Assembly (NCBI GenBank): GCA_000165345.1
Contig: CM000434.1
Span: forward strand, 640,001-704,000
DNA length: 64,000 nucleotides
Direction of reading: 5' to 3'
The translations under genes and the position numbers were made by a program. How positions within the stretch are numbered: the first letter of the stretch is position 1; each line of letters starts with the position of its first letter. The notes under the pieces are model-generated. The model was not told the origin of the DNA. It made no database searches and saw only the letters and a program-made list of their open reading frames with translations. Positions 1 through 64,000 of the stretch are shown here, one piece after another.

Positions 1-13
1 AATCTTTTTTGCC

Positions 14-41
14 TGGCGCCTATATGGAAAGTTCACCCGCC
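14..41. promoter_or_regulatory. E2F-like motifs (TGGCGCC, CACCCGCC) upstream of the OTU gene
   Basis: Direct read of the sequence; 75 to 100 bp upstream of ATG 116. Confidence 0.4.
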
Positions 42-115
42 TTATTTCTTTTTATGTCGAAAGAAGCAGAATTGTCAAAAGGAAATGTTGTAATGAGAAA
101 AACTAGAAACAGCAG

Positions 116-1315
116 ATGAGAGAGGAATGCTTGCTTCCATATGAAGTGAGAGTGAAAAATATTGAAGGAGATGGTAACTGTTTGTTTAGGTCTATAGGAA
201 GCCAGCTTTACGGGGAGAGTGAACACCATGAAATAATTAGATCTGCCTGCATGGATTACGTAGATTTAAACAAGGAATCATTTTCTGGATTTGTACATGA
301 ATATTCTTCAATTGAAAAATATATTCAAGAGAAGAGAAAACTGGGGGTCTGGGCTGATAATATTGAAGTTCAAGCACTAAGTGACCTGTATCGTATTCCA
401 ATATATATATTTGAAAAGGTCAGAAATAGTAAACTGAATGCTAGCTTATTAGAGAAGCATAGACTAGAAGGCTTTTCTGGTACTATGTCAGAAAATATTT
501 TCTATGAGAACAAGGAATTTGTTTATAAGTTACTTTGTAAGATAGAGCCAAGGCATTCAAGTTTCCTTGACCAGATTAAGAATTATTATTCAAATAGTAG
601 GCCAATTCGATTGCTTTATTACAATGACTTACATTATGACTCTTTATTTTATAGAAGAGAGCATCAAACCCCAATAATTAACAAGGATATTGGAATAATT
701 GAGGCTGAGAGCATTAAGAACCTTAAAGTTTACAGAGCCATTGCAAAACAAAAAGAAAAAAGTAGTAAGTTTCCTGTTAGAGGCTCTAAAATAAAAACCG
801 ACCAGGTCGGTCATTTTAATCATACATCATATGCACTACTAAGGAAGAAGGCAATTAAAAAGTTCCCTGTTAATTATGGATCTAGCAGTGAAAGTGACAA
901 CTATGTCGCAAAATCGCCATTTTTCCTATCCGTTAAGAATAAATACCGAGACGAACCCGAATCATTTTTCGAGGGGAATTACCTAGATAAAATCTCTGAG
1001 GGTGAAACTCATTTTGAAAAGCTTCACCCCAAGAGCAAAGAGCCACATAGCAAGTTTATATCTGGGCCCAAATCATTTTCCGAAAGGGCAATAGGAAAGC
1101 CCGCCTGTGTTTCAAAAATTAAGTCATTAAATAATACTCATTTGGGAGTAGTTGATAGATACGCCAGGGATGTTCAACTCTCTTCTCATCAAAAGGAATT
1201 TAAAAAGCTGTTGATTAACGATTCACCTCGATTGTCTTCAACCCCAAATCCAAGAAAAAAGTGTGTTGCAATATATTGTCCACAAATTTTGAAACAAAGT
1301 GCGTTTAGAAATTAA
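116..1315 (+). CDS. OTU-domain cysteine protease (deubiquitinase-like)
   Basis: 399-aa ORF. The N-terminal GDGNCLFRS motif is the OTU catalytic-Cys box, and a His is present in the downstream YNDLHYDS region. E2F-like TGGCGCC and CACCCGCC lie within 100 bp upstream. Confidence 0.7.
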   Translation: MREECLLPYEVRVKNIEGDGNCLFRSIGSQLYGESEHHEIIRSACMDYVDLNKESFSGFVHEYSSIEKYIQEKRKLGVWADNIEVQALSDLYRIPIYIFEKVRNSKLNASLLEKHRLEGFSGTMSENIFYENKEFVYKLLCKIEPRHSSFLDQIKNYYSNSRPIRLLYYNDLHYDSLFYRREHQTPIINKDIGIIEAESIKNLKVYRAIAKQKEKSSKFPVRGSKIKTDQVGHFNHTSYALLRKKAIKKFPVNYGSSSESDNYVAKSPFFLSVKNKYRDEPESFFEGNYLDKISEGETHFEKLHPKSKEPHSKFISGPKSFSERAIGKPACVSKIKSLNNTHLGVVDRYARDVQLSSHQKEFKKLLINDSPRLSSTPNPRKKCVAIYCPQILKQSAFRN

Positions 1316-1323
1316 ATTTAAAT

Positions 1324-2409
1324 ATGGACAGTAGAACTTGGTTTGAAGGAGTTTCTGACTGTTCCAAAAAAATAATTGAAGCTTTAAAAAGTGATAATCA
1401 CTTGTATGGGAGAGATTCTAATCATTTTGCAAAAGAAGGTTTATCGATATTTTATAGTTATGACTTATGCTCGAGTTCTTGCTCAGTTCCAACTGTAGTT
1501 ACAGAATCAAACACTTTATCATCTGAAACAAAAGATAACAGAATGCTATTCTCTTCAGTAGATGAGGAGACTCTATTGCTTCTTCAAGAAGCATTAAAAT
1601 ACCATTATTCTGGAGGAGAAGGAACTTTCATTAATTTGGGAACCCCAGTTAATGAGATAAATGGGCTAAATTCAGCTCATAAGATAGTGCATAGCCCTGA
1701 AATTACGGTTCCTAGTGATGATAAAGAAACAAAGGTTAATACCGAAACTGAAGAAGATATTTTTGAAGGTGTTGGGAGCATTTTTGACCATAAAGAGCAT
1801 AAAAGAACACGAACTAGATCTCTAGAAAGATCTTTAACTCCAGATTTAGATGAGTTTATTGAGAATGTTTACGATTTTAAAGAAGAAGCATTGCATAACA
1901 CTAATGTTCAATCGTCTATTCAATCTCAAGTGATACAAACTAGAAAAGATCAAAATTCTGCTCAAAGAAGCTTCGGATTAGCTTCTAGGACGAAAAATAG
2001 AAAGAGAAATATTGACTACTCATTGTTGTCAAGAAAAGGTCCTATGAGTGCTCCTGATAAGAGCTTTGAAAGCCTTAAACTTCCTCAATTTGAAGATTCT
2101 TCTTCTTCTTATGCAGAATGTTACCTAGAAGTTGACGGTGTATCACATTACGAAACTCATCATGAGGAGTTAGAATCTTCAAGTATTAGATCTCAAAACA
2201 AAGAGATGGAAGATTCATCTTCGGCTCGTGATAAATCAAAAAGAAATATCGATAAATACAAACAAAGGAGGAAAGATAAATCTGTTCATCAGGAATGGAA
2301 GTCTATCCAAAAAATTATGAACAAGCAAAATTTTAGGTCTCTTGAAACTTTTAAGAGTTTAATTAGTGATAACAATGGTTCAATTAAGAATAATTTTGGG
2401 CAAATATAA
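1324..2409 (+). CDS. hypothetical Ser/Glu-rich protein
   Basis: 361-aa ORF starting 8 bp after the stop of the OTU ORF. Acidic, low-complexity, no recognisable domain. Confidence 0.4.
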   Translation: MDSRTWFEGVSDCSKKIIEALKSDNHLYGRDSNHFAKEGLSIFYSYDLCSSSCSVPTVVTESNTLSSETKDNRMLFSSVDEETLLLLQEALKYHYSGGEGTFINLGTPVNEINGLNSAHKIVHSPEITVPSDDKETKVNTETEEDIFEGVGSIFDHKEHKRTRTRSLERSLTPDLDEFIENVYDFKEEALHNTNVQSSIQSQVIQTRKDQNSAQRSFGLASRTKNRKRNIDYSLLSRKGPMSAPDKSFESLKLPQFEDSSSSYAECYLEVDGVSHYETHHEELESSSIRSQNKEMEDSSSARDKSKRNIDKYKQRRKDKSVHQEWKSIQKIMNKQNFRSLETFKSLISDNNGSIKNNFGQI

Positions 2410-2492
2410 ATTTAGAGGGGTAGGGAGTTGTAATTTATAAATAACAGAAAGGTATAACTAACAAGATTATCAACACCATTTGATTTTTCTAA

Positions 2493-3956
2493 TTAATTGG
2501 TTGTCCTAGTTAGCTCAAGCTTGCTCCTCAGTTCTTCATTTTCTTTCCTCAGAATTTCCAATTTACGAACAGAAACGTCTAATAAGCTAACTAAAACAGC
2601 GTTTTGTTCCTCACTTTTCTCCAACTCATCCATTAGATATTCAATCTTCTCCCTATCACCTCCTGCTTTAAGCTTATCTTTAATTCCTTGCAGAATTTTC
2701 CTGCGAATTAGGCTATCTAGACCTGTCTTGAACTCTTCTATAGACTGATCTGCCTTTTTAGGCTCTTGATCCTCCGCTAAAGACTGTGGTTTCCGGGTTT
2801 CTGAAGATTTTTGAACCAAGGCTCCAATATCAGATAAAGCAATAGAATGCGAGCTACTGCAAACAACTTGAACAATATTCTTGTTTTGTAAGATTGGGTG
2901 TTTAGAAGGCATATTTGGATGTATTCCTTGAATTCCATGTCCAATATTTTTTGTCATACCCCAAGTATATATATCTCCAACATCGGAAAGAGCTACTGAA
3001 TGGGAATTACCGCATGAGATATCCACAATAAACGCTTTTTCGAGGTTAGAAAGTCTTTTTGGGGACAAAAAGTCGTGTTCTGGACCATTAAAAATGTGGC
3101 CAAGTCTTCCTCCTTGTCCCCAAGTATATACCTTGCCACACTTTGTGACAGCAGCTGAGTGTTGACTTCCTAAAGAAACCTTTGTTATCTGAATATCTTC
3201 CAAAGGTCCTTCTAATAGTCTTGGAATCAAAACGTCGTCAGTTGACCCAAAGCCAAGCTTTCCAAAAGCCCCTCCTCCGAACATATATAACTTTCCAGTA
3301 ACAAGCAAAATTGCTGTGTGATGTCCTCCACATGATATCTCTTTAATTGGAAGCCCTGCCAAACTTTCTATAAGCTTTGGAGTAAATATATCTTGAGTAT
3401 CTCCATGGCCTAATCGTCCTTGGAGCCCCAGACCCCAAGTTAATGCCTTTTTATCATCAGTTAAACACCCTGTATGGTAACTTCCGCATGAAACCTGTAT
3501 TACTTTCTCTCCTTCCAAAGCTTTAACTTTCATTGGTTGGGAGACTACATTATTTGAAATACTTAACTCAAATTGTCCATGCCCAAGCTTGCCATTTTTA
3601 CTACAACCCCAAGTATAAAGCTCACCATTACTCAAGATTGCTGCTGTATGTCTATCGGAGCAAGCAACTTGAATAACATTTTTAAGACTTAGATTTACTC
3701 TAGGTACCAAACAATCCTCTAAATTACCAAAACCTAGTTGGCCGCATCCTCCATATCCCCATAGGATTAAATCACCAGAATTTGTTATTGCTGCTGAGTA
3801 ATTTGACCCACAGCTTACCTTTGATATGCTGCTTAGATGTCTAAGTCCATCAACTAGATGTGGCCCGGGACTTACTTCCTCGCCTTTAGAACCATGCTGT
3901 CCATATTCGGTTGAACCCCACACCACTACTCCAGATTTTGATAAATTCTGTCCCAT
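2493..3956 (-). CDS. RCC1-repeat protein with N-myristoylation signal and C-terminal coiled coil
   Basis: 487 aa. Repeated WG.GG.GQLG / GHG motifs fit a seven-blade RCC1 propeller. The protein begins MGQNLSK, an MGxxxS myristoylation consensus. The C-terminal 90 aa are heptad-rich. Confidence 0.8.
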   Translation of the reverse strand: MGQNLSKSGVVVWGSTEYGQHGSKGEEVSPGPHLVDGLRHLSSISKVSCGSNYSAAITNSGDLILWGYGGCGQLGFGNLEDCLVPRVNLSLKNVIQVACSDRHTAAILSNGELYTWGCSKNGKLGHGQFELSISNNVVSQPMKVKALEGEKVIQVSCGSYHTGCLTDDKKALTWGLGLQGRLGHGDTQDIFTPKLIESLAGLPIKEISCGGHHTAILLVTGKLYMFGGGAFGKLGFGSTDDVLIPRLLEGPLEDIQITKVSLGSQHSAAVTKCGKVYTWGQGGRLGHIFNGPEHDFLSPKRLSNLEKAFIVDISCGNSHSVALSDVGDIYTWGMTKNIGHGIQGIHPNMPSKHPILQNKNIVQVVCSSSHSIALSDIGALVQKSSETRKPQSLAEDQEPKKADQSIEEFKTGLDSLIRRKILQGIKDKLKAGGDREKIEYLMDELEKSEEQNAVLVSLLDVSVRKLEILRKENEELRSKLELTRTTN

Positions 3957-4412
3957 CCTCGAATTTTAGTCAAACACAGGTATTAGTTTTCAAATTCACA
4001 ATATTATCTGAATTCAATAGCCGATGAACAATTTCCGATTATTTCTTGTTCTAAAAATTATATATTTAAATTTCACTTTGAAGTTCTTACTTTATTAGAA
4101 ATTGATATTCATGAGCAAATTGAAGTAGGTTAAGAATTTTTAGCTCGAGGGCTTTAGACTATTTCATCGATATTAACAAATAGAAATTCCTTTACTAGAA
4201 ATGTCAATGTTTTCTAATTTGCAGTATTTAATGTTGAATTTTTTTTGATCTTTTGTGCGCTAAAATTCATTTACATTTTTTACTGTGAGTGCCTCATTTC
4301 TTAGAGAACAGAGAAATAAAAGAATAAGATTTTGCTCTTGAAGAATTTTGATTAGAAATGAATTATCTCTAAAAGTTGTTCAACTCCAGATCTTGTTTAC
4401 GAGAAAATCAAA

Positions 4413-6611
4413 ATGTACGAAATTGAAAGTCACTTTTTTGAAAATAAACTACAAAGCTGGTTCTCTAAAACTTGTATTTCTAACTTCCCAGAAATTCAAA
4501 AACTCATTCTAGAATTTTTATTCAGCTTTAAAACATCCCAAAAACTTTCTTTAGTTAATAAAGAAGGTCTTTCCTTCTACAGAAGTATCCAAAAGGCAAC
4601 TTTGGGATGCATTAAGGAACTGAATACGCTTGAACACCAAACATGGATGAACTCAAACCCAGATTTGTGGCTATCTTGGTTATTAATGGGCAGAAATAAT
4701 TCTAAAGAGAACGATACTTCAACTCTTATTCCATTGGATCCGAGAATTGTCATGAGGATTTTGTTTAACTTTAGGAAGCTTTATCCTGTAAGCTATAAAA
4801 CCAGAATTATCAAAGACACTAATGGGGAACCATTTTTAAATGTTGAACTTTCAGCTATTTCTCTTGGAAATCTGGAAAATGATCTTGAAGACCCAAAAAA
4901 ACCTTTCTCCTCTATATATGACATGTTTTCTTCTAAAAGAATGGTTTTTGGTGTTGACTTGGTATATGGACAAAGAATTTACCAATTTGACTCTGAAAGA
5001 GACTCTGGAAGTGGAGAAATTATAATTAGTGTTCAACCTGAACATATTTTTGATGTTTTATCTCATAAAGAATTCTCTGAACACCTTTACTCAACCCTAT
5101 TAGGACTTGAAAGAAAATTTTGTTTAGGAGACTGGTCAGGTTACTTTAGTAATAATGCAGGGAAGGAAATGTATGGAAAATTCATGAAATCAGTTTTACT
5201 CCCTCTGAAGACTTTTGAGAAAACTTGTAGAAGGCCAACCTTTCCCTTTGTTTCCATTCTTGCTACTTCACATTTATGTAAAGGAAGAGAAGCTGGACGA
5301 GGATCCGAAAATATCAAATCTTCACTTTACGAATCTTCTATAGATCTTCTGGAAGAGATGTCTCACCAAGTTCTGGATGACTCTAGCTGTAGTAGGATGG
5401 TTGAGGATGCTATATTATACAAGTCTCCATCTTTTGCATTCTTTTTAAGCTCCTCCTGTCTAACAGAAAGTACATTCCAGCTCATTATTGACTCTGTTTC
5501 TCAGAAAGAAAAAAGTTTCTTTCTTGGTAAAAATTTGGAGCCTCTGGAAGAGCTTTATGAGACAAATCAATTGGATCTGGTTTGGGAGAATTTTGATGAG
5601 AATTCTCCTCTATTTAAAAATAGTTACAAAAGTAAGCATAGGCCACCATGGAGAACTTCTATTGATAATATTATCAATGCAATGCAAGAAAAGCAATCCC
5701 AAATCATTTCCCAGCAACCTTCCATTGCCTTCAATCATCAGACACTTAGAAATGATGCTGGACATATTAGTAGAGTAAACAGGCCCTCTTTTAGCTATTC
5801 TAACGAAAATTCAAGCACCGAAAGAAACTTCGAACATGATGATAACGATGAAGATAGAACTTATCTTGATGAAGGAAACTCTTTTGATATTTCTCCAAGT
5901 TCAGAACAAAACCATGTGGAAAGTCCAAGTCTTGTTGCTTCTGGGTTTGTCATGGGAGTTAGATGTCTTCCTGCATCTACAGCTATCACTTCTTTAGGAT
6001 CAATTATTGGAAATGGAAATCCAGGTCGTTCTGGTTCAATTAATAGAGTTAGAGGAACGAATTTGTTGGGAAATCAAAGTCAAAGATTATCCATTCCTCG
6101 TTCTGATATAACTGGGAGATTAAGTTCGTGTCCTACATTTAGTTCAATTGCGACAAGTTGGGGTACTCCAGTTCCCATCACTAGAACAATCCCAATTGAT
6201 GATATTCTTGGAAGAAGAAGAGAATCAATTCATAGTACTCTGGATCCAGAAAAAAACGATCAGAATGAACTAATTCTCAGTGAGATTAGAGTTAAATATA
6301 ATTTGGATAGTGATGAGGACGAGGTTCAAAATGGAAAGAATCTTATTAATGGCAAAGATAAGGATGAAGAATCGGAGAATTTTAAAGATAAGCAAAAATT
6401 AGATATTTATCATTTAGAGGAAAAAAGTAATAGCGAACTTGAACAGGCTTTAATTGAAGAAGAAGTTTTGGGATCATTTACTAATATGCAAATCAAAGAC
6501 TCTGATGCATCAATTCTTGCAAAGGAAACCCTAAAATCCTGGAAATATGTCAATTATGACTTTGATGAAGAATTGGAAATGGAGTCGGAGGAATATGAAA
6601 ATGAGGAGTAA
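4413..6611 (+). CDS. hypothetical protein with an acidic C-terminus
   Basis: 732-aa uninterrupted ORF; no family recognised by eye. Confidence 0.5.
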   Translation: MYEIESHFFENKLQSWFSKTCISNFPEIQKLILEFLFSFKTSQKLSLVNKEGLSFYRSIQKATLGCIKELNTLEHQTWMNSNPDLWLSWLLMGRNNSKENDTSTLIPLDPRIVMRILFNFRKLYPVSYKTRIIKDTNGEPFLNVELSAISLGNLENDLEDPKKPFSSIYDMFSSKRMVFGVDLVYGQRIYQFDSERDSGSGEIIISVQPEHIFDVLSHKEFSEHLYSTLLGLERKFCLGDWSGYFSNNAGKEMYGKFMKSVLLPLKTFEKTCRRPTFPFVSILATSHLCKGREAGRGSENIKSSLYESSIDLLEEMSHQVLDDSSCSRMVEDAILYKSPSFAFFLSSSCLTESTFQLIIDSVSQKEKSFFLGKNLEPLEELYETNQLDLVWENFDENSPLFKNSYKSKHRPPWRTSIDNIINAMQEKQSQIISQQPSIAFNHQTLRNDAGHISRVNRPSFSYSNENSSTERNFEHDDNDEDRTYLDEGNSFDISPSSEQNHVESPSLVASGFVMGVRCLPASTAITSLGSIIGNGNPGRSGSINRVRGTNLLGNQSQRLSIPRSDITGRLSSCPTFSSIATSWGTPVPITRTIPIDDILGRRRESIHSTLDPEKNDQNELILSEIRVKYNLDSDEDEVQNGKNLINGKDKDEESENFKDKQKLDIYHLEEKSNSELEQALIEEEVLGSFTNMQIKDSDASILAKETLKSWKYVNYDFDEELEMESEEYENEE

Positions 6612-6744
6612 ATATTTCAATTCAAGAAACAGGTTAAAGAACTTATTATATTACAATTCATTATCATAAGACTTTTTTTAATGCATTATGTAATTTTCCT
6701 TTTCTAATTGGAAATATTACTCGAACAACAAATTATTTAAATGT

Positions 6745-9039
6745 CTAAGCCTTTACTAGGGAGGACTTTCCTCCTCCTCCTTGGATTCCTTTAACAATAT
6801 TAGGAGGAGCTAATTTAGCAAAAATAGGCTTTAGTTTGGAGATATTTTCAATAGTTTTGGTTAATGAGTTACATTGCATTAGTAACTTTGTATACTTTGT
6901 TTTTGCATTGATTAGTGATCTTTCAAGCTGTTCAATTCTTTCTTCCTTCCTCAACAACCTTCTCTCATTTAGTTGACTTTGTGATTTTAGGTTTGAATTC
7001 TGTTCAACCATCTTTTGGTAAAGCTTTCCAAGTTGTTCCATATTTGTATCTAGTTGAGACATTCTTTCAAGCATACTTTTAGTATCTTGGTCATTAATAT
7101 CTAACTTTTTAGCACCTTTATTGCTTTCCTTTAATTGGAGCTCTAAATTAGCAATTCTAGCAACATTATCTTCAATAGTTTCTAATAATGCTTTATGTTC
7201 AGAGCTCCAAGCTGCATCTTCTTTTGGGTCTGTATTGCTTCTAATTGCAAGTAAGTATTCTCTAAGTTGTTGTATTTCACTAGAAAGACTTTGAAAAGCT
7301 TTGTTAGATTCATTTTCCTTTTCTTCATTTCTTCTTTGTGACTCCTCTGACTTATATTCTTCAATTCTGGCTTCTAAGTCGTGAATATGAATCTGTGATT
7401 GCTCAAGTTCTCCTATTAAAGACTTATTTTTGAGTTGAAGATGTTCAACAGTTTCGGCTTGGTCCTGCTGTTGATATTTTGTTTGACTTAACTCTTGGAT
7501 TAAATCGGAAAGTTTGATATTCAAATTTTCCTTTTCTTCAGACATTAACTTGAGATTATTTTCTTTTTCTGAAATCTCTTGCTTTAATTGAGTAATCTTT
7601 TCGCTGTTTTCTTTAAGTTGTTGTTTGGCTTCCTCCAACTCATCCAATTCATCATTATCTAAAGTTCTCATATTTAAAGTGGTCTTTTCAGATCCAGGAA
7701 TGATTCCTTCCTGAAGCTCTTTCCTTTCTCCAATATTCAAAGAAGAATTAAGTATAATACTACCTCCTTTATCTCCAGATGGTTTATTTTCAGGAAGTTC
7801 ACCTCCAAGCTTTTTAACTAACTCTTCGAGAGTTTGAATATAATTGTTTCTCTCTGCCAATTTTCTTTGTGCTGAGTTAAGAAGAACTTGTAATTGTTCA
7901 ACAGAGTATTGTTGGTTGACTTTAGGAGCATTCTTAACCATTTTAGCTCTGATTCCAAATCTTAAAGTACCAATAGTCTCAGATTCATTTACAATACTTG
8001 GAGAACAAGTAACAATTAAAGCTGTAAGAGAGTTCCCACCAAGGGAATTCTGAAGAATTCTTGTTAATTTCGAATCACGATAAGGAATAAAGTTTTTTGT
8101 ATTATCTGTTAGAGCATTGATAACATTTCCCAAGCAACTTAAAGATTTGTTAATGGTTTTAGCTTCATCCAAAGTTAATCCTTCTGCTCCAGTTTTACTA
8201 ATTTTTTCCGATCCTGCAAGATCAACAAGGAAAAGTTTTCCAACTTTAATACTAGAATCAAATACATTCTTTTGCTGAAGTTGTAACATAAAAATCAAAT
8301 GAGATCTTGACGAATATGAATTCATATTTGTAGATGCCACAGCTCTATGCTTATGTCCAAGAGCCATTAACTCAAAAACTTCCTCTGGAGAAGTCACAAA
8401 GTATTCACTTAAGTCCTTTACGTAAATACCATGTATCTTATCTTCATGTATTCTCAGATTACTTTTTGTCCCACTTGTGTCTAATAGATCTCTAATTCTT
8501 TCCATATAAACCTCGCAAATAGAAACTTTTAGTTGAAACTCAATATGTTCCTCAGCATTACTAATGGTTTCAAATACATCATGAACCATACGAGGAATAA
8601 CTCCCATCTTCTCATTGTCTCCAATTATACCTTCCATTGTAAATGTCTTACCACTAGAAGTCTGTCCATAAGCTAAAACTGTTCCATTAATACCTTTAAA
8701 TAGTTGATCTACAATTGGTTTTGCAGCAGTCTTATAAACATAACTTTGATTAGTATCCATAGGAAAAATATGATCTAAATAGAAAGTCCTTTCTTTTGTT
8801 TCACTATCACTTTTTGATTCTGATGAGCTAATCTCTATACATTGTTCAGATCTCACATTTACACACAGCAAGCCATTTCCATGGGTCTTTTCTGCTTCAT
8901 TTGGAGGTCTAACTCTGCAATATACATGGACTCCAGAACCTGAACCATGCTCATTACCTGTTGTTCCTGAAGTTCCGGATACATTTTCTATATTTCCTAA
9001 ATTCTCGTTTTCTCCCATAATGCTACTACAATTCTTCAA
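6745..9039 (-). CDS. kinesin heavy chain-like motor protein (kinesin-1-like)
   Basis: 764 aa. N-terminal motor with P-loop GQTSSGKT, switch I SSRSHLIF and switch II LVDLAGSE. A long coiled-coil stalk follows. The tail ends PIFAKLAPP...GGGGKS, resembling the kinesin-1 IAK/GGGG tail. Confidence 0.85.
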   Translation of the reverse strand: MKNCSSIMGENENLGNIENVSGTSGTTGNEHGSGSGVHVYCRVRPPNEAEKTHGNGLLCVNVRSEQCIEISSSESKSDSETKERTFYLDHIFPMDTNQSYVYKTAAKPIVDQLFKGINGTVLAYGQTSSGKTFTMEGIIGDNEKMGVIPRMVHDVFETISNAEEHIEFQLKVSICEVYMERIRDLLDTSGTKSNLRIHEDKIHGIYVKDLSEYFVTSPEEVFELMALGHKHRAVASTNMNSYSSRSHLIFMLQLQQKNVFDSSIKVGKLFLVDLAGSEKISKTGAEGLTLDEAKTINKSLSCLGNVINALTDNTKNFIPYRDSKLTRILQNSLGGNSLTALIVTCSPSIVNESETIGTLRFGIRAKMVKNAPKVNQQYSVEQLQVLLNSAQRKLAERNNYIQTLEELVKKLGGELPENKPSGDKGGSIILNSSLNIGERKELQEGIIPGSEKTTLNMRTLDNDELDELEEAKQQLKENSEKITQLKQEISEKENNLKLMSEEKENLNIKLSDLIQELSQTKYQQQDQAETVEHLQLKNKSLIGELEQSQIHIHDLEARIEEYKSEESQRRNEEKENESNKAFQSLSSEIQQLREYLLAIRSNTDPKEDAAWSSEHKALLETIEDNVARIANLELQLKESNKGAKKLDINDQDTKSMLERMSQLDTNMEQLGKLYQKMVEQNSNLKSQSQLNERRLLRKEERIEQLERSLINAKTKYTKLLMQCNSLTKTIENISKLKPIFAKLAPPNIVKGIQGGGGKSSLVKA

Positions 9040-9585
9040 TGAGGAGGTAGCCTTTGATTTTATAGAAATAATTAATATAGCCCAGTTGTTTTTTGAGGTG
9101 GCTCTCTAATAATACTTTACAGAGTTTCTAGGTAAGTTCCCCTTAAAACACTGTTCAGTCAAACTTTACCTCCTATTATCCGAACCTTTAAAACATTGGC
9201 CAAACCTATTATTTTTCCTACTTTCCTCCTTTGAAATCCTAACCTTTTTTTTTCCTAATAAAATAAATCTTTATTTTCTAACATTCATGTAAAACTTGAC
9301 TTTCGGCTACATGCCGTCCAAGTGTGATTAAAATTCAGAATTCAACCTACACACCCTCAATTTACATTGTGGCGGGAAATTTGTTAATAAAAAAAAAAAT
9401 TGTGAATTTCTAATTAATGAAAAAAATAAAATAAATTTAGATGTAATGAATGAGGAAATAGTAAACAATTGTAAATTTAGAATCACTTAACAATTACATA
9501 CTTTTATAATCCAAATTCAAAGGGATTACTAGCTTTAAACACAAAACACTAATCGACTTATTTGAAAAGGAATTACAAAAATGAA

Positions 9586-9950
9586 TCAGATTCCGAGTTT
9601 GTCTGCAATAATGAGTAGGTCTATTGCTTGCGAATCCTCAATCTGAAATTCCCGTGGCTCTTTCTGTTTAGATGAATATTGATGTTTGTACTCTAAATAC
9701 TCAATAACCTTCTTCATTTGACTTGAGTTAATGTAGTTAAATTTCATGCTTCCCGCTTCAAATAACTCATCTTTAATATTAGTAATATATTCAGCCAAGA
9801 CTGGTTTTAGTTGAAATTTCACGCCATCCACACTATAATATAAAGGTAATTAGTTTGAACTTCTTTTTAATTGAGATTGTAACATTCATAATACAACCTA
9901 ACTTACCAAATCAAGTCCAAATATCTCTCTTTTGCTGAGTTCTCAGACAT
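9586..9950 (-). CDS. Elongin C (SKP1-fold BTB protein), 2 exons
   Basis: Exon 1 is 9950..9907 (MSENSAKERYLDLI...). A 74-nt GTAAGT..ATAG intron spans 9906..9833. Exon 2 is 9832..9586. The spliced product YLDLICVDGVKFQLKPVLAEYITNIKDEL...EFQIEDSQAIDLLIIADKLGI aligns with Elongin C (YVKLISSDGHEFIVKRE...EFPIAPEIALELLMAANFL). The ORF track shows only exon 2. Confidence 0.7.
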
Positions 9951-10037
9951 GTTGAGCTTTTTCTGTTTCTGAGATAAGATTTGTCCAACAATCCCAGCTA
10001 CAATTAATAATCCCACAACATGACTCTTTATTAATTT

Positions 10038-10047
10038 AGGCGGGAAG
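10038..10047. promoter_or_regulatory. E2F-like GGCGGGAAGG, promoter of Elongin C (minus strand)
   Basis: About 90 bp upstream of ATG 9950. Confidence 0.4.
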
Positions 10048-10355
10048 GTGAGATTTTTTTTTTTCAGTTTTGATTTAATAAATTTTTGATTTCGAAACGG
10101 GAATAAATAATTATTTTAAATATTTTCTATTTAGATTGTTATGGAATGATAAAATTCTTAATAATTGACATATTAATTTTGAATATTTATTTTATAGTTT
10201 CCATCTTTCTGAAACTTCAAATTTCAACATAAAATCTACAGATTGCAAATACAACTTTCTGTGTGATTATTTTCTTATAAAAATGTTATAATTCCTTCAA
10301 TTATCTCTTTTATTACCCTTTTTCTTTCTTAATAACAAAAAAAATTAGTGCATAA

Positions 10356-10370
10356 TTTTTGGCGCCAACT
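10356..10370. promoter_or_regulatory. E2F-like TTTTTGGCGCCAACT, promoter of SRP14
   Basis: About 85 bp upstream of ATG 10452. Confidence 0.45.
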
Positions 10371-10451
10371 CAAAAATGACTAAGGAGGAAATTCGAAAAA
10401 TATTATTAGGGCCGAAACTAAGAAAAATATAAATAAGAATTATATGGCAAA

Positions 10452-10834
10452 ATGAAAGAGTTTGATGTGAGTGGGTTCATTAATGAATTGAACTCAATTC
10501 TCAGAGATGAGAAGAATAAGAAACCTGTAAGGATCACAATAAAGAGATGTAAGTTGTTAACATTTTTAGCTTTAAGCGATAAAGTTAACTTATAAATTCA
10601 TTTATCACTTTAGATTATCCTGAAATTAAGGGATGCAAGAAAAAACGCAAAGCAATTGAGGAGGAAAAGACCAAGGATAACACGGATAAACATTATCACT
10701 TGGTTAGGGCAACAGATGGAAAAAAGAGGAAGTCGAGAGTCGTAATAAAGAATGAAAAAGACTCAAATACACTTGTCTCTGAACTTAGCAAAAGTTTAGT
10801 TAAAGCTGATATCCAAAAAAAGGTTAGAAAATAA
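10452..10834 (+). CDS. SRP14: signal recognition particle 14 kDa protein, 2 exons
   Basis: Exon 1 is 10452..10548. The intron 10549..10613 has a GTAAGT donor and TTTAG acceptor. Exon 2 is 10614..10834. The product contains HYHLVRATDGKKRKSRVVIKNE, matching the SRP14 LLRATDGKKKISTVV core, and has a basic C-terminus. It is absent from the ORF track. Confidence 0.7.
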
Positions 10835-10883
10835 ATACAAAGCATTAACCGTTTGGAGATTCTACCAATGCTAGTCAACCTAA

Positions 10884-11966
10884 TCACTTGTTAATTTCAC
10901 TGTTTAAATGAGAAGCAATAATAGTTTCAAAGTGATCTCTGGCATGTTCTATATTATATAAGGCAGATGCAGAGGTTACGCCTAATTTAACATTAATTAG
11001 ATGATATTTTATAGTAACTTGGTTATTTATTAACTTACTTTTATCGTTGATTACTACTAATATATATGAATTTTGAGTGAATCTTTTGATTATACTAGAG
11101 AAATTAGGGGTTTCCAAGTTTATACCAACAAAATTGGTCTGTGACTTTGCGCAAGTTAGCTTAAATTGCTTACAAATATTGGAAATTCTTTCAAAACGTG
11201 ATCTGTGATGCTTTGAATCTAAAGTATTCGAATTCTCAGCATGGGAAATCACAAGAAATGTAGACTTCTCGAAGAGAACTAATTCCACAGCATTACAAGA
11301 TTCCGCTAAAATCTTGAGATTTTTCTCCAAGAGTCCTACATTTGGTATCAATGCATATACAATTTCGCTCCAAGCTGCAAAAAGAGTTTCATCCCAAATC
11401 GTTGTTGGAAAAACTCTGTAATTCATGTTAGATGCAACCCTTCCTATTTCTCTTTCATAATAGTTTATAGCAGATTCCCTCTCTATTGCTGAAAGCTTAT
11501 CCATCTTGTGAACTAAACAAAATAAATGGGATTTAGGTGAAAGAAGCTTCAAATTCTCCACTGTGCTTTTAAAATAAGCAAAATCTTGTTCAATGTCTTT
11601 TGTTGCGTGCTTGGAAGAGTAGTCCTTTCGAACTTCTAATACATAAATTAATACTTCTGTGCTTCTAAATATATGTTCTCTTTGACTCTCAAAATAATTC
11701 TCCATAAAAATATCCTAAAAAACAGCTAATAAGAAAAACTACCTTGTAATTAATCTTCAAAAACTTACTTGGCCTCCACAATCCCAAAGACTTAACACCA
11801 TATTCCCAAAGAACCTTAAGTGTGAATGCTCTATATTATTTGTTGCTGTTAATCTACTTGTATCTTTTGGAAGATAATTCGCAAAGATTATACTCCTCAT
11901 AGAAGTTTTACCTGCTCCTGCTCGTCCCATTAACAATACTTTCTTTCTATCGGAGTTCATTTTCAC
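10884..11966 (-). CDS. Rag/Gtr1-family small GTPase (RagA/B-like), 2 exons
   Basis: Exon 1 is 11966..11769 and ends WDCGGQ. A 54-nt intron (GTAAGT...TTTTTAG) spans 11768..11715. Exon 2 is 11714..10884 and starts DIFMENYF. The spliced junction reproduces the conserved GGQDTFMENYF of RagA. The P-loop GRAGAGKTS and HKMD motif are present. Confidence 0.85.
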
Positions 11967-12017
11967 TAATTTTTATTTACACATTTCCCCATGTACCTTA
12001 AATATATGGCAAGAAAA

Positions 12018-12027
12018 GGCGCCAAAG
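12018..12027. promoter_or_regulatory. E2F-like GGCGCCAAAG in the divergent RagA / 12232 promoter
   Basis: 52 bp upstream of the RagA ATG at 11966 (minus strand). Confidence 0.45.
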
Positions 12028-12231
12028 TTCTCATAAGGAGTCATAAGTCAATAGCAATATTAAAATGTAAACGAAGTCCTAATTTATTAAGGAGAGTAAA
12101 TTACAGTTTAATGATACTCTTGATTTATTTAATAGGAAAAAGTATCTGGTCTATTACTTGAAGCTATATCTTGGGGAATCAATAGATCAAAAGAAGGTAA
12201 GAATTATTAGATTTGCCATATATAAGTCAAA

Positions 12232-14880
12232 ATGATTCAAATTCCCGAAAAAACTCAGAAAGACTCTTCAATTTATGGCTTAATTGGTGAATTTGACTTT
12301 TTTGGGGCCTCTGATTCAGATTTTGGAGAGCTTGTCCACACTATTGTTGACCAAATTGGAGGAGAAAATACCAATAATGAAAAGTTGTTTGATGTATTAA
12401 AGAAGAAATTAACCATTCTAGATAATGGGACATTAAACTTGTTTGCTCCTACTAAGTCTTCAAAGCCAGATATTAAGGATATTGTTCTACCCGATGAATC
12501 ATATTTTGACTGTAAGTCAAGTCTGAAGAAAGAGTTGAAAAGTATTTGCCAAAATGCTCAAATAGATTCACAGATTTTTCATTCAAAAGATCTTTCCATT
12601 TTAAGGTTTGTCTTTTCCTATCATAAGTTTTTTAACCCTCAAAATGAGACTAGATATCCCCAAGATTATGATTTTTATGTTATTAAGCATCCCAATACTG
12701 ACTTTAATGGATGCAGGACTTTTGCTATCAAGAAGAAACATGGAAAATCCTCTAAACAGGATGAATCTGATAATGAACAACAACTTATTCCAATTAGTTA
12801 TGTGTCATCTGTTGACAATATTACTACAAAATGGGAAAAGGCAGGAAAAAGGATTATTAACTTAATGCAAGCTATTGTTAACATTGTTCCTAGTGATATT
12901 AAGTTATTTATTACTACTATGCAGGATATTTATCCAATAGCTTTTAGAAATTCTTTGGATTCTTATATTTTGTACTCAAAGCTATTATTTCATGGAATTA
13001 AACTAATTCCTTCAACAATGAGTATTTTACTCAGATTTCTCATTAATAAACTCATCTCTTTAGAGTCTGAGATTCATTCCAAAAATCCAAATAACTATAC
13101 TAAAGAAAGGTTCGAAAAATGGAGACAAGAAGAACTTCAGACAGTTGCAATTAAGATCAGGAGAGGAGAATATGCAGACATTAACTCTGCAAAGTCTTAT
13201 ATACAAGATTTGGATGGTCTAAAAGCTCAATTTTCTCAAAGGTTTACAGAGGAAGATATTGATAGAAATGCTCAGGTTATTGATAATGTTATGAAAGGAC
13301 TATTTGATTTTATTTCTGAAGTATATGAAAATGGTTTCCAATATACTAAAATCTTTGTAAACTCTACTGAAACTTCATATTCTACTCAAACCAAAAACTT
13401 GAAAGTTCCCAGCAATGTTTCAAATATTCTCTCAAGTAGTGATTTGGAATCTTCTGCAGTAGAAGATATTGTTGTTTCAGGATATGGAAAGAAAGAGGAG
13501 TTGTTATACAAACAATTTGTTGATCTTGAAAGCACAATTTTGAATATATTTGAAACTCAAATTCTTGCAATAGAAAGTTGTCAATTCGTTAATTATATTC
13601 CTATATATTTGGTTTGTCATTGCGATTCTTGGTGCGAGAAATTCCTTCAAATTATCTTTAAGAAGTTGTTCAATCCCCATGAGACACTTATCATCAGAGA
13701 ATCCTCAGTAGATTACATTGTATTCTTTGTAACAAACTACCAAATAGTTTGCAACTTTAAATTTTACACACCTTGTATTAAATATTTAATGCAGTTTCTT
13801 CACGACTTTGTTGCTCATTGGAGTATTGAAAAATCTGATCAGAACTTAAGCTCCCAAGAAATTCTTCATTCAAATAAAAGATCAGGATTTAAAAGAAGTT
13901 TTGGAGGTGATTCTCAGAAACATTCACATCTTACTTTAAGAAATTTGTTCGGTTTATATTGTCATGTTGTATTTTCTCTTTGTAAATTTGTTTCAGTTAT
14001 AATAAATGCCATTTTAAGCGAAAATATCCAAGATAGTTCTTTTGAAGATTTATGCTTTCTCATTGACTCTTTACTAAACATGAACCGAGGTTTTATTCCA
14101 TTTATATTATGTGGAGATTTATCTCCAATTAATAATATAGACCCAAGTACTCTTACAATTTTTCTAAAATCTGTTATAATACTGATTTACAAGGTGATTT
14201 CTATTCAAAAGGAGAAATTAAGCATCTCAAAATATTATGGTGCTATTAAGCTTATTTCTGAACTCTTGAATTCCAATAGTAACAAGGAGATAGTTAAAGT
14301 TGAATCAAAGTTATTCTTAGATAAATTATGGCTATGGCATTCTGGAAAATACGTAAACAAATTCAAAACTTCCAACTCTAATTTAATAGAAGACCAAGAT
14401 ATTTCATGCCATATTTTAGAGCTCCTAAAGATGATAGAAGATGAAATGGAAATTCATTCTGAAGAAGAGCCAGAACCTCCAAATCAAGAAATCGATATCC
14501 CAGAAAAAAAATATGGTGAAATGGAGTCATCTATTCTTCCAGAACAATCCCTTTGGGAGTATGTATGGGGAGATGTTCCAGTTTCACATGAAGAATTGGA
14601 ACAAGAGCTTTATGTGACAAAAAACAAAATGTATAAAGAAGATTTGGACAAACAGCTCGACTACTCAAGGGAAGAGTTGAATGGACAAGATGAGGACAAA
14701 GAACCCAAAAGAGGCCTATGCTCAAAGAAACCAAGTTCTTCAGGAATGTCATTATTAGACACTCTTTTATCCTCGGATGCTTTCAAACGTGGAGAAGCTA
14801 TTCTACATAGTTATCAACGAAAACATTCCCCTTCAGGGAAAAAGATGAATAAATTTTCTAGGAAATCTAGGCTATTTTAG
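12232..14880 (+). CDS. hypothetical 882-aa protein
   Basis: Long uninterrupted ORF with an acidic segment near the C-terminus. No confident family assignment. Confidence 0.5.
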   Translation: MIQIPEKTQKDSSIYGLIGEFDFFGASDSDFGELVHTIVDQIGGENTNNEKLFDVLKKKLTILDNGTLNLFAPTKSSKPDIKDIVLPDESYFDCKSSLKKELKSICQNAQIDSQIFHSKDLSILRFVFSYHKFFNPQNETRYPQDYDFYVIKHPNTDFNGCRTFAIKKKHGKSSKQDESDNEQQLIPISYVSSVDNITTKWEKAGKRIINLMQAIVNIVPSDIKLFITTMQDIYPIAFRNSLDSYILYSKLLFHGIKLIPSTMSILLRFLINKLISLESEIHSKNPNNYTKERFEKWRQEELQTVAIKIRRGEYADINSAKSYIQDLDGLKAQFSQRFTEEDIDRNAQVIDNVMKGLFDFISEVYENGFQYTKIFVNSTETSYSTQTKNLKVPSNVSNILSSSDLESSAVEDIVVSGYGKKEELLYKQFVDLESTILNIFETQILAIESCQFVNYIPIYLVCHCDSWCEKFLQIIFKKLFNPHETLIIRESSVDYIVFFVTNYQIVCNFKFYTPCIKYLMQFLHDFVAHWSIEKSDQNLSSQEILHSNKRSGFKRSFGGDSQKHSHLTLRNLFGLYCHVVFSLCKFVSVIINAILSENIQDSSFEDLCFLIDSLLNMNRGFIPFILCGDLSPINNIDPSTLTIFLKSVIILIYKVISIQKEKLSISKYYGAIKLISELLNSNSNKEIVKVESKLFLDKLWLWHSGKYVNKFKTSNSNLIEDQDISCHILELLKMIEDEMEIHSEEEPEPPNQEIDIPEKKYGEMESSILPEQSLWEYVWGDVPVSHEELEQELYVTKNKMYKEDLDKQLDYSREELNGQDEDKEPKRGLCSKKPSSSGMSLLDTLLSSDAFKRGEAILHSYQRKHSPSGKKMNKFSRKSRLF

Positions 14881-14980
14881 ATAAAATAATATGACTAATT
14901 CTATATATTTGTTGTTAATATTTGTAAGTTGGAATATTTTTTTATTTTCTTAATTTTTAATGTGTGAATTAAATTTTAAT

Positions 14981-14990
14981 TTGGCGCCAT
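14981..14990. promoter_or_regulatory. E2F-like TTGGCGCCAT, promoter of the METTL13-like gene
   Basis: About 50 bp upstream of ATG 15036. Confidence 0.45.
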
Positions 14991-15035
14991 TTGTCAAACC
15001 AATAATTATTATTATTCTTAGGAAATTATTAGGAA

Positions 15036-17129
15036 ATGGAGCTACTACCAAATTCAGTGGAAGATTTTACAAGTAGTGAATACTGGAGTGAGTTCTTTAA
15101 GAAGTATGGAGGCGAAAGCAACCGAGCATTTGAATGGTATGGAGACTTTGAGGTTCTGAGGGACCTTTTGATACAATCTTTACGTAATAGTGGCAGGTCA
15201 GAACTAGACAATAAGAGGATTTTGCATGTAGGATGTGGAAATTCCACTCTTCCAGCTAAATTGTATGATGAAGGTTTTACAGATATTACAAACATTGACT
15301 TTTCAAGTCAGATTATTGAGTTAATGAGAGAAAAAAATAAGTCCAGGGAAGGATTAAAATGGGTTTGTATGGATATTGAGAAGGACTTTGGTGATTACGT
15401 TGAGAAGGCGGAAAATTTGGGAAAATTTGATACGATTATAGACAAAGGGTTTTTGGATGCTTATTTATCAGACAGTACATCTGAGAATGGACTTTCTTCA
15501 AGAAAAAAATCAACTGATTTTTTGAATTCATCCATTAATCTTTTAGCTCCAAATGGAAGGTATATTTTGATTACTCTAGGCCAGGAGTATGTAGCTAAAG
15601 CTTTAACTATGGGGTTATATAATAAAGGTCTTGAGGTTATTGTTGAGCCTTTAGTTGGAATTAAAGATTCAAAGTTTCTTCCATATTATATTGAGATTAT
15701 CAATAAAAGTGATTTTCAGAATTTTGAGAAGTCATTTTTTAGATTCAGAGGATCTGGGACTGAGGAAATTTGTAGTGCTGAAGGTCAGTGTATTTGGACT
15801 TTAGCAAAAAGACTTAAGGAGCTTTCTGCTATGTTTTGGAATAACAAATATATTGGTGATTTTATGCCAGGAGAAATAAAGGAATACCAGCTTAATATAA
15901 AGGAATCCAAGAATAGCCTTTTTATCACTGTATATGATACAATGAGCAAAGAAAAGAAAAGAAAGCTTACAGTAGGTCTTCTCGTACCTTTAGGAGAGGA
16001 GCAGGATTGGCTTTATTCTACAAGAAAGGGGTTTGAAGAAATCTGTAGTCAAGCCAAGTGTAAGAGATTAATTGTGATTTCAAGATTCTATTCAGATTCA
16101 GAGGAAGCTTTGAAAGTAAGTGAACAGGAAATCCTGGATGAAATTTCGAATAATATCTCTCCTTTAGCTTTAAAAGGTTCTAACAGATTTCCTATTCTAA
16201 CTGTAGGCGGAGACAAGAATCTAGACAAAAAATGTATTTATAGCTGTGATTCAAAGTACTCTAAGGAAATACTTGTTTATGATATTCAAGAGTCTGGTAT
16301 TGAGAAGAGACAAATGATTTTCAGGTCAAGCCCAAGACTTATTCAGTCTGAAGTAGTAATTCGAAGAAATGATTCGAAAACAATTGAAATTGACTATTTA
16401 AGTGGGTTTTCAAATTATTATGTAGGAGTTATATTGGTTTCAAGTCTTATTTTGGATACTAAAAATCAAGACAAAACGAGAAACGCTCTCATTTTAGGCT
16501 TAGGAGGAGGAATCTTAGCTTCAATATTGAGAAAGTTTTATTCAAAGCCTAAACTCCATATTTCTGCAGTTGAAATTGATGAGAATGTAATGAATGTAGC
16601 GAAAAATTACTTTGGATTTTCTGAAAGTGAAACCAAAGTTATTATTGGAGATGCACTGGACTATGTTAATAACAATTATTTAGAGATTAAAGACTCTCTG
16701 GATTATATTATTGTAGATATTAACTCTGGAAATGTGAATGATTCTCTTATGTGTCCAGGAGTAGAGTTTCTTTCTAAAGGGTTTATAGAGAAGCTAATTG
16801 TTTCTTTAACAAAAGATGGTTGTATTGTTTATAACGTTTCATGCAGAGACTCTAATAGAAGAGAAGAGCTTTTTAATGAATTTAGAGATTTGTTGAATAA
16901 AATGGAAGAGAAAACTAATTCCAAAAGAATGATTCTTCAGGCAGTGGAGACAGGAGATGATGAGATTAATGAACTATGGATAATCAAAAGAGAAACAAAT
17001 GATAATATTGAAAAAGTTAGAAACTTTATAATAGAAAATGAATTATTTATAGGTAGTCAGGAAAATACATCTTTAGAGACATATGATAAAAAGGATCTCT
17101 GGATTAAGAGGTTCTCAAATCTTAAGTAG
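15036..17129 (+). CDS. METTL13-like dual methyltransferase (eEF1A-KNMT family)
   Basis: 697 aa. The N-terminal class I SAM methyltransferase has motif I ILHVGCGNS. The C-terminal spermidine-synthase-like MTase has ALILGLGGG...VEIDENV. Confidence 0.75.
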   Translation: MELLPNSVEDFTSSEYWSEFFKKYGGESNRAFEWYGDFEVLRDLLIQSLRNSGRSELDNKRILHVGCGNSTLPAKLYDEGFTDITNIDFSSQIIELMREKNKSREGLKWVCMDIEKDFGDYVEKAENLGKFDTIIDKGFLDAYLSDSTSENGLSSRKKSTDFLNSSINLLAPNGRYILITLGQEYVAKALTMGLYNKGLEVIVEPLVGIKDSKFLPYYIEIINKSDFQNFEKSFFRFRGSGTEEICSAEGQCIWTLAKRLKELSAMFWNNKYIGDFMPGEIKEYQLNIKESKNSLFITVYDTMSKEKKRKLTVGLLVPLGEEQDWLYSTRKGFEEICSQAKCKRLIVISRFYSDSEEALKVSEQEILDEISNNISPLALKGSNRFPILTVGGDKNLDKKCIYSCDSKYSKEILVYDIQESGIEKRQMIFRSSPRLIQSEVVIRRNDSKTIEIDYLSGFSNYYVGVILVSSLILDTKNQDKTRNALILGLGGGILASILRKFYSKPKLHISAVEIDENVMNVAKNYFGFSESETKVIIGDALDYVNNNYLEIKDSLDYIIVDINSGNVNDSLMCPGVEFLSKGFIEKLIVSLTKDGCIVYNVSCRDSNRREELFNEFRDLLNKMEEKTNSKRMILQAVETGDDEINELWIIKRETNDNIEKVRNFIIENELFIGSQENTSLETYDKKDLWIKRFSNLK

Positions 17130-17148
17130 ATAGGAGTCAGAATTTGAC

Positions 17149-17799
17149 TCATTGTTTACTGCTTGATAAGTATAATTGAATATGATATATTTTTCTCTGT
17201 TCATCCCAATATGTTTGAGTTCTTTGCTTAATTAGCTCTATATTTGGAATTCTTATTCCAATAGTATTATAAGGTTCAGCTCCCACAAATAAGTATTGGT
17301 ATTTCGGGTTAGGTTTTTCAACCTTTTGTTCCCAACAAGACATGATTCTGTAACCAGGAATATGATCCTCAAGAATTTCTTGGAAATAGAATTTGCAATA
17401 TACACAGTTAGTACCAGTTGACCCTTCTCTATGCTTGGAGACTTTATATTTTGGTTGTCCTATCCTTGGAGCTCTTGGCTTAGCTTGCTCTGGATTTTCA
17501 GCCTGAGGTTTCACAACAGCCTTCAAATTTTTCTCTTTGGATGCTCTATATGCCAGATTTGTTTGGTGTTTCCTTCCTTGAGTATGAGACAAATATGATC
17601 CCTCATTTGTGTGAATTGTAGAACAAAGTCTGCATTCAACTTGTCCAAGGTGGTTCTTCATATAGTAAGGATCCTTAGAAAGATCTATGGACTCTAGAGC
17701 AAGCCTCCTAAGTCTCTCTCTCCTCTCAATTGCAATATCCTGGGAGCTCGCCAGAGCTCCACTACCCGTTTTGTGGCCTCCTCTGTTTTCATAGTCCAT
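17149..17799 (-). CDS. SF3A2: splicing factor 3a subunit 2 (SAP62/Prp11)
   Basis: 216 aa. RERLRRLALESIDLSKDPYYMKNHLGQVECRLCSTIHTNEGSYLSHTQGRKHQTNL is a near-exact match to the SF3A2 matrin-type C2H2 zinc finger and N-terminal region. Confidence 0.85.
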   Translation of the reverse strand: MDYENRGGHKTGSGALASSQDIAIERRERLRRLALESIDLSKDPYYMKNHLGQVECRLCSTIHTNEGSYLSHTQGRKHQTNLAYRASKEKNLKAVVKPQAENPEQAKPRAPRIGQPKYKVSKHREGSTGTNCVYCKFYFQEILEDHIPGYRIMSCWEQKVEKPNPKYQYLFVGAEPYNTIGIRIPNIELIKQRTQTYWDEQRKIYHIQLYLSSSKQ

Positions 17800-17848
17800 T
17801 TTCTCTTTTAAGTAGAGTCATTTTCTATTAGTTTTTTTTCACAGCACC

Positions 17849-17872
17849 TTGGCGCCAATTGCGCCAAAATAA
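17849..17872. promoter_or_regulatory. tandem E2F-like TTGGCGCCAATTGCGCCAAAAT in the divergent SF3A2 / HAD-phosphatase promoter
   Basis: 50 bp upstream of the SF3A2 ATG (minus strand) and 220 bp upstream of the HAD exon 1 ATG. Confidence 0.5.
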
Positions 17873-18092
17873 TATGCAAGTTCACGAGCATGAATTTGCT
17901 GAAATAAAAGGAAGAAAAAAAATGGTTGAAAAATGAATACATATTCATCTGTTTAGGTTAATATACAATAATCAAGGTCTTAATTAGGGTAACTCTGAAA
18001 GTTGTACTTATTCAATTTTTGGAGTTTTGTAAATTAGATTACTATTTTTAGATTTAGGAAAGCTTGGTCAGCTATTACTTAATCAAGAAAAT

Positions 18093-19521
18093 ATGGTCAG
18101 AGTTCAGTTGTTTTACAATTCCTCATGGGAACGAGTCTTTTTTTACAGTGATGAGCAAGAAAACCTTTTTGATAATGAGCAGAAGTGGGTATTTAGAGAA
18201 ATGAAACCATTAGAAGAAAATTTGGACTGGCATACAATCGAGTTGGAAACAAAAAGGTATGTTGTTTTTTGAAGAATAGGTCTGAAAAGTTAACTTTCTA
18301 CTATTTAGAGCTTTTTTGGAGTTTGTTTTGTGTAATACTGAGAAAACAGAATGGGACAATCCTCCTAGTTCATATGGTAGAAAAAATTACTTTATTAGTA
18401 TCAAAGATGCAGAGAGGGAGTCAGGAAAAGATGCCAAAAAAGGTCTAAAATTTTGTCTAAAGGATGGAAACTTAAGCCATATAGTTTCAAGACCTCCAAT
18501 TGCAATTGTAACAGACTTGGATGGAACTTTGATAGGACATGACGAGTATTTGAAGATGTTCAATGAGATTTGGATTAGACAGCATATGTTCAATAATTCC
18601 AAATTAATCTACTCAACTGGTAGGAACCTCAAAGATTTCCTCCTTGCAGCAAAGCAATTCAATCTTCTTAGACCTGACTATGCAATTTGCGGGGTAGGAA
18701 CAGAAATATATGAATTTCCAAATAAAGAAATGAATCTTGAGACATTTTGTCAAAGGTTATCCAATACTATAGGAAGGAATGTAACAAAAGAGGAATTATT
18801 TTCCTTGTTGAGATTCCAGGACATGGGGGAGCGTGTTGAAACCAAGGAGGGAGACGAGGAGAAAGTGACCAAAGATGTGAATCCCATGTTCCCAAGATGG
18901 TGCAAAAGCAGGTTATTTGCTTGGCCTGTGGATAAGTGGTTGGAAATCATAAGAAAAACATTCAACAGAGATGAATTGAAAAAAGAAATTCAAGAAAATC
19001 TGAACAAGATCGGTCTAGAATATTACATTAATGGAAACAACTTTCATGATCCATTTCGTCTATCAGTATCCATCAAAACAGAATATGCTTTGAAAGTGTA
19101 TGAGGAAATACAAATAAACAAAAAAAGCTATAGGTTCGCCATTAGCGGACAAGGAGCATGGAAATATTTAGATGTGCTTCCTGATAAAGGTGGAAAGCAC
19201 TTATCTATAATATTTCTCCAAGATGAGATTCTAGGAAATTCTATCCCTTTGGAAAGGTTTCTGGTATGCGGAGACTCTGGAAATGACGCTCATATGTTTA
19301 CAATCGAGACATGCAAAAACTGTTGTGTCGGAAATGCTCAACAGGATCTCAAGGATTTCTTATTAGGAGGTTGCCTAGTGAACAGTGATGAGCCTGAGTC
19401 AAGAAAAGTCTTGAGTAGCCAGAGTGAGCTCCTATGTAGAATTATGGCTTGCCAGAATCTGAAGCCTCCAAAAAAAGTAAGTTTTACTCCAAAAATGTCA
19501 TTTTGTATTTCACTCAATTGA
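18093..19521 (+). CDS. HAD-superfamily sucrose-phosphatase-like hydrolase with an extra N-terminal exon
   Basis: Exon 1 is 18093..18256 (MVRVQLFYNSSWERVFFYSDEQ...). The intron 18257..18308 has a GTATGT donor and TATTTAG acceptor. Exon 2 is 18309..19521. HAD motif I IVTDLDGTL and motif IV GDSGND are present. The ORF track started at an internal TTG at 18316. Confidence 0.65.
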
Positions 19522-19940
19522 ATCTGAACTTGATTAGGTTTTCATTTCTATGTTGCCAAATGCTGGCGGAATTATTCAAGCATTAATACATAATGATTTT
19601 ATCACCTATAATATCGACAGTCCAAGCAGTTGATTAGACTTTGGTTAAGTCGGAAACTTGGGTAGCTTTAAAGCCAGATACAGGTCCCGATTCGAATGAG
19701 GGGCCCAAGAAGACGGGGGATCGGAAATATTGAGTATATCTCTGATACTCAACTCCTTTCAAATGATAAGTATATCAGACACTCAGCTATCTTTCTTTCT
19801 CTTTATCTCTCTCTTTCTTTTCTCTATAATAGTTGAAATCCTTCCTATCATTACATCCAATATATTCTAAACGGCTACTATCCGAATATGGGAATAGATA
19901 GCTAATAATTCGCTACCGAGTCTCATATATAAGGCAAAGA

Positions 19941-20723
19941 CTAATAGAAAACTTGGTCTCTTCCAATTGGTAGTTGGGAGTCGTACTTAACCATCTTGAA
20001 GTTTCTTTCTTCTTCGTTAATTTCTTTTACGAGCTGTCTTTTAAGGATATTTGTTGAGTCAATTGGGATTGACATAGAGTTTTCTTGATTATCCACAAAT
20101 GATTCGCAAATCAAGGGAATGTTGGATCTAAAAGAAATAGGGAATACTTCTTTAAAGTGTTCATTATTTGAAGAGTCATTGAGATGGTTGCGCCCAAATT
20201 TCTCAATAAAACTATTACAATTGCCACCTTTGTGTAAGAGATCATCACTCTTTTCTAAATTAATGCCTGAACTATTCTTGAAACTTCGATCGAGATCACT
20301 CATATCTACCTCAGAGTCAGAAGTTCCATCATCGTCTTCATCTTCAGTTAAAAAGCTTCCTTCACTTGTGGATTCGCAGTCATCATAATAGGTCCAAGAC
20401 GCACCTCCAATAGCTTCATTCTGTGTAGAGACGGGGTTTGGAGAGGTTACAATAATGTAACTAGATGATCTATTATGAATTTGAGATATAGAAAGGTTTT
20501 CTTGGGAATTTTCATAAGGAATTACTAATAGATCTTCGGTTCTAGTTTGTATTGGCGGAAGCTCGTCAACAATTCTAACATCACAAATATCCAGGATTGT
20601 AGAGAGAGATAGATTAGAAAGTGAGGATATATCATACTTTTCCGATCCAAGGGATTCATTAATTAGAATAATTGACTGCTTTATCTCCTCCAATACTTGG
20701 TTGATTACAGGTTCCGATTCCAT
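19941..20723 (-). CDS. hypothetical acidic Ser-rich protein
   Basis: 260-aa ORF with Asp/Glu/Ser-rich low complexity. Confidence 0.4.
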   Translation of the reverse strand: MESEPVINQVLEEIKQSIILINESLGSEKYDISSLSNLSLSTILDICDVRIVDELPPIQTRTEDLLVIPYENSQENLSISQIHNRSSSYIIVTSPNPVSTQNEAIGGASWTYYDDCESTSEGSFLTEDEDDDGTSDSEVDMSDLDRSFKNSSGINLEKSDDLLHKGGNCNSFIEKFGRNHLNDSSNNEHFKEVFPISFRSNIPLICESFVDNQENSMSIPIDSTNILKRQLVKEINEEERNFKMVKYDSQLPIGRDQVFY

Positions 20724-21435
20724 GATTCTTCCTTAATAAATAAACACGTTTTTCGAACGCATACAATTCAAGTTAGGCCACTGATTGTATATTAATTGTT
20801 ATTTTAGGCTACTTGGTTCAACTTTTATCATACACGTTTGAATAAGTTAGTCTTCTACTCTACATATTAAAATTGGCTACTACTTTGCGTTTGGTAATTT
20901 TATGCCATCTTTCCTGCGGGCCAGAAATTAATAGAAAATACCCTCTAATAACTTTGGCAGTAAAATAACAAAAATTAAACTTTTGCCCCTCCTTGCCGGA
21001 TTATTGGTTAGATTTGTTAATTTATATATTTTTTTTTAATAATTTTTTGATTATTAGTTGTAAAACAGATTTTTTGAAGCAAGGATATTATTACTTTTTG
21101 TTAAGTTTTGATTAGAATAGGCCTTCCATAAAATTGGCTGTAAATAAGGCAGTTGGAAGCTCTAAATAGAAATTTAATTTCCAAGACTATAAGATAATGT
21201 GATTTTGAATGACCTTTCTGAATTTCACGTAATAGATTGCTTTTTTTATTAAAAAAACTTCAACAAATAAATTGAACATTCTCTGCCGCCAAATTCAACC
21301 ATTAATTATTGAAAAATATTCAAATTTGAATAAATCTCATATTTTTGCGATTTTTTGCAAACAAAACCACATAATTTTAACATTCTGCTCTGACCTTCAT
21401 CTTTGTCCACAAATTTTAGCATGTTTTAGTGGCAT

Positions 21436-21520
21436 ATACCGGTGTTTTGACATTCAGGCGTTTCCCGCCTAAATTCGTATGTAAATTGGCCGCTAGCATG
21501 AAAAAAGCATGTAAAACAAT
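21436..21520. promoter_or_regulatory. promoter motif cluster: ATACCGGTG, E2F-like GTTTCCCGCC, GCATGTAAAA, TACATGCAAAAAAAAC
   Basis: Immediately upstream of ATG 21521. Confidence 0.45.
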
Positions 21521-23635
21521 GTGGGTACATGCAAAAAAAACATGGAAATTAAGAAAATAACACAAATGCAGCAGGATGAGATTTTTCAAGAGAATTTGGA
21601 ACTATTTTTAAGGAACTGTGAGTTGAATAGAGAGGTGGGATGGAGGGAGGTTGAAAACACGGATTTACTAGTCCGTTTGAATGATTATAAAGAGAATCAG
21701 AAGAGTTTGGAGCTTTTTATAAAGAAGCTAAAAGAAGATGAGATTGACTCATGCTTAGGAGAAATTTCGGCAAAAAGTCAGCTTAAAGAGTCTCAGAAGA
21801 TAGTGAGAAGCTTGGAAAAATACAACGAATATTTAAAGGCTATGCTACGTAAGTATATGAATGCTGGTTGCCACATAAATAAAATTTTGAATGGGGAAAA
21901 GATAACTTCGGAAGGATCATTAGAAAATGAATCTGAGGACGAATTCAGAGAGAATTTGAAGAAATGTCTGAACATACTGGAACTGCTTTCGATGGATATT
22001 GAGGAGCAAGTCAAGTATAAGGACAAGTACAAAGCATTGAAGACAGAAAACAAAGATTTAAAAGGTAGAATTGAGAAGTTGACTAGGGTTAAGCCAAGCA
22101 AAAAGGTGAGAATGGAGGTTTCTCTGACAATAATTGAACCATTTGAGTTTGATAAAGAATTAATCAAAGATACCCAAATAGTTGAGGATGTTTTTGAGCA
22201 GATAAAAAACGACCCTGTGGATAAAAGTCTGGAGGAAGAAGATATTGATAACAAAGAAATTGATATTAGTTATGAAGTTGAATGTTTGAATTACCTAATA
22301 AAACAACATAAGAAGGAAAATTTCGAGCTTAAGCAAAAAATTTTCGAGTATGAATTCAAAGATAACAAACTTGACGTGGAAGCACTAATAGAGTCAAAAC
22401 TTATGGATAAGCAAAGGGAACTAGATGAGTTGGAAGAAGAGTACTCAAATTGGGTAATTAGACTTCAGGGAGAGAATTCTGAGCTAAGAAAAGTAATTGA
22501 AATCCAAGAAAAGAAACAATCAGAATTTATTGATAACTTTACCAAAAAAAGCCAAGAGAAAGCAAAAGAAATGCAAAATATGCAGTTAAAGTTGGTAGAG
22601 AATTACGAGGAGAGGCTTAGAGAAAAGAATGAAGAGTTGAGGAAGCTAAGAGGAGAAAATATACAAGGAGAAAAGGATAGTATAGAAATAGAGTCTCTAA
22701 ACAAAATAATTAAGAGTCTCGAGGAAAAATTAGTTTCTATTTCCAGTGAGAGGCATCGTTTATCATTAGAACTTGAAAAAACAGCTAAAGATCTCAAAGA
22801 TACCGATAAGAGACTAGTTTTGAGTGAAGAAGAAATAAAGAAAAGAGAAAAAGAATTTGATTCTCTAAAAGCTGAGCAGGAAAAAATCCTTGAAGAATAT
22901 TACCATGAAAAGAAGTTGCACCAGAAGTTCGAACAAGATGCTCACTCACTAAAAAAGGAGCTCGATAATGTACTCAGTGATATGTACAAGAATCAAAAGA
23001 AAACTAGATCTGGAATTGTTGGCGATTCCATTGATAGCGACAAAATTTCTTCGATTGAAGCTGTTATTAAGCATTGCAAAGAACTTGAAGGTAAAGTTGA
23101 AGAATTAGGTTGCGAATTAGATCAACTTAAAAGTGGGAAATCTGTCACTTATACAAATTCAAGTCATAATAATGCAGAAATTGAAACTCTATTTGATCAG
23201 GTACAAAGCCTCAGGAAAGAACGTGAACAACTTAAAAAAGACATTAGGCAGAGAGATTGGGCCAAAGTCGAAGTTGAAATTCTTCATAAGCGTATTACCG
23301 AGGAAATTGATCAACTCAAGAGGGATAACACTCGACTAATGCTTGAAAATCTCAGATTAAGAGATTCTGGCGGAATCCAGATTTCTCAAAGGCAGAATTT
23401 CTTGAATTCAAACAATGAAAATATTCAAGCCAATAGTACGAGATCATCCATTTCGGGTGACAAGCAGGAATTACTAAATAAAGGCACTGAGACGAACCCT
23501 TCAAATCTTGAAGAAACTAATCATAATAATTCAAACGTTTCTGTTTCTAGAAACAGTATTCAATCTATACTTAATCTAAAGGCTCCTAGAAGGCCTAGTT
23601 TACTAGTTCAACAAAGGAACTACTCCGAAAAATAG
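21521..23635 (+). CDS. coiled-coil protein
   Basis: 704 aa of heptad-rich E/K/L sequence. The promoter carries ATACCGGTG, TTTCCCGCC and GCATGTAAAA motifs within 90 bp of the ATG. Confidence 0.5.
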   Translation: MGTCKKNMEIKKITQMQQDEIFQENLELFLRNCELNREVGWREVENTDLLVRLNDYKENQKSLELFIKKLKEDEIDSCLGEISAKSQLKESQKIVRSLEKYNEYLKAMLRKYMNAGCHINKILNGEKITSEGSLENESEDEFRENLKKCLNILELLSMDIEEQVKYKDKYKALKTENKDLKGRIEKLTRVKPSKKVRMEVSLTIIEPFEFDKELIKDTQIVEDVFEQIKNDPVDKSLEEEDIDNKEIDISYEVECLNYLIKQHKKENFELKQKIFEYEFKDNKLDVEALIESKLMDKQRELDELEEEYSNWVIRLQGENSELRKVIEIQEKKQSEFIDNFTKKSQEKAKEMQNMQLKLVENYEERLREKNEELRKLRGENIQGEKDSIEIESLNKIIKSLEEKLVSISSERHRLSLELEKTAKDLKDTDKRLVLSEEEIKKREKEFDSLKAEQEKILEEYYHEKKLHQKFEQDAHSLKKELDNVLSDMYKNQKKTRSGIVGDSIDSDKISSIEAVIKHCKELEGKVEELGCELDQLKSGKSVTYTNSSHNNAEIETLFDQVQSLRKEREQLKKDIRQRDWAKVEVEILHKRITEEIDQLKRDNTRLMLENLRLRDSGGIQISQRQNFLNSNNENIQANSTRSSISGDKQELLNKGTETNPSNLEETNHNNSNVSVSRNSIQSILNLKAPRRPSLLVQQRNYSEK

Positions 23636-24060
23636 TCAATAATGTACTGTCAAATATAGTTCATCCTCCAAAAATAAGTAATTTCAGACAAATTATGTTA
23701 AATCCCTAAATCTACATTTATCTAAGAAATATAATTAGTGAATATTAATTTATTAATTTATAATCTTTATGGTTTAGAGAATCTTGCAAATATTTCGCGC
23801 CATTTCCTTTTAATGTTTAAAAAATAAATATTTTGAAATTATTTAACTCAATTGTTCATTAAAAATCAAACTCTTACAAGAATTAAGGTAAGAAGAGCTA
23901 AACAATTATAAATATCTGTTTTAATTACTAGAAACTTTAATTGATATTTGAAAGCTCCATATCCAAAAAAGAAAAGTTGAATGCAAGATCTAAAAAAAAG
24001 CCAAAGCAAGTAAATTAGTGTTATAAACTATTCTAGGTGCTTTCTTAAAGATAGCTCTTA

Positions 24061-24813
24061 ATGGAGATAATCAGAAATATAATTAACATATATCTTAAAA
24101 AGTTCTTGCAGCTTGAGGATCTTAAGTGGGACATCAACCAAGGACTACAAGTTGACCATGTTAGGGCAAACTCACAGAGTATCAATAAACAATTCGAAGA
24201 AAAAGGTATTCCCATTCAAATATATAATGGAACTTTAGATTCAATAAAGATTACTTACTCTCCTACAAACGGAACATTTCAAATACATATAAAAGAAATT
24301 AATGCTCAAATCAAGCCTAGGGTACTTTCTACTGTCGGAAAAAAGATCCAGCAAGGAATTGTTAACATTATTCTGGATGAGGACCCCATTGAATTTATTG
24401 ATTCCTACTCATACATCAGAGATCTACCCATATCATACCTAGAACAAGCAAGTAAAAAATCAGAATCATCTATTGCTGATCCCGACCTTATTCCAGACCC
24501 TCCCAGGTTTCCCACTGCTGCCTTGAAAATCAAACAACATACAGATTACCCGCCCAAATATTACCCGCCACTTCATTTTAGTATTTATAAGCCAAAAGTT
24601 ACAAAGATGCCTGCAACATCAACACCACTCATATTTCAAAATCGTTGCCAGGAGCATCATCTACCATCTAGTCCACTGGTGTATGGGCCAAGGAATCAAA
24701 GTGTTCCTATTTTACAGGATTTCCACAGCCAGTTTCAGCCCAGTTATATAACAAATAATAACTGCGAAAATGGACATGTTAGAGCACTTAGGGAAAGCGG
24801 TTTTTGCATATAG
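24061..24813 (+). CDS. hypothetical protein, with an N-terminus weakly resembling a Chorein-N (VPS13/ATG2-type) lipid-transfer domain
   Basis: 250 aa. N-terminus IINIYLKKFLQLEDLKWDINQGLQVDHV...INKQFEEKGIPIQIYNGTLDSIKI follows the chorein-N pattern. The C-terminus is Pro-rich. Confidence 0.35.
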   Translation: MEIIRNIINIYLKKFLQLEDLKWDINQGLQVDHVRANSQSINKQFEEKGIPIQIYNGTLDSIKITYSPTNGTFQIHIKEINAQIKPRVLSTVGKKIQQGIVNIILDEDPIEFIDSYSYIRDLPISYLEQASKKSESSIADPDLIPDPPRFPTAALKIKQHTDYPPKYYPPLHFSIYKPKVTKMPATSTPLIFQNRCQEHHLPSSPLVYGPRNQSVPILQDFHSQFQPSYITNNNCENGHVRALRESGFCI

Positions 24814-24858
24814 ATTAGAGGAAATAGCTTAGCTATCGTTACTACTATCAATGTCATT

Positions 24859-25899
24859 TTACTTTCTATTGCTTCTCGAATTCCTCAACTTGTTTTTTGA
24901 GGCAGTTCTATTTTTGTTTGCACTAATGAAAGTTTTGTTTAAAAGTGTTGAAAGCTCCTTATCTTGTTGATTTATTTGGTCTATTATAAATCCTGTGTTT
25001 GTAATAACATCTTCAGTATTCTCTGATACATCGTATTCCCCTGAGTAATATTCTTCATCTGACAATGAATCTTCTCCCATGTTTAGAGAGTTATCAACTA
25101 TCCCAATACCAGAGAACGAGTCTAACTCATTCTTGTACATTCTATTACAAAGTTTCGGGTACTCTAAAGGTTTATAAAGTTCCTCAATCTGATTTAACCA
25201 ATCTTTTGCTCTTTCTGATTTTAGATTTAAATCCTTAGAGCTTTCGTTACCTGAAATGGCTTTCCCCAGAGTCCTACCATCACTTGGGATCTTGATCCTC
25301 TCAGCTGTCCTGTTAATACCAAAAAATGAATTCTTTCTTGAAGGTAAGCCTCTATTAAAAGAATGCCTTCCATTTCTTGCATCAAAACTCATGGAAAGCC
25401 TACTTTCTTTCAAGTCAAATTCATTCAAACCTCTCAAATTTAACCTGTTCTTTTTTTCGAATCTACTATTTTCATTATTAAAGTAGCAATCATTCTGAAA
25501 TAATTCGTTTATCTCAATCTCAACCTGTCTTGAAACTGCCAAATCTACTTGTCTACACTTACTTTTTAAACTATCTCCTTTTAACCTGTCAATTTCGCTC
25601 CTCATCAGCTCATTATGTTCTAATGTATTACTGTATAGCTGGTATGTTTCTAGAAGCTTTTTTCTTAAATTATTTACTTCATATCTTAACTGTCTTCTTA
25701 GCTTTAACTCAGTCTTATGTTCTAATTCTACTTGTCTCAATTTTCTCTCGAGGAATCCAACAGTTTGTGCTTCCCTCTCCTTAGTCTCTAAATGTCTCTT
25801 TTCCAAATCATTCAACTTCACCTCTAACCGACTTTTGAGAATAAAGTCCTTCTCATTGATTAGTCCAGAATTATCCTCCATTAATAAGCTTTTGATCAA
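24859..25899 (-). CDS. coiled-coil protein
   Basis: 346 aa, heptad-rich in the N-terminal half. Confidence 0.45.
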   Translation of the reverse strand: MIKSLLMEDNSGLINEKDFILKSRLEVKLNDLEKRHLETKEREAQTVGFLERKLRQVELEHKTELKLRRQLRYEVNNLRKKLLETYQLYSNTLEHNELMRSEIDRLKGDSLKSKCRQVDLAVSRQVEIEINELFQNDCYFNNENSRFEKKNRLNLRGLNEFDLKESRLSMSFDARNGRHSFNRGLPSRKNSFFGINRTAERIKIPSDGRTLGKAISGNESSKDLNLKSERAKDWLNQIEELYKPLEYPKLCNRMYKNELDSFSGIGIVDNSLNMGEDSLSDEEYYSGEYDVSENTEDVITNTGFIIDQINQQDKELSTLLNKTFISANKNRTASKNKLRNSRSNRK

Positions 25900-26094
25900 T
25901 TCAAACTACCCTACATTAACTTAAACATTAAGTAATATTAAATACTAAGTTTAAACCCAAATAATTGCTCTCACTTTATTCCTCGATTTGTAAACAATTT
26001 TAAATCTTTTTTTTAAATTTTTTTAATTTTTAATATTTTCTTTTTCCTCAATTAGATTAAATCTTTGTAATATAATAAATATGCTTACTTGCGT

Positions 26095-26106
26095 GGCGCC
26101 AAAAGA
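26095..26106. promoter_or_regulatory. E2F-like TGGCGCCAAAAG in the divergent promoter
   Basis: Between the 25899 (minus strand) and 26244 (plus strand) gene starts. Confidence 0.45.
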
Positions 26107-26243
26107 TTCCCATTTGCATGCTTTTTAAAAAAAGCCCTCAAATATTCAAGAAAAAAGAAAATCTGAAAGATTCGTCTGACACAGATAAATATGTTTTTAA
26201 ATAAAATCTGAAACTTCAGATGGTAATTAAATCTTTTGTTTAA

Positions 26244-27464
26244 ATGAGTCACATTAGGCCAGTAATTAAATTAAAAGGAATAGAACCAATATGGAAGAAT
26301 TCAACAGATATTCTCTCATTTGAAGAAACTTCTATCATACAAAAGTCTCTCAAGCATATGTCTAATGAAATTAAAGAGCTAAAAGAATGTAAACAAAGTT
26401 TATCTTATTTAGAAGTTGTTGATATTTATAAAAGATTTGGTGATCTTATAAACTGTTTTGTTACTCATTTTGACTTTAATAGAGTAAAGATATTTTCTCA
26501 AAGGAGAAGCATTGCAAAGTACTCCTACCATATATTGATATGTATTATCAATATTATTGAAGATAAGTCATTTCAGCTTGATAAAGAAAGTTTAGTAAAA
26601 AGTTGTCAGATATGTTTGAATTATTACTTTCCATCAAAGGCAATCAAACAAATGGAATCCAACTCAAATAAATCAGAATTCGATCTAAATAGCAGTTCTC
26701 AGAGGTTTGATTTAAATAGAAGTCAGGATTTATGTAGTACTCCTCCTAGAAGTTCCGTATCTATGGATATTTCAAACTGTCTTCCCAACCCAAGTCCATT
26801 TAATTTATCTTTAATATCACCAGGATCTTCAAGTATTTCAATTTACCAACAACCTATTACAAGATATAACTCTTCAGAAAATTGTCTCTCTGAATATACA
26901 AATTTACATATCCAACATAATCAAGAAGAACCTTTTAGCTGTGAATCAGAGTTTTTCCCAAATGAATTTCAGTTGCCAATGCCAATTGAGGAAGCAAAAA
27001 GAAGACTCAGAGAAAAGCTATTGAGGAAGGAAATATCTGATATGAAGAAACAAAAAAATAAGGAGCTTGACTACCAATCCGACTATAGCAATTTAAGCTC
27101 TCCTTTAAAAAGTAAATCTCTCTTACATTCTTGGGGAAGCGAGCAAAGCGATAAGTCTGAATTACATATTGAAGATCTTGCTGGTGCATCAAGTGAAAAT
27201 CCATACAAAAGCAATAAAGTTGTCAATATCAAACATAATCTACAAACCCAATCAGACTTTTGGGAATCTACAAAAGTTGCTGCTCAATTAGCTGAAACAT
27301 TACCCGAACCTCACAGGACTCGTAGAATCAGAAAAGAAATCTATCAACAAAGTATAGAAAGATCTGTTGAACTTTTAAAGAGCTTAGGGATTTGTAGGAA
27401 CTTCAGACCATCAGTCCTTACAAAGACGATGATACATACTGTAGAATGTATAATAGATTACTGA
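26244..27464 (+). CDS. hypothetical Ser/Asn-rich protein
   Basis: 406-aa ORF. An E2F-like GTGGCGCCAAAAG lies 140 bp upstream. Confidence 0.45.
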   Translation: MSHIRPVIKLKGIEPIWKNSTDILSFEETSIIQKSLKHMSNEIKELKECKQSLSYLEVVDIYKRFGDLINCFVTHFDFNRVKIFSQRRSIAKYSYHILICIINIIEDKSFQLDKESLVKSCQICLNYYFPSKAIKQMESNSNKSEFDLNSSSQRFDLNRSQDLCSTPPRSSVSMDISNCLPNPSPFNLSLISPGSSSISIYQQPITRYNSSENCLSEYTNLHIQHNQEEPFSCESEFFPNEFQLPMPIEEAKRRLREKLLRKEISDMKKQKNKELDYQSDYSNLSSPLKSKSLLHSWGSEQSDKSELHIEDLAGASSENPYKSNKVVNIKHNLQTQSDFWESTKVAAQLAETLPEPHRTRRIRKEIYQQSIERSVELLKSLGICRNFRPSVLTKTMIHTVECIIDY

Positions 27465-27511
27465 TATTTAGAATGACGGATTCTATTTTCTATATACTAA
27501 TATCTAAATTC

Positions 27512-28835
27512 TTAATATAATGCTAAATACTTACTTTCTATATTTTGTTTTAAAATAATATCGGGAGGAAGTCTTTTAATTACTTTTAATATATAGTTTG
27601 TGATTCCCAGATAAGTAAACCAATGTTTGAATTTCTTAATCTGTTCAAATTTGAATTTTAATTCATCTTCACTGAGTGAGTTTAAAATATCGAATAAATC
27701 TTCAATCTGAGAGATATGGATAACTATTCCAAGTCTCTCCATTAAATTCCCATATGGAATCCAATTTACATCGTCCCAAATATATATTGGAATAGTTCCT
27801 AATTGAACTGATTCATATAGTCGAAAAGAAGTTCTTCCGAACCCTCTAGGACATAAATGAAAAGTTGAACGTTGAATTACTTGTTTGAACTGATCTCCTT
27901 GATAGTGAATAAATTGGTTTGTTACATTTTCTAAAACCTTAAAGGGGGTAATTTTATCCAACATTTCATCAGTCACATTATAATATGAAAAAGTCTCAAA
28001 TAATTTTTTCCTAACAGGGAAGTGTTTTTTAACAATAGTTGAAGATACCCAAATATCCTTTTTTGCTTTAAGTCCTTCATATTGAAGTTCGCCTTTAATT
28101 AATGGTATAGGAACTTGTTTAAATCCAGTGGTTGCTCCTCCAGCATTGAATACTATTAGATTTGACATGGACATAAATTTCAATTTAGACTTTTTAAATC
28201 CTTCTGCATCCTATATTGAGTTAGAGTTATAAAAATGATTGAATATTTGGAATAATACCAAATATTTTAAAGCTTACCTGTAGTACAGTAAAATACATTG
28301 TTTCATTTTTAAGTGAATTTAATACATCCTGAGCTTCTTTTTTCCATTCTTTCTTTAAATCAAGCTCAACCTTATTTCTATGAATTGAAGTCCAAAATAT
28401 TGGGATGTAAACTGGAGGAATAGGTTCAGATTCATTACATACTTTGATTTGTTTTGTTGAATACTGTGTAATCCAATTGCAAAAGACTCCATCTTCTATC
28501 CATGGTCCCATATATCCTGAATAGTTTGTATTTAGTCTAGGCCTTAAATTTTTGGTTAGGTTGAAAATTCGGATTTGTTCATCACTTAAACATATTTCTG
28601 TGGTATTATCTCTATTTTGTTTTGTTATATTTTGCAAGTTTATTTGATCCAAATTTCCATCAAAATTCAAATTGCAGTCCAAATAGTCAAACTGAGGATA
28701 GTTTTCCAGGAAGAAACTCCTTGGATTATTATTGCTAGGAAATTCTTGGATGTACAGGTAAATTATTATTCCACCGGTAATTATTAGCATGCATGCAAAT
28801 TCTAATAAAATTAGAAAATTGCATGACAATTTCAT
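27512..28835 (-). CDS. exostosin-like (GT47-type) type II membrane glycosyltransferase, 2 exons
   Basis: Exon 1 is 28835..28278 and begins with a signal-anchor (MKLSCNFLILLEFACMLIITGGIIIYLY). A 67-nt intron spans 28277..28211 (CAG|GTAAGC...ATATAG). Exon 2 is 28210..27512. The C-terminal FHLCPRGFGRTSFRLYESVQLGTIPIYIWDD matches the exostosin family signature. Confidence 0.6.
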
Positions 28836-29350
28836 TTTCTAATATTTTTTGGAAGAAAAAAATGATTTTTTTTTTAAGAAAAAAAAAAATTTAAATCTTT
28901 TTAGGAAAAATAATATCTCTTGCCACTGTCACTTTTATAACCTTTTCAGTATAATTTTATTCCTTTCTGAATCAATATTTAACTCAAACACTCTTTTCTT
29001 GAAGTTTAGAAATATCATCTACACTTTGTTCAATTACTCTTATTTTTCAAAAATATTATTTCTATATTCTAGAAATACTTCCAGTTCAATGCTTTAAAAT
29101 ATTTTGTTTCTTTTGAAATATTTTTTTTTAATTAAATTAATTTTTGTATTACGTGTCATATTATGATACCTTTTAGTAACGCGTACATGTAATCTTTAAA
29201 TATTATTTTTTCGAATTAATGTGGACGCCCCCAATTAATAAGGAAAAAAAAAATAAAATAAAAAAAATTTTAAAAAAATTTTAAATAAATAAAATTTAAT
29301 ATTTTAAAAATTCTACAAATTAATAGTGTTTGTGAAAGAATACTATTGAA

Positions 29351-30110
29351 ATGCAAAGCCAAGAAATGAGACCTTTGGAAACTTCATCAGAAAGATCTGG
29401 CGAGGTTGTGGGTAAGTTAAATTCCGTGCATACGTATGTGGGGTTAAAATAATTTACAAAAATCTCAGAAAATTCAACTAAAGCAATGGAAGTAAAATTA
29501 GAGGAGAACTCTGAGCCAATGACTCCGAACTATGTTGTTTTCTTAAGAGAACTATTTGTGGGAATGATTGGGGTGCATGCACTATATATTTTTGTAAATT
29601 TCATATTCAGGAACTACCCTGGTTCATTATTATCTCTATTACTGTAAGTTTAATAATATTAAGACATTTAATAATAAAATATTTATACTTTTTTTTAGTA
29701 CAATTTCTGCAATTTATACCCATTTTGACAGAAGAGTTGCGACTTATTCATTAAATACAGGTATAGAACTTCTATTGGGAATTACAATAGGATTGTCAGG
29801 TAAGTTATTTGGTTATTTTTAGTTAAAAATAGATTATTTATATTAATTTATCTTAACTTATAGTTTACTCTCCAGTCCAAGGTTTCGAAAAGTATTTTAA
29901 CGATTCAAACTTAAAGGTGAGTTAGGAAAAAGGATTTGAGTTTTTTTTTTAAAGAATTTCTAATTAAACTATTAATTTTAATCTATTTTACAGAGAGTAA
30001 CTCTTCCTCAACTTGTTTATTGTGCTTTATTTGCATTAATTTCCATTATTTTGGCACGTTTTGAGTACAAATTCAACCAGAAGAGAATAATTAATTCAAA
30101 AAGAACATGA
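29351..30110 (+). CDS. small multi-pass membrane protein (about 168 aa), 5 exons
   Basis: The exons are 29351..29411, 29469..29643, 29699..29799, 29864..29916 and 29994..30110. All four introns are GTAAGT or GTGAGT ... YAG and 55 to 77 nt long. The reading frame is continuous across all junctions. The product has hydrophobic helices (FVGMIGVHALYIFVNFIF, LLGITIGLSVY, LVYCALFALISIILA). It is not in the ORF track. Confidence 0.55.
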
Positions 30111-30220
30111 AATTATTTAAAACATCTTTTTTAATTTGTTTATTTAATTTTAATAAAAAAAATGGAAGAAGTCAATTGAATAAGTATTTAGTACGTGGAA
30201 GCTTGTTTATGTTACATGAC

Positions 30221-30253
30221 TTGCATGTAAAATTGCATGTAAACACCGGTATA
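30221..30253. promoter_or_regulatory. TTGCATGTAAAATTGCATGTAAACACCGGTATA promoter cluster
   Basis: 140 bp upstream of ATG 30394: two GCATGTAAA copies followed by ACCGGTAT. Confidence 0.45.
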
Positions 30254-30393
30254 TGAGTTTATTTACTAAATATTGACTAGTTATTAAGGATGATTAATTA
30301 ATTCTATAATTTCTTGAATAAAACATATATATATAATTTTTTTTTTGGAATAAAATTAGTTATTAGATTAGAATTGAATCTAAGTATTCGAGT

Positions 30394-31659
30394 ATGAACC
30401 TACATAATGATTTAACAAGTGGTAAAGCAGTAAAGTTCCAATTACTTGCCTTTGGATTGTCAATATTAATATTCATGGGAGGAACTTTTTATATGTTAAT
30501 AAATTCAAGCAGAAACCTTGAGAATGGAAAACAGAGAATTTTTCTCGAGTTAGAAGAGAAAGATATAACAAATCAAAAAAGCTTGGACGAATTAGATAAG
30601 CTAAATGACTCGATGCTCAGAATTTCACTTAAGTTGTCAGAAAGCAAAGATATGTTTGATACCATTGGTGCTTCAATTAATAAAATTGCCAAATATGTGG
30701 AAGCAAATGAAAAGAATATGACAGCAAAAGAATTTATTATTAAAGAAGAGTCAAAGAATGGCTTTGTTTTGGATTCAGTGTTGTTTCCATGTAAATATAG
30801 TTTTGATGGCCCGATATATATATTACTTACTACTACCCCAAAAAGAATTGATAACTTGGGTAAGTATTTGGACTTATTACATAAACAGACTTATGGGATT
30901 AAGGAAGTGATTTTATCCATTCCATACATTTTTGAAAGGACAGGAGAAGAGTATCCACCAATTCCAGGTTATTTGCAAGATAAAAATAGATTTCCTTTAC
31001 TGAGAATTTTAAGGGGAAAAGACTACGGTCCAGCAACAAAATTTCTATTACCAATAGAGATTGGGAATATTCCAGAAGATTCAGGACTGGTAATATTGGA
31101 TGATGATACAAGATATTCAAGACATCTAGTTTGCGATTATATTTATATACACGAAAAATTTCCAGAAGCAGCTTTAGGTAGAAGAGGACAGGCTTTTCAC
31201 GATAAATGCGATCCAACATATAGAACAGATAGAACTCACAGAGTAAGTCACGATCAAAAGAGTGCAAATTTTGTTATTAGAAGCGTAGATCTCCTGAGTG
31301 GAGTTGGAACATATTTTATTCAAAAAAAGTTCATTAGTAAGGATATTTTAACTCTAAAGAATAATTGTCCTACAGAAACTATCAATCATATGTTCTTTAC
31401 TGATGATATTTTGATTTCAGGTTATCTTGCATACAAGAACATTTCAAGGATTGCATTTTCAGATGAGCTTTCAATAGAAGATTTGAATCGACCATATTTG
31501 TTAGGATCTGGTCCTGGAGCTCTTTGGGATATTAATAAGGAAACCTTTCATAATGACAATAGTACAGCAGCATTTGGTTTATATTGGGGATGTAGGAACA
31601 AAGATACAATAGTAAGCAAGCATGGAGAGATACTTTGTAGGTGGAGAAACGAAGTTTGA
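30394..31659 (+). CDS. type II membrane protein, putative GT-A fold glycosyltransferase (DxD)
   Basis: 421 aa. An N-terminal TM anchor (FGLSILIFMGGTFYMLI) and a GLVILDDDTRY DxD-type motif are present. Confidence 0.5.
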   Translation: MNLHNDLTSGKAVKFQLLAFGLSILIFMGGTFYMLINSSRNLENGKQRIFLELEEKDITNQKSLDELDKLNDSMLRISLKLSESKDMFDTIGASINKIAKYVEANEKNMTAKEFIIKEESKNGFVLDSVLFPCKYSFDGPIYILLTTTPKRIDNLGKYLDLLHKQTYGIKEVILSIPYIFERTGEEYPPIPGYLQDKNRFPLLRILRGKDYGPATKFLLPIEIGNIPEDSGLVILDDDTRYSRHLVCDYIYIHEKFPEAALGRRGQAFHDKCDPTYRTDRTHRVSHDQKSANFVIRSVDLLSGVGTYFIQKKFISKDILTLKNNCPTETINHMFFTDDILISGYLAYKNISRIAFSDELSIEDLNRPYLLGSGPGALWDINKETFHNDNSTAAFGLYWGCRNKDTIVSKHGEILCRWRNEV

Positions 31660-31819
31660 TGTATTCCAGATCAAATAAACATCAATTTAAGTCTGAAGAA
31701 TCGTAATGCCTTTATTTTTTTTTTTTTAATAGCTTTAAGGGAATACTTTTAAATTAAAAAGTAATTTCTTGATTCATTAAAGAACTGATAATTGTGTTAA
31801 TGATAAAAAAAATGGAAGG

Positions 31820-34800
31820 TCATTCTTGGTCATTTAAAATCTCGATCTCAGCCTCATTCTCAGATAAGTTGGAATCTTCAACTATATCATCTTCTTCATC
31901 GAAATCAATACTATCTTCCTCGTCATCATCATCATCTTCCAAGTACATAACTTTTGATGTTGAAGCTCTAGAAGGTCTTTTTCTTTTTGACCTATTATTT
32001 TTGGATTTTGAAGGATCAACAATGCTATTTTCTATTGAGGTACTTATTGAATGATTTTCAGAATCTTTGGTTGACTTTTTGCTGGATATCTGATTTTTAT
32101 TGGAAATTTTCTTCTCAGATCTGCCTGAAATAATATCCAAGAAATTCATTATATCATTATCAAGTAGCTCCTTATTCAACATTACCGAAAGCCTAATACC
32201 TCCAGAAGAGTTGTCTTCATCGATTCCACAAAGAGACTTAGCCTGTTCCAGAATCCTTTGAATCTCGGGAGCAGAAAGTGAATTAATCACGGTTTTTCCT
32301 CCTCCTGGAGCGTTTTGAGTCATGAGGAAGTCCAAAAATAATTTAATAATTCCCTTAGTTTTAATACCTTTCTCAATGAGTTCATCCCTGGAAATGATGT
32401 CTCTAAATACCGGAATAGATATCTCTCCAAAGAGAGAAAATCGCAAGCATTCAAGAATTGACCTTGACAAATCTGAGGTGTTAGATTTAATTATTTCTTC
32501 TACTCTTCTCCACCCAAATCTAGAAGAGAATGTTGGGAATAGTTTCTTACTAAGCCTTTGAGCTCTTGCATGATTGTCTTGGATATAGGAAATAATTATA
32601 CAAGTTAATATACAAGTAAATACTCCCAAACACTCTTGGTCTTCTTTTAATAGTGCAGATTCAATGAAATTATTTGCAAAAGCAAGCTTTTCTTTGCTAG
32701 TTTCAGATCCTAAATTTGAATGAAGGCTTTCAAGATAATAATTATTAATCATAACATCTTCAATATCTGTCAGATAATTTATAAGGATCGGAGTAAAGAC
32801 CTGTAGAGTGGTTTTATACTGAGATGAAATTGATATTATTGAAAGAATACAACCAGGAGAAAATGGATGACTAAGAAAATCACTGATTTTGTTTTTATAA
32901 ATTCCCAAAGTCTCAGGAGTTGTGACAAAAGCCTCATCTTTTAGATTATCCAGTGGCTCAAAGATTCTACAACTTGGATAAAGCAAGTAATATGGCTTAT
33001 CTTTATCAGAAAAGTTTAAAATACCATTAAATCCTTCAATCAAAGAAGATGAAAGGCTTGAAATTTTAAAATCTTCATTCACATTTTTACTACGGTTTGT
33101 ACAGGTCCAGTAAATTAATTCCTTTGTAATTAATGCCAATTCAGAATCTGAGAGAGCCCACTTTAACTCACAATCTGCATCTGGGTCTCGTAAGTTGTTT
33201 TCAATTGTTCCCTGAAGTCCCGTAATTACAAGAAAAGAACATAAAGAAAGGAGGCTAATTAAATTGAGACATTGGTTATCTGTTGATTTATGTTTGATAT
33301 TATTTCTCAGAGACTCAAGCAATATGCTGCTCAACTTATGTCTAACTGCCTTATATATTTCAATTGTGGATTCTTTAAGATTACTTAAAGTAAGGTAATT
33401 ATTTTCACTTACTTGGTCATCCTCATTGCCTATTTCGTTATTTTCAATAGAGTCAACATCTACTCCTTGCAAAAGATCTTGAACAAGGTGGGCATAACCT
33501 GTAGTAAGCATATCGAGAGTAAGACTATAAAGTTGAGTACATTGGTGTGAGAGAATTTGGTCAAGATTCAGTTGAATAATTCTTTCAGTTCTTTCTAGAA
33601 CCTCAAAAAGAATTTCAAAGGTTATTGGAACACCTGATCCCTGTTCTGGGGACATTTCCGAAGATTTCAATGTTGATAAACTATCTCTATATTGGCTTGA
33701 CAAATATATATTACTGGTAGTAAGGTATTTCACAACTCCAAAAGCTTTTCTAAAGTTACACATCGTATTTAATGCAGAATTTTGTGCATTTTCACTCTTT
33801 TTTGAAGATTTCTTCGATTTCTTTGAATTTGACGTGTTTTCTGCTACATTCGAGTACAAAAGCCCATCAGTATTTGCCAGGAACTCTCTTCCCGACGCAA
33901 AGAAAGTGTCCAAGAGCTTTTTATTAAGGGATTCAACATCAGATTGAATATCTATTAAAGAATTTTCATTAAATTGAAGATTTTTACAATCTAAGCTGGC
34001 AATTGGAGAAAAAGTCATACAAATTCCATCAATTACTCTTGAGTCGCTATGGCTTTGAATAAGAGCAATGAGCTTTTTAATAGGGAAATGTCTCATTCCA
34101 GATGGGATAAAATTTGAATTTTCCTTATCTTGTATTATTTTGCAATACAAACTTATACATGTTGAGAATGTTGAAAGTAATATTGTAAGATAATCAGTAT
34201 TCTGTTCATGAAGAAGAATAAGAGGTTCCATATATTCAAGAATCACAGAAATTGCTACAAATGCTCTGAATCTAGTTAATATAGATTCAGCCTTTGAATA
34301 TAATAAGCTTGAAGTACCTTCAGGTTCTATGAATAACAAATCTTCAATTCGAGAAACATTTGCATGTAAAACTAATAACAAAACTTTCCTCATTTCCTCA
34401 CCTAAAGGCTCAAGTTGCGAGCTTGACGAGCATTCTGTTGCTAGAAGCATTTCTACAAGGAATTTTGAATCTCTAACACAAGGAGCTTTGGACCAAAAAG
34501 CATTAACACATCTATGAGTAAGGACTACCAAATCTCTTCCAAATTCATGAATAAACTCCAGGAAAGTTTGAAGATCTGATCTGATTCTGCCTGGTTCAAG
34601 AGTTTTAAGTTCTTCCAAATTTATCAAACTTTTAACCTTTTTGTTTTCAATTTGGTGACATGCAAGCTCAATGAGTTCTCGTGCCTCAATATTTTCATGG
34701 GAAATTCCACCTTCAAAAAGAGCAGAGTCTACAAACTCAGCAAGAAGGGAACTAATCGCCGGTGATGATGGTCCAAGCCAAAGTAAATCTACAATCTCAT

Positions 34801-36034
34801 CAACAAACTCCTCTTGAAGAAGTTCGTTTTTAAGAAGACCTATTAAAACTCTAATTGCCAGTTCTCCACATGATAATACTTCAGGATCTGAAGGAAGCTT
34901 TGAGGCAAGTGCTACCAAATTTCTGAGACTTCTTAGAAAAGGACTATCTGTCAAAATTACGCTACACTTATTAAGAATGTCCTTAGTCTCAATGCAAATC
35001 AAAATTGAACGGAGAATTTGGATACGATTTGAATTCAGTTCTTCTGGAAGGAGACTAATAAGCATTGAGGGAATTTCAGCTTCACAAACTATACTGGCCA
35101 TATGGGGCTGTAGGATGCTTTCAGAAAGAGTACAAAGACAGTTATTGCGTATTTCTGGACTCACATCTTGTACTCTTGATTTCCAAGAATCAAAGACAAT
35201 ATCTTTAATAATTGAATCAAGCCTTTCACATAATTTGCTAGTTTTGGAAAGCTCTTCTTCCAGACTCTCCTTAGCTCCAGTACCTGGTGACTCATTTTCA
35301 AACTGGATCTTAAATCTAGAAAGCTTCTCTAACAGTTCAAGCTTTGTTAATATTAGGCTTCTTAAGATTCCATTCAGAGCAACACATCCTGAATGTCTTA
35401 GAGGTCTGATTGATGCATTTGCTGTGGATTTAATCCATTTACATGTAATTGCAATTGATTCAAGATTTATATCTTTCACTATACTTTTGCATAATACATC
35501 ACCAATTCCAAGAAAGAAATCAGTAAATATCTCACAAAAGTAAAGATCAGAAGGTTTCTTGGGCCTAATTGGGTAATATTGGAGTATAGAAGTATTATTA
35601 TCTTGAAGATCAATAATTAAGTTTTCAAGACATTTCTCAGCAGAATCTGATCCTGTCCAATCTGAAATTGATTGCAAAAACACGCTTGGGATTCCACCAC
35701 CTTCCAGAATCAGTCTTATAATTTCCTTAAGACTTGAGGTGAATGATGAGTGATTTGGGCGTTCTAATAGTCCTTTTCTTATTTGGTTGAACACTGAATT
35801 GGTGATTGTTTTTGACTGTTTTGGATTTTCTACAGCAGATCTTATTGTTTTGAAAAGTCTACATCTGGTTTGAAGTTGAGTCTTTGAGAAGTTCCGTTTT
35901 GATAACTGGTAATTTGAAATTGTCCAGTTTTCTTTGTGATTTGGATCTGCATCTGGGCTGGGAGTATTACGTAGCTTCTCCGGGATTGCAAACCCCTCAG
36001 GGTCTCTATTTAAAGCCTTAGTTCTCTTTGGCAT
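31820..36034 (-). CDS. large HEAT/ARM-repeat-like protein with acidic C-terminal tail (possibly cohesin/condensin-associated)
   Basis: 1404-aa uninterrupted ORF, helical and repeat-rich. The C-terminus carries a basic KRKRPSR stretch followed by an acidic DDDDDEEDS tail. Family unresolved. Confidence 0.55.
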   Translation of the reverse strand: MPKRTKALNRDPEGFAIPEKLRNTPSPDADPNHKENWTISNYQLSKRNFSKTQLQTRCRLFKTIRSAVENPKQSKTITNSVFNQIRKGLLERPNHSSFTSSLKEIIRLILEGGGIPSVFLQSISDWTGSDSAEKCLENLIIDLQDNNTSILQYYPIRPKKPSDLYFCEIFTDFFLGIGDVLCKSIVKDINLESIAITCKWIKSTANASIRPLRHSGCVALNGILRSLILTKLELLEKLSRFKIQFENESPGTGAKESLEEELSKTSKLCERLDSIIKDIVFDSWKSRVQDVSPEIRNNCLCTLSESILQPHMASIVCEAEIPSMLISLLPEELNSNRIQILRSILICIETKDILNKCSVILTDSPFLRSLRNLVALASKLPSDPEVLSCGELAIRVLIGLLKNELLQEEFVDEIVDLLWLGPSSPAISSLLAEFVDSALFEGGISHENIEARELIELACHQIENKKVKSLINLEELKTLEPGRIRSDLQTFLEFIHEFGRDLVVLTHRCVNAFWSKAPCVRDSKFLVEMLLATECSSSSQLEPLGEEMRKVLLLVLHANVSRIEDLLFIEPEGTSSLLYSKAESILTRFRAFVAISVILEYMEPLILLHEQNTDYLTILLSTFSTCISLYCKIIQDKENSNFIPSGMRHFPIKKLIALIQSHSDSRVIDGICMTFSPIASLDCKNLQFNENSLIDIQSDVESLNKKLLDTFFASGREFLANTDGLLYSNVAENTSNSKKSKKSSKKSENAQNSALNTMCNFRKAFGVVKYLTTSNIYLSSQYRDSLSTLKSSEMSPEQGSGVPITFEILFEVLERTERIIQLNLDQILSHQCTQLYSLTLDMLTTGYAHLVQDLLQGVDVDSIENNEIGNEDDQVSENNYLTLSNLKESTIEIYKAVRHKLSSILLESLRNNIKHKSTDNQCLNLISLLSLCSFLVITGLQGTIENNLRDPDADCELKWALSDSELALITKELIYWTCTNRSKNVNEDFKISSLSSSLIEGFNGILNFSDKDKPYYLLYPSCRIFEPLDNLKDEAFVTTPETLGIYKNKISDFLSHPFSPGCILSIISISSQYKTTLQVFTPILINYLTDIEDVMINNYYLESLHSNLGSETSKEKLAFANNFIESALLKEDQECLGVFTCILTCIIISYIQDNHARAQRLSKKLFPTFSSRFGWRRVEEIIKSNTSDLSRSILECLRFSLFGEISIPVFRDIISRDELIEKGIKTKGIIKLFLDFLMTQNAPGGGKTVINSLSAPEIQRILEQAKSLCGIDEDNSSGGIRLSVMLNKELLDNDIMNFLDIISGRSEKKISNKNQISSKKSTKDSENHSISTSIENSIVDPSKSKNNRSKRKRPSRASTSKVMYLEDDDDDEEDSIDFDEEDDIVEDSNLSENEAEIEILNDQE

Positions 36035-36269
36035 CCCTGATATATGAGGAGGAGCTTCTTATTATTTGAATTTCCAAGGCTTTTTTTTGAGATTTTATAT
36101 TTTCCTATCTAAAAAAGAAAAAAAGCCGGGCTCGTAAGTTGCAAGGGGGGCTCTACCTCACCAAGTATGCGTGGGGGGTTTGGAGGCATGTAAGTAAATC
36201 AACTTGGGATGACCAAAGTCCAGAGGCCTTGAAGAAATTAAAAAAAGGTGTTTAATAATTTAATCAGTC

Positions 36270-39200
36270 ATGATAATAGAGAACTTGCTTGCTGATGGCC
36301 TTTGTGAGTCTACTACACCAGATAATCTTTCTGAACTTTCTGAGCAAGTTTTGGAGGCATGGGCTATGGTTAGTATTTCAGCGAAAAACTTTGTAAGTGA
36401 CATTAATAAAGTATTAGATGAATATTTGTATAATTCAAAGGTTTATGAAAAAGTTGAGACTTATCAGGATAATATTTTTAATGGATTCCAATCAGTTCCA
36501 AAATCTCCAGAAAGCAAATTACAGCTTGAAAGATTGGTTTCAACGTTGGAAACTCCGGAAATAACTGAGGCTTTAGAATGTATATATAGAAATGGTCTTT
36601 CAATACAAATCTTAGAAAGCTTTTTAGGTTATTCTCTGGATTACATAATCTCAAAAGAGATCACATTTTTTTGGACTACTTTGCTTTTACTTGGTGAAAC
36701 AGATACAAGTGACTCAAGAATGACAAGTAATGATACAAATTCTGTAGATGGGAGTTTTGTTGAAAATAAAGATTATTCTAAGGATGGTAAGACTCTTATT
36801 CCAATGGATAGAGATATTTTATCTTTTCATAGTTGTTTGATTTTTGGATTGGTAAGATTACTTTGGAATATTGTTTTCATTCTATATGGAGCAACTTCTT
36901 TGGTTAATATTCCAAATATGGAGAGGAGTAGCTTTGTATATGATTGCCTTTCTCAAAAAGATCAAGTATTTCCTAATAATCTTGGTGAATGCCCACTTCG
37001 TAGAGTGATTTATGGTTTTATGACAAAGATTCGTTTATTATTAATAGAAAGTATTCCTTCAGACTTTGACTTAGTATTGGAAAGATATATATTTGGAATA
37101 CTCACTTTTCTTTCTGAGAAGATACTTAATAATGATGAATTTTCGATAAAAAATGATATAAGTCCTATAATAATGAGAGAATATTTGTTAAAAGTTTTAA
37201 TTAATGATTCTTGTGGGAATACAAAAAAAAGAATGGAGATTTGTAAGTCAAGATTAGAGAATCTTCAGCATATATATGAACACAAAGCATCCAGAGTATT
37301 GAGTTTGAATGGTTCATTTCCATCGAATTTGGATTTTGAGACTTTAGAGGTATTATTAAGTTTGATTGGTTGCTCAAATCCTAATGAGAAATGCATAGAT
37401 CAGTTGAATTCAAGTTTTAGTGATAATAGATATATTGGAGAGGAAATTGTAAGACATAGAAATACTGGAGATCAAGATAATTGGGATAACAAGAAGATTC
37501 AGGAAATTCTTAGAGTAATTGCTCAAGGCCCAATTATAGAGGATTTATATAAAAATAATGGAGAGAATTCACTTGAAGAACTTTCAAGAATACATACAAC
37601 ATTATTGGACGAGCTGATTTGGTTAGTTTTTTGCTCTATAGAGCAAGAGAAAGAATATGTGCCTAATAAGAGTAGTCAAATAACTTTGATGACTAGAATT
37701 GGAGATCTTCCAGTTTTAATGAAATTGGTGGGATTTGAACATTTGTGGAAAAAAAGAGTGGTTTACTTGTTAAAAATGCAATCAGTAAATGCTGTGTTAT
37801 TTTTAGAAGGAAGAAAGACAGAGGAAAGTAATTTGAGAATATACTCGAAATATGTTCATGAATTTATGGGCCCAATATTAATGGGTTTATTAGATGGAGG
37901 GTTTGGATATATTAAATCTCAGGATTTTGAACTTGTAGATCAAGAGAATGACAAGAGTGAAAGTTCTGGAATGGCTAATTTTCAAGTAAATAATAACATT
38001 AGTATGATTGGGAAAGAATGTGAGCCAATGAATGGTGATTTGGCATTTCAGATGATATTTGAGGAGTTTTATATGGAATACAATTGGAGTCTTAAAAGAA
38101 GAGTTATAGACCTAATTATGGAATTTCCAAGGAGTAAAAGTTCGATTCTAGACCTTTATATTACAATGAATTACTTTCCAAGCAGCAATATATTAAGAGA
38201 TGTTTGGTTTTCGGAGATTTCAAGAGAGATCTTAAATTATGTGAATGGAAAATTACTTCATTTACATGTTGATACCTCTATAATTGTAGGATTTTATGTC
38301 AAATCGATAATATTTCTGCTCATGTTGGATTTCCCAAATGACAGGATGGATAAAACTTTGATCAGTTTTAGTGATGCTTTGAGGCAGAGAGGAGATACAA
38401 CACTTTGTATAGTTAGTTGGATGCCATTAATGCTTGAGAATTGTTCTCCAGCATTGAGTGATTCTGAGATTATAATGCCAATAAGTTGTTCAGATGAGGG
38501 CGTATATCCTCAGTTTTCAATTTCCAACCCAAACTATAGAAATGAGTGTAGAGGTTTGTTTGAAAAGTCATTTGATCAGATTCAAGAATACTCTCATTGT
38601 TTTCATATTCCCCAGATCAAGTTGGTTTTGAGTTGGATTTCTCGAATTTATGGAAGTAACTTAACTCTTCTATATGATTATATCTATAATTTGGCTTCAA
38701 GAGTGATAGGAAGTGGACAAGAATTGGGTTTTGAATCAAATTCTGTGGATGGTACAGAAAAATGTAGTCTTATTGATGAAAATACTTGGGAAATTGATGA
38801 GAGACGCTTCCAGAAGGATGAATCAGTTTATGAAATGATAAAGCTGACAATTGGTGGAAGGAGTGGTGAAAATTTGCTAAAAGGAGGTTCAGGAAGCTCC
38901 AAATTTGGGAGCAAAGATGAGCAACAATTATTGACCAACTGTAGTATAATTCTACAGGATATAAACAGCTCAATATTAGATAATAAGGAATATAGTAAAT
39001 CTAGAGAAGGATCTTTGCTTAATGCAGAATCCAAGCCAACTGTGACAGGATTTACAATTTCAAGGAATTACTGGTCAGAAGGTGTAATTAATATGGAGAT
39101 AAGAGATGACACCTTTCCTTTAGCTCCAGTATTGGAAGATGAGATTAAAGAGTACAGGCAATTCTTTGAAAGAGAACATCCAGGAAGAACTTTCAATTGT

Positions 39201-40673
39201 TTTTGTGGATATGGAATTGGTTTAGTTGACTTAACAGCAATTGATGGGACAGTGAAAAGCAACATAGCTTTGAATTTCCTACAAATAAGTATTTACGACT
39301 ATATATCAAGCAAACATCCAGAAAATGATTTGGATTATCCAGAAGGTGAATCATCAAAAGACGGATTCCTGGATTCTGATAAACTTTTAAGTTCAAATTC
39401 TATTTTGAATTGGTTTACAATCAGCCCTAAGGCTACAGATAGATCTTCTGATCGTATTAGCAAACCATTAACAGACAAGGAGGAAGTTAAGGTCACATTT
39501 ATGGATATTTTGAATCATTTTAGATTGGATGAACAGACTATTCGTTGGAGTATTGAAAATATGTTATCAAGGGGGATTATTCAAATAGTTACCAAAGAGG
39601 AAGGACTTGAGTGCTTTGATATTCCACAAACCTTTAGCAACATAAAGCTTACAAGGGAGGCAGGCGGAGAAGATGAAAAAGAGCAAGGACGAGAAATGTC
39701 TGTAGCTCAGAAAGATGAAAGTTTCAGCTTAATAAAGACAACAGAAGAAGGATATGGTTCTAATATTAATGATATGACGGTTATGTTGGACTTTAATAAT
39801 ATGCTTAATAATAGGAACAGTAATGCCTCATTGATTGGATTAAATCGTCAAAGCAGTTCTCTTAAAAAAAACTTCACTCTTTCAAGCGTAATGGAGACTC
39901 CAAAGAGGACTCCTCATGAAAATCTAGGAGAAACATCCAGTGAGAGAGCAAGTAGGAGGGAAGAAGAGGGAACAGCCTTCGATAGTCGATATTTGTCAAC
40001 TAGACGTAGTGAAATTGAGAATCAGGATAATATGCAAGAGGGCGAATATGACGAGGGTGAAGAAGAAGACGAGGATTTAAATTTGAACTTCCCAACAGGA
40101 ATAATCACTACAACCATTTCCTTCAAACCTAAAGATTTAGCACAAGATACTAGGCACCAAGGTCCAACTGCAAGCCGCGATGGGCCTTCCTACTCAAAAA
40201 AAGGAGAAAACAATCCTGGGAGTTCTGCTGGAGGAGGAAGCCTTCCTCCAATGATTGCTTTTTCGGAGACATATTTGGAGAAGTACTGTTACTTTACAAC
40301 GCCTTCTGTACTAGACCAGCAAGATAATGGATTAGACTCCTCTTCACCTAGCAATTCCAGATCTAACAAAGACAGAGAACACGCTAACTATGATATTATT
40401 AAAGAATGCGAGCTGCTCATTAGAGCTACACTCCAATTAAACGGTGCAATGGCTCCAGCTGTGCTATTTGCAAGAGTTAGAGCAGCAATTGCAAGTCAGG
40501 GTGAGGACAAGTTCTCCCAAAAAGACTCTGACGATCATCAGGGCTCTAAAGCATCTACAAATACTGACACACAATATACTTTGACATGGCCGCAGCATGT
40601 ACAAGCTATAAATAACATGGTTGACCGAGGAGAAGTATACAACAAAGGTGGAAGATTGTTCTTAGAAAAGTAA
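36270..40673 (+). CDS. large hypothetical protein (1467 aa)
   Basis: Long uninterrupted ORF transcribed divergently from the 31820..36034 gene. The C-terminal region has a winged-helix-like segment (FMDILNHFRLDEQTIRWSIENMLSRGIIQIV). Confidence 0.55.
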   Translation: MIIENLLADGLCESTTPDNLSELSEQVLEAWAMVSISAKNFVSDINKVLDEYLYNSKVYEKVETYQDNIFNGFQSVPKSPESKLQLERLVSTLETPEITEALECIYRNGLSIQILESFLGYSLDYIISKEITFFWTTLLLLGETDTSDSRMTSNDTNSVDGSFVENKDYSKDGKTLIPMDRDILSFHSCLIFGLVRLLWNIVFILYGATSLVNIPNMERSSFVYDCLSQKDQVFPNNLGECPLRRVIYGFMTKIRLLLIESIPSDFDLVLERYIFGILTFLSEKILNNDEFSIKNDISPIIMREYLLKVLINDSCGNTKKRMEICKSRLENLQHIYEHKASRVLSLNGSFPSNLDFETLEVLLSLIGCSNPNEKCIDQLNSSFSDNRYIGEEIVRHRNTGDQDNWDNKKIQEILRVIAQGPIIEDLYKNNGENSLEELSRIHTTLLDELIWLVFCSIEQEKEYVPNKSSQITLMTRIGDLPVLMKLVGFEHLWKKRVVYLLKMQSVNAVLFLEGRKTEESNLRIYSKYVHEFMGPILMGLLDGGFGYIKSQDFELVDQENDKSESSGMANFQVNNNISMIGKECEPMNGDLAFQMIFEEFYMEYNWSLKRRVIDLIMEFPRSKSSILDLYITMNYFPSSNILRDVWFSEISREILNYVNGKLLHLHVDTSIIVGFYVKSIIFLLMLDFPNDRMDKTLISFSDALRQRGDTTLCIVSWMPLMLENCSPALSDSEIIMPISCSDEGVYPQFSISNPNYRNECRGLFEKSFDQIQEYSHCFHIPQIKLVLSWISRIYGSNLTLLYDYIYNLASRVIGSGQELGFESNSVDGTEKCSLIDENTWEIDERRFQKDESVYEMIKLTIGGRSGENLLKGGSGSSKFGSKDEQQLLTNCSIILQDINSSILDNKEYSKSREGSLLNAESKPTVTGFTISRNYWSEGVINMEIRDDTFPLAPVLEDEIKEYRQFFEREHPGRTFNCFCGYGIGLVDLTAIDGTVKSNIALNFLQISIYDYISSKHPENDLDYPEGESSKDGFLDSDKLLSSNSILNWFTISPKATDRSSDRISKPLTDKEEVKVTFMDILNHFRLDEQTIRWSIENMLSRGIIQIVTKEEGLECFDIPQTFSNIKLTREAGGEDEKEQGREMSVAQKDESFSLIKTTEEGYGSNINDMTVMLDFNNMLNNRNSNASLIGLNRQSSSLKKNFTLSSVMETPKRTPHENLGETSSERASRREEEGTAFDSRYLSTRRSEIENQDNMQEGEYDEGEEEDEDLNLNFPTGIITTTISFKPKDLAQDTRHQGPTASRDGPSYSKKGENNPGSSAGGGSLPPMIAFSETYLEKYCYFTTPSVLDQQDNGLDSSSPSNSRSNKDREHANYDIIKECELLIRATLQLNGAMAPAVLFARVRAAIASQGEDKFSQKDSDDHQGSKASTNTDTQYTLTWPQHVQAINNMVDRGEVYNKGGRLFLEK

Positions 40674-40720
40674 TTTTACCACACAAAAAATCCCTCATCC
40701 AATAGAAACCATGTGCTAGC

Positions 40721-40743
40721 CGCCCGCCAAAATTCAGGCGGGC
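40721..40743. promoter_or_regulatory. inverted-repeat E2F-like element GCCCGCCAAAATTCAGGCGGGC
   Basis: Perfect 7-bp arms GCCCGCC / GGCGGGC, positioned 930 bp upstream of ATG 41658 at the start of a purine-rich block. Confidence 0.4.
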
Positions 40744-41657
40744 AAGTGTGAGGGGAGTGGCGCGCATGTGGTGCGGGGTATAAGTAATATGGGGGTAACT
40801 AATAATTAATATATATATACAAATGAATAAATTGAAGTTGATACAAAAAATAAGAGTGAGCTTGAGGCGCGGGACTCGGAGGATATAAAGAATTTATGCG
40901 AGTAGAGCAGTGAATTGGGGAACCAAGACAAGTATGTATGTGTATTTACAGTATATATATAAGTAGATATACGTGCGAGATAATTAGCGGAAAGTAATTA
41001 AATAGGCGTTCAGAATTTACGCGTGAAATTTAGCTTGAGATTTTGAGGTGAGGTACATTGAAAACAAGAGTGGTGTGAGAAGTGTGGAACTTGAGATTTA
41101 TACGTAAGGGTCAATAAGTGGGAATAAGTTAAATAATACAGGTATCAGGAAAGTATTATAATCTAAAGCATTAAATAAGTGTGTCAAAATTAAAATGATT
41201 ATATAGAGGTAACTGGACTCCTCACAAAATTACATATAAATTTTTTGTAATTTTTCAGTATCGAAAGAATACAATTCGTTTATATATGTATATTACGAAT
41301 AAAAATAAATGAACAATCAATAAACAAAAGATCAAACAGGAGTATTATAGACTCAAGAATTGGACATACAACTAGTTTACTCTGAAGGATCAATGTAATT
41401 TTAGAGTGATTAGAGGAATTTGGAATATTTAGAGAACATTTTGAAATACGAAAAGAATCGTGTGGTAAATAGAAGATTGTTCAGAAAGGTAGTAAAATCT
41501 AGTAAGTCAAGAAGGTCTTCGTCACTGCTGAACAGTCACTGGGGATTTTGCCCTGGAGCTGTTTCTCACAGTGAACGTTTCTGGACCTATAGAGTAAATA
41601 CATATAGGAAAGAAGAAAATTTTTGTGTGAAATGATCATTAGGATATTCGAATACCA

Positions 41658-44474
41658 ATGAGTTTCGAAGAAAGAATTTCAAGTGAAAATGGAGGAATCG
41701 AGATTTTGGGAGGTGCAAATCTTGTATGTGGGGTAACAGATTCTAGCCGTGGCTTAGTTTCTGTGTCAGACTTGAGTCCAAATCTCTCTGGAATAAAAGT
41801 TCAGTTTGGAGATCCCTCCCCTATTTGTGGAATTACTGGGCAGGATGCTTTGGGTGGCTTCCAATCTATCAACCAAAAGACCAAAAGCTCTGAGATAGGA
41901 ACAACTTTAAATGAATCTTTTCTGGTTTCAATTTCGGAGCTCAGATACATTGTTTTGATATGTATCCGATGGAGACTTCAAAATAGCTCCGAGCTGTCTT
42001 CAAACGTAAGTACAATCTTGGGAATTGGAACTGGAAGTTCAATCGCTCCAGTAGACTCCCCTTCAACATGTGGTGAGGAGTCTATAACTCCTTCCAAGGA
42101 GTATCTAGTATCTAATATCTTTCTCTACAGATCCTGTATTAGCGATTCTCATAGAGTGGAGCTAGAATTTCAGGTTGTTAGAGATATCTTGAGGCTTATA
42201 GACCCAACAGTTGAGTCTGGAGGCCGACATTTCTCTGGAAGGCTTGTCAATAGTGCCAACAGAAACATTATCAAGGAACTTGCTGGAGGGTTGGATTCCC
42301 AGGAGGCTAATGAAATGAGAAATGCTGAGAGTGTCTTGGGTTCTCAGTTCCTTCTGAGCAAGCTTCCATTTCCCAATTACGGGACTTTTCTTGGGAAGGA
42401 GACTGCTGAGTACACAATAGGTGATATAATCAACACTACAGAACATCCAACTGGACTAAACCTGGCCAATGTTGCCAGTACTCCCTCTATATTGGGAATT
42501 CTTCTCAAGTACTTTGATGTTTCCTGGCCGAGTCATATTTTTGAAAGTCTTCTTAAGAGTGATGTGGTTGGAGGCGGACTTCAGCAACAAGAAGACAATA
42601 TTAGTTCAACTGTCAAGGATTCTGGAGATGTTTCTCTTTCCTTGGGGTCTTTTACGCACGTTTTGGGCTTATGTAAGCCTTGTGTTTTTGTCAATAAGAC
42701 CAATAAGAAGTGTAGAAACGGTGTACATTGTTGTTTCTGCCATTTTCAGCATAAAGAAAGGAAGAGAGGCAAGAGGTATAAGTCTTCTGCTAACTGCTCC
42801 TCGACATCTAATTCCTGTAATAACTCTGGGGCTGGAACAGGAGTATGTTTGACTTCCTCTTCAGGGCAACCGAGCCATTCAGGGGCAAACAATTCTGGAG
42901 GTATTGCAAGTAATTATGAAGAACTTGGAGGAGGTATCGGGAATACCTCAGGATTTGGAGTCACATCAAATGGGGCCGGTATACTAAATGTTGAGGGCTT
43001 CTCCAAACAGGATATATCAGCTTTAGCTGAAGATTGTCTGCGGGTTTCCTCAATATCTCCAGCATCTATAAGAGGGCCCCACAACATATTTGGATCTAAT
43101 CGTTCTGAACTGTCTCAAGGGGCAGTGGGGCTTAGTTCTATTCAGCCTGCAGGTATGACAGCGGCTTCGGGATCACAATGTCTCCCAGATGTACTCTTCT
43201 CTCACCATGGATCCCAACAGCTCCAGAGGTACCCTTTGAAAGCTAATCAAGGCGCTAACAACCCTCTAACATCTTTCCAATCATCGGCCAGGAGCAATTC
43301 TGTCTTTGGAAAATCGTCTTGTCCTACAGGAAGTGAACAGCAACAGCAAATGCCAGTTAGATATCTTGTACCTCCTCCACCTCCACCTCCTTCCAAGACA
43401 TCAGGTGCTCTTCAAATATTTCAGAATGAAAAGGATGTCAATTTCCGAGATAACTCAAACCCTGTTGCAACATCGACTTCGGCAGGGTTTAACCAGCTCG
43501 GGACAAATTATCAGAAGGGTAGCTCTGACAAACATTCAATGAGGATTCCTGGATTAGTGTTGGATTCATGCCCATTCCAAAGCTCCCAAGGAGCTTCTCA
43601 GTCCTTTAATGACTCATTTTTTGGAGATTTTATTGGTTATAACAAATTGATCAATGAGGCTTCGGAGATGAATAACTGGATATCAGCCAATAACCCGGAG
43701 AACTCGTCTAATGCTATAAATCAAAACTCAAAGGTATATGGCTGCTTTCAGTGGCTCGATCAGCCAGAAATTGGTGAATCCATAGTCGATGCTTGGGGAG
43801 TAGGAAATACCTTTGACTCATTTATAAAGGGAAATGGTGCCAGTACCAGCCCTCAAAACTTGAATCAATGTCTTTATGATTCTCATTCATATTCTAAAGC
43901 TGCTCAAGATTGGACCTTTGCATCATCTATCATTAAGAATTCTTCAATAAACGCTTCCAATAGTGCTTCAGAGTCATCTTTTACTGTTAATAATCATAGC
44001 AACCTAGTAAATCCAAATTCTGCGTCTTCTCTACAGATCTCCACCAGCCAGCCCTCTTCCCAGAAGCTAAGAGAGTCTATTATCGGTTCACCATTAAACC
44101 TGGAGGCCAGCAGCATTAATTTCCATGACCAGGCTCAAACTCAATCTCAAGCCCAGGTTCAGAGTAGTCAGGCTTTACCTGAACTTGCTGAGGGAGTCCC
44201 AAATAGTCATAATGACTACTTTTTGAGCTCGCCTAGTGTATTTAATTCCAATGCTACAACCTCTTCACTCCCATCATCTCTTTCAGATAACAATAATATC
44301 AATAACGGCTCTTTCATTATGCCAAGTGGAAGTGTCGTTCCTCCATTTTTAAGAGGTAACCAGGGAGCTGGAGTTTCTTCTGAATACTCTGACTGTTCTC
44401 CTTTATCCTTTTTAACAGGAGGAGGAGCAACTAACTTTGGGATGGATTTCTGTTTCCTTAACTCATGGAAGTAG
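41658..44474 (+). CDS. low-complexity protein with a single CCCH-type zinc finger
   Basis: 938 aa, rich in S/N/G/Q, with a PPPPPPPS run. CKPCVFVNKTNKKCRNGVHCCFCH fits C-x9-C-x5-C-x3-H. Confidence 0.5.
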   Translation: MSFEERISSENGGIEILGGANLVCGVTDSSRGLVSVSDLSPNLSGIKVQFGDPSPICGITGQDALGGFQSINQKTKSSEIGTTLNESFLVSISELRYIVLICIRWRLQNSSELSSNVSTILGIGTGSSIAPVDSPSTCGEESITPSKEYLVSNIFLYRSCISDSHRVELEFQVVRDILRLIDPTVESGGRHFSGRLVNSANRNIIKELAGGLDSQEANEMRNAESVLGSQFLLSKLPFPNYGTFLGKETAEYTIGDIINTTEHPTGLNLANVASTPSILGILLKYFDVSWPSHIFESLLKSDVVGGGLQQQEDNISSTVKDSGDVSLSLGSFTHVLGLCKPCVFVNKTNKKCRNGVHCCFCHFQHKERKRGKRYKSSANCSSTSNSCNNSGAGTGVCLTSSSGQPSHSGANNSGGIASNYEELGGGIGNTSGFGVTSNGAGILNVEGFSKQDISALAEDCLRVSSISPASIRGPHNIFGSNRSELSQGAVGLSSIQPAGMTAASGSQCLPDVLFSHHGSQQLQRYPLKANQGANNPLTSFQSSARSNSVFGKSSCPTGSEQQQQMPVRYLVPPPPPPPSKTSGALQIFQNEKDVNFRDNSNPVATSTSAGFNQLGTNYQKGSSDKHSMRIPGLVLDSCPFQSSQGASQSFNDSFFGDFIGYNKLINEASEMNNWISANNPENSSNAINQNSKVYGCFQWLDQPEIGESIVDAWGVGNTFDSFIKGNGASTSPQNLNQCLYDSHSYSKAAQDWTFASSIIKNSSINASNSASESSFTVNNHSNLVNPNSASSLQISTSQPSSQKLRESIIGSPLNLEASSINFHDQAQTQSQAQVQSSQALPELAEGVPNSHNDYFLSSPSVFNSNATTSSLPSSLSDNNNINNGSFIMPSGSVVPPFLRGNQGAGVSSEYSDCSPLSFLTGGGATNFGMDFCFLNSWK

Positions 44475-44847
44475 GAGAGGGGTGCACCGATAATGCGACT
44501 AAGGGTTTGACACAAACATGTCGTGGATACCTAACTCCAGAATGTGCATCTTATCTGCCTAGTTCTTTAAAATAAGATGATGGGATTTCTAAAAGAGAGA
44601 TAATAAAAGATCAAAGATGTAATGTTATCAGGAAAGTGGAAAAGAAGAGACTCCATGAGAGAAATAGCGGAGGAAAAGTAGAGTAAGACATGCCAGAGAA
44701 GTTGTAGGTAACGTAAATAGTGTTTTGTCTGAAATTTCGGTTAGAATGTTGACTAATGAGACAAATTGTTTTCTCTGCATAGATTAATGTGGATATCAGT
44801 ATAACGATATTCTAGTCATGAAATAATAATTGTTAATAATCCGAGTT

Positions 44848-45588
44848 CTATTCCTTCTTTCTACGTTTTTCCTCCTCTTCTTGTTGTTTTCTGATTAGAA
44901 TGACTACAATCTTAGTAAAGAGGTTGACAGCATCAAGGTAAAGCTGAATAGAGTGAAGAAGGAAATCTCTTTCACCATATGCAATAGCTTCAAGAGTCTT
45001 TTGGGTATCGTAGTAAATATAAAATGAGTAAACCATAACAAAAGCATAGGATAAAAGTGAATCAACAAATTTGGATCTTGTGAAGATATTAAAGAATGAT
45101 ACAAGTCCAAGATATGCAATAGTTGTGAAAATAAAAGAAGTAGTATATAGAGAAAGTCTCTTCTTAGTGAATAAAACTCCAAAAGATAGCGAAATAAAGA
45201 TAATACATGTGGTTGCAAGAGCTGTGGGAATGATAACAGGATTAACAAAGTTACTAAATAGAATCAAAGGTCCAAGTCCATTACCAATTACAAAGCATAG
45301 TAACAAATAGGCTGCTAAACGTTTAATGGAAATAGAGCTCTTATTAGATGATGATGCTGTCAAATAGAATGTGACACCAATTCCAGCCAAAAGACCAACA
45401 AATGAGTTGATTCTTAACATTCCATTAATAAATGCAGTCACCCCAAATACTGTCATAAATGAACCAGCAATAATAGAGGAGTACATTTTTAACAAGTGGG
45501 TTTGCTGAATTGAAGTCAGATCTGATGAATTAAAGAAGTTTCCACTGAACTGGGACTTTCTTGAATTAGTTGCAAAGAATGATTCCAT
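44848..45588 (-). CDS. Bax inhibitor-1 (TMBIM6 family)
   Basis: 246 aa with 7 predicted TM helices. GNGLGPLILF, FDTQ...AIAYGERDFLLHSIQLYLDAVNLF and the basic KRRKKE C-terminus match BI-1. Confidence 0.8.
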   Translation of the reverse strand: MESFFATNSRKSQFSGNFFNSSDLTSIQQTHLLKMYSSIIAGSFMTVFGVTAFINGMLRINSFVGLLAGIGVTFYLTASSSNKSSISIKRLAAYLLLCFVIGNGLGPLILFSNFVNPVIIPTALATTCIIFISLSFGVLFTKKRLSLYTTSFIFTTIAYLGLVSFFNIFTRSKFVDSLLSYAFVMVYSFYIYYDTQKTLEAIAYGERDFLLHSIQLYLDAVNLFTKIVVILIRKQQEEEEKRRKKE

Positions 45589-46143
45589 TTTTTTTTAATT
45601 TTAATTGAATCTTAGTCAATTCGAGTTGTGTGTTTGAATTTACAAAATCTAATAGAGGTTGTTCGCTATAATAAGGATAAACGACTGTATGCCTTTGTTC
45701 CTTCGCAAATTTTCTTTCTGTTTACAATTTAAAGGCAATAATTAAATAAAAATCCAACTTTCTTTGTCAGATCTTTCTTTCTTTTTGTTTTACCCTGAAT
45801 CCTGGCATTTCTTAATTTTGTTTAATACCGGTATGTGAGCGTCTTGTCTACTGACTTTTAAAAATATTTATTAATGGCAGGAAAGAAATGGAATTTTGTT
45901 ATTGGGCGGGAATTGTTGGAAGTGGTGGGAAAATTGGTGTGTTAGGTATGAATTACGTGTTTGAGCGGCAATTTCATGCAAGTTAGGGTTGGATGGGGGG
46001 ACTAGAGGGAAGAGGGTGCGAATATGCAGTGGTTGTAGCAATACAGTGCATGCATGTGTTTACAATGAACATGTAGGGAAGAAGTGAAAAGAGAGGAGAG
46101 AAAAGGAGAGGAAAACGAGAGTAAAGAGATGAGGGGAGTGAGA

Positions 46144-46188
<45 letters not shown>

Positions 46189-46258
46189 GAAAAATCATTA
46201 TTAAGGATAAAAAGCTAATATAGCAGTTATTTTCAAGAGTTCAAGTATTGATGAACAA

Positions 46259-47389
46259 TTACTTGGTGACTTTGAATGACTGAACAAGCTGTAAAAGCTC
46301 TTTGGCCCTAGGGTCAGTATTAAAATGGTCACGAATTGGTTGTAGCATAAGGTTCAAAGCGTCAGAAAGACCTTTTTTCAAATCACCAGGGTGAAGATCG
46401 CCACTAAGATAAGCCTTATGGAAATCTTCTTTATTGGTAAAGGTGATATCACCACCATACTCTTCTTTTCTAGAAACATGGAAATGACCGAATTTGGGGA
46501 ATACTAGAGTATTAATATATTCAATGCATGGATTTCCTTCAATAATGCCTGGAGGACAGAAAGCCTTTTTAATTTTTTTAACAACAGCTTCAGGAGTATC
46601 TTCAACAAATATTGCAGAAGAAGTGTCAGATTTTGACATTTTTTCTTGTCCTTCAAGTAACCCAGGAAGCATCTTATGGGAAAGGATTACAGGTTTATGT
46701 TTGATTCCAGCTGCATCACAGTATTCTCTAGCAAGCATGTTAACTTTTCTTTGATCCATACCTAACTGGCAAATATCTGCCTTGAGTTGGAATATATCAG
46801 CACATTGCATGCATGGATAAAATACTGAAGCACACGGTTGTTCATCATTTTCTTGTCTTCCCATAATTTGGCAACATCTTTTAATTCTAGTAATATTAAA
46901 CTTTCTAGAAATATCAAAAACTCTTAACCAATACTCATTAGAATCTTCCCCATTAATAAAATCAGATGCCCAAACAAATCTTACATTTGTCATATCCATT
47001 CCTGCAGCCTTCCATATGTGAACGAAATATTCACCAACAATCTTAATTTTTTCAAGATCACCACCCATCTTATTATTGAGCAGAGCAAACCAATCTGCTA
47101 CGTAGAATACAAAAACGCATCCGCATTCAGTTAACTTATTTACATTAATAGTCTTTAATATACATTGAGCAATATGCATTCTTCCTGAAGGTTCAAATCC
47201 ATCATAACAAATTGGATGTTCTTTTCTCTTTAATAATTCCAACAATTCTGCTTCTTGAATACATTCTTCACCAACTGATAAACATAACTTATGTCTTTCC
47301 TCCAAAGTTAACTTTGATCTTTTCAATGGCTCTTCACTTCCTTTCAAAATGTATTTGGGGATAGTTTCAGTACAACTATTAGATGACAT
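46259..47389 (-). CDS. tyrosyl-tRNA synthetase (class I, archaeal/eukaryotic type)
   Basis: 376 aa. CYDGFEPSGRMHIAQ corresponds to the HIGH region, a KMSKS motif is present, and AFCPPGIIEGNP resembles the TyrRS AYCP..EGNP segment. Confidence 0.85.
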   Translation of the reverse strand: MSSNSCTETIPKYILKGSEEPLKRSKLTLEERHKLCLSVGEECIQEAELLELLKRKEHPICYDGFEPSGRMHIAQCILKTINVNKLTECGCVFVFYVADWFALLNNKMGGDLEKIKIVGEYFVHIWKAAGMDMTNVRFVWASDFINGEDSNEYWLRVFDISRKFNITRIKRCCQIMGRQENDEQPCASVFYPCMQCADIFQLKADICQLGMDQRKVNMLAREYCDAAGIKHKPVILSHKMLPGLLEGQEKMSKSDTSSAIFVEDTPEAVVKKIKKAFCPPGIIEGNPCIEYINTLVFPKFGHFHVSRKEEYGGDITFTNKEDFHKAYLSGDLHPGDLKKGLSDALNLMLQPIRDHFNTDPRAKELLQLVQSFKVTK

Positions 47390-48070
47390 ATTTCCAACAA
47401 GTTCTTTATGAGAAGTTTATTTTTCTTTTTCTTGAAGAATCTTTCTCCCTTTAAACCTCTTTTTCAGTCCTAAATGATCTTTTCCAGTCTAAACTATTTA
47501 AAAGAACTTTGAGCGCCAAAGACACACTAATTATTTGCCCTATAATAACTTGAGTCATGAATTCAGAACTTCTAGAATTACTTTTTTTGGCATATTTCCT
47601 CCTTTAAGTCGTTCAAAGTGTGTTTTAGTACACTCTAAAGCTATGAGTAGTGTTTATAGGAAGGAAAAAGAAGGAAAAATGGTAAAATTTGTTAGCATGT
47701 AATATTTAAATTCTAAAAATTAAAGATATAATCGAAGTAACTAGAGCCTAAAGATAGAAACAAATAAATAATTTAAAATTTAGATAACTATTTAGATTGC
47801 AAAATGCGAATTATGAATATTTATTTTAAAAAAAGAAAATAAAGTCAAAAAGAAAAGCAGTAATTTCCCACTGCGTATTTTCATTCATTTTTACATTATT
47901 ATATACCAGCATGAGACGAAATGAGCGGGAAAATCTCCGGGCCATAAAATACTAAAATAAATTGAAGGAAAAGAATCAATTTGAAGGAGGAAGAAGGAAG
48001 AGCAAATCTTCTCAATGAATTAGTTCAAGTATAATGGAAATAGTATTAAATCACTTAATACATACAGGCA

Positions 48071-48958
48071 ATGCAAAAGTCATTGTCTATACATAAGCAT
48101 AAGATGGTGTTAAAGTTATTATTAACATCACTTTTGGGATTATTAAATATTATTGTGTGGGCCAATGGAGAAGAGCGAGAACCATTTTGTTTGGAGATTT
48201 ACGACAATAAAAATGATGAAAAGCATCTCCCATACTATTTCTTGAACGAGTTCCCAATCTGTAAAGAGCATGAAAGACGAACTTGCTGTAAAAAAAGTCA
48301 TTCTGAGGCAATTTCAAGACTTTTCTCAACATTAGTAGCAAGATCATCCCTTTCTACCAGATGTTCAAACTTTTACCAAAAGTCTTTATGTTCATACTGT
48401 GATGCAGATATAGGTGTTGGAAAAAAAGTTATACAGAAATCCCCAATCCTTTGTCAATCTTACTGTAACCTATGGTATGATGCTTGCTACGAAGATTACT
48501 TTGATAATATACAAAACTCCTATATACGAAATATTGAAGATATATCTTTTATTCGATTAAATCTTATTCCCTGTACGGATTCATCAGCTATTTGTTCCCC
48601 TTTACATGCAATTACATTAGACCCTACAGAGTTTTGTTCCTTAAATGGGTTCTCCACTCATCAAGATTTTCATTCATCATCAGGGCCTGCAAGTCTCACT
48701 GAGTACAATACAGAATGTTTTAATGGTATTCCGGCAGCTTCGGTTCTTAAACCTGGAATTAGACAAAAGACCCAAAGTTACAAATATAAAAGATCGCAGT
48801 ATAGTAAAAAGCCAAAGGCTAAAAACAAATTTTATCAAATTATTCAGGATCATATTAACGTTTTCTTGGAAAACGTTAAGGTTCCTTTACCTGTTATTGT
48901 CTTTATTTCTATCATTTCGATTTGGATTATTAACCAAGTCATAAACTTTTTTATCTAG
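48071..48958 (+). CDS. cysteine-rich secreted/membrane protein
   Basis: 295 aa with an N-terminal signal peptide, more than 16 Cys including CC pairs, and a C-terminal hydrophobic segment (VIVFISIISIWIINQVINFFI) consistent with a TM or GPI signal. Confidence 0.5.
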   Translation: MQKSLSIHKHKMVLKLLLTSLLGLLNIIVWANGEEREPFCLEIYDNKNDEKHLPYYFLNEFPICKEHERRTCCKKSHSEAISRLFSTLVARSSLSTRCSNFYQKSLCSYCDADIGVGKKVIQKSPILCQSYCNLWYDACYEDYFDNIQNSYIRNIEDISFIRLNLIPCTDSSAICSPLHAITLDPTEFCSLNGFSTHQDFHSSSGPASLTEYNTECFNGIPAASVLKPGIRQKTQSYKYKRSQYSKKPKAKNKFYQIIQDHINVFLENVKVPLPVIVFISIISIWIINQVINFFI

Positions 48959-49606
48959 CTTTATACTTAAGCCCGTATACATTTAGAAAATTCCCATTAT
49001 ATATCTTTATTTATCTAATCTTTCTCATTTATTTATTTCTTGACTTCTATAGGTTTACTTTGAATAATTCAATCCTCCGATATATTTCTACGCCACGCAA
49101 TTTGGCGGTAAGAACATGCACGCATGCACTTGCAAATTTTGCAAACGGTAATATTTTCTATGTATACAAATGGTACAAATAGAAAAGTGAGTAACCTGTT
49201 GAGATATATTTGAATTAAAATATTTGAGGTCGAGAATAGAGTTTTATCTGGAAATTTAATATTTTGAGCAACAGTTTACTAAATGTTTTATGTTGGTTTT
49301 CACATTCCTAAAGCGGTAATTTTATAATTTCCAGTGAGAATGCTCAGAAATGGATGCTGTGGTATGTGGGGAGGGAATGACGAAAAGCTTAAGGGAATAT
49401 ATGCAAAAGACAATACATATATTTCGAAAAAAAATAATTATAATTAAATGTAAAGGTATCAATATAATAACATGTAACGGTAAATTATTGCCATTTTTAA
49501 GTAAACAAACTTCTCTATTTTCAATACCTAAATTTAAACCATAAATCCATGTAATTATAGGGATTGCTTATGATAAAAACGTTAATCACTATAAAACATA
49601 ACAAGG

Positions 49607-50389
49607 ATGAAAGATATTAAAAAAGTCGCTGAAACCATTAAATTATTGGTTGCATATAGGGAAAAAAGTGTGAGAATATTTGGGGATGGACTTGACTTAA
49701 GAGCTCCAATTCAGCCATTATTTCCAACCAAAGCTGAGAACATTTCTGGAACAGAGAATTCTATATCCAGATCAAGCTTAGAATCAAGGACCATTACAAC
49801 TGATGCTGCTGATTTGTTGAATGAGCTTGCAGCAATGCACTACGAATGGGCATTGGATAACTATGCAAAGGTAAGAACTAGAGACCATCAGGAACAGCAG
49901 AAAAAATGCTCAGCTATCCAAAAGGAGGAAATAGCAGCTCCAAGCCCATATTTGAGCTACTTATCTAGCCAATACGATGGAATTGACAGTCCAATCGTGG
50001 GTGAGATACTTGAAAATAAGCACGGATATATTGTAATGGAATGTATTCTACTACTACTTAACCAAAACAATTCTATTGAGTATGGTACAGAGCATTTTAA
50101 AAAGTATGCAAGTTTAATGCTTCTTTTAAGTGATATACTTAGATGCATGAAGAGACAAAAATCTTTGCATTGCGATACAATGGACTTCCATGTACTAGTG
50201 GATATTTTATTCAGAGAAATGGTTATCATGAGAGACTCTGGTTTTGCACTATTCGAGTACGTTTCATGCCTAAATATAGTTATCAAATGTATTGCTTCAA
50301 CAAAGGAAAAGTATAGATGGGGTGAGGCTACTTCCCTTCTTTCAGTTACAGAATCTCTGATTGAAGGGTTTGGGGTTTCATCTCAATGA
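49607..50389 (+). CDS. hypothetical protein
   Basis: 260-aa ORF, no recognised domain. Confidence 0.4.
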   Translation: MKDIKKVAETIKLLVAYREKSVRIFGDGLDLRAPIQPLFPTKAENISGTENSISRSSLESRTITTDAADLLNELAAMHYEWALDNYAKVRTRDHQEQQKKCSAIQKEEIAAPSPYLSYLSSQYDGIDSPIVGEILENKHGYIVMECILLLLNQNNSIEYGTEHFKKYASLMLLLSDILRCMKRQKSLHCDTMDFHVLVDILFREMVIMRDSGFALFEYVSCLNIVIKCIASTKEKYRWGEATSLLSVTESLIEGFGVSSQ

Positions 50390-50528
50390 GTAGTTTGGAA
50401 TTGTACAAGAAAATTACTGGCAAATTTTTTTTACGTCATAAAAATGCCCATAGCATTTAAACAAATTGTTTAATTACTATCACAAATGTTCCCGCCAATG
50501 CTCACAGAATATATTTAAAATTTGGTAA

Positions 50529-51465
50529 ATGGTAAATAATTTGATTTGGAGGATCAGCAGGCCAATCTCCTCGAGAGTTTTCTCTGCCATACCATATTTT
50601 AGTAAGAGAACGCTTTTTCTGTCTTTTAAACGCTTCTTTCACTCAGATCCAGAACTATGGACCAAAGATGTTCATCCGAAGATGTAAGTTAATCTATTCT
50701 AGACTTAAGAAATTATAATTAAAGTTCAACTTTTTAATTCACCATTAATTGGATCCTTAGAGAACTTTCGTTTATATTGAGAGATGGTGAGAAGAAAGTT
50801 TTTAATGTAAGTTTAGAGATCTATATCTTTTATAAATACTTTAACCATTTAACTTTGCTATAACTCAGGCTCCAAAGAATATTTCTTTACTAGAAGCTGC
50901 TCAGCATGAAGAACTAGACATAGAAGGAGCATGCGAAGCATCTTTAGCATGTAGCACATGTCATGTCATTTTGGACAAAGTAAGTTTATTGAATAGATTA
51001 ACTGGGGACGAGGAAAAAAAAAGGAAACGGAACAAACTATCGGTCTAATTTCGATGTGAAGTTCCAAATAAATAACATAAAGATCTTCCTAATATAAAGA
51101 CCCAAAAATTCACAATTCATTTGCAAAAGGGGGATAACTATAAAAGCAAACATCTATTCTTCCTCAGATGCGCACAAACTAGAACTTGTCCATGAGACTT
51201 GCATCTTAACTTTGTGCTCTCATACCCTTAAAGGCCTCGCACTTATCCTTATTTTTCACTCTTTAATCCATAGGAAATTTATGATGAACTAGAACCGCCA
51301 TCAGAGAGAGAAGAGGATATGCTGGATATGGCACCGCAAGTTTGCGAAACTTCAAGATTAGCATGTCAAATCAAAGTCGACGAAAGACTGACAAAGGGTA
51401 ACATTCATCTTCCTAACATGACACGAAATTTCTATGTCGATGGATTTAAACCATCACCACACTAA
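50529..51465 (+). CDS. adrenodoxin-type [2Fe-2S] ferredoxin (mitochondrial/mitosomal Yah1-like), 5 exons
   Basis: The exons are 50529..50601, 50648..50684, 50761..50806, 50869..50979 and 51274..51465. The introns are 46, 76, 62 and 294 nt long. Their donors are GTAAGA, GTAAGT, GTAAGT and GTAAGT, and every acceptor is YAG. The spliced product has an Arg/Ser-rich presequence (MVNNLIWRISRPISSRVFSAIPYF). The mature part, FILRDGEKKVFNAPKNISLLEAAQHEELDIEGACEASLACSTCHVILDKEIYDELEPPSEREEDMLDMAPQVCETSRLACQ, aligns along its length with adrenodoxin (INRDGE...GACEGTLACSTCH...MLDLA...SRLGCQ). Confidence 0.7.
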
Positions 51466-51484
51466 GGCGGGAAGTTTTGGCGCC
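51466..51484. promoter_or_regulatory. E2F-like GGCGGGAAGTTTTGGCGCC, likely PABP promoter
   Basis: Starts 1 bp after the ferredoxin stop and lies 640 bp upstream of the PABP ATG. A purine-rich leader follows. Confidence 0.4.
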
Positions 51485-52008
51485 GAGCCACTTTGTATGC
51501 CGATACTTTTCCGTCTCTAATATATTTGGGAAGTTTAAGGTCGTGAAGAAAGAAAGGTTAGGAATAAAGATTATTTAATTACATAAGATCCCGCAAGGTA
51601 GACACGTATCCAAAGTAAATTTTAAGTCAGATTTGACAGGCAAGTATATTGTAAATAATGGTATTTGCGGATAACAATGACTTGTAAATCCACTAATACA
51701 GGCCCAGTTAATTTGGCGCTAAATGGTTAATTAGATTTAGTGAATTAATCAGAATGATTACGTCTAAAATAAGTGGAGCGTTATACGTAAAATGATTTAA
51801 GCACTATAAAGTAATTGAAATTAAAGTAAGAATAAGTAACGATGCACCAACGGCGACAGGAAAATATGTCCAGTAGAAATGAAGGTAATAAATGAATAGT
51901 ATTTTAATAGTATGATAATAAGGTCTAATGAGGTAATAGAGAGAAAAGGCTCCAGTCAAGAATAACATTGTAAATTTAAAGAAAAAATTCAAAAGGCTGT
52001 TTTTAGTC

Positions 52009-52032
52009 AAAAAAAAAAAAAAATAAAAAAAA
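52009..52032. promoter_or_regulatory. oligo(A) tract (A14TA8) in the presumed PABP 5' leader
   Basis: Direct read of the sequence; 95 bp upstream of the PABP ATG. Confidence 0.45.
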
Positions 52033-52125
52033 GACCATTGGTTGCAATTATAGTGACAAAGGGTCGCCCTATAGTTCTAGCCAAACAAATACATCAGATT
52101 TTTGTGAAGAAGGCCTATTGGAAAG

Positions 52126-54366
52126 ATGACAAGTAATAATAACGTAGTACCGGTTAGTGCCTCCCTTTATGTGGGTGATTTGGATGCAGATGTGACTGAG
52201 ACAATGTTATATGAAATATTTAATAGTGTTGCAGTTGTATCATCAGTACGTATTTGTAGAGACGCTCTTACAAGAAGAAGCTTGGGTTATGCTTATGTCA
52301 ATTACAATAGTGTAGCGGATGCTGAGAGAGCTCTAGATACTCTTAATTTCACATGCATCCGTGGCCGTCCATGCAGAATTATGTGGTGCTTACGCGACCC
52401 AGCATCCAGAAGAAACAACGATGGAAATGTATTTGTAAAGAATTTGGATAAGTCGATTGATAATAAGACATTATTCGATACTTTTAGTCTATTTGGAAAT
52501 ATTATGTCATGTAAAATCGCTACCGATGTTGAGGGTAAGTCTTTGGGATATGGTTTTATCCATTTCGAACATGCAGACAGTGCTAAAGAAGCTATTTCTA
52601 GGCTAAATGGGGCTGTATTGGGAGATCGCCCAATTTATGTCGGAAAGTTCCAGAAGAAGGCTGAACGCTTTTCTGAAAAAGATAAGACATTCACTAATGT
52701 CTATGTTAAACATATCCCTAAGAGTTGGACTGAAGATCTTCTATACAAGATATTTGGAGTATATGGTAAAATTAGCTCATTGGTCCTGCAATCCGACTCT
52801 AAAGGTAGACCTTTTGGTTTTGTGAACTTTGAAAACCCCGATTCCGCTAAGGCTGCAGTTGCTGCCTTACACAATGCTTTAGTTACTCCAGTAGGGGTTG
52901 AGTTGGACTCTACAGCAGAGACTCCAGTTGATAACGAGGCTGGAGCTGATTCTGAGACATCATCCAAGCAAGAATCTGGAGAAGCTTCTAATAAAAAACA
53001 AACTGCATCTGGCGAAGCATCAAAGGATTCTTCAGGAACATCAAACGAGGAATCTGCACAGAATGAGGATGGATCAGCTGACAAGAATGTTTCAGCTGAT
53101 GTACAACCAAATAGACTATATGTTTCTAGAGCACAAAAAAAGAATGAACGTCAGGTGGTCTTGAAGTCTCAACACGAAGCTGTAAAGGAGAGCCACCAAA
53201 GATACCAAGGTGTAAATCTTTATGTAAAGAATTTGGCAGATTCAATCAATGAGGAGGACCTCCGTTCTATGTTTGAACCATTTGGAACAGTATCTTCCGT
53301 AAGCATTAAGACTGATGAATCAGGTGTCTCAAGAGGATTTGGGTTTGTTTCATTCCTCTCCCCTGATGAAGCTACAAAGGCTATTACTGAGATGCACCTT
53401 AAGCTTGTGCGCGGAAAGCCACTGTATGTAGGCCTTCACGAACGTAAAGAACAAAGAGCACTACGTCTTCAGCAGCGTATTAGAGGGGGTGCAGTCCCTC
53501 CAGTTTTAAGACCCGGAGCAATTCCCCCAGGCCCTCCAGGAGTACATGGAGCTCCCATGCAATTTGGTGTACCACCACAAATGTACTTTATTCCTGGAAA
53601 TCCAAATGTGGCAGCAACTGCTATGCCACATGGAAGAGCGATGGTTACAGGAGGTTTCCCTAATCAAAATGCAATGAATAATCCATGGAGGCCAAATCCA
53701 ACAAGAATGCCATACACTGCAGGAGGTGTGCCTCCTCAAATGACAGGCGGTCCTCAAATGACAGCCTATAATGGCAACGTTATCCAACAAAATGGAGTAT
53801 CTCCAAACGGAGCTGCTAATGCTACCGGGTCTGTCCAAAATGGAGTCACCGGTAATGCAGTTACAGGAGTTCAAGGTGCTCAAAATAACAGAACTGGAGG
53901 AAATAACCAGAGAATTCATAATAGACATGTTCAAGGTAATGGGCAAGGAGGAAGGCCGGGCTCCCATGGTCATCAAGTTCAGCAAATGCAAAAGCAAGGA
54001 TTCAAATTTCCACAAAACGTTAAGGGATCTGAAATGCAGCGCGTGGATATGATGCAAAATAGACAAATGGATTCATCAAACGGCGCACTTGTTCAGAATC
54101 CATTAATCCCTCAACCAGATGTTCCTCTAACTGCTGCTACCTTGGCAGCTGCATCCCCTAGCATGCAGAAACAATTACTTGGAGAGAGACTTTTCCCAAT
54201 TATTGCCCAATTCCAACCAGAATTGGCAGGAAAGATCACCGGGATGATGCTTGAAATGGATAACAATGAATTATTAGAACTTTTGAGTTCTGATATTGAA
54301 ATCAAAAACAAGGTAGATGAGGCCATGGTCGTACTTGAACGTGCTCAGCAACAAATTAGCACGTAA
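52126..54366 (+). CDS. PABP: poly(A)-binding protein (four RRMs plus PABC/MLLE domain)
   Basis: 746 aa. The first RRM starts LYVGDLDADVTETMLYEIF and three more RRMs follow. The C-terminal LGERLFPIIAQFQPELAGKITGMMLEMDNNELLELL is a canonical PABC domain. Confidence 0.9.
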   Translation: MTSNNNVVPVSASLYVGDLDADVTETMLYEIFNSVAVVSSVRICRDALTRRSLGYAYVNYNSVADAERALDTLNFTCIRGRPCRIMWCLRDPASRRNNDGNVFVKNLDKSIDNKTLFDTFSLFGNIMSCKIATDVEGKSLGYGFIHFEHADSAKEAISRLNGAVLGDRPIYVGKFQKKAERFSEKDKTFTNVYVKHIPKSWTEDLLYKIFGVYGKISSLVLQSDSKGRPFGFVNFENPDSAKAAVAALHNALVTPVGVELDSTAETPVDNEAGADSETSSKQESGEASNKKQTASGEASKDSSGTSNEESAQNEDGSADKNVSADVQPNRLYVSRAQKKNERQVVLKSQHEAVKESHQRYQGVNLYVKNLADSINEEDLRSMFEPFGTVSSVSIKTDESGVSRGFGFVSFLSPDEATKAITEMHLKLVRGKPLYVGLHERKEQRALRLQQRIRGGAVPPVLRPGAIPPGPPGVHGAPMQFGVPPQMYFIPGNPNVAATAMPHGRAMVTGGFPNQNAMNNPWRPNPTRMPYTAGGVPPQMTGGPQMTAYNGNVIQQNGVSPNGAANATGSVQNGVTGNAVTGVQGAQNNRTGGNNQRIHNRHVQGNGQGGRPGSHGHQVQQMQKQGFKFPQNVKGSEMQRVDMMQNRQMDSSNGALVQNPLIPQPDVPLTAATLAAASPSMQKQLLGERLFPIIAQFQPELAGKITGMMLEMDNNELLELLSSDIEIKNKVDEAMVVLERAQQQIST

Positions 54367-55286
54367 ATCTAGAGATTCTGAGTCTTTTTTTTTGCTACTA
54401 GAAGTGTTATAACACTAGATTTTTTTTTATTTCTACGCTTGTTTTAACTTTTTCCATTGCTTTTCTAAATTAGTGTAATACAAATCTTGATTGCTTCTAG
54501 AATCAATGTGTAAATTTCTCTCTTCACTCCTTTATATGCGTTTCGAATGGTTTTTACCACTATTGTTATTAATGCAACTACTACTACTACTGATCCCGGT
54601 TCATCAAGAGTTTGAAACAATGTCTTTAATCATTATCGTCACATTAAATAAACATTACTTTATATATAGAGAGCGCGCACATGCATGTAAAATTTCAAGT
54701 GCATGCAAATTGTCAAAATCTGTGAAAGTTAACTAATAAGAAAGAAAACATATCCTAATTAAAATTTACTTAATCTAGATACACAGCCTAATCCAATTCA
54801 CTGCAACTTTTTAATTAAACAAATACACTCATTAATTTTTTTTTTTTTTTTTTTGCTACTAAAAATAAAACCATTATTTTTCTTAAATTCATCATTACTA
54901 ATGTGTCCACATAAATTGACAAATGCAATTATAAAAATTACATGATGTTGGCGCCCAACACGTAATCTAAATTAAAAAAATGGGGAAATATAAGTAATTA
55001 ATGCTAAATAGATAGAGGGGAAATTATATGGGGAAAAGTCAGGACAAAATTTACATGGAAAATTTGAGAAAAAATATTTGAAAAATAAACGCTTTTAAGT
55101 AATTGATTTTTTTTTTAAAGTGTTTATTAAAATCAAGAGTATTATATTCATGCTAACTAAGGAAATATATTGTATAAATAGTACCAAAGAAGTGAATAAT
55201 ATATTTGAATTGGCAAGATAAATAAAAAGATATTTATCCAAAAAAAAAAATTAAAGTGGAAGAGTGAGAGAAAACTTGAGGAAAAA

Positions 55287-56570
55287 ATGACTCAGGGAGT
55301 AATTTTGGAAATGATTCCAAGAGTAGAACAAACGGAAAATGTAATCGAAGAAAAACCTGTTGAAAATAATGATACTGATTTAGCAAAACTAAGTAATAAA
55401 ATCTTTGGTAATGAAATGGCTAATGTTCCACTAGTTTTCGATGAATTTCCAGTGACGAAGTTGTTACTCAGCTTTTTTGTAATACTATTTATATGTTTTG
55501 GAGTGATTGACATGATTCTAGGCTTTATTAGGCTTGGATTAATGTCATTTATTATTTCAATGTTTGTGTTATTTTTCAGATGTGGAGAAAGAAATCGTCA
55601 GCATAGTTCCATTTTTGTACTTTTTATTGTAGCATTGACCTCATCTCTAAGTTGGAATTCAATATCAAATTATATATTGAAAAATGAAGGAACACTTTTT
55701 GAAGAGAAAATATACCCACTATTGATTCTCGAGTTTTCATCATCACTATTTTTAACACTTTGGCTAATGTTAATAGCTCTTTCTGGTTATTCTGTTAAGA
55801 ATCAGCAAAATATTTATATTGATAATCAATTGTACAGAACAAACACAAATTTACGTTTTACAGCATTATCCGCTTTTAACTGGTATCTAATTTCAATGGG
55901 ATTTGAATTTTCAGTTCTTGTTTTATATTTATTGGAAGGATTTTACATAGTTTCAATCATTCCATTTATAAGTTTGCTAGTTTCAATGTTTTATGTAATT
56001 AGCAAATCCAAACGTATTTTACAATATTCAGAAATCTTTTTACCGTTTGTTATGTTGGCATATGTAATACTTAGAATGATTTATGAGTGGGTGGCTCCTG
56101 ATGACTATTCATCTATGATTGGAGCCTATTTGGTAACTATTATGGTCTTTAAACAGGTTGTCGGTCTTTCAATCTTATTTATCCCAAGCATTAACTATTA
56201 TGACATGATTAATGATAATGGTTCATATAGTGTCACTGTTGTTGTTTCTTTTAAGATTCATCAAAATAAGCAAGAAAATGCTGTTAAGAGTGCAGATATT
56301 ATTGATATTTCACCCACAAACAGAGTAATTGCTGAAAATCCCGAGTCTGAAAATAGGGAAGAGGAGGCTATTACAGTAATTCAAGTCTCTTCTAGCGAAG
56401 ATCCGGAAGGATTGATTAAATCCGTTCAAAATGATCAAATTGAGTTAAATAAAGAATCATTTGACTTAGAAACGCAAAAAAGTCACTCCGCAGTAGAGGA
56501 TGACGCAGAAGCAAATATCCCATACGAGGATGAGTCTTTAAAAATTGAAATAAATAGTAAATTAAATTAA
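55287..56570 (+). CDS. multi-pass membrane protein (hypothetical)
   Basis: 427 aa with about 8 hydrophobic helices and an acidic C-terminal tail. Confidence 0.5.
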   Translation: MTQGVILEMIPRVEQTENVIEEKPVENNDTDLAKLSNKIFGNEMANVPLVFDEFPVTKLLLSFFVILFICFGVIDMILGFIRLGLMSFIISMFVLFFRCGERNRQHSSIFVLFIVALTSSLSWNSISNYILKNEGTLFEEKIYPLLILEFSSSLFLTLWLMLIALSGYSVKNQQNIYIDNQLYRTNTNLRFTALSAFNWYLISMGFEFSVLVLYLLEGFYIVSIIPFISLLVSMFYVISKSKRILQYSEIFLPFVMLAYVILRMIYEWVAPDDYSSMIGAYLVTIMVFKQVVGLSILFIPSINYYDMINDNGSYSVTVVVSFKIHQNKQENAVKSADIIDISPTNRVIAENPESENREEEAITVIQVSSSEDPEGLIKSVQNDQIELNKESFDLETQKSHSAVEDDAEANIPYEDESLKIEINSKLN

Positions 56571-56730
56571 ATAAGTAGGTAAATTTTTGAAAAGAAAAAC
56601 CTACATATAGTGATTCAAGCCTGAATATTTTCGAATTCTTGATTTTTATTTAAAAAAATTATGCTTAAATAGAAAATAGGTAATAATTAATTTTGAATTT
56701 ATTTTTCTTTTTTTTGTTAATTTGCTTGCA

Positions 56731-56794
56731 ATTGCATGTATACCGGTATTGCAATATTGTCATGCTAATAGGCGGCAAAGTTGCCCCACGTAAT
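56731..56794. promoter_or_regulatory. promoter cluster: GCATGTATACCGGTATTGCAAT ... AGGCGGCAAAG
   Basis: The palindromic ATACCGGTAT at 56740..56749 lies 138 bp upstream of ATG 56887, with an E2F-like GGCGGCAAAG at 56771. Confidence 0.45.
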
Positions 56795-56886
56795 ATTATT
56801 TGAAGGTCAACAATATTTTGTGTGCAAATAAAATTTTAGTATTAAAAAGTAGGGATTAGGTTAGAGAGAAAATTGTGAGGTTGTAG

Positions 56887-59800
56887 ATGAATAGAATTCG
56901 GAATGCGGTAAGATTGAGGAGGAAAGAGTCCCAAGAGACTACAGGAAAGAAGAGTGAAGGAGAGATAAATTTTCAATCGGAGAATAGTAAGGGCTTAAAT
57001 ATTGTGGGGAAGGAAAATTCGGGTGAAATTGGAATTCCTGAAATTTTGAGTTATTTTCCTGACTTATACGTCGATAGTTCGAACGGATTTTCCGCTAATG
57101 GAGGAGGAGTTGGACAAATGATTTGTGGAACAATATCATCCTTTTTCGAGGATACTTGGAACAGAGCAATGGGTGAAATGAAACAGGTCAAATCAAGAAA
57201 TATTTGTAATTTATCATCTGATTTAAGTCTTGGTATTCATTTGAAAAGAGAATGGCATCGTTTGTGGCTTGTAAGAAGCTTTTTGGCATTCGCATGGGAG
57301 AGTTATCTTGAAGACCTGATGATTGAAAATGATAAGTTTCCTAAAGAATATTTGAATCTCCCTAGTTATGGCACTAATTTGGAGGGAATTGGTAAAATTT
57401 CCCTTGGTGAGATTCTTTGTATTGTAAGTTGCAGCAAATTGACTTATTCTGAAAAGAGTACTATTTCAATCCCATTTTCTACAATTCAAGGCAAGATGAT
57501 AATTAAAAAATCACTAAGTTTTAATTATAATCTTCATTGGAAGACCCCTACTCCTAATACAGTTGCTAAATTTCGTGTTCTTCAGGATCAGAAAAAGCTG
57601 CCAAAGACAAATACTAGTAATGTTGAAGGTGGAGATTCTGTATTTATGTCATTGGATATTGATAATCCCCAGTTTCTTTGGAAAAGTTCTTTTTCTAATC
57701 AAATTCCAAAAGAGTTTGAAGATCTTCAAACACTTGCATCTTCCGTAAGAGTTCTAAGAAAGGATGAGACAGCAAAGTTTACTATTGATGGTAAGAAAAG
57801 TATTGTAATAAAATTACTTAATTGGTATCGTGAGACACAAGATATAATTACTTATGAAAACAAAAATGTAAATTGTAAATATTTTATTGAACAAGAAGAC
57901 TTTTACTTTGACAATGATTTAAACAATTCTCAAATTCAAGGAAACGTGACAAGTGTTGAGTATTCCATTACTTCCGATGATAATAGAAAAAGGAAGCTCT
58001 TCACTGGTTTGACATATATATCTAATGGAAGTTATTTCTCTCCAATGTTAGGAACGGTAATGAGAGGAAATTCTAAAGCCGTTATTTACATTACCAAAGA
58101 GTTAGCAAATCTTGAATTGGGAATATTAAAAAAACATTCTGATAACTCCAAGTTTTCAAATTGTCTAAGAAGTATTGTGACTGGAATGGACTCTGGAAAA
58201 AGATATTTTCTTCATTTAGAGATTCCTTCAATAGAAAAAGAGCTACAAGATCTTCAAATAAAAGAAAAAAATAAGACTTTAATGTTTAAACATGTTATCC
58301 AGAATAAAAAGCAATTTGAAAGCAGAATACAACTACTACAAGACCTAAAAGCTTTTGGGCATTTAGTACTTTCCAAATTTTCCATTGGAAATGGAGAGTC
58401 TGCAATAATAGAGAATGTATATATTAGGGAAATTGGAAACGATCCTATTCTATTGGAAACTCTTAGAGTCAAGTTAAATCAACATCTCCTTGAGAATAAC
58501 TTATTTGAAGTTCCATTTGTATTTTTTGAAATTGAAAATCATTCTAAGAGTAAATATCAGGCTTTTATAGTTTGCCCTTGTATCAGAAATTATAATGAAC
58601 TACTCTTTTATTCTCACTTTAGGTGGCTTAAAGGGGAATATATAAAAAAGAAAAGGTTTGAAATCAGTCCAAATGAAGCTTATTCAAGACATATTTTTGG
58701 AGATTTGAGACAAACCAAGGAACAGAATCATCAAAGGAATGACCAAATTCAAATGGGAATGTCTCATTACAATAAAGGAGTAACTCTACTAGTAGAGCTT
58801 GGAAGATTCAACTTCCATCTAGAAGAAGGAATTTTGGAAGATCTGAGAGATAATAGAAGTCTATATTCTTTAGAATGGGAATTTGAATGGTTAAATAATA
58901 ATTCTGAAGGAGGATTATCCTTATTCTTCCATGTTTTAAGAACTTCCTTTTTTATATTATATGAATCTTATGGAGGAGCAATTTCTGATCTAAATCAGGT
59001 TCTACTTGATACACTTAACTTTACTAATATTCAAAAATGGAAATTATCTTTAAGATTTGAGAAAATGATGGAGTTTTTGATCTTAGAAACTAAAAAAAGA
59101 GCTGGATCTATCTATTTTAATATTATTGGATTATTATCCCAGTTATTAATGGAAATTCACTTAGAAGGAAAGACCAGTAAAAGATTAGTTGAGGAAATAT
59201 TGAACAAAGTAAGAGAAAGTATGAAACATGCATCAGTTCAGATTATTTTGTTGGATTACTTGGTAACTTGGATACTAATTAATGTTTCAGTATTTAAAGT
59301 ATGTACAAAGGATTTATCTTTGAAACTTGGGAGTATTTTCCAGAATCTCCTAGTTTTTCATAGAATTTGTAGAAAATTTCTTCAGGATAGAAAAGATCAA
59401 GTTCAAATTCAATTGGAAGTTTTATGTGAAAGAATGACTTTTACAGGAATTATTAATAGTATTTTACCTGTTACGACATCAAATATGAAAGGAGAGAATG
59501 GAAAGGAGGCATTTTTCAAATACATCATGAGGTTTTATATTTTTGAGAAGTTGTCTCAGTTTTTGGTAAATCCAATGGATGCAGAGACTCAATATAATAA
59601 TGAAAAGATAAGTTACTTTAATCTTCTCAGAGAAGAACCAACACTTGATATATTATCTTTGGGAGATAATAGAAGTGGGGTACTAGGACTAGGATCTCCC
59701 AGAATACAACTTTTTTCCGATTTGGAATGTAATCTTTACCGAGGGTTATCAAAAATCAATGAAACTTTCTTGCTAGATAGAGTTGAGGAAGAGAAAACAA

Positions 59801-61221
59801 AAATTTTACAAGATGTTATGATATCAGATGAATCATTCTTAGTAAAGGGAATTAGTTCAATAGCTTATGGGACTGATCATATTGTCATTCTTGGAAAAGA
59901 GGGAGATATTTTGATTTGGGGTAGTAACTCTTCAGGCCAATGTTGTATTGAAAAGAAGCCTATTAGCAAAAAGATTAATGCTGAATTCAATAATGAAAAA
60001 GATTCAAAAGAATTATTAAAAAGAATTGAAGATTATGAGAATACAATTTTTTACCCAACTCGGATATCTTGTTTCTCAAACATTTGTGATAAAATAACAA
60101 TTAGCAAGATTGATTGTGGAGCTTTTTTCACTCTTGCTTTGGATCATAATGGAGATTTATTTTCATGGGGTCAAGGTAGAGATGGATCTCTTGGGACAGG
60201 AAGCTACGAGGACTCATTTGTCCCACAGAAAATTAAACTTGAAAACAAAGTTAAATCATTTTCTGCAGGAATGTTCCACTGTGGTGCTATTGACGAGAAG
60301 AATCAACTTTATGTTTGGGGTTCAAATGAATTTGGACAACTTGGGACAAAACTATATATGGATAATAAGAATTTAAATACCCCTTTTAAGATTTTAGTAA
60401 AGTTTTCAAGAAGTAGCGTGACAAGTTCAAAAATAACTTTAGTAGCTTTAGACAAACAAGATTCAGGAAATACAGAAGAAATAGTTGAATGGAAAGGAGT
60501 GTCTTTTGGAGAAGCTCATTCAATTGCTTTGGATACAAATGGACTTGTTTGGGTATGGGGCCAAAACAATCTCAAACAATTAACGGGAATTCCAGAAATA
60601 CTTGAGACAGAAATAATGATTTCTAATAATATAATTTCTTCAGATTATTATAGAAAACTATGTTCTCAAGTCATTTTCCCAACCCCCTTAGTATCTACAG
60701 ACAAAGTAGTGGTTTTTGCTTCCAGGAAGATTAACATGATCTTCTCAGGAAGTACTACTTGCTGTGCTATTGATGAACAAGGAAAACCTTGGTTATGGGG
60801 ATTAAGTTTTTCAGGAATAGATCATCATAACGTTAATTCAATATTTTCAAGGAAGAATACTTCTGGTTCTACCGAACATAAAAATCTTATTGAATTTGAG
60901 TTTCCTGTTCGGGTTTTCAGAAATATTACTCCAGATTTTGATTCAATTAGAACAGTAAGATTTGGAAAGGGAAATAACAATATTTCAATGGTAAGCAGAC
61001 TAGGAAGATGCTACCTCTGGCTTGAAAACAAAGATTTAGTTACTGATCAAATGAAGTATTTGAATAATCATAACTGTTTTATTCTGGAAGACTTACAAAG
61101 TATTAGTTTCAGAAATAACCATTTAAAAAATTCTCGTCATCATTCAATTCTTGACGTAGCTTTACTTTCAGATTCAATTATCTTTATAACCAAGAAAACT
61201 AACAAAGTCAAAAACAATTAA
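56887..61221 (+). CDS. large protein with a C-terminal RCC1-repeat propeller
   Basis: 1444 aa. The C-terminal 500 aa carry repeated RCC1-like signatures (GDNRSGVLGLGS, WGSNSSGQCC, WGQGRDGSLGTGS, WGSNEFGQLGT). The N-terminal 900 aa match no family I recognise. Confidence 0.65.
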   Translation: MNRIRNAVRLRRKESQETTGKKSEGEINFQSENSKGLNIVGKENSGEIGIPEILSYFPDLYVDSSNGFSANGGGVGQMICGTISSFFEDTWNRAMGEMKQVKSRNICNLSSDLSLGIHLKREWHRLWLVRSFLAFAWESYLEDLMIENDKFPKEYLNLPSYGTNLEGIGKISLGEILCIVSCSKLTYSEKSTISIPFSTIQGKMIIKKSLSFNYNLHWKTPTPNTVAKFRVLQDQKKLPKTNTSNVEGGDSVFMSLDIDNPQFLWKSSFSNQIPKEFEDLQTLASSVRVLRKDETAKFTIDGKKSIVIKLLNWYRETQDIITYENKNVNCKYFIEQEDFYFDNDLNNSQIQGNVTSVEYSITSDDNRKRKLFTGLTYISNGSYFSPMLGTVMRGNSKAVIYITKELANLELGILKKHSDNSKFSNCLRSIVTGMDSGKRYFLHLEIPSIEKELQDLQIKEKNKTLMFKHVIQNKKQFESRIQLLQDLKAFGHLVLSKFSIGNGESAIIENVYIREIGNDPILLETLRVKLNQHLLENNLFEVPFVFFEIENHSKSKYQAFIVCPCIRNYNELLFYSHFRWLKGEYIKKKRFEISPNEAYSRHIFGDLRQTKEQNHQRNDQIQMGMSHYNKGVTLLVELGRFNFHLEEGILEDLRDNRSLYSLEWEFEWLNNNSEGGLSLFFHVLRTSFFILYESYGGAISDLNQVLLDTLNFTNIQKWKLSLRFEKMMEFLILETKKRAGSIYFNIIGLLSQLLMEIHLEGKTSKRLVEEILNKVRESMKHASVQIILLDYLVTWILINVSVFKVCTKDLSLKLGSIFQNLLVFHRICRKFLQDRKDQVQIQLEVLCERMTFTGIINSILPVTTSNMKGENGKEAFFKYIMRFYIFEKLSQFLVNPMDAETQYNNEKISYFNLLREEPTLDILSLGDNRSGVLGLGSPRIQLFSDLECNLYRGLSKINETFLLDRVEEEKTKILQDVMISDESFLVKGISSIAYGTDHIVILGKEGDILIWGSNSSGQCCIEKKPISKKINAEFNNEKDSKELLKRIEDYENTIFYPTRISCFSNICDKITISKIDCGAFFTLALDHNGDLFSWGQGRDGSLGTGSYEDSFVPQKIKLENKVKSFSAGMFHCGAIDEKNQLYVWGSNEFGQLGTKLYMDNKNLNTPFKILVKFSRSSVTSSKITLVALDKQDSGNTEEIVEWKGVSFGEAHSIALDTNGLVWVWGQNNLKQLTGIPEILETEIMISNNIISSDYYRKLCSQVIFPTPLVSTDKVVVFASRKINMIFSGSTTCCAIDEQGKPWLWGLSFSGIDHHNVNSIFSRKNTSGSTEHKNLIEFEFPVRVFRNITPDFDSIRTVRFGKGNNNISMVSRLGRCYLWLENKDLVTDQMKYLNNHNCFILEDLQSISFRNNHLKNSRHHSILDVALLSDSIIFITKKTNKVKNN

Positions 61222-61274
61222 TCTTTATTTTTCAGTGACTACGAAAAAAAAATCCCTTTCCATTCACAAACACT

Positions 61275-61334
61275 ATACCGGCATTCCAATAGCTACATGC
61301 ATTATTCTATAAAAAATTGGCGGGCTTTTGAGGA
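61275..61334. promoter_or_regulatory. promoter cluster: ATACCGGCAT, TACATGCATT, TTGGCGGGC
   Basis: 100 to 150 bp upstream of ATG 61430. Confidence 0.4.
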
Positions 61335-61429
61335 AAAGTCCTGGCGAGATATTTATTATTAGGAAAAAGTAATTGGGGGATGTAAAAGAGTTTAGTAAAA
61401 ACGAGTAAAATTACAAGGAAAGGTTGATA

Positions 61430-62734
61430 ATGGAAGAGTTTCACCGTATTCCGATAGTAATAGTGGAAGATGAAGATGAGTTGGAACGGATAGTGAATGA
61501 AGGCAAGAACAAATTAGAGGTACAAGATGAAGATGAGGATAAAAAGTCACGTATAGATCCAAAGGATTTGGCAAATCGAATGAAGGAGAAGGGTGGACAA
61601 TGTTACAAAGAAAAAAAGTTTGATGAAGCTTTAGGGTTTTATTTGAAAGCATTGGGGATTTTAGAATTGGAACAGAGCTTGAAAGAAAATGGAGAAGATT
61701 TTGAGTTGTTGATGGGAGAAATTGTACTAAGGAGTAATTGTATAGCTTGTTATGTAGAGAAAAAAGATTTTGAAAGAGCAGTTTCTGAGTCTAGAAAATT
61801 ACTGAAATATATTAACGAGGAAGGAGACTTTTATTTAAAGAAAAATGGAGAATTACCAACTTTGTGGGTGAATATTGAAAACAAAACAAGATATAGATTA
61901 TCTGTATCTTTATATAATTTATTTGGATGTGGTGATGTTTTCTCTGATGAAATCTCAAAATCTTCTATTAACGAGTCTTTTGAAATGATTCAAACAGTTT
62001 TGGACTACTACCAACATTGGTTAAAGGTATCACCACCTCACGAGATAACTGTTTTGTACTCTAAAGTAAAAAGAGCTATAGAATCTCAGAATTATGAAAC
62101 AAAAAAAGTTAATTCATCACTTGAAAACCTGGATTTCAGAGAAAAAGAAGTTCAATCTCAAACTGAGAAACAAGATGAAGAAGAGATATCTACAAAACAA
62201 AACGAATCACACTATCTAACATCCTACATAACATGCTTTTTAGAAGAGTACTTTGAAGAATCTGGCTCTTGTCCAAAATCTATTAAATCTCCAATCCAAA
62301 TTGTAGACAAAATGAACTGTAACAATTCAATAGAATTCCTTCGTATATGGCAAAACATCTATCAAAACAACCAGTTTATTGATTACTACTTATTTTTTAG
62401 TCATATATTCACAAATTTGGATAAAATATATAACAAGACAGAAATAGAAGTCAATATATTGGAAAAAATTCTTGAAAGGATATCCGTTGTTCTCGATGAA
62501 TTGTTAAAGAATTCTTTTCAATCAAAACCTAAAGAGAAACTTATTTCACACATCTTTAAAATTATCCAGAATTTGGAGAAAACAAAGAGATTCGACTTTG
62601 TTGTATTAATGCTTAATGAAAACTTTCAAATTTTAAATAAGATGGTTCAATTCGAAAAATATTTAAGTAATAATCTTCTACAAGAAATTAAACATTTCCA
62701 AGAAAATCAAACTTCCAAAGGAATCCAAATATAA
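61430..62734 (+). CDS. hypothetical TPR-like helical protein
   Basis: The ORF track starts at TTG 61424; the first ATG is at 61430. A TPR-like segment is GQCYKEKKFDEALGFYLKALGI. Confidence 0.45.
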   Translation: MEEFHRIPIVIVEDEDELERIVNEGKNKLEVQDEDEDKKSRIDPKDLANRMKEKGGQCYKEKKFDEALGFYLKALGILELEQSLKENGEDFELLMGEIVLRSNCIACYVEKKDFERAVSESRKLLKYINEEGDFYLKKNGELPTLWVNIENKTRYRLSVSLYNLFGCGDVFSDEISKSSINESFEMIQTVLDYYQHWLKVSPPHEITVLYSKVKRAIESQNYETKKVNSSLENLDFREKEVQSQTEKQDEEEISTKQNESHYLTSYITCFLEEYFEESGSCPKSIKSPIQIVDKMNCNNSIEFLRIWQNIYQNNQFIDYYLFFSHIFTNLDKIYNKTEIEVNILEKILERISVVLDELLKNSFQSKPKEKLISHIFKIIQNLEKTKRFDFVVLMLNENFQILNKMVQFEKYLSNNLLQEIKHFQENQTSKGIQI

Positions 62735-62828
62735 ATCTCTTTTATTTCTATTATTTAAAGTATAAAGGAGATAAATTATTATAAAATTATTTTATTGTCT
62801 TACCATGACTAACCTTTTATTTTCTGGA

Positions 62829-62866
62829 TTGGCGCCACACATCTTAGATGGCGGGCTATGGCGGAA
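62829..62866. promoter_or_regulatory. triple E2F-like cluster TTGGCGCCAC ... TGGCGGGC ... TGGCGGAA
   Basis: About 330 bp upstream of the mucin-like gene ATG, followed by a purine-rich leader. Confidence 0.45.
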
Positions 62867-63185
62867 TTATATTAGATCACGAGGAAAGTATTGTCTTAAT
62901 GGATCTAAAAATGATTGGAATATAAACAAAAGAAGGGCTTAGAGAGCGAACCAAAGTTGTGTTTTTATAAGGGATTCTTCGGAAACTGGGAATTTAGATT
63001 TTCTAAGAACTTATTTTTTTTTTTATTTTAAAACTTTCAAGGTTGAAGAGACTGAAGAAATATTCAGAACTAAACTCTTAACCTCTGTTAAGAAAGAAAT
63101 CTAAATTAGTAAAAAAGCAAGAAAATTCACGATTATAGTAAGAAGATCATCAGATTACTCATTTATTAATTTGGAGTTATCGAAA

Positions 63186-64000: not shown

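What the first reader, a model, noticed from the sequence alone, without database searches (positions are those of the whole stretch)
40680..41657. About 950-bp C-depleted purine-rich block bounded by an inverted E2F repeat, upstream of a CCCH zinc-finger gene
Between the stop of the 36270 gene and ATG 41658, the plus strand is almost devoid of C, for example GTGAGGGGAGTGG..., GAGGTGAGGTACATTGAAAACAAGAGTGGTGTGAGAAGTGTGG. It opens with a perfect inverted repeat GCCCGCCAAAATTCAGGCGGGC at 40722..40743. The 3' flank of the same gene (44475..44830) is similarly purine-rich. Strand-asymmetric composition this strong implies transcription of the whole interval, either as an unusually long 5' leader, possibly with an internal intron (GTAAGG at about 41107), or as an independent non-coding RNA.
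Basis: seen in the sequence. Interest (0 to 1): 0.55.

Follow-up and report, generated by a model that had tools for sequence, protein, structure and literature searches.

The report
Conserved long leader before Cryptosporidium zinc-finger gene
The 984-bp gap before a Cryptosporidium parvum zinc-finger gene is most likely an E2F-type promoter followed by an unusually long, strongly conserved, start-codon-poor 5' leader, a familiar kind of translational-control region that a 2025 review says has not been described in this parasite.

Summary
The window is Cryptosporidium parvum chromosome 6. The finding is the 984-bp spacer between an APC2-like gene and a CCCH zinc-finger gene, probably cgd6_2950.

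- The GCCCGCC-N8-GGCGGGC inverted repeat is real and unique in the 64 kb.
- Extreme C depletion (7.9% C, skew +0.54) covers only 40744-41200, not about 950 bp, and two other places in the window are at least as skewed.

New evidence:
- The spacer is more conserved across four species (75% identity to C. ubiquitum) than neighbouring spacers (59-65%), synonymous sites (55-68%) or the downstream coding sequence (72%). An invariant core lies at about 41063-41112.
- ATG is the most depleted of all 64 trinucleotides on the plus strand only. This holds in three species whose spacers no longer align.
- The depletion starts near 40943, after a TATA-like run.
- Tiny uORFs are conserved, one of them ending on the main ATG.
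- The core is not a stable fold, has no Rfam match and holds no conserved ORF.

Best reading: promoter (about 40720-40965) plus a leader of about 670-700 nt that controls translation. A separate non-coding RNA or a DNA-only enhancer is not excluded. No RNA data could be reached.

The parts
36270..40673 (+). Upstream gene (1467 aa, weak ANAPC2-like TPR match). Its stop codon is at 40671-40673.
   Evidence: ORF list. Pfam PF25773, E 9.9e-6, just below the curated cut-off. Synteny is kept in seven Cryptosporidium species.
40722..40743 (.). Inverted pair of E2F-like sites: GCCCGCC, 8 nt, GGCGGGC. The left arm read on the minus strand is TTTTGGCGGGC. It lies 50 nt after the upstream stop codon.
   Evidence: Sequence. 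Unique in the 64 kb and absent from 1000 shuffles. The GGCGGG core matches published C. parvum motif 4, TTTGGCGGGAAV. 23 of 26 E2F-like cores in the window are intergenic. As RNA it would form a -16.6 kcal/mol hairpin, z -3.3. Arms are identical in C. meleagridis and degenerate in the chipmunk genotype and C. ubiquitum.
40748..40765 (+). G-box-like GTGAGGGGAG (40748-40757) followed by an E2F-type core GGCGCGC (40759-40765).
   Evidence: Sequence. Matches published motif 6 KKGRGGGGRR and core [C/G]GCGC[G/C]. Core listed.
40826..40831 (+). First AATAAA after the upstream stop. Candidate polyadenylation signal of the upstream gene, inside an AT-rich, indel-rich, poorly conserved stretch (40763-40843).
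   Evidence: Motif scan. The Cryptosporidium signal is A(A/G)TAAA per bioRxiv 2025.01.17.633476. Conservation profile. The assignment is an inference.
40866..40875 (+). Second E2F-like site GGCGCGGGAC, at the start of the well-conserved zone. Candidate proximal promoter element for the zinc-finger gene.
   Evidence: GCGCG and GACT are invariant in four species. Conservation rises from about 40844.
40952..40963 (+). TATA-like run TATATATATAAG, immediately downstream of the last normally spaced upstream ATGs (40934, 40938). The transcription start is inferred about 25-40 nt further on.
   Evidence: Sequence. Upstream ATG positions in four species all change density here. The start site itself is inferred, not shown.
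40943..41657 (+). Inferred 5' leader of the zinc-finger mRNA (about 670-715 nt). It is purine-rich and ATG-depleted.
   Evidence: ATG 5 observed against 15.2 expected (P<0.0005); the minus strand is not depleted. This depletion is unique among 17 spacers of the window. It recurs in six orthologues. ATG is the most depleted of 64 trinucleotides.
41063..41112 (+). Fully invariant core (AACAAGAGTGGTGTGAGAAGTGTGGAACTTGAGATTTATACGTAAGGGTC...) inside a near-invariant stretch at about 41054-41165. CTTGAGATTT occurs twice (41035, 41091). No ATG occurs between 40943 and 41194.
   Evidence: Alignment A1 and sliding conservation. Not stably folded: z +1.29 on the plus strand, +0.11 on the minus strand. 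No Rfam match.
41104..41258 (+). Candidate leader intron: GTAAGG at 41104 to the pyrimidine tract plus CAG ending at 41258 (155 nt). A shorter alternative is GTAACT at 41209 to 41258 (50 nt). Unverified.
   Evidence: Both ends are conserved in four species. Real introns of the nearby ferredoxin gene start GTAAGT, end YAG and are about 62-294 nt long. Against it: the interior is 63-90% invariant in 30-column windows.
41393..41398 (+). Conserved minimal uORF ATGTAA (start-stop) at -265. Other upstream ATGs lie at 41195 (-463), 41286 (-372) and 41309 (-349).
   Evidence: uORF table across four species.
41513..41588 (+). Conserved hairpin 70-145 nt upstream of the ATG. This is the one C-containing block of the leader.
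   Evidence: -30.2 kcal/mol, z -2.0. Consensus fold has invariant stems, a variable loop and two compensatory pairs in the basal stem, from only four sequences.
41632..41661 (+). Nine-codon uORF (MIIRIFEYQ*) whose TGA stop overlaps the main start codon (ATGA).
   Evidence: Start, length, frame and overlap are identical in four species. Peptides are MIIRIFEYQ, MIIRIFEYQ, MIIRLLEYQ and MTIRLFEYQ.
41658..44474 (+). Downstream gene: a 938-aa protein with one C-X9-C-X5-C-X3-H finger. Probably cgd6_2950, also CPATCC_002834.
   Evidence: Exact match to C. parvum chromosome 6 records. The orthologue is named cmbei_6002950, and the naming rule is given. The N-terminus MSFEERIS is conserved.
44475..44847 (+). 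Purine-rich 3' flank, probably the 3' UTR of the same mRNA. It converges with the minus-strand Bax1-I gene.
   Evidence: Composition. Conservation is ordinary, 62% to C. ubiquitum.

Best explanation
The interval is two things in series.

1. Promoter, about 40720-40965. It is built from E2F-like sites (an inverted pair at 40722-40743 and a second site at 40866), a G-box-like motif and a TATA-like run. It probably overlaps the 3' end of the upstream mRNA.

2. Leader, from about 40965-41000 to the ATG at 41658. This is a plus-strand 5' leader of about 670-700 nt for the CCCH zinc-finger mRNA.

The purine-rich, C-poor make-up is the sense-strand bias seen upstream of most genes in this window, here stretched over an unusual length. 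The leader is held almost free of AUGs. It keeps three to five tiny uORFs, including a start-stop and one that ends on the main AUG, plus a hairpin at -145 to -70. It also has an invariant, unstructured core of about 50 nt inside a near-invariant stretch of about 110 nt.

The likely function is control of translation or mRNA fate of the zinc-finger protein, through scanning and reinitiation and through a factor that reads the core as primary sequence.

Shown: composition, motifs, conservation, strand-specific ATG depletion and conserved uORFs. Inferred: transcription, the start site, and any effect on translation.
For: Organism and synteny:
- The window is C. parvum chromosome 6, and gene order is kept in seven species.

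Promoter context:
- 23 of 26 E2F-like cores lie in the 25% of the window that is intergenic. They usually sit 50-340 nt from an ATG, but here 792-935 nt away.
- E2F motifs mark open-chromatin peaks at C. parvum 5' ends.

Composition:
- Sense-strand G>C upstream of ATGs is general: 21 of 28 genes, mean skew +0.14. Downstream of genes the mean is 0.

Conservation:
- The spacer has 75% identity to C. ubiquitum and 84% to the chipmunk genotype.
- Four neighbouring spacers have 59-65% and 71-77%. Third codon positions have 55-68% and 64-76%. The downstream CDS has 72% and 79%.
- An invariant core is present.

ATG depletion:
- Plus-strand ATG is 12 observed against 24 expected (P<0.001). The minus strand shows 10 against 14, not significant.
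- This is the only one of 17 spacers with such depletion.
- It holds in all six orthologues, including the unalignable C. xiaoi (P=0.006), C. ryanae (0.047) and C. andersoni (0.02).
- ATG ranks first of 64 trinucleotides for depletion in C. parvum (z -3.5) and in the pooled distant species (z -3.8).
- The boundary is sharp, near 40943.

uORFs and hairpin:
- The uORFs are conserved, as is the hairpin.
Against: - No transcript data could be reached, so the strand, start site and continuity with the coding sequence are inferred.
- C. parvum leaders appear short. This is inferred from E2F-to-ATG distances in this window and a 504-bp mean spacer.
- Three conserved AATAAA copies at 41298-41324 and a conserved T-run at 41243-41255 could end a separate upstream RNA.
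- An invariant stretch this long is unusual for a leader.
- The alignable species are only four and closely related, so their agreement is not independent evidence.
- ATG depletion in the distant species is moderate.
Confidence: 0.55

Rival explanations
1. An independent plus-strand non-coding RNA of about 250-350 nt runs from about 40990 to the T-run at 41243-41255 or the AATAAA cluster at 41298-41324. It is driven by the E2F and TATA-like elements. A separate, shorter leader for the zinc-finger mRNA follows it.
For: - The conservation peak (40844-41235) is separated from the rest by a dip at 41231-41290.
- A T-run and three AATAAA copies are conserved in four species.
- C. parvum has many annotated lncRNAs and intergenic intermediate-size RNAs. 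Fifteen of the latter are conserved only in the five close relatives of C. parvum.
Against: - ATG depletion covers both the putative RNA (0 observed against 5.3 expected in 40966-41195) and the remainder (4 against 9.5 in 41196-41657). A non-translated RNA does not predict this.
- A[AG]TAAA is not enriched: 6 observed against 3.5 expected.
- There is no stable fold and no Rfam match.
- Core sequences are absent from the held part of the lncRNA FASTA of PMC7840661, although that file was truncated when stored.
- No E2F-type promoter element lies downstream of 40900 for a second start site.
Confidence: 0.2
2. A DNA-level cis-regulatory module, an extended promoter or enhancer for the zinc-finger gene or for bidirectional or antisense transcription. 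It is conserved because it is packed with transcription-factor sites and is not transcribed as a long leader.
For: - E2F-like, G-box-like and repeated CTTGAGATTT and AAGTGTG words are present.
- More than half of C. parvum regulatory open-chromatin peaks are annotated as bidirectional.
- The core shows conservation of primary sequence without RNA structure.
Against: - Strand-specific ATG depletion, and conserved uORF frames with an ATGA overlap at the start codon, are not expected of DNA-only elements.
- About 700 bp of constraint is long for a promoter in a genome whose mean spacer is 504 bp.
Confidence: 0.12
3. The two genes form one dicistronic transcript and the spacer is its internal untranslated region, as described for about 10% of C. 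parvum genes.
For: - The genes are on the same strand.
- E2F motifs were found in 160 of 201 internal UTRs of polycistrons.
Against: - ATG density is normal in the first 269 bp after the upstream stop, with 7 observed against 9.2 expected.
- An AATAAA at 40826 and promoter motifs lie between the genes.
- No list of polycistrons could be consulted.
Confidence: 0.06
4. Nothing functional: a compositional quirk from mutation bias or purine loading, with chance motifs.
For: Equally skewed blocks exist elsewhere in the window. One of them (45589-46258) is poorly conserved.
Against: - Conservation exceeds synonymous sites and neighbouring spacers.
- The core is invariant.
- The inverted repeat never arises in shuffles.
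- ATG depletion recurs in unalignable orthologues.
Confidence: 0.03

Closest known systems
E2F/DP-type promoter elements of Cryptosporidium parvum (motifs DTTGSCGCCH and TTTGGCGGGAAV; Oberstaller et al. 2013, PMC3734150; ATAC-seq peaks in Xiao et al. 2025, bioRxiv 2025.01.17.633476)
   Same: - GGCGGG and GGCGCG cores with T/A flanks.
- Intergenic location.
- A G-box-like motif alongside.
- Partly conserved in related species.
   Different: - Here two GGCGGG sites form an inverted pair with an 8-nt spacer, the only such pair in 64 kb.
- The sites lie 792-935 nt from the ATG instead of the 50-340 nt typical in this window.
- Binding by E2F/DP is not shown.
Long uORF-bearing 5' leaders that gate translation of regulators (yeast GCN4, mammalian ATF4, Toxoplasma BFD1). 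Named from general knowledge, not tested here.
   Same: - A long leader before a putative regulatory protein.
- Few, very short, conserved uORFs.
- The last uORF overlaps the main AUG.
- Overall AUG avoidance.
   Different: - No evidence of stress or stage regulation.
- An invariant, unstructured, C-poor core is not a described feature of those leaders.
- A 2025 review says uORFs have not been described in Cryptosporidium (PMC12246861).
Annotated C. parvum lncRNAs and intermediate-size ncRNAs (Li et al. 2021, PMC7840661; Li et al. 2022, PMC9465071; 766 lncRNAs in the CpBGF annotation, PMC12179316)
   Same: - Intergenic, non-coding, and conserved only among the close relatives of C. parvum, like 15 of the reported is-ncRNAs.
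   Different: - Most C. parvum lncRNAs are antisense.
- The 2022 set was selected largely for predicted conserved structure or high small-RNA expression, whereas this core has no stable fold.
- No match was found in the held part of the lncRNA sequence file.
Purine loading of the mRNA-synonymous strand (Szybalski's transcription-direction rule). Named from general knowledge.
   Same: - The sense strand is rich in G and A and poor in C, both in coding sequences and upstream of ATGs in this window.
   Different: - The rule is statistical. A counter-example, 45589-46258, lies 4 kb away, so composition alone does not prove transcription.

Membership tests
E2F/DP binding site (C. parvum E2F-like motifs 3 and 4) | Core GGCGGG or [C/G]GCGC[G/C] | tested here: met
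   GGCGGG cores at 40723 (as CCCGCC) and 40737. GGCGCG cores at 40759 and 40866. Motif definitions from PMC3734150.
E2F/DP binding site (C. parvum E2F-like motifs 3 and 4) | T-rich and A-rich flanks (TTTGGCGGGAAV) | tested here: inconclusive
   The left arm on the minus strand reads TTTTGGCGGGC, with a good 5' flank but no AA 3' flank. The right arm reads TTCAGGCGGGCAA, a partial match.
E2F/DP binding site (C. parvum E2F-like motifs 3 and 4) | Lies in upstream or open-chromatin regions and is bound by E2F/DP | not testable with these tools
   The intergenic location is met.
uORF-regulated long 5' leader | The region is part of the mature mRNA of the downstream ORF | not testable with these tools
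   No RNA-seq, Iso-seq or CAGE data could be reached. The CpBGF UTR annotation exists but could not be read.
uORF-regulated long 5' leader | Selection on upstream AUGs: sense-strand depletion with a few retained, conserved uORFs | tested here: met
   ATG 12 observed against 24 expected on the plus strand only. Unique among 17 spacers. Present in six orthologues. Rank 1 of 64 trinucleotides. uORFs at -26, -265 and -349 are kept in four species.
uORF-regulated long 5' leader | uORFs alter translation of the main ORF | not testable with these tools
   Needs ribosome profiling or reporter assays.
Structured non-coding RNA families (Rfam: snRNA, snoRNA, RNase P/MRP, SRP, telomerase RNA and others) | Match to a covariance model, or a fold more stable than shuffled sequence | tested here: not met
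   No hits at gathering score in the whole window. Only chance-level hits (E 3.5-9.4) in 40600-41720. Core fold z is +1.29 and +0.11. No telomere-template permutation (CCTAAA-type) is conserved, by inspection.
Spliceosomal intron in the leader | Conserved GT...YAG boundaries with a pyrimidine tract | tested here: met
   GTAAGG at 41104 and (T)nCAG or TAG ending at 41258 are present in four species. Local introns use GTAAGT...YAG.
Spliceosomal intron in the leader | Spliced reads, and an interior freer to vary than the flanks | tested here: not met
   The interior 41112-41235 is 63-90% invariant in 30-column windows, as conserved as its flanks. Spliced reads are not testable.
Protein-coding exon or small protein gene | A conserved open reading frame | tested here: not met
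   The longest plus-strand ATG ORF is 21 codons. A 71-codon TTG ORF (41420-41635) is broken by 2-nt and 4-nt indels in the orthologues.
Spliced-leader RNA gene | Short exon plus GT donor plus Sm site, multicopy, with the leader found on many mRNAs | tested here: not met
   Single copy in the window. The T-run lacks a conserved Sm-site G. Published searches found no spliced leader or trans-splicing machinery in C. parvum.

The most novel reading that the evidence does not exclude
The invariant, AUG-free, unstructured, C-poor core (41063-41112, near-invariant over about 41054-41165) is a sequence-specific binding platform. It could sit in the leader or in a separate conserved lncRNA. Through it, translation or stability of the CCCH zinc-finger mRNA would be switched during the life cycle, possibly by the zinc-finger protein itself. 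That would be the first uORF and leader-based translational switch described in Cryptosporidium, comparable in logic to the BFD1/BFD2 loop of Toxoplasma.
Probability: 0.15. Interest if true: 0.6.

Novelty: new member of a known kind. Interest (0 to 1): 0.33.

Why it matters
Gene regulation in Cryptosporidium is poorly understood. A 2025 review states that uORFs have not been described in the genus (PMC12246861).

A leader of about 700 nt that is more conserved than the coding sequence it precedes would be a concrete candidate for post-transcriptional control of a putative RNA-binding regulator. It carries conserved mini-uORFs and an invariant core, and it could be tested with existing Iso-seq data and CRISPR reporter tools.

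It also gives a practical lesson for sequence-only scans. In this genome, strand-specific ATG depletion together with cross-species conservation marked this one spacer out of 17. GC skew alone did not: an equally skewed block 4 kb away lies between two genes on the opposite strand.

Long uORF-bearing leaders and E2F promoters are otherwise ordinary eukaryotic features.

Tried and rejected
- Rfam: nothing at gathering threshold over the whole window, and only chance-level hits in a permissive scan of 40600-41720.
- Structured RNA: the core fold is no better than shuffles on either strand.
- Deep homology: an nhmmer profile of the four-species alignment found no hit in C. xiaoi, C. ryanae or C. 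andersoni loci. A seven-species MAFFT alignment was uninformative beyond the C. parvum clade.
- Dispersed repeat: BLAST of the spacer against the rest of the window gave only chance matches.
- Coding exon: no conserved ORF.
- Telomerase RNA, C/D or H/ACA snoRNA, and spliced-leader RNA were checked by inspection and against the literature. No conserved template, boxes or Sm site were found, and a published search for spliced leaders was negative.
- Polyadenylation-signal enrichment: not significant.
- Literature look-ups of cgd6_2950, cpbgf_6002950 and CPATCC_002834 in full texts and supplements returned nothing, or the supplements were not held.
- Pfam on the zinc-finger region gave no hit.
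- Transcript evidence through assembled public runs was not obtainable. The look-up reads only the longest contigs, and the ones it returned span many genes and look genomic.
Full report
**Where we are**

The 938-aa protein encoded at 41658-44474 is identical to a protein on Cryptosporidium parvum chromosome 6 records (BX526834.1, CP029785.1, CM109966.1). It is named CPATCC_002834 in the IOWA-ATCC genome.

Its C. meleagridis orthologue is cmbei_6002950. Under the legacy-compatible naming rule, that points to cgd6_2950. This assignment is an inference.

The window has 33% G+C and about 75% of it is long intronless ORFs. The finding is the spacer 40674-41657 (984 bp) between two plus-strand genes:
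- a 1467-aa protein with a weak ANAPC2-like match;
- the 938-aa protein, which has no Pfam hit but carries a genus-invariant C-X9-C-X5-C-X3-H finger and a UniRef C3H1 label.

**Checking the observation**

The inverted repeat is real. GCCCGCC, 8 nt, GGCGGGC sits at 40722-40743. It is the only G+C-rich inverted repeat with 7-bp arms in 64 kb, and it arose in none of 1000 dinucleotide shuffles.

The C depletion is real but narrower than claimed:

| Interval | C | G | Rank in window |
|---|---|---|---|
| 40744-41200 | 7.9% | 26.7% | top 0.7% for skew (+0.54) |
| 41200-41657 | 12.0% | 18.8% | near the window mean (15.5% C, SD 4%) |
| whole 984 bp | 11.6% | 22.3% | top 5% for skew, top 12% for low C |

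Two other regions are at least as skewed: 45726-46383 and 61280-61953. The 3' flank 44475-44847 is purine-rich as stated. GTAAGG is at 41104-41109.

**Composition in context**

Across 28 genes of the window, the 300 nt upstream of the ATG has positive sense-strand GC skew in 21 cases (mean +0.14). The 300 nt downstream of genes averages zero. Most coding sequences also have G>C on the sense strand. A C-poor, purine-rich sense strand before a start codon is therefore the norm here. What is unusual is the length.

Composition alone is not proof of transcription. The most skewed spacer of the window (45589-46258, +0.455) lies between two minus-strand genes and is poorly conserved, at 59% identity to C. 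ubiquitum.

**Promoter motifs**

- E2F-like cores (GGCGGG or [C/G]GCGC[G/C]) occur 26 times in the window, 23 of them in the 25% that is intergenic. They usually lie 50-340 nt from an ATG.
- These are the most over-represented upstream motifs in C. parvum, together with G-box-like and GAGA-like motifs (PMC3734150).
- E2F motifs dominate open-chromatin peaks at transcript 5' ends (bioRxiv 2025.01.17.633476).
- This spacer has the inverted pair, a perfect G-box-like GTGAGGGGAG (40748-40757), a GGCGCGC core (40759-40765), and a second conserved site GGCGCGGGAC (40866).
- All of these lie 792-935 nt from the ATG. None lies closer.

**Comparative evidence**

I fetched the orthologous loci from C. 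meleagridis, the chipmunk genotype, C. ubiquitum, C. xiaoi, C. ryanae and C. andersoni. Gene order is identical in all, and the spacer is always long (727-1054 bp). Its skew is +0.30 to +0.38 in the six intestinal species and 0.04 in C. andersoni.

Identity of C. parvum sequence to two relatives:

| Sequence class | To C. ubiquitum | To chipmunk genotype |
|---|---|---|
| This spacer | 75% | 84% |
| Four neighbouring spacers | 59-65% | 71-77% |
| Third codon positions of six genes | 55-68% | 64-76% |
| Downstream coding sequence (all positions) | 72% | 79% |

Among the four alignable species:
- Conservation rises at about 40844.
- It is total from about 41063 to 41112 and stays near-total to about 41165.
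- It dips at 41231-41290.
- It peaks again at 41514-41565.

The three distant species do not align, and an nhmmer profile finds nothing in them.

**What the conserved sequence is not**

- Not a known RNA family.
- Not a stable fold. For 41030-41260, z is +1.29 on the plus strand and +0.11 on the minus strand.
- Not a repeat.
- Not coding. No conserved ORF exists, and indels break the frames.

**The strand-specific signal**

On the plus strand, ATG occurs 12 times against 24 expected from dinucleotide shuffles (P<0.001). ATG on the minus strand is not depleted, at 10 against 14.

- None of the other 16 spacers over 300 bp in the window shows this. The next best has P=0.015.
- The same plus-strand-only depletion appears in all six orthologous spacers, including the three that no longer align: C. 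xiaoi P=0.006, C. ryanae P=0.047, C. andersoni P=0.02.
- ATG is the single most depleted of all 64 trinucleotides in C. parvum (z -3.5) and in the pooled distant species (z -3.8). GTG is the most enriched in both.
- The depletion has a sharp 5' edge. In 40674-40942, ATG is 7 observed against 9.2 expected. In 40943-41657 it is 5 against 15.2 (P<0.0005).
- In all four alignable species the dense upstream ATGs stop at the same alignment position. That position is just before a TATA-like run, TATATATATAAG, at 40952-40963.

This is the expected footprint of selection against upstream AUGs in an mRNA leader that starts around 40965-41000.

**What remains in the leader**

The retained upstream ATGs open only tiny ORFs, and most are conserved:
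- a nine-codon uORF at -26 (MIIRIFEYQ*, with I/L/F/T variants) whose TGA overlaps the main start as ATGA, in four of four species;
- an ATGTAA start-stop at -265, in four of four species;
- a short uORF at -349, in four of four species;
- short uORFs at -372 and -463, in three of four species.

A hairpin at 41513-41588 folds at -30.2 kcal/mol (z -2.0). It has invariant stems, a variable loop and two compensatory basal pairs. With only four sequences this is suggestive, not proven.

**Model**

The upstream mRNA probably ends near the first AATAAA at 40826, so it would contain the E2F palindrome. The E2F and G-box cluster, the second E2F-like site and the TATA-like run form the promoter.

A leader of about 670-700 nt follows. 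Its invariant, AUG-free, unstructured core is probably read as primary sequence by a protein or RNA. Its mini-uORFs and hairpin would throttle or gate initiation at the main AUG.

Transcription, the start site and the regulatory effect are all inferences.

**Rivals**

- *Separate non-coding RNA of 250-350 nt.* It would end at the conserved T-run (41243-41255) or the AATAAA triplet (41298-41324). It is not excluded. However, A[AG]TAAA is not enriched (6 against 3.5). ATG depletion spans both halves. No second promoter motif lies downstream.
- *DNA-only enhancer.* It does not explain the strand-specific ATG depletion or the conserved uORF geometry.
- *Dicistronic internal UTR.* Normal ATG density right after the upstream stop argues against it.
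- *Leader intron (41104-41258, or 41209-41258).* It has conserved ends resembling local introns but an interior too conserved for a plain intron. It stays undecided.

**Known or new**

E2F promoters, purine-loaded sense strands and uORF-bearing leaders are all known kinds. For Cryptosporidium specifically, a 2025 review says uORFs have not yet been described.

The CpBGF annotation already holds Iso-seq-based UTRs and 766 lncRNAs. The answer may therefore already sit in CryptoDB, which I could not reach.

I rate this a new member of a known kind. It is of moderate interest to Cryptosporidium specialists and low general surprise.

Noticed in passing
window 45880-46200 (spacer 45589-46258): This is the most G-skewed block of the window (C about 6%, G about 33%), yet it lies between two minus-strand genes (Bax1-I and a class I tRNA synthetase). 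It holds an E2F-like site TTGGGCGGGAATT (45905), GCATGCATG (about 46048, AP2_1-like), G-rich runs and a GA microsatellite of about 19 repeats. It is poorly conserved (59% to C. ubiquitum) and not ATG-depleted. It may be the Bax1-I promoter read from the other strand, or the start of a plus-strand antisense RNA over the synthetase gene.
   Followed up: partly
window 9040-10883: A 1.8-kb spacer between two minus-strand genes holds three E2F-like sites (9371, 10039, 10361) far from any ATG. It may hide an unannotated gene or non-coding RNA.
   Followed up: no
window 52000-52035: A long A-tract (A15 T A8) lies about 90-120 nt upstream of the ATG of the poly(A)-binding protein gene (52126-54366; RRM and MLLE domains). 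It resembles the A-rich autoregulatory leader element known for PABP mRNAs in other eukaryotes. The nearest E2F-like sites are 647-660 nt upstream (51466, 51479).
   Followed up: no
window 50529-51465: The ferredoxin gene has three introns, all starting GTAAGT and ending YAG, about 76, 62 and 294 nt long. I used them as the local splice-site reference. An E2F-like site (50491) lies about 40 nt upstream of the gene.
   Followed up: partly
window 61280-61953: This is the third strongly G-skewed region (skew at or above +0.54). It spans the short spacer 61222-61423, which has an E2F-like site at 61319, and the 5' part of the ORF at 61424-62734. The ORF finder could start that ORF only at TTG, so the gene model there may need an upstream exon or a different start.
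   Followed up: no
window 116-2409: Two plus-strand ORFs (116-1315 and 1324-2409) are separated by only 8 nt. They may be one gene split by a frameshift or short intron, or a tightly packed (possibly dicistronic) pair.
   Followed up: no
window 20724-21520: This is the only other spacer with a hint of plus-strand ATG depletion (7 observed against 13.2 expected, P=0.015). It lies upstream of the plus-strand ORF at 21521, which the ORF finder starts at GTG. The true start or leader may extend upstream.
   Followed up: no

What the first reader, a model, noticed from the sequence alone, without database searches (positions are those of the whole stretch)
50529..51465. Five-exon adrenodoxin-type ferredoxin gene that the ORF track misses entirely
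No ORF in the supplied track covers this gene. Splicing four GTAAGN...YAG introns (46, 76, 62 and 294 nt) gives a continuous frame. The product has an Arg/Ser-rich organellar presequence and a mature domain that aligns with adrenodoxin/Yah1 over its length, including the GACEASLACSTCH cluster-binding loop and the MLDMA...SRLACQ second Cys region. In an apicomplexan with a reduced mitochondrion, this would be the electron donor for Fe-S cluster assembly. The first intron is only 46 nt with a non-consensus GTAAGA donor, so the true 5' exon is easy to miss. I reached this structure only after rejecting several alternative frames.
Basis: partly seen in the sequence, partly recalled or inferred. 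Interest (0 to 1): 0.7.

Follow-up and report, generated by a model that had tools for sequence, protein, structure and literature searches.

The report
Known Cryptosporidium mitosomal ferredoxin gene Fd1

Summary
The gene is real, and its span (50529..51465, + strand) matches the public annotation to the base. The window is Cryptosporidium parvum chromosome 6.

- **Gene model:** Removing three GT..AG introns (50684..50760, 50807..50868, 50980..51273) gives a 167-aa protein. This protein is letter-for-letter the deposited "ferredoxin-like protein Fd1" (EAZ51527.1, QOY41184.1).
- **Protein family:** It passes Pfam Fer2. It matches human FDX2 (E 1.9e-31) and yeast Yah1 (E 2e-28). It has the C-X5-C-X2-C-X36-C cluster ligands and the FDX2-type C-terminal motif TRNFYVDGFKPSPH.
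This is 50602..50646, which is 45 nt, not 46. I reject it. It is in frame and stop-free, and the product that lacks it is in no database searched. Four of six other Cryptosporidium species lack its GT and three lack its AG. All keep the frame open, with synonymous changes and one 3-nt indel.
The stated intron lengths (46/76) hit a stop codon; 45/77 are the true GT..AG intervals.

The functional reading is the standard one and is already in the literature: electron donor for mitosomal Fe-S cluster assembly. The finding is ordinary and already known.

The parts
50529..51465 (+). Whole Fd1 gene, start codon to stop codon (937 nt)
   Evidence: Identical to the gene called on C. parvum CP029785.1 (locus L008 1501-2437). 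The spliced product equals EAZ51527.1/QOY41184.1 exactly.
50529..50683 (+). Exon 1 (155 nt): start ATG 50529-50531, preceded by in-frame TAA. Encodes the 51-residue basic leader MVNNLIWRISRPISSRVFSAIPYFSKRTLFLSFKRFFHSDPELWTKDVHPK plus 2 nt of codon 52.
   Evidence: Open frame. The exon is 155 or 158 nt and stop-free in all seven species compared.
50602..50646 (+). It is coding sequence for (S)KRTLFLSFKRFFHS, not an intron.
   Evidence: In frame and stop-free. The product lacking it is absent from the 15-billion-protein collection, while the product containing it is present. The GT donor is absent in C. canis, felis, xiaoi and ryanae. The AG acceptor is absent in canis, felis and xiaoi. Length is always 45 or 48 nt, with synonymous changes in the R/F/H/S codons.
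50684..50760 (+). Intron 1 (77 nt, GTAAGT...TTAG), phase 2 after codon 51
   Evidence: Same position in six other species, with lengths 66-159 nt that are not multiples of 3.
50761..50806 (+). Exon 2 (46 nt): (I)ELSFILRDGEKKVFN, the first beta-strand of the ferredoxin domain
   Evidence: Aligns with Yah1 'ELKITFILKDG' and FDX2. It is 46 nt in all seven species.
50807..50868 (+). Intron 2 (62 nt, GTAAGT...TCAG)
   Evidence: Orthologue lengths are 61-67 nt. The junction is spanned by a gapless alignment to human FDX2.
50869..50979 (+). Exon 3 (111 nt): APKNISLLEAAQHEELDIEGACEASLACSTCHVILDK. Cluster ligands are Cys89 (50932-50934), Cys95 (50950-50952) and Cys98 (50959-50961).
   Evidence: It is 111 nt in all seven species.
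50980..51273 (+). Intron 3 (294 nt, GTAAGT...ATAG)
   Evidence: Orthologue lengths are 224-329 nt, with 44-124 gap columns in alignments to C. parvum. The junction is spanned by a gapless alignment to FDX2.
51274..51465 (+). Exon 4 (192 nt including TAA stop 51463-51465): acidic EREEDMLDMAP helix, fourth ligand Cys135 (51364-51366), and FDX2-type C-terminal motif TRNFYVDGFKPSPH (51421-51462)
   Evidence: alignment to 8rmc_I runs to the last residue. It is 192 nt in all seven species.

Best explanation
Window 50529..51465 (+) is the nuclear gene for the mitochondrial-type (type II, FDX2/Yah1-like) [2Fe-2S] ferredoxin of Cryptosporidium parvum, deposited as 'ferredoxin-like protein Fd1'. It has four exons (155, 46, 111 and 192 nt) and three GT-AG introns (77, 62 and 294 nt), and encodes 167 residues.

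Shown here: gene structure, family membership, cluster-ligand pattern, C-terminal motif, and conservation across Cryptosporidium.

Inferred from the family and the literature:
- The basic, acid-free N-terminal leader of about 40-50 residues imports the protein into the mitosome (the relict mitochondrion).
- Cys89, Cys95, Cys98 and Cys135 hold one [2Fe-2S] cluster.
- The protein is reduced by the Arh1/FDXR-type ferredoxin reductase using NAD(P)H.
- It docks through its acidic helix (EREEDMLDMAP) and its C-terminal NFYVD segment on the cysteine desulfurase-scaffold complex (IscS/Nfs1-IscU).
- There it delivers the electrons that reduce the persulfide sulfur during de novo [2Fe-2S] assembly.
For: **Identity**
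- The window gene is identical to the gene on C. parvum CP029785.1.
- The 167-aa product is found by exact look-up as EAZ51527.1, QOY41184.1, WKS78412.1 and KAL5368176.1.
- AAM50091.1 'ferredoxin-like protein Fd1' differs only at the last residue.
- The neighbours (260-aa protein, poly(A)-binding protein) are also exact C. parvum proteins.

**Family**
- Pfam Fer2 scores 43.5 bits against a cut-off of 21.
- PDB matches: human FDX2 8rmc_I at E 1.9e-31, gapless over residues 52-167. Yah1 2mjd at 2e-28. Human and bovine adrenodoxin (FDX1) only about 72 bits.
- The best NCBIfam hit is the ISC-system ferredoxin TIGR02007 (E 2e-19). Plant-type ferredoxin scores 19 bits.
- The Cys spacing is 5/2/36.
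- The C-terminal residues N156, F157, V159, D160 and H167 match FDX2 N175, F176, V178, D179 and H186. PMC11618653 reports the first four as NFS1 contacts and describes this C terminus as the FDX2-defining motif.

**Introns**
- The same three positions occur in seven species. Exon lengths are fixed and intron lengths vary freely.

**Role**
- The literature lists one Yah1-type ferredoxin, one Arh1-type reductase, IscS, IscU and frataxin for C. parvum (PMC3044749 Table 8).
- It refers to the 'mitochondrial Fdx/FdxR pair' (PMC3542205).
- It reports a retained ISC system in the mitosome (PMC8051059; PMC3617024).
Against: - No transcript data could be consulted, so the splice junctions rest on homology, GT-AG rules, comparative genomics and agreement with deposited (mostly predicted) models.
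- No targeting predictor was available. The presequence claim rests on composition only.
- Microarray signal for Fdx/FdxR was at or near background in oocysts (PMC3542205), so expression in that stage is low.
- Cluster binding, localisation and electron transfer were not tested here and cannot be tested with these tools.
Confidence: 0.93

Rival explanations
1. One reading: a five-exon gene in which 50602..50646 is a constitutive 45-nt intron, giving a 152-aa protein with a shorter leader (…AIPYF|NPELW…).
For: In C. parvum the segment begins GTAAGA and ends with a pyrimidine-rich tract plus CAG (CTTTTTCTGTCTTTTAAACGCTTCTTTCACTCAG), so it looks intron-like. Removing it keeps the frame. The same borders are kept in chipmunk genotype I and C. 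ubiquitum.
Against: - The 152-aa product is absent from the protein collection, whereas the 167-aa product is present in five C. parvum assemblies and in C. hominis, C. meleagridis, C. tyzzeri and chipmunk genotype I models.
- The segment is stop-free and 45 or 48 nt in all seven species.
- The donor GT is missing in four species and the acceptor AG in three. The acceptor is lost by synonymous Ser-codon changes (TCA to TCG or TCT).
- The encoded R-x-x-H-S-D-P-E-L-W is the best conserved part of the leader.
- True introns of the same gene vary in length by non-multiples of 3.
Confidence: 0.03
2. The 45-nt segment is a facultative, in-frame intron ('exitron') in the C. parvum, chipmunk and C. 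ubiquitum lineage. Two isoforms (167 and 152 aa) are made that differ in the presequence.
For: Intron-like borders and a polypyrimidine tract are kept in exactly the three closest species. Removal is frame-neutral.
Against: There is no transcript evidence either way. The borders coincide with conserved codons (G/S-K and H-S-D), which explains their retention without invoking splicing. At 45 nt it is also shorter than every confirmed intron of this gene in any of the seven species (61 nt or more).
Confidence: 0.04
3. The protein is an FDX1/adrenodoxin-type donor for cytochrome P450, lipoyl or haem a synthesis, or a plant-type or other ferredoxin, rather than the Fe-S assembly donor.
For: All these proteins share the Fer2 fold, and adrenodoxins are also hit at E about 5e-19.
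Against: FDX2 scores about 40 bits higher than FDX1 (112 against 72 bits), and the FDX2-specific C-terminal motif is complete. Plant-type ferredoxin scores 19 bits against a cut-off of 81. The literature lists only one mitochondrial-type ferredoxin for C. parvum, alongside the ISC core.
Confidence: 0.03

Closest known systems
Cryptosporidium parvum ferredoxin-like protein Fd1 (EAZ51527.1, QOY41184.1/CPATCC_002841, AAM50091.1, UniRef Q86DP9/A0A7S7RFT6)
   Same: It is this gene. The DNA is identical to CP029785.1 and the 167-aa product is identical.
   Different: Nothing differs. AAM50091.1 alone has Q instead of H at the last residue.
Human mitochondrial ferredoxin-2 (FDX2; PDB 8rmc chain I, 2y5c)
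   Same: The alignment is gapless over the whole mature domain (E 1.9e-31). It shares identical GACEASLACSTCH and DMLDMAP segments, the same four Cys ligands, and the same C-terminal TRNFYVDG..P.PH motif. In FDX2 that motif contacts NFS1 in the proximal state (PMC11618653).
   Different: The presequence is unrelated. The parasite protein has an extra conserved Cys128. Its organelle is a genome-less mitosome, and no biochemical data were examined here.
Yeast Yah1 (PDB 2mjd)
   Same: E 2e-28. It shares the same fold, ligands and acidic helix, and has an established role as electron donor to the Nfs1-Isu1 complex (PMC11618653).
   Different: Yah1 lacks the FDX2-type C-terminal motif, and the alignment stops at residue 159.
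Adrenodoxin / FDX1 (PDB 1ayf, 3p1m, 1e6e)
   Same: Same vertebrate-type [2Fe-2S] ferredoxin fold and the same C-X5-C-X2-C-X36-C ligands.
   Different: The match is weaker (about 72 bits) and has gaps, with a different C terminus. FDX1 serves P450s and lipoyl/haem a synthesis rather than Fe-S assembly (PMC11618653).
Bacterial ISC-operon ferredoxin Fdx (NCBIfam TIGR02007)
   Same: Best NCBIfam hit (E 2e-19), and the same pathway logic.
   Different: The score of 69.7 is below the equivalog cut-off of 132.1. This is a eukaryotic, intron-containing, presequence-bearing homologue.

Membership tests
Mitochondrial type II [2Fe-2S] ferredoxin (FDX2-like; vertebrate/adrenodoxin-type superfamily) | Fer2 (PF00111) domain above Pfam's gathering score | tested here: met
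   43.5 bits against a cut-off of 21, residues 60-139
Mitochondrial type II [2Fe-2S] ferredoxin (FDX2-like; vertebrate/adrenodoxin-type superfamily) | Four cluster-ligand cysteines spaced C-X5-C-X2-C-X36-C and aligned with those of FDX2/adrenodoxin | tested here: met
   Cys89, 95, 98 and 135. They align column for column with the 8rmc_I segments 'egaceaslacstchv' and 'srlgcqi'.
Mitochondrial type II [2Fe-2S] ferredoxin (FDX2-like; vertebrate/adrenodoxin-type superfamily) | Conserved C-terminal motif that distinguishes FDX2 from FDX1 and from fungal ferredoxins (N175, F176, V178, D179, H186 in human FDX2) | tested here: met
   TRNFYVDGFKPSPH against human TRNFYVDGHVPKPH, aligned to the last residue. 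The motif's significance is described in PMC11618653.
Mitochondrial type II [2Fe-2S] ferredoxin (FDX2-like; vertebrate/adrenodoxin-type superfamily) | Acidic interaction helix that docks on the reductase and on NFS1 | tested here: met
   EREEDMLDMAP against FDX2 EREDDMLDMAP. The mature domain has net charge -11.
Mitochondrial type II [2Fe-2S] ferredoxin (FDX2-like; vertebrate/adrenodoxin-type superfamily) | N-terminal organellar targeting presequence | tested here: inconclusive
   Residues 1-40 have 5 R, 2 K, 7 S and no acidic residue before D40. The hydrophobic moment peaks at residues 4-14. A leader of equal length is kept in six other species. No targeting predictor or localisation data were available.
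Mitochondrial type II [2Fe-2S] ferredoxin (FDX2-like; vertebrate/adrenodoxin-type superfamily) | Binds a [2Fe-2S] cluster, is reduced by an Arh1/FDXR-type reductase, and donates electrons to the IscS-IscU complex | not testable with these tools
   Only literature context is available. C. parvum is listed with one Yah1-type ferredoxin, an Arh1-type reductase, IscS, IscU and frataxin (PMC3044749 Table 8; PMC3542205).
FDX1-type adrenodoxin (P450 electron donor) | Closer to FDX1 than to FDX2, with an FDX1-type C terminus | tested here: not met
   FDX1 chains score about 72 bits with gaps, against 112.5 bits for FDX2. The C terminus is FDX2-type.
Plant-type (plastid) [2Fe-2S] ferredoxin | Reaches the TIGR02008 cut-off | tested here: not met
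   19.2 bits against a cut-off of 81.15
GTAAGA...CAG over 45 nt.
   GT is absent in four of six other species and AG in three. The segment is always 45 or 48 nt, stop-free and carries synonymous substitutions. The deposited product contains the 15 residues, and the product without them is not on record.
Spliceosomal intron (applied to 50684..50760, 50807..50868, 50980..51273) | GT-AG borders, conserved position, free length variation, interruption of an otherwise gapless protein alignment | tested here: met
   GTAAGT donors and YAG acceptors. The positions are the same in seven species, with lengths 66-159, 61-67 and 224-329 nt. The FDX2 alignment is gapless across junctions 2 and 3.

The most novel reading that the evidence does not exclude
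In C. parvum and its closest relatives the 45-nt segment 50602..50646 might be removed in a fraction of transcripts as an in-frame 'exitron'. That would delete the conserved KRFFHS part of the presequence and give a second isoform with altered import or processing, for example a cytosolic pool. The evidence does not exclude this, because GTAAGA, a polypyrimidine tract and CAG are all present in those species and no transcript data could be consulted.
Probability: 0.04. Interest if true: 0.35.

Novelty: already known. Interest (0 to 1): 0.08.

Why it matters
It matters little as a discovery. The gene, its product and its presumed role in mitosomal Fe-S cluster assembly are already in public databases and reviews.

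There are two practical points:
- Prokaryote-style ORF tracks hide the minority of spliced Cryptosporidium genes.
- Several deposited orthologue models look mis-spliced (C. canis 186 aa, C. ubiquitum 139 aa, C. felis 158 aa, C. ryanae 161 aa, a C. hominis 413-aa fusion, the old 109-aa C. parvum model, and an N-terminally short C. muris model). They can be corrected to a uniform 167/168-aa four-exon structure.

Tried and rejected
Intervals of 46 and 76 nt from the GTAAG donors do not end in AG, and the translation contains a stop. I replaced them with 45 and 77 nt.
- **Five-exon model.** Rejected on the exact look-up and on comparative evidence.
- **Unrestricted enumeration of GT..AG combinations.** This timed out. 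It was redone with GT[AG][AT]G donors and YAG acceptors. That pattern missed the C. canis GTAGGT donor, which I then located by hand.
- **Literature search for likely gene identifiers** (cgd6_3000, CPATCC_002841 and others). It found nothing.
- **The chromosome 6 paper PMC403770.** It is not held.
- **A search for 'mitochondrial ferredoxin' together with Cryptosporidium.** It returned mostly human FDXR papers.
- **Transcript-derived contigs carrying the product.** None were found. All five contigs are genome assemblies longer than 1 Mb, so splice junctions could not be checked against RNA.
- **tRNA and Rfam scans of the window.** Both found nothing.
- **Structure prediction.** Not run, because the sequence match to solved FDX2 and Yah1 structures is already decisive.

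Full report
**What is in the sequence**

Between 50390 and 52125 there is no ORF of 60 aa or more on the + strand. GTAAG donors lie at 50602, 50684, 50807 and 50980.

Intervals of 46 and 76 nt from the first two donors end in GA and TA, and the resulting translation contains a stop (…MFIRR*). With the true GT..AG intervals (45 nt, 50602..50646, and 77 nt, 50684..50760) the frame is continuous.

The 45-nt interval is a multiple of three and contains no stop. The frame is therefore also continuous if it is kept, which gives 167 aa.

**Identity of the locus**

An exact-sequence look-up among about 15 billion proteins gave these results:
- The 167-aa version is present as Cryptosporidium parvum 'ferredoxin-like protein Fd1 / 2Fe-2S ferredoxin' (EAZ51527.1, QOY41184.1 = CPATCC_002841, WKS78412.1, KAL5368176.1).
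- The 152-aa version is not in the collection at all.
- The flanking ORFs are exact C. parvum proteins too. These are 49607..50389 (a 260-aa hypothetical protein) and 52126..54366 (poly(A)-binding protein).
- The gene called on C. parvum chromosome record CP029785.1 spans 937 nt, and its DNA is identical to window 50529..51465.

The gene is already known.

AAM50091.1 ('Fd1') is a separate deposit that differs only at the final residue, H to Q. That looks like an independently cloned copy. I could not check whether it came from cDNA.

**Family**

- The product passes Pfam Fer2 at 43.5 bits against a cut-off of 21.
- Against all PDB chains the best match is human mitochondrial ferredoxin-2 (8rmc_I, E 1.9e-31). 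The alignment is gapless from residue 52 to the last residue, 167.
- Next come yeast Yah1 (2mjd, E 2e-28) and other mitochondrial ferredoxins. Human and bovine adrenodoxin (FDX1) score only about 72 bits and need gaps.
- Putidaredoxin-type and bacterial Fdx proteins are weaker still. NCBIfam's best hit is the ISC-system ferredoxin TIGR02007 (E 2e-19, below its equivalog cut-off). Plant-type ferredoxin reaches only 19 bits.
- The cluster ligands Cys89, Cys95, Cys98 and Cys135 have the C-X5-C-X2-C-X36-C spacing. They align with those of FDX2.
- The C terminus TRNFYVDGFKPSPH matches human TRNFYVDGHVPKPH. PMC11618653 describes this conserved C terminus as the feature that separates 'type II' ferredoxin (FDX2) from adrenodoxin and fungal ferredoxins. 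It reports N175, F176, V178 and D179 as contacts with NFS1 in the proximal, electron-transfer-competent state.

'Adrenodoxin-type' is therefore correct but imprecise. The protein is FDX2-type.

**The three real introns**

I fetched the orthologous loci of Cryptosporidium sp. chipmunk genotype I, C. canis, C. xiaoi, C. felis, C. ubiquitum, C. ryanae and C. muris.

In the first six, the same three intron positions give full-length proteins of 167 or 168 aa. Exon lengths are 155 or 158, then 46, 111 and 192 nt. The introns vary freely, at 66-159, 61-67 and 224-329 nt, and carry many indels. Rigid exons with free introns are what genuine introns look like. Junctions 2 and 3 are also spanned by the gapless FDX2 alignment.

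The same comparison rejects 50602..50646 as an intron.
- In all seven species the frame from the ATG to the K|GTAAG donor is open, at 52-53 codons.
- The segment is 45 nt, or 48 nt in C. canis through an in-frame GGT insertion.
- The GT at the putative donor is absent in C. canis (AC), C. felis (TT), C. xiaoi (TC) and C. ryanae (TT).
- The AG at the putative acceptor is absent in C. canis and C. felis (GG) and in C. xiaoi (TG). It is lost through synonymous changes of the Ser codon (TCA to TCG or TCT).
- Neighbouring codons show further synonymous changes: CGC/CGT, TTC/TTT and CAC/CAT.
- The encoded K/R-R-F-F/H-H-S, followed by DPELW, is the best conserved part of an otherwise fast-evolving leader. 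I infer that it may be the processing site of the presequence, because an Arg three residues upstream resembles the R-3 cleavage motif. This was not tested.

In C. parvum, chipmunk genotype I and C. ubiquitum the segment does keep GTAAGA, a pyrimidine-rich stretch and CAG. Occasional alternative splicing cannot be excluded without RNA data, and I give it a few per cent.

**Mechanism**

*Shown here:* a conserved, intact, four-exon gene for an FDX2-type ferredoxin, with all ligands, the acidic docking helix EREEDMLDMAP and the NFS1-contacting C terminus. It also has a basic leader: 5 R, 2 K, 7 S and no acidic residue before D40. The mature part carries net charge -11.

*Inferred from the family and from the literature:*
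- The protein is imported into the mitosome.
- It is reduced by the Arh1/FDXR-type reductase.
- It delivers electrons to the IscS-IscU complex for persulfide reduction during [2Fe-2S] synthesis.

The literature already places this protein there. PMC3044749 Table 8 lists one Yah1-type ferredoxin, one Arh1-type reductase, IscS, IscU, frataxin and chaperones for C. parvum. PMC3542205 speaks of the 'mitochondrial Fdx/FdxR pair', with microarray signal near background in oocysts. PMC8051059 and PMC3617024 state that the C. parvum relict mitochondrion retains the ISC system.

**Verdict**

The gene is already known and annotated, and the specific 'five-exon' claim is wrong. The gene has four exons, three introns and a 167-aa product. 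Interest is low.

**Incidental points**

Several deposited orthologue models differ from the uniform structure and look mis-spliced. The annotated C. muris model probably starts too far downstream. tRNA and Rfam scans of the whole window found nothing.

Noticed in passing
L002 1501-2470 (C. canis), L005 1501-2446 (C. ubiquitum), L004 1501-2364 (C. felis), L006 1501-2548 (C. ryanae): The deposited ferredoxin models of these species look mis-spliced. The C. canis model is 186 aa, with 18 extra residues (PMKPGSTERPTDKIRDWG) taken from inside intron 3. The others are 139, 158 and 161 aa. All four loci can be spliced at the same three positions as C. parvum, giving 167/168-aa proteins with exons of 155/158+46+111+192 nt. 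The C. canis intron 3 donor is GACAAG|GTAGGT.
   Followed up: partly
L007 1427-1503 (C. muris RN66): The annotated 134-aa C. muris ferredoxin starts at L007 1501. The frame is open upstream to an ATG at about L007 1427 (MNTLSSIKNYISRITMSRSLFALSR-MNFSS…). That start would add a basic presequence which the deposited model lacks.
   Followed up: no
window 50659..50683 and 50869..51465: The older C. parvum chromosome 6 model CAD98588.1 (109 aa, MDQRCSSEDAPKNISLL…) starts at an out-of-frame ATG inside exon 1 and skips exon 2. A C. hominis model (OLQ16321.1, 413 aa) fuses the upstream 260-aa gene to the ferredoxin. Both conflict with the 167-aa model.
   Followed up: partly
window 49607..50389 (+): The 260-aa upstream neighbour is conserved and syntenic in all Cryptosporidium loci fetched. 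It is annotated only as hypothetical, with a weak precomputed Pfam hit to SPIN90_LRD (PF09431). One record (C. tyzzeri) calls it 'folate receptor-like', which probably belongs to the next gene upstream (48071..48958, PF03024 in the orthologous loci).
   Followed up: no
window 1..64000: There are no tRNA genes (ARAGORN) and no Rfam family at gathering threshold anywhere in the 64-kb window. It is densely packed with long single-exon ORFs, as expected for C. parvum.
   Followed up: yes

What the first reader, a model, noticed from the sequence alone, without database searches (positions are those of the whole stretch)
51466..52125. PABP gene has a 640-nt purine-rich leader ending in an A14TA8 tract, a likely autoregulatory element
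The only E2F-like promoter element upstream of PABP (GGCGGGAAGTTTTGGCGCC at 51466) lies 640 bp from the ATG. The interval is strongly C-depleted and purine-rich on the sense strand, like the other presumed 5' leaders in this window. It contains an oligo(A) run at 52009..52032, about 95 nt before the start codon. In animals, plants and yeast, PABP mRNAs carry an A-rich 5'UTR element that PABP itself binds to repress its own translation. The same arrangement appears here.
Basis: partly seen in the sequence, partly recalled or inferred. Interest (0 to 1): 0.6.

Follow-up and report, generated by a model that had tools for sequence, protein, structure and literature searches.

The report
Conserved oligo(A) tract before Cryptosporidium PABP
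The poly(A)-binding protein gene of Cryptosporidium parvum has a 24-base A-tract about 95 bases before its start codon that is kept across the genus; it is probably the parasite's version of the known feedback site where PABP binds its own mRNA, but the proposed 640-base leader starting at an E2F site is not supported.

Summary
The window is C. parvum chromosome 6. The gene at 52126-54366 is a canonical PABP with 4 RRMs and an MLLE domain.

**Confirmed.** The E2F-like string is at 51466-51484. The A-tract is at 52009-52032 and is A15TA8, not A14TA8.

**New comparative support.** The tract keeps its position (-117..-94) and strand in six intestinal-clade species. The gastric species C. muris and C. 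serpentis instead have A21 and A27 directly against the ATG. Homopolymers in the neighbouring spacer are not conserved. ATG is absent from the last 195-257 nt before the start codon in all six intestinal species, but occurs at normal density further upstream.

**Not supported.**
- The E2F string is not the only E2F-like site. A conserved TTTGGCGC lies at 51712 (-414).
- The E2F string begins on the base after the ferredoxin stop codon.
- A 640-nt leader would carry 12 upstream ATGs and would be far longer than the C. parvum mean 5'UTR of 137±116 nt.

**Best model.** The leader is about 200-260 nt and contains an oligo(A) site for PABP autoregulation.

**Rivals.** The tract could be a poly(dA:dT) promoter element, or it could serve as an embedded AATAAA polyadenylation signal.

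No transcript mapping could be obtained. This is a new member of a known kind, of moderate interest.

The parts
50529..51465 (+). Upstream neighbour: spliced 2Fe-2S ferredoxin gene (167 aa). Exons are 50529-50683, 50761-50806, 50869-50979 and 51274-51465, and the stop codon TAA is at 51463-51465.
   Evidence: The annotated genome lists a Fer2 gene call at this position. Three GTAAGT...AG introns reconstruct a 167-aa ORF. Cryptosporidium ferredoxin Fd1 homologues were found.
51466..51484 (.). Bipartite E2F-like element (GGCGGGAA + TTTGGCGCC). It begins on the base after the ferredoxin stop codon, 660 nt before the PABP ATG.
   Evidence: A double E2F-like motif is conserved right after the stop codon in meleagridis, ubiquitum, canis and P0004sp, and is displaced by about 30 nt in felis.
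51599..51637 (.). Genus-wide conserved blocks: TAGACACG (51599-51606) and the palindrome GTCA-N4-TGAC (51626-51637). Their function is unknown; they could be promoter sites or ferredoxin 3'UTR elements.
   Evidence: Both are invariant in five intestinal species. The same two motifs occur in the same order in the otherwise unalignable muris and serpentis spacers, as ATAGACAC and GTCAAGTACTGAC.
51712..51719 (.). Second E2F-like site, TTTGGCGC, 414 nt before the PABP ATG. It is the more likely proximal promoter element.
   Evidence: At the aligned position meleagridis has TTTTGGCGCCAAA, P0004sp TGGCGCC, felis GGCGCCA and ubiquitum GGGCGC.
51931..52125 (+). ATG-free zone, taken as the inferred minimal 5' leader of PABP mRNA. 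The transcription start is inferred at roughly 51870-51930.
   Evidence: The nearest upstream ATG is at -198 in parvum and at -230 to -257 in five other species. ATG count is 0 in the last 195 nt in all six, while the five permutations of the same letters (AGT, TAG, TGA, GAT, GTA) occur 1-6 times each; ATG count is 1-8 at -420..-225. Conservation is highest here, at 0.76-0.87.
52009..52032 (+). Oligo(A) tract A15-T-A8, the candidate PABP-binding autoregulatory site. It contains AATAAA at about 52022-52027.
   Evidence: It is identical in 8 C. parvum assemblies and conserved at -117..-94 in six species. The embedded AATAAA was found.
52038..52084 (+). Inverted repeat / possible RNA hairpin immediately 3' of the A-tract (TTGGTTGCAATTATAG...CTATAGTTCTAGCCAA).
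   Evidence: Free energy is -12.5 to -16.3 kcal/mol with z of -2.4 to -3.9 in five species, and weaker in felis. 93% of cells are paired, against 26-46% in slid controls, but no pair shows a compensatory change.
52126..54366 (+). PABP coding sequence: 746 aa, a single exon, 4 RRMs plus a C-terminal MLLE domain.
   Evidence: The protein is identical to C. parvum Iowa II 'poly(a)-binding protein fabm' (CAD98589.1 / A3FPV5_CRYPI / CPATCC_002842).

Best explanation
PABP mRNA of C. parvum probably starts about 200-260 nt upstream of the AUG, near 51870-51930, and not at 51485. Its leader then carries a single-stranded oligo(A) tract (A15UA8, 52009-52032) about 95 nt before the start codon. When free PABP is abundant, its RRM1-2 would bind this tract, which is long enough for high-affinity binding, and hinder scanning or 48S assembly, lowering PABP synthesis. 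When PABP is titrated by poly(A) tails, the site would be empty and translation would proceed. Transcription is probably driven by the conserved region 51590-51870, which includes the E2F-like site at 51712. The bipartite E2F element at 51466 lies in or at the ferredoxin 3'UTR and is at most a distal element.

Shown: the anatomy, the conservation and the ATG depletion.

Inferred: that the tract is transcribed, that PABP binds it, and that binding represses translation.
For: 1. The gene is a canonical cytoplasmic PABP with 4 RRMs and MLLE.
2. The tract has 15 consecutive A. Yeast Pab1 needs at least 12 A for high-affinity binding (Sachs 1987, as cited in PMC5733569).
3. Position and sense-strand polarity are conserved at -117..-94 in six species: parvum and meleagridis (A15TA8), ubiquitum (A13TA9), canis (A6TA9), P0004sp (A7TA9TA6) and felis (A5TA13). 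This holds although four-fold synonymous sites of the PABP coding sequence are near saturation, at 34-44% identity.
4. The gastric species C. muris and C. serpentis, whose spacers are not alignable with the intestinal ones, carry A21 and A27 immediately 5' of the ATG. These must be at least partly in the mRNA. Each is the longest homopolymer in its 8-9.5 kb locus.
5. Control: T19, T10 and A11 in the next spacer are not conserved beyond meleagridis.
6. The tract is the longest among the 200-nt upstream regions of 28 genes in the window.
7. ATG is specifically missing from the last 195-257 nt in all six intestinal species. Permutations of the same three letters are present, and ATG density is normal further upstream. 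This is as expected for a scanned leader that includes the tract.
8. Conservation rises to 0.76-0.87 over the last 270 nt.
9. Precedent: PABP binds A-rich 5'UTR elements of its own mRNA and represses translation in mouse, human and yeast (PMC4691835; PMC5733569; PMC3559699).
Against: - No transcript end was mapped, so the tract could lie upstream of the transcription start. The mean C. parvum 5'UTR is 137±116 nt, so a start downstream of -94 is quite possible.
- The ryanae/bovis-like clade has only short A-rich stretches (A4TA5 and A4TAATTA7) at -326 and -262.
- canis and P0004sp have at most 9 consecutive A.
- The ATG-free zones of related species are not independent observations.
- Poly(dA:dT) is a general feature of open chromatin at C. 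parvum promoters.
- The conserved T creates an AATAAA hexamer.
- The whole leader is not more structured than shuffled sequence (z = -0.05).
Confidence: 0.5

Rival explanations
1. The tract is a DNA-level promoter element. In this view a poly(dA:dT) run keeps the PABP core promoter free of nucleosomes, transcription starts downstream of it (5'UTR under 94 nt), and the tract is not in the mRNA.
For: - A poly-T motif is the second most enriched motif in sporozoite ATAC-seq peaks (bioRxiv 2025.01.17.633476).
- Other spacers in the window also hold A or T runs of 10-19 nt.
- The published mean 5'UTR of 137±116 nt allows a start downstream of -94.
- An ATTATAG...CTATAG repeat follows the tract.
Against: - The run is A on the sense strand in all eight species that have it. 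Nucleosome exclusion alone does not require a fixed strand.
- In muris and serpentis the run touches the ATG and cannot lie upstream of the start site.
- Comparable tracts in the neighbouring promoter region are not conserved.
- ATG depletion extends 80-140 nt upstream of the tract.
Confidence: 0.2
2. The tract matters because of its embedded AAUAAA. In this view it is the polyadenylation signal for a long (about 560 nt) ferredoxin 3'UTR, or for read-through or polycistronic transcription, and it insulates the PABP promoter.
For: - The Cryptosporidium signal is A(A/G)TAAA.
- Every intestinal species keeps at least one T in the tract, giving AATAAA at -104 to -117. In canis and felis this is the only such hexamer in the whole spacer.
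- UTR overlap and polycistronic transcripts are common in C. parvum.
Against: - Any T-interrupted A-run gives AATAAA automatically, and one or two such hexamers are expected by chance in a spacer of this composition. This expectation is my own back-of-envelope estimate from base frequencies.
- The long A flanks are not explained by a signal function.
- muris and serpentis have pure A-runs and no A(A/G)TAAA anywhere in the spacer.
- parvum, meleagridis, ubiquitum and P0004sp have hexamers 60-150 nt after the stop codon, next to the least conserved, indel-rich part of the spacer (51526-51585). That looks like a normal 3' end.
- A 3'UTR function does not predict ATG depletion.
Confidence: 0.12
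3. One reading: transcription starts just after the E2F element at 51466-51484, giving a leader of about 640 nt that runs continuously to the AUG.
For: - The element is a strong, conserved bipartite E2F match.
- E2F motifs mark the 5' ends of transcripts in ATAC-seq data.
- The whole spacer is more conserved than neutral sites: 32% of columns are invariant, against 10.5% at four-fold sites.
Against: - The element begins on the base after the ferredoxin stop codon, so the first part of the interval must be that gene's 3'UTR.
- There are 12 upstream ATGs, all at -198 or beyond.
- 640 nt is more than 4 SD above the C. parvum mean 5'UTR.
- A second conserved E2F-like site lies at -414.
- Other E2F clusters in the window mostly lie 39-353 nt from the next ATG.
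- Conservation dips to 0.46-0.51 at 51526-51585.
Confidence: 0.07
4. The tract is a mutational by-product of an AT-rich spacer (replication slippage) and has no function.
For: The genome is about 33% G+C, and A or T runs of 8 nt or more occur 40 times in the window.
Against: - It is conserved in six species at one position while synonymous sites are saturated.
- Its length is identical in 8 parvum assemblies and in meleagridis.
- Neighbouring runs decay between species.
- A second, separately placed run precedes the same gene in gastric species.
Confidence: 0.08

Closest known systems
Adenine-rich autoregulatory sequence (ARS) in the 5'UTR of human/mouse PABPC1 mRNA (de Melo Neto 1995; Wu & Bag 1998; CLIP and reporter data in PMC4691835)
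   Same: An A-rich element lies upstream of the AUG of the PABP gene itself, and its length is compatible with PABP binding. The proposed logic is the same: free PABP represses its own translation.
   Different: The mammalian element is about 60 nt of several short oligo(A) blocks interrupted by pyrimidines, and it works together with a 5' TOP motif and partner proteins (the TOP motif and partners are from my own knowledge). Here there is one nearly pure 24-nt run. Neither its presence in the mRNA nor binding has been tested.
Yeast PAB1 5'UTR internal poly(A) region (Sachs 1986/1987; PMC5733569)
   Same: A genomically encoded oligo(A) of at least 12 A lies in the leader of the PABP gene. In yeast it is single-stranded and bound by Pab1 at nanomolar affinity.
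   Different: In yeast the region is also bound by Sbp1. No such partner was looked for in Cryptosporidium. Whether the yeast tract and this one share ancestry or arose independently is unknown. Even within Cryptosporidium the tract sits at different places in different clades.
Poly(A) leaders that promote cap-independent translation (yeast invasive-growth mRNAs, Gilbert 2007, cited in PMC5733569; poxvirus late mRNAs, from my own knowledge)
   Same: The A21 and A27 runs directly abutting the AUG in C. muris and C. serpentis look like such leaders.
   Different: Those leaders activate rather than repress translation. In C. parvum the tract is internal, 94 nt from the AUG.
Cryptosporidium E2F/DP upstream motif ([C/G]GCGC[G/C], GGCGGG; Oberstaller 2013, PMC3734150; Xiao 2025 preprint)
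   Same: Both sites at 51466-84 and 51712-19 match the published cores. All 20 E2F-like clusters in the window are intergenic.
   Different: The two sites lie 660 and 414 nt from the ATG, at the long end of the window's range. The first sits on a neighbour's stop codon, so assigning it to PABP is uncertain.

Membership tests
PABP autoregulatory 5'UTR A-rich element | The host gene encodes a cytoplasmic poly(A)-binding protein (4 RRMs + MLLE) | tested here: met
   Pfam RRM_1 x4 (E = 1.8e-76) and MLLE (E = 9.9e-26). The protein is identical to annotated C. parvum PABP.
PABP autoregulatory 5'UTR A-rich element | An oligo(A) or A-rich stretch long enough for PABP binding (at least about 12 A) | tested here: met
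   The tract is A15TA8 in parvum and meleagridis. Longest pure runs are A13 in ubiquitum and felis, A21 and A27 in muris and serpentis, but only A9 in canis and P0004sp and A5-7 in the ryanae clade.
PABP autoregulatory 5'UTR A-rich element | The element lies within the transcribed 5'UTR of the PABP mRNA | tested here: inconclusive
   The support is indirect only: an ATG-specific desert of 195-257 nt spans the tract, and the gastric tracts abut the ATG. No transcript ends were obtainable. The only extra contig I could fetch was genomic.
PABP autoregulatory 5'UTR A-rich element | PABP binds the element, and removing it de-represses translation | not testable with these tools
   This needs EMSA or CLIP and reporter or knock-in experiments.
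Cryptosporidium E2F/DP promoter motif | Match to [C/G]GCGC[G/C] or GGCGGG with T/A flanks, in non-coding DNA and over-represented | tested here: met
   The cores are as published in PMC3734150.
Cryptosporidium E2F/DP promoter motif | Lies in open chromatin at the 5' end of the transcript it controls | not testable with these tools
The distances of 414 and 660 nt are at the long end of the window's range.
poly(dA:dT) nucleosome-excluding promoter tract | A homopolymer upstream of the transcription start | tested here: inconclusive
   This is possible in the intestinal clade. It is not possible in muris and serpentis, where the run touches the ATG.
Polyadenylation signal A(A/G)UAAA | The hexamer is present and conserved at the site | tested here: inconclusive
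   AATAAA is present in all six intestinal species. It is an automatic consequence of a T inside an A-run, and it is absent from the gastric species.
Polyadenylation signal A(A/G)UAAA | Cleavage/poly(A) sites of the upstream transcript lie 10-30 nt downstream | not testable with these tools
   No 3'-end data were available.

The most novel reading that the evidence does not exclude
The tract may be an activator rather than a repressor. In this reading a genomically encoded poly(A) leader recruits PABP/eIF4G internally, so that PABP mRNA is translated cap-independently. The template could be a monocistronic mRNA or the downstream cistron of a ferredoxin-PABP dicistronic transcript of the kind recently reported in C. 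parvum. The A21-A27 runs touching the AUG in gastric species would be the extreme form, resembling poxvirus-type poly(A) leaders. The embedded AAUAAA would additionally let PABP levels choose between terminating upstream read-through and making productive mRNA.
Probability: 0.1. Interest if true: 0.7.

Novelty: new member of a known kind. Interest (0 to 1): 0.4.

Why it matters
Translational control in Cryptosporidium is almost unexplored. A 2025 review notes that even upstream ORFs have not been described there (PMC12246861).

A conserved, easily mutated 24-nt element in front of an essential translation factor would give a concrete and genetically testable example of post-transcriptional feedback in this parasite. 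It would also extend PABP autoregulation to a deep-branching apicomplexan.

The tract sits at different places in different clades, next to the same gene. This suggests the feedback is maintained by selection even when the sequence turns over.

If the tract instead proves to be untranscribed, it is simply a promoter poly(dA:dT) run and is of little interest.

Tried and rejected
- **Transcript evidence.** Contigs carrying the exact PABP protein were looked up twice, but only the 24 blocks with the longest contigs are read. The four blocks with 2-5 kb contigs, which might be cDNA-derived, were never reached.
- **Spliced ferredoxin.** The C. parvum protein was also not among the homologues returned.
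- **Cluster member P0136.** Its 5.9 kb contig keeps the introns, so it is genomic.
- **Wakaguri 2009 supplement.** The supplementary table of oligo-capped cDNA ends is truncated in the library and holds no C. parvum rows.
- **Other supplements.** The polycistron and small-RNA papers have no supplements held, and the lncRNA paper's supplements mention neither gene.
- **Known RNA family in the spacer.** There is no Rfam match at gathering threshold in the whole window. Only chance-level hits (E = 4.9-8.3) appear in 51300-52300.
- **Global leader structure.** It is not more stable than shuffled sequence (z = -0.05). A long-range helix predicted by RNAalifold rests on invariant columns only.
- **Hairpin covariation.** No compensatory pairs were found.
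- **Cross-clade alignment.** Aligning intestinal, gastric and ryanae-type spacers gave no trustworthy alignment. Homology of the tracts between clades is therefore not claimed.
- **C-depletion as a leader signature.** Rejected, because the value is average for upstream regions in this window.

Full report
**Identity of the locus.** The 746-aa ORF at 52126-54366 has four RRM_1 domains and a C-terminal MLLE domain. Its exact sequence is encoded on Cryptosporidium parvum chromosome 6 records BX526834.1 and CP029785.1. It equals the protein annotated 'poly(a)-binding protein fabm', CAD98589.1 / A3FPV5_CRYPI / CPATCC_002842. The window is therefore C. parvum chromosome 6. The gene immediately upstream on the same strand is a spliced 2Fe-2S ferredoxin. 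Three GTAAGT...AG introns give a 167-aa product with exons 50529-50683, 50761-50806, 50869-50979 and 51274-51465. Its TAA stop is at 51463-51465.

**Check of the observation.**
- GGCGGGAAGTTTTGGCGCC is at 51466-51484, so it begins on the base after the ferredoxin stop codon.
- Both halves are strongly over-represented in the window. GGCGGGAA occurs 6 times against 0.31 expected, and TGGCGCC 14 times against 0.47 expected.
- They match the published Cryptosporidium E2F/DP cores (PMC3734150).
- All 20 E2F-like clusters in the window are intergenic.
- The A-run is at 52009-52032 and is A15-T-A8, not A14TA8. It ends 94 nt before the ATG.
- It is the longest A-run in the window, although a T19 exists at 54836. 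It is also the longest A-tract in the 200-nt upstream regions of 28 ORF-defined genes; the next longest are A11 and A10.
- The statement that this is the only E2F-like element is wrong. TTTGGCGC lies at 51712-51719, at -414.
- The interval is 60.4% purine and 11.9% C. The C value is average for upstream regions here (12.6±4.2%). Purine richness is real but graded, rising from 55.7% to 61.8% to 64% toward the ATG. The last 200 nt are the most purine-rich of 29 upstream regions.

**Comparative evidence.** I fetched the orthologous ferredoxin-PABP loci of eight named Cryptosporidium species and two unnamed species. The named species are C. meleagridis, C. ubiquitum, C. canis, C. felis, C. ryanae, C. 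muris and C. serpentis, besides C. parvum itself. The unnamed species are P0004sp and P0009sp. Gene order is conserved throughout, and the spacer is 472-955 nt.

*Overall conservation.* In five intestinal-clade species, 32% of the spacer columns are invariant. This compares with 10.5% of four-fold synonymous sites in the PABP coding sequence and 17.6% of the next spacer downstream. Conservation is lowest at 51526-51585 (0.46-0.51), an indel-rich stretch that in parvum holds AATAAA 98 nt after the ferredoxin stop. It rises to 0.76-0.87 over the last 270 nt.

*The A-tract.* It is kept at the same place (-117..-94) and on the sense strand in six species:

| Species | Tract |
|---|---|
| parvum | A15TA8 |
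| meleagridis | A15TA8 |
| ubiquitum | A13TA9 |
| canis | A6TA9 |
| P0004sp | A7TA9TA6 |
| felis | A5TA13 |

It is identical in eight C. parvum assemblies.

*Gastric species.* Their spacers do not align with the intestinal ones. C. muris has A21 and C. serpentis A27 directly abutting the ATG. Each is the longest homopolymer in its 8-9.5 kb locus.

*The ryanae/bovis-like clade.* It has only A4TA5 and A4TAATTA7, at -326 and -262.

*Control.* T19, T10 and A11 in the PABP-to-next-gene spacer are not conserved beyond meleagridis.

**How long is the leader?** Several results argue against 640 nt.
- The spacer holds 12 ATGs in parvum, all at -198 or further upstream.
- In all six intestinal species the last 195 nt contain no ATG, while the five permutations of the same three letters occur 1-6 times each.
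- At -420..-225, ATG occurs 7, 8, 6, 4, 1 and 5 times in the six species.
- The nearest upstream ATG is at -198 to -257.
- Oligo-capped cDNAs give a mean C. parvum 5'UTR of 137±116 nt (PMC2722674), and the mean spacer length is 504 bp (PMC7840661).
- Other E2F clusters in the window mostly lie 39-353 nt from the next ATG.

I therefore place the transcription start at roughly -200 to -260 (51870-51930). This puts the tract inside the leader and leaves 51466 to about 51590 for the ferredoxin 3'UTR. The segment 51590-51870 would be the promoter. It contains the conserved E2F-like site at 51712 and several invariant blocks: TAGACACG, GTCA-N4-TGAC, TTACGTCTAA and CGACAGGAA. This placement is inferred. 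I could not obtain transcript ends.

**Mechanism.** The best-supported reading is the known PABP feedback loop. [quoted passage not shown] This is shown in mouse and human (CLIP plus reporters, PMC4691835) and in yeast. In yeast the Pab1 5'UTR poly(A) region is single-stranded and bound at about 31 nM, and at least 12 A are needed for high affinity (PMC5733569). The loop has also been suggested for trypanosomes (PMC3559699). The strongest argument for a function tied to the PABP message itself is the pattern across clades: a long sense-strand A-run next to this particular gene in two clades, at different positions, while neighbouring runs decay. I found no report of this for Cryptosporidium or other apicomplexans in the searchable library.

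**Rivals.**
1. *A poly(dA:dT) promoter element.* A poly-T motif is the second most enriched motif in C. parvum ATAC-seq peaks, and a start site downstream of -94 is not excluded. This does not fit the gastric arrangement, the constant strand, or the ATG desert that extends upstream of the tract.
2. *A polyadenylation signal.* The conserved T makes AATAAA, which matches the Cryptosporidium signal A(A/G)TAAA. In canis and felis it is the only such hexamer in the spacer. However, any T inside an A-run gives this hexamer, the long flanks are unexplained, and the gastric species lack it.
4. *No function.* This is contradicted by the conservation.

These readings are not mutually exclusive in a genome with widespread UTR overlap and polycistronic transcripts.

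**Structure.** Directly 3' of the tract is an inverted repeat (52038-52084) that folds at -12.5 to -16.3 kcal/mol in five species, with z of -2.4 to -3.9. It has no compensatory changes, so it may equally be a DNA-level element. The leader as a whole is not unusually stable. No Rfam family matches.

**Verdict.** The A-tract observation is real and is considerably strengthened by comparative data. The E2F-to-ATG '640-nt leader' framing is not supported. The likely function is a Cryptosporidium instance of PABP autoregulation: a new member of a known kind, of moderate interest. Everything depends on transcript-end data that already exist publicly but could not be reached here.

Noticed in passing
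window 51466-51484, with the aligned positions in L014, L015, L018, L019 and L023: A bipartite E2F-like element (two cores about 12 nt apart) sits directly on the 3' side of the ferredoxin stop codon in five of six intestinal-clade species. It could serve PABP as a distal element, or drive an antisense transcript over ferredoxin. Published C. parvum antisense lncRNAs often have E2F motifs within 100 bp upstream.
   Followed up: partly
window 51599-51606 and 51626-51637; L022 (C. muris) and L021 (C. serpentis) spacers: TAGACAC(G) followed 20-40 nt later by a GTCA-N4/5-TGAC palindrome is conserved in the same order in intestinal and gastric species, although the rest of the spacer cannot be aligned. 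These are unknown factor sites or 3'UTR elements.
   Followed up: partly
window 51758-51792 and 51854-51871: There are further invariant blocks with inverted-repeat character: TTACGT...ACGTAA, which has 6-nt arms and an ACGT core, and GACAGG...TGTC. No known motif was assigned to them.
   Followed up: no
window 52038-52084: A 47-nt inverted repeat / possible hairpin lies immediately after the A-tract. It is thermodynamically stable in five species but shows no covariation.
   Followed up: yes
window 50529-51465: The ferredoxin gene has three short introns that all start GTAAGT. The older record BX526834.1 carries a 109-aa model, and the newer assembly carries the 167-aa model that I could reconstruct.
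   Followed up: partly
window 54836-54854 and 54949-54955: A T19 run, the longest homopolymer in the window, lies about 100 nt from an E2F-like TGGCGCC in the spacer before the next gene (ATG at 55287). The run shrinks to T7 in C. meleagridis and is absent in more distant species.
   Followed up: yes
window 54385-54393 and 54420-54428: Two T9 runs lie 18 and 53 nt after the PABP stop codon. They are retained as T7-T11 runs in meleagridis and ubiquitum, and one is retained in canis. They are possibly PABP 3'UTR elements.
   Followed up: partly
L016 1-3543 and L017 1-3419 (Logan SRR26126307 and SRR26126320): Two independent runs each give a 3.4-3.5 kb contig holding only the PABP gene of an unnamed ryanae/bovis-like Cryptosporidium, with 373 and 280 nt upstream and about 700 nt downstream. 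Only two ATGs (at -360 and -343) occur in the 373 nt upstream. The contigs are transcript-like, but I could not verify the type of library.
   Followed up: partly
L020 about 2846-2946 (C. ryanae, -155..-55 before the PABP ATG): A TA/CA microsatellite has expanded inside the presumed PABP leader of C. ryanae and introduces five upstream ATGs (-64 to -88) that the related unnamed species lacks.
   Followed up: no
window 40724: Another E2F-like site (CCGCCAAA) lies about 50 nt after the stop codon of the upstream same-strand ORF (36270-40673). E2F sites placed at a neighbour's 3' end are therefore not unique to the PABP locus.
   Followed up: no
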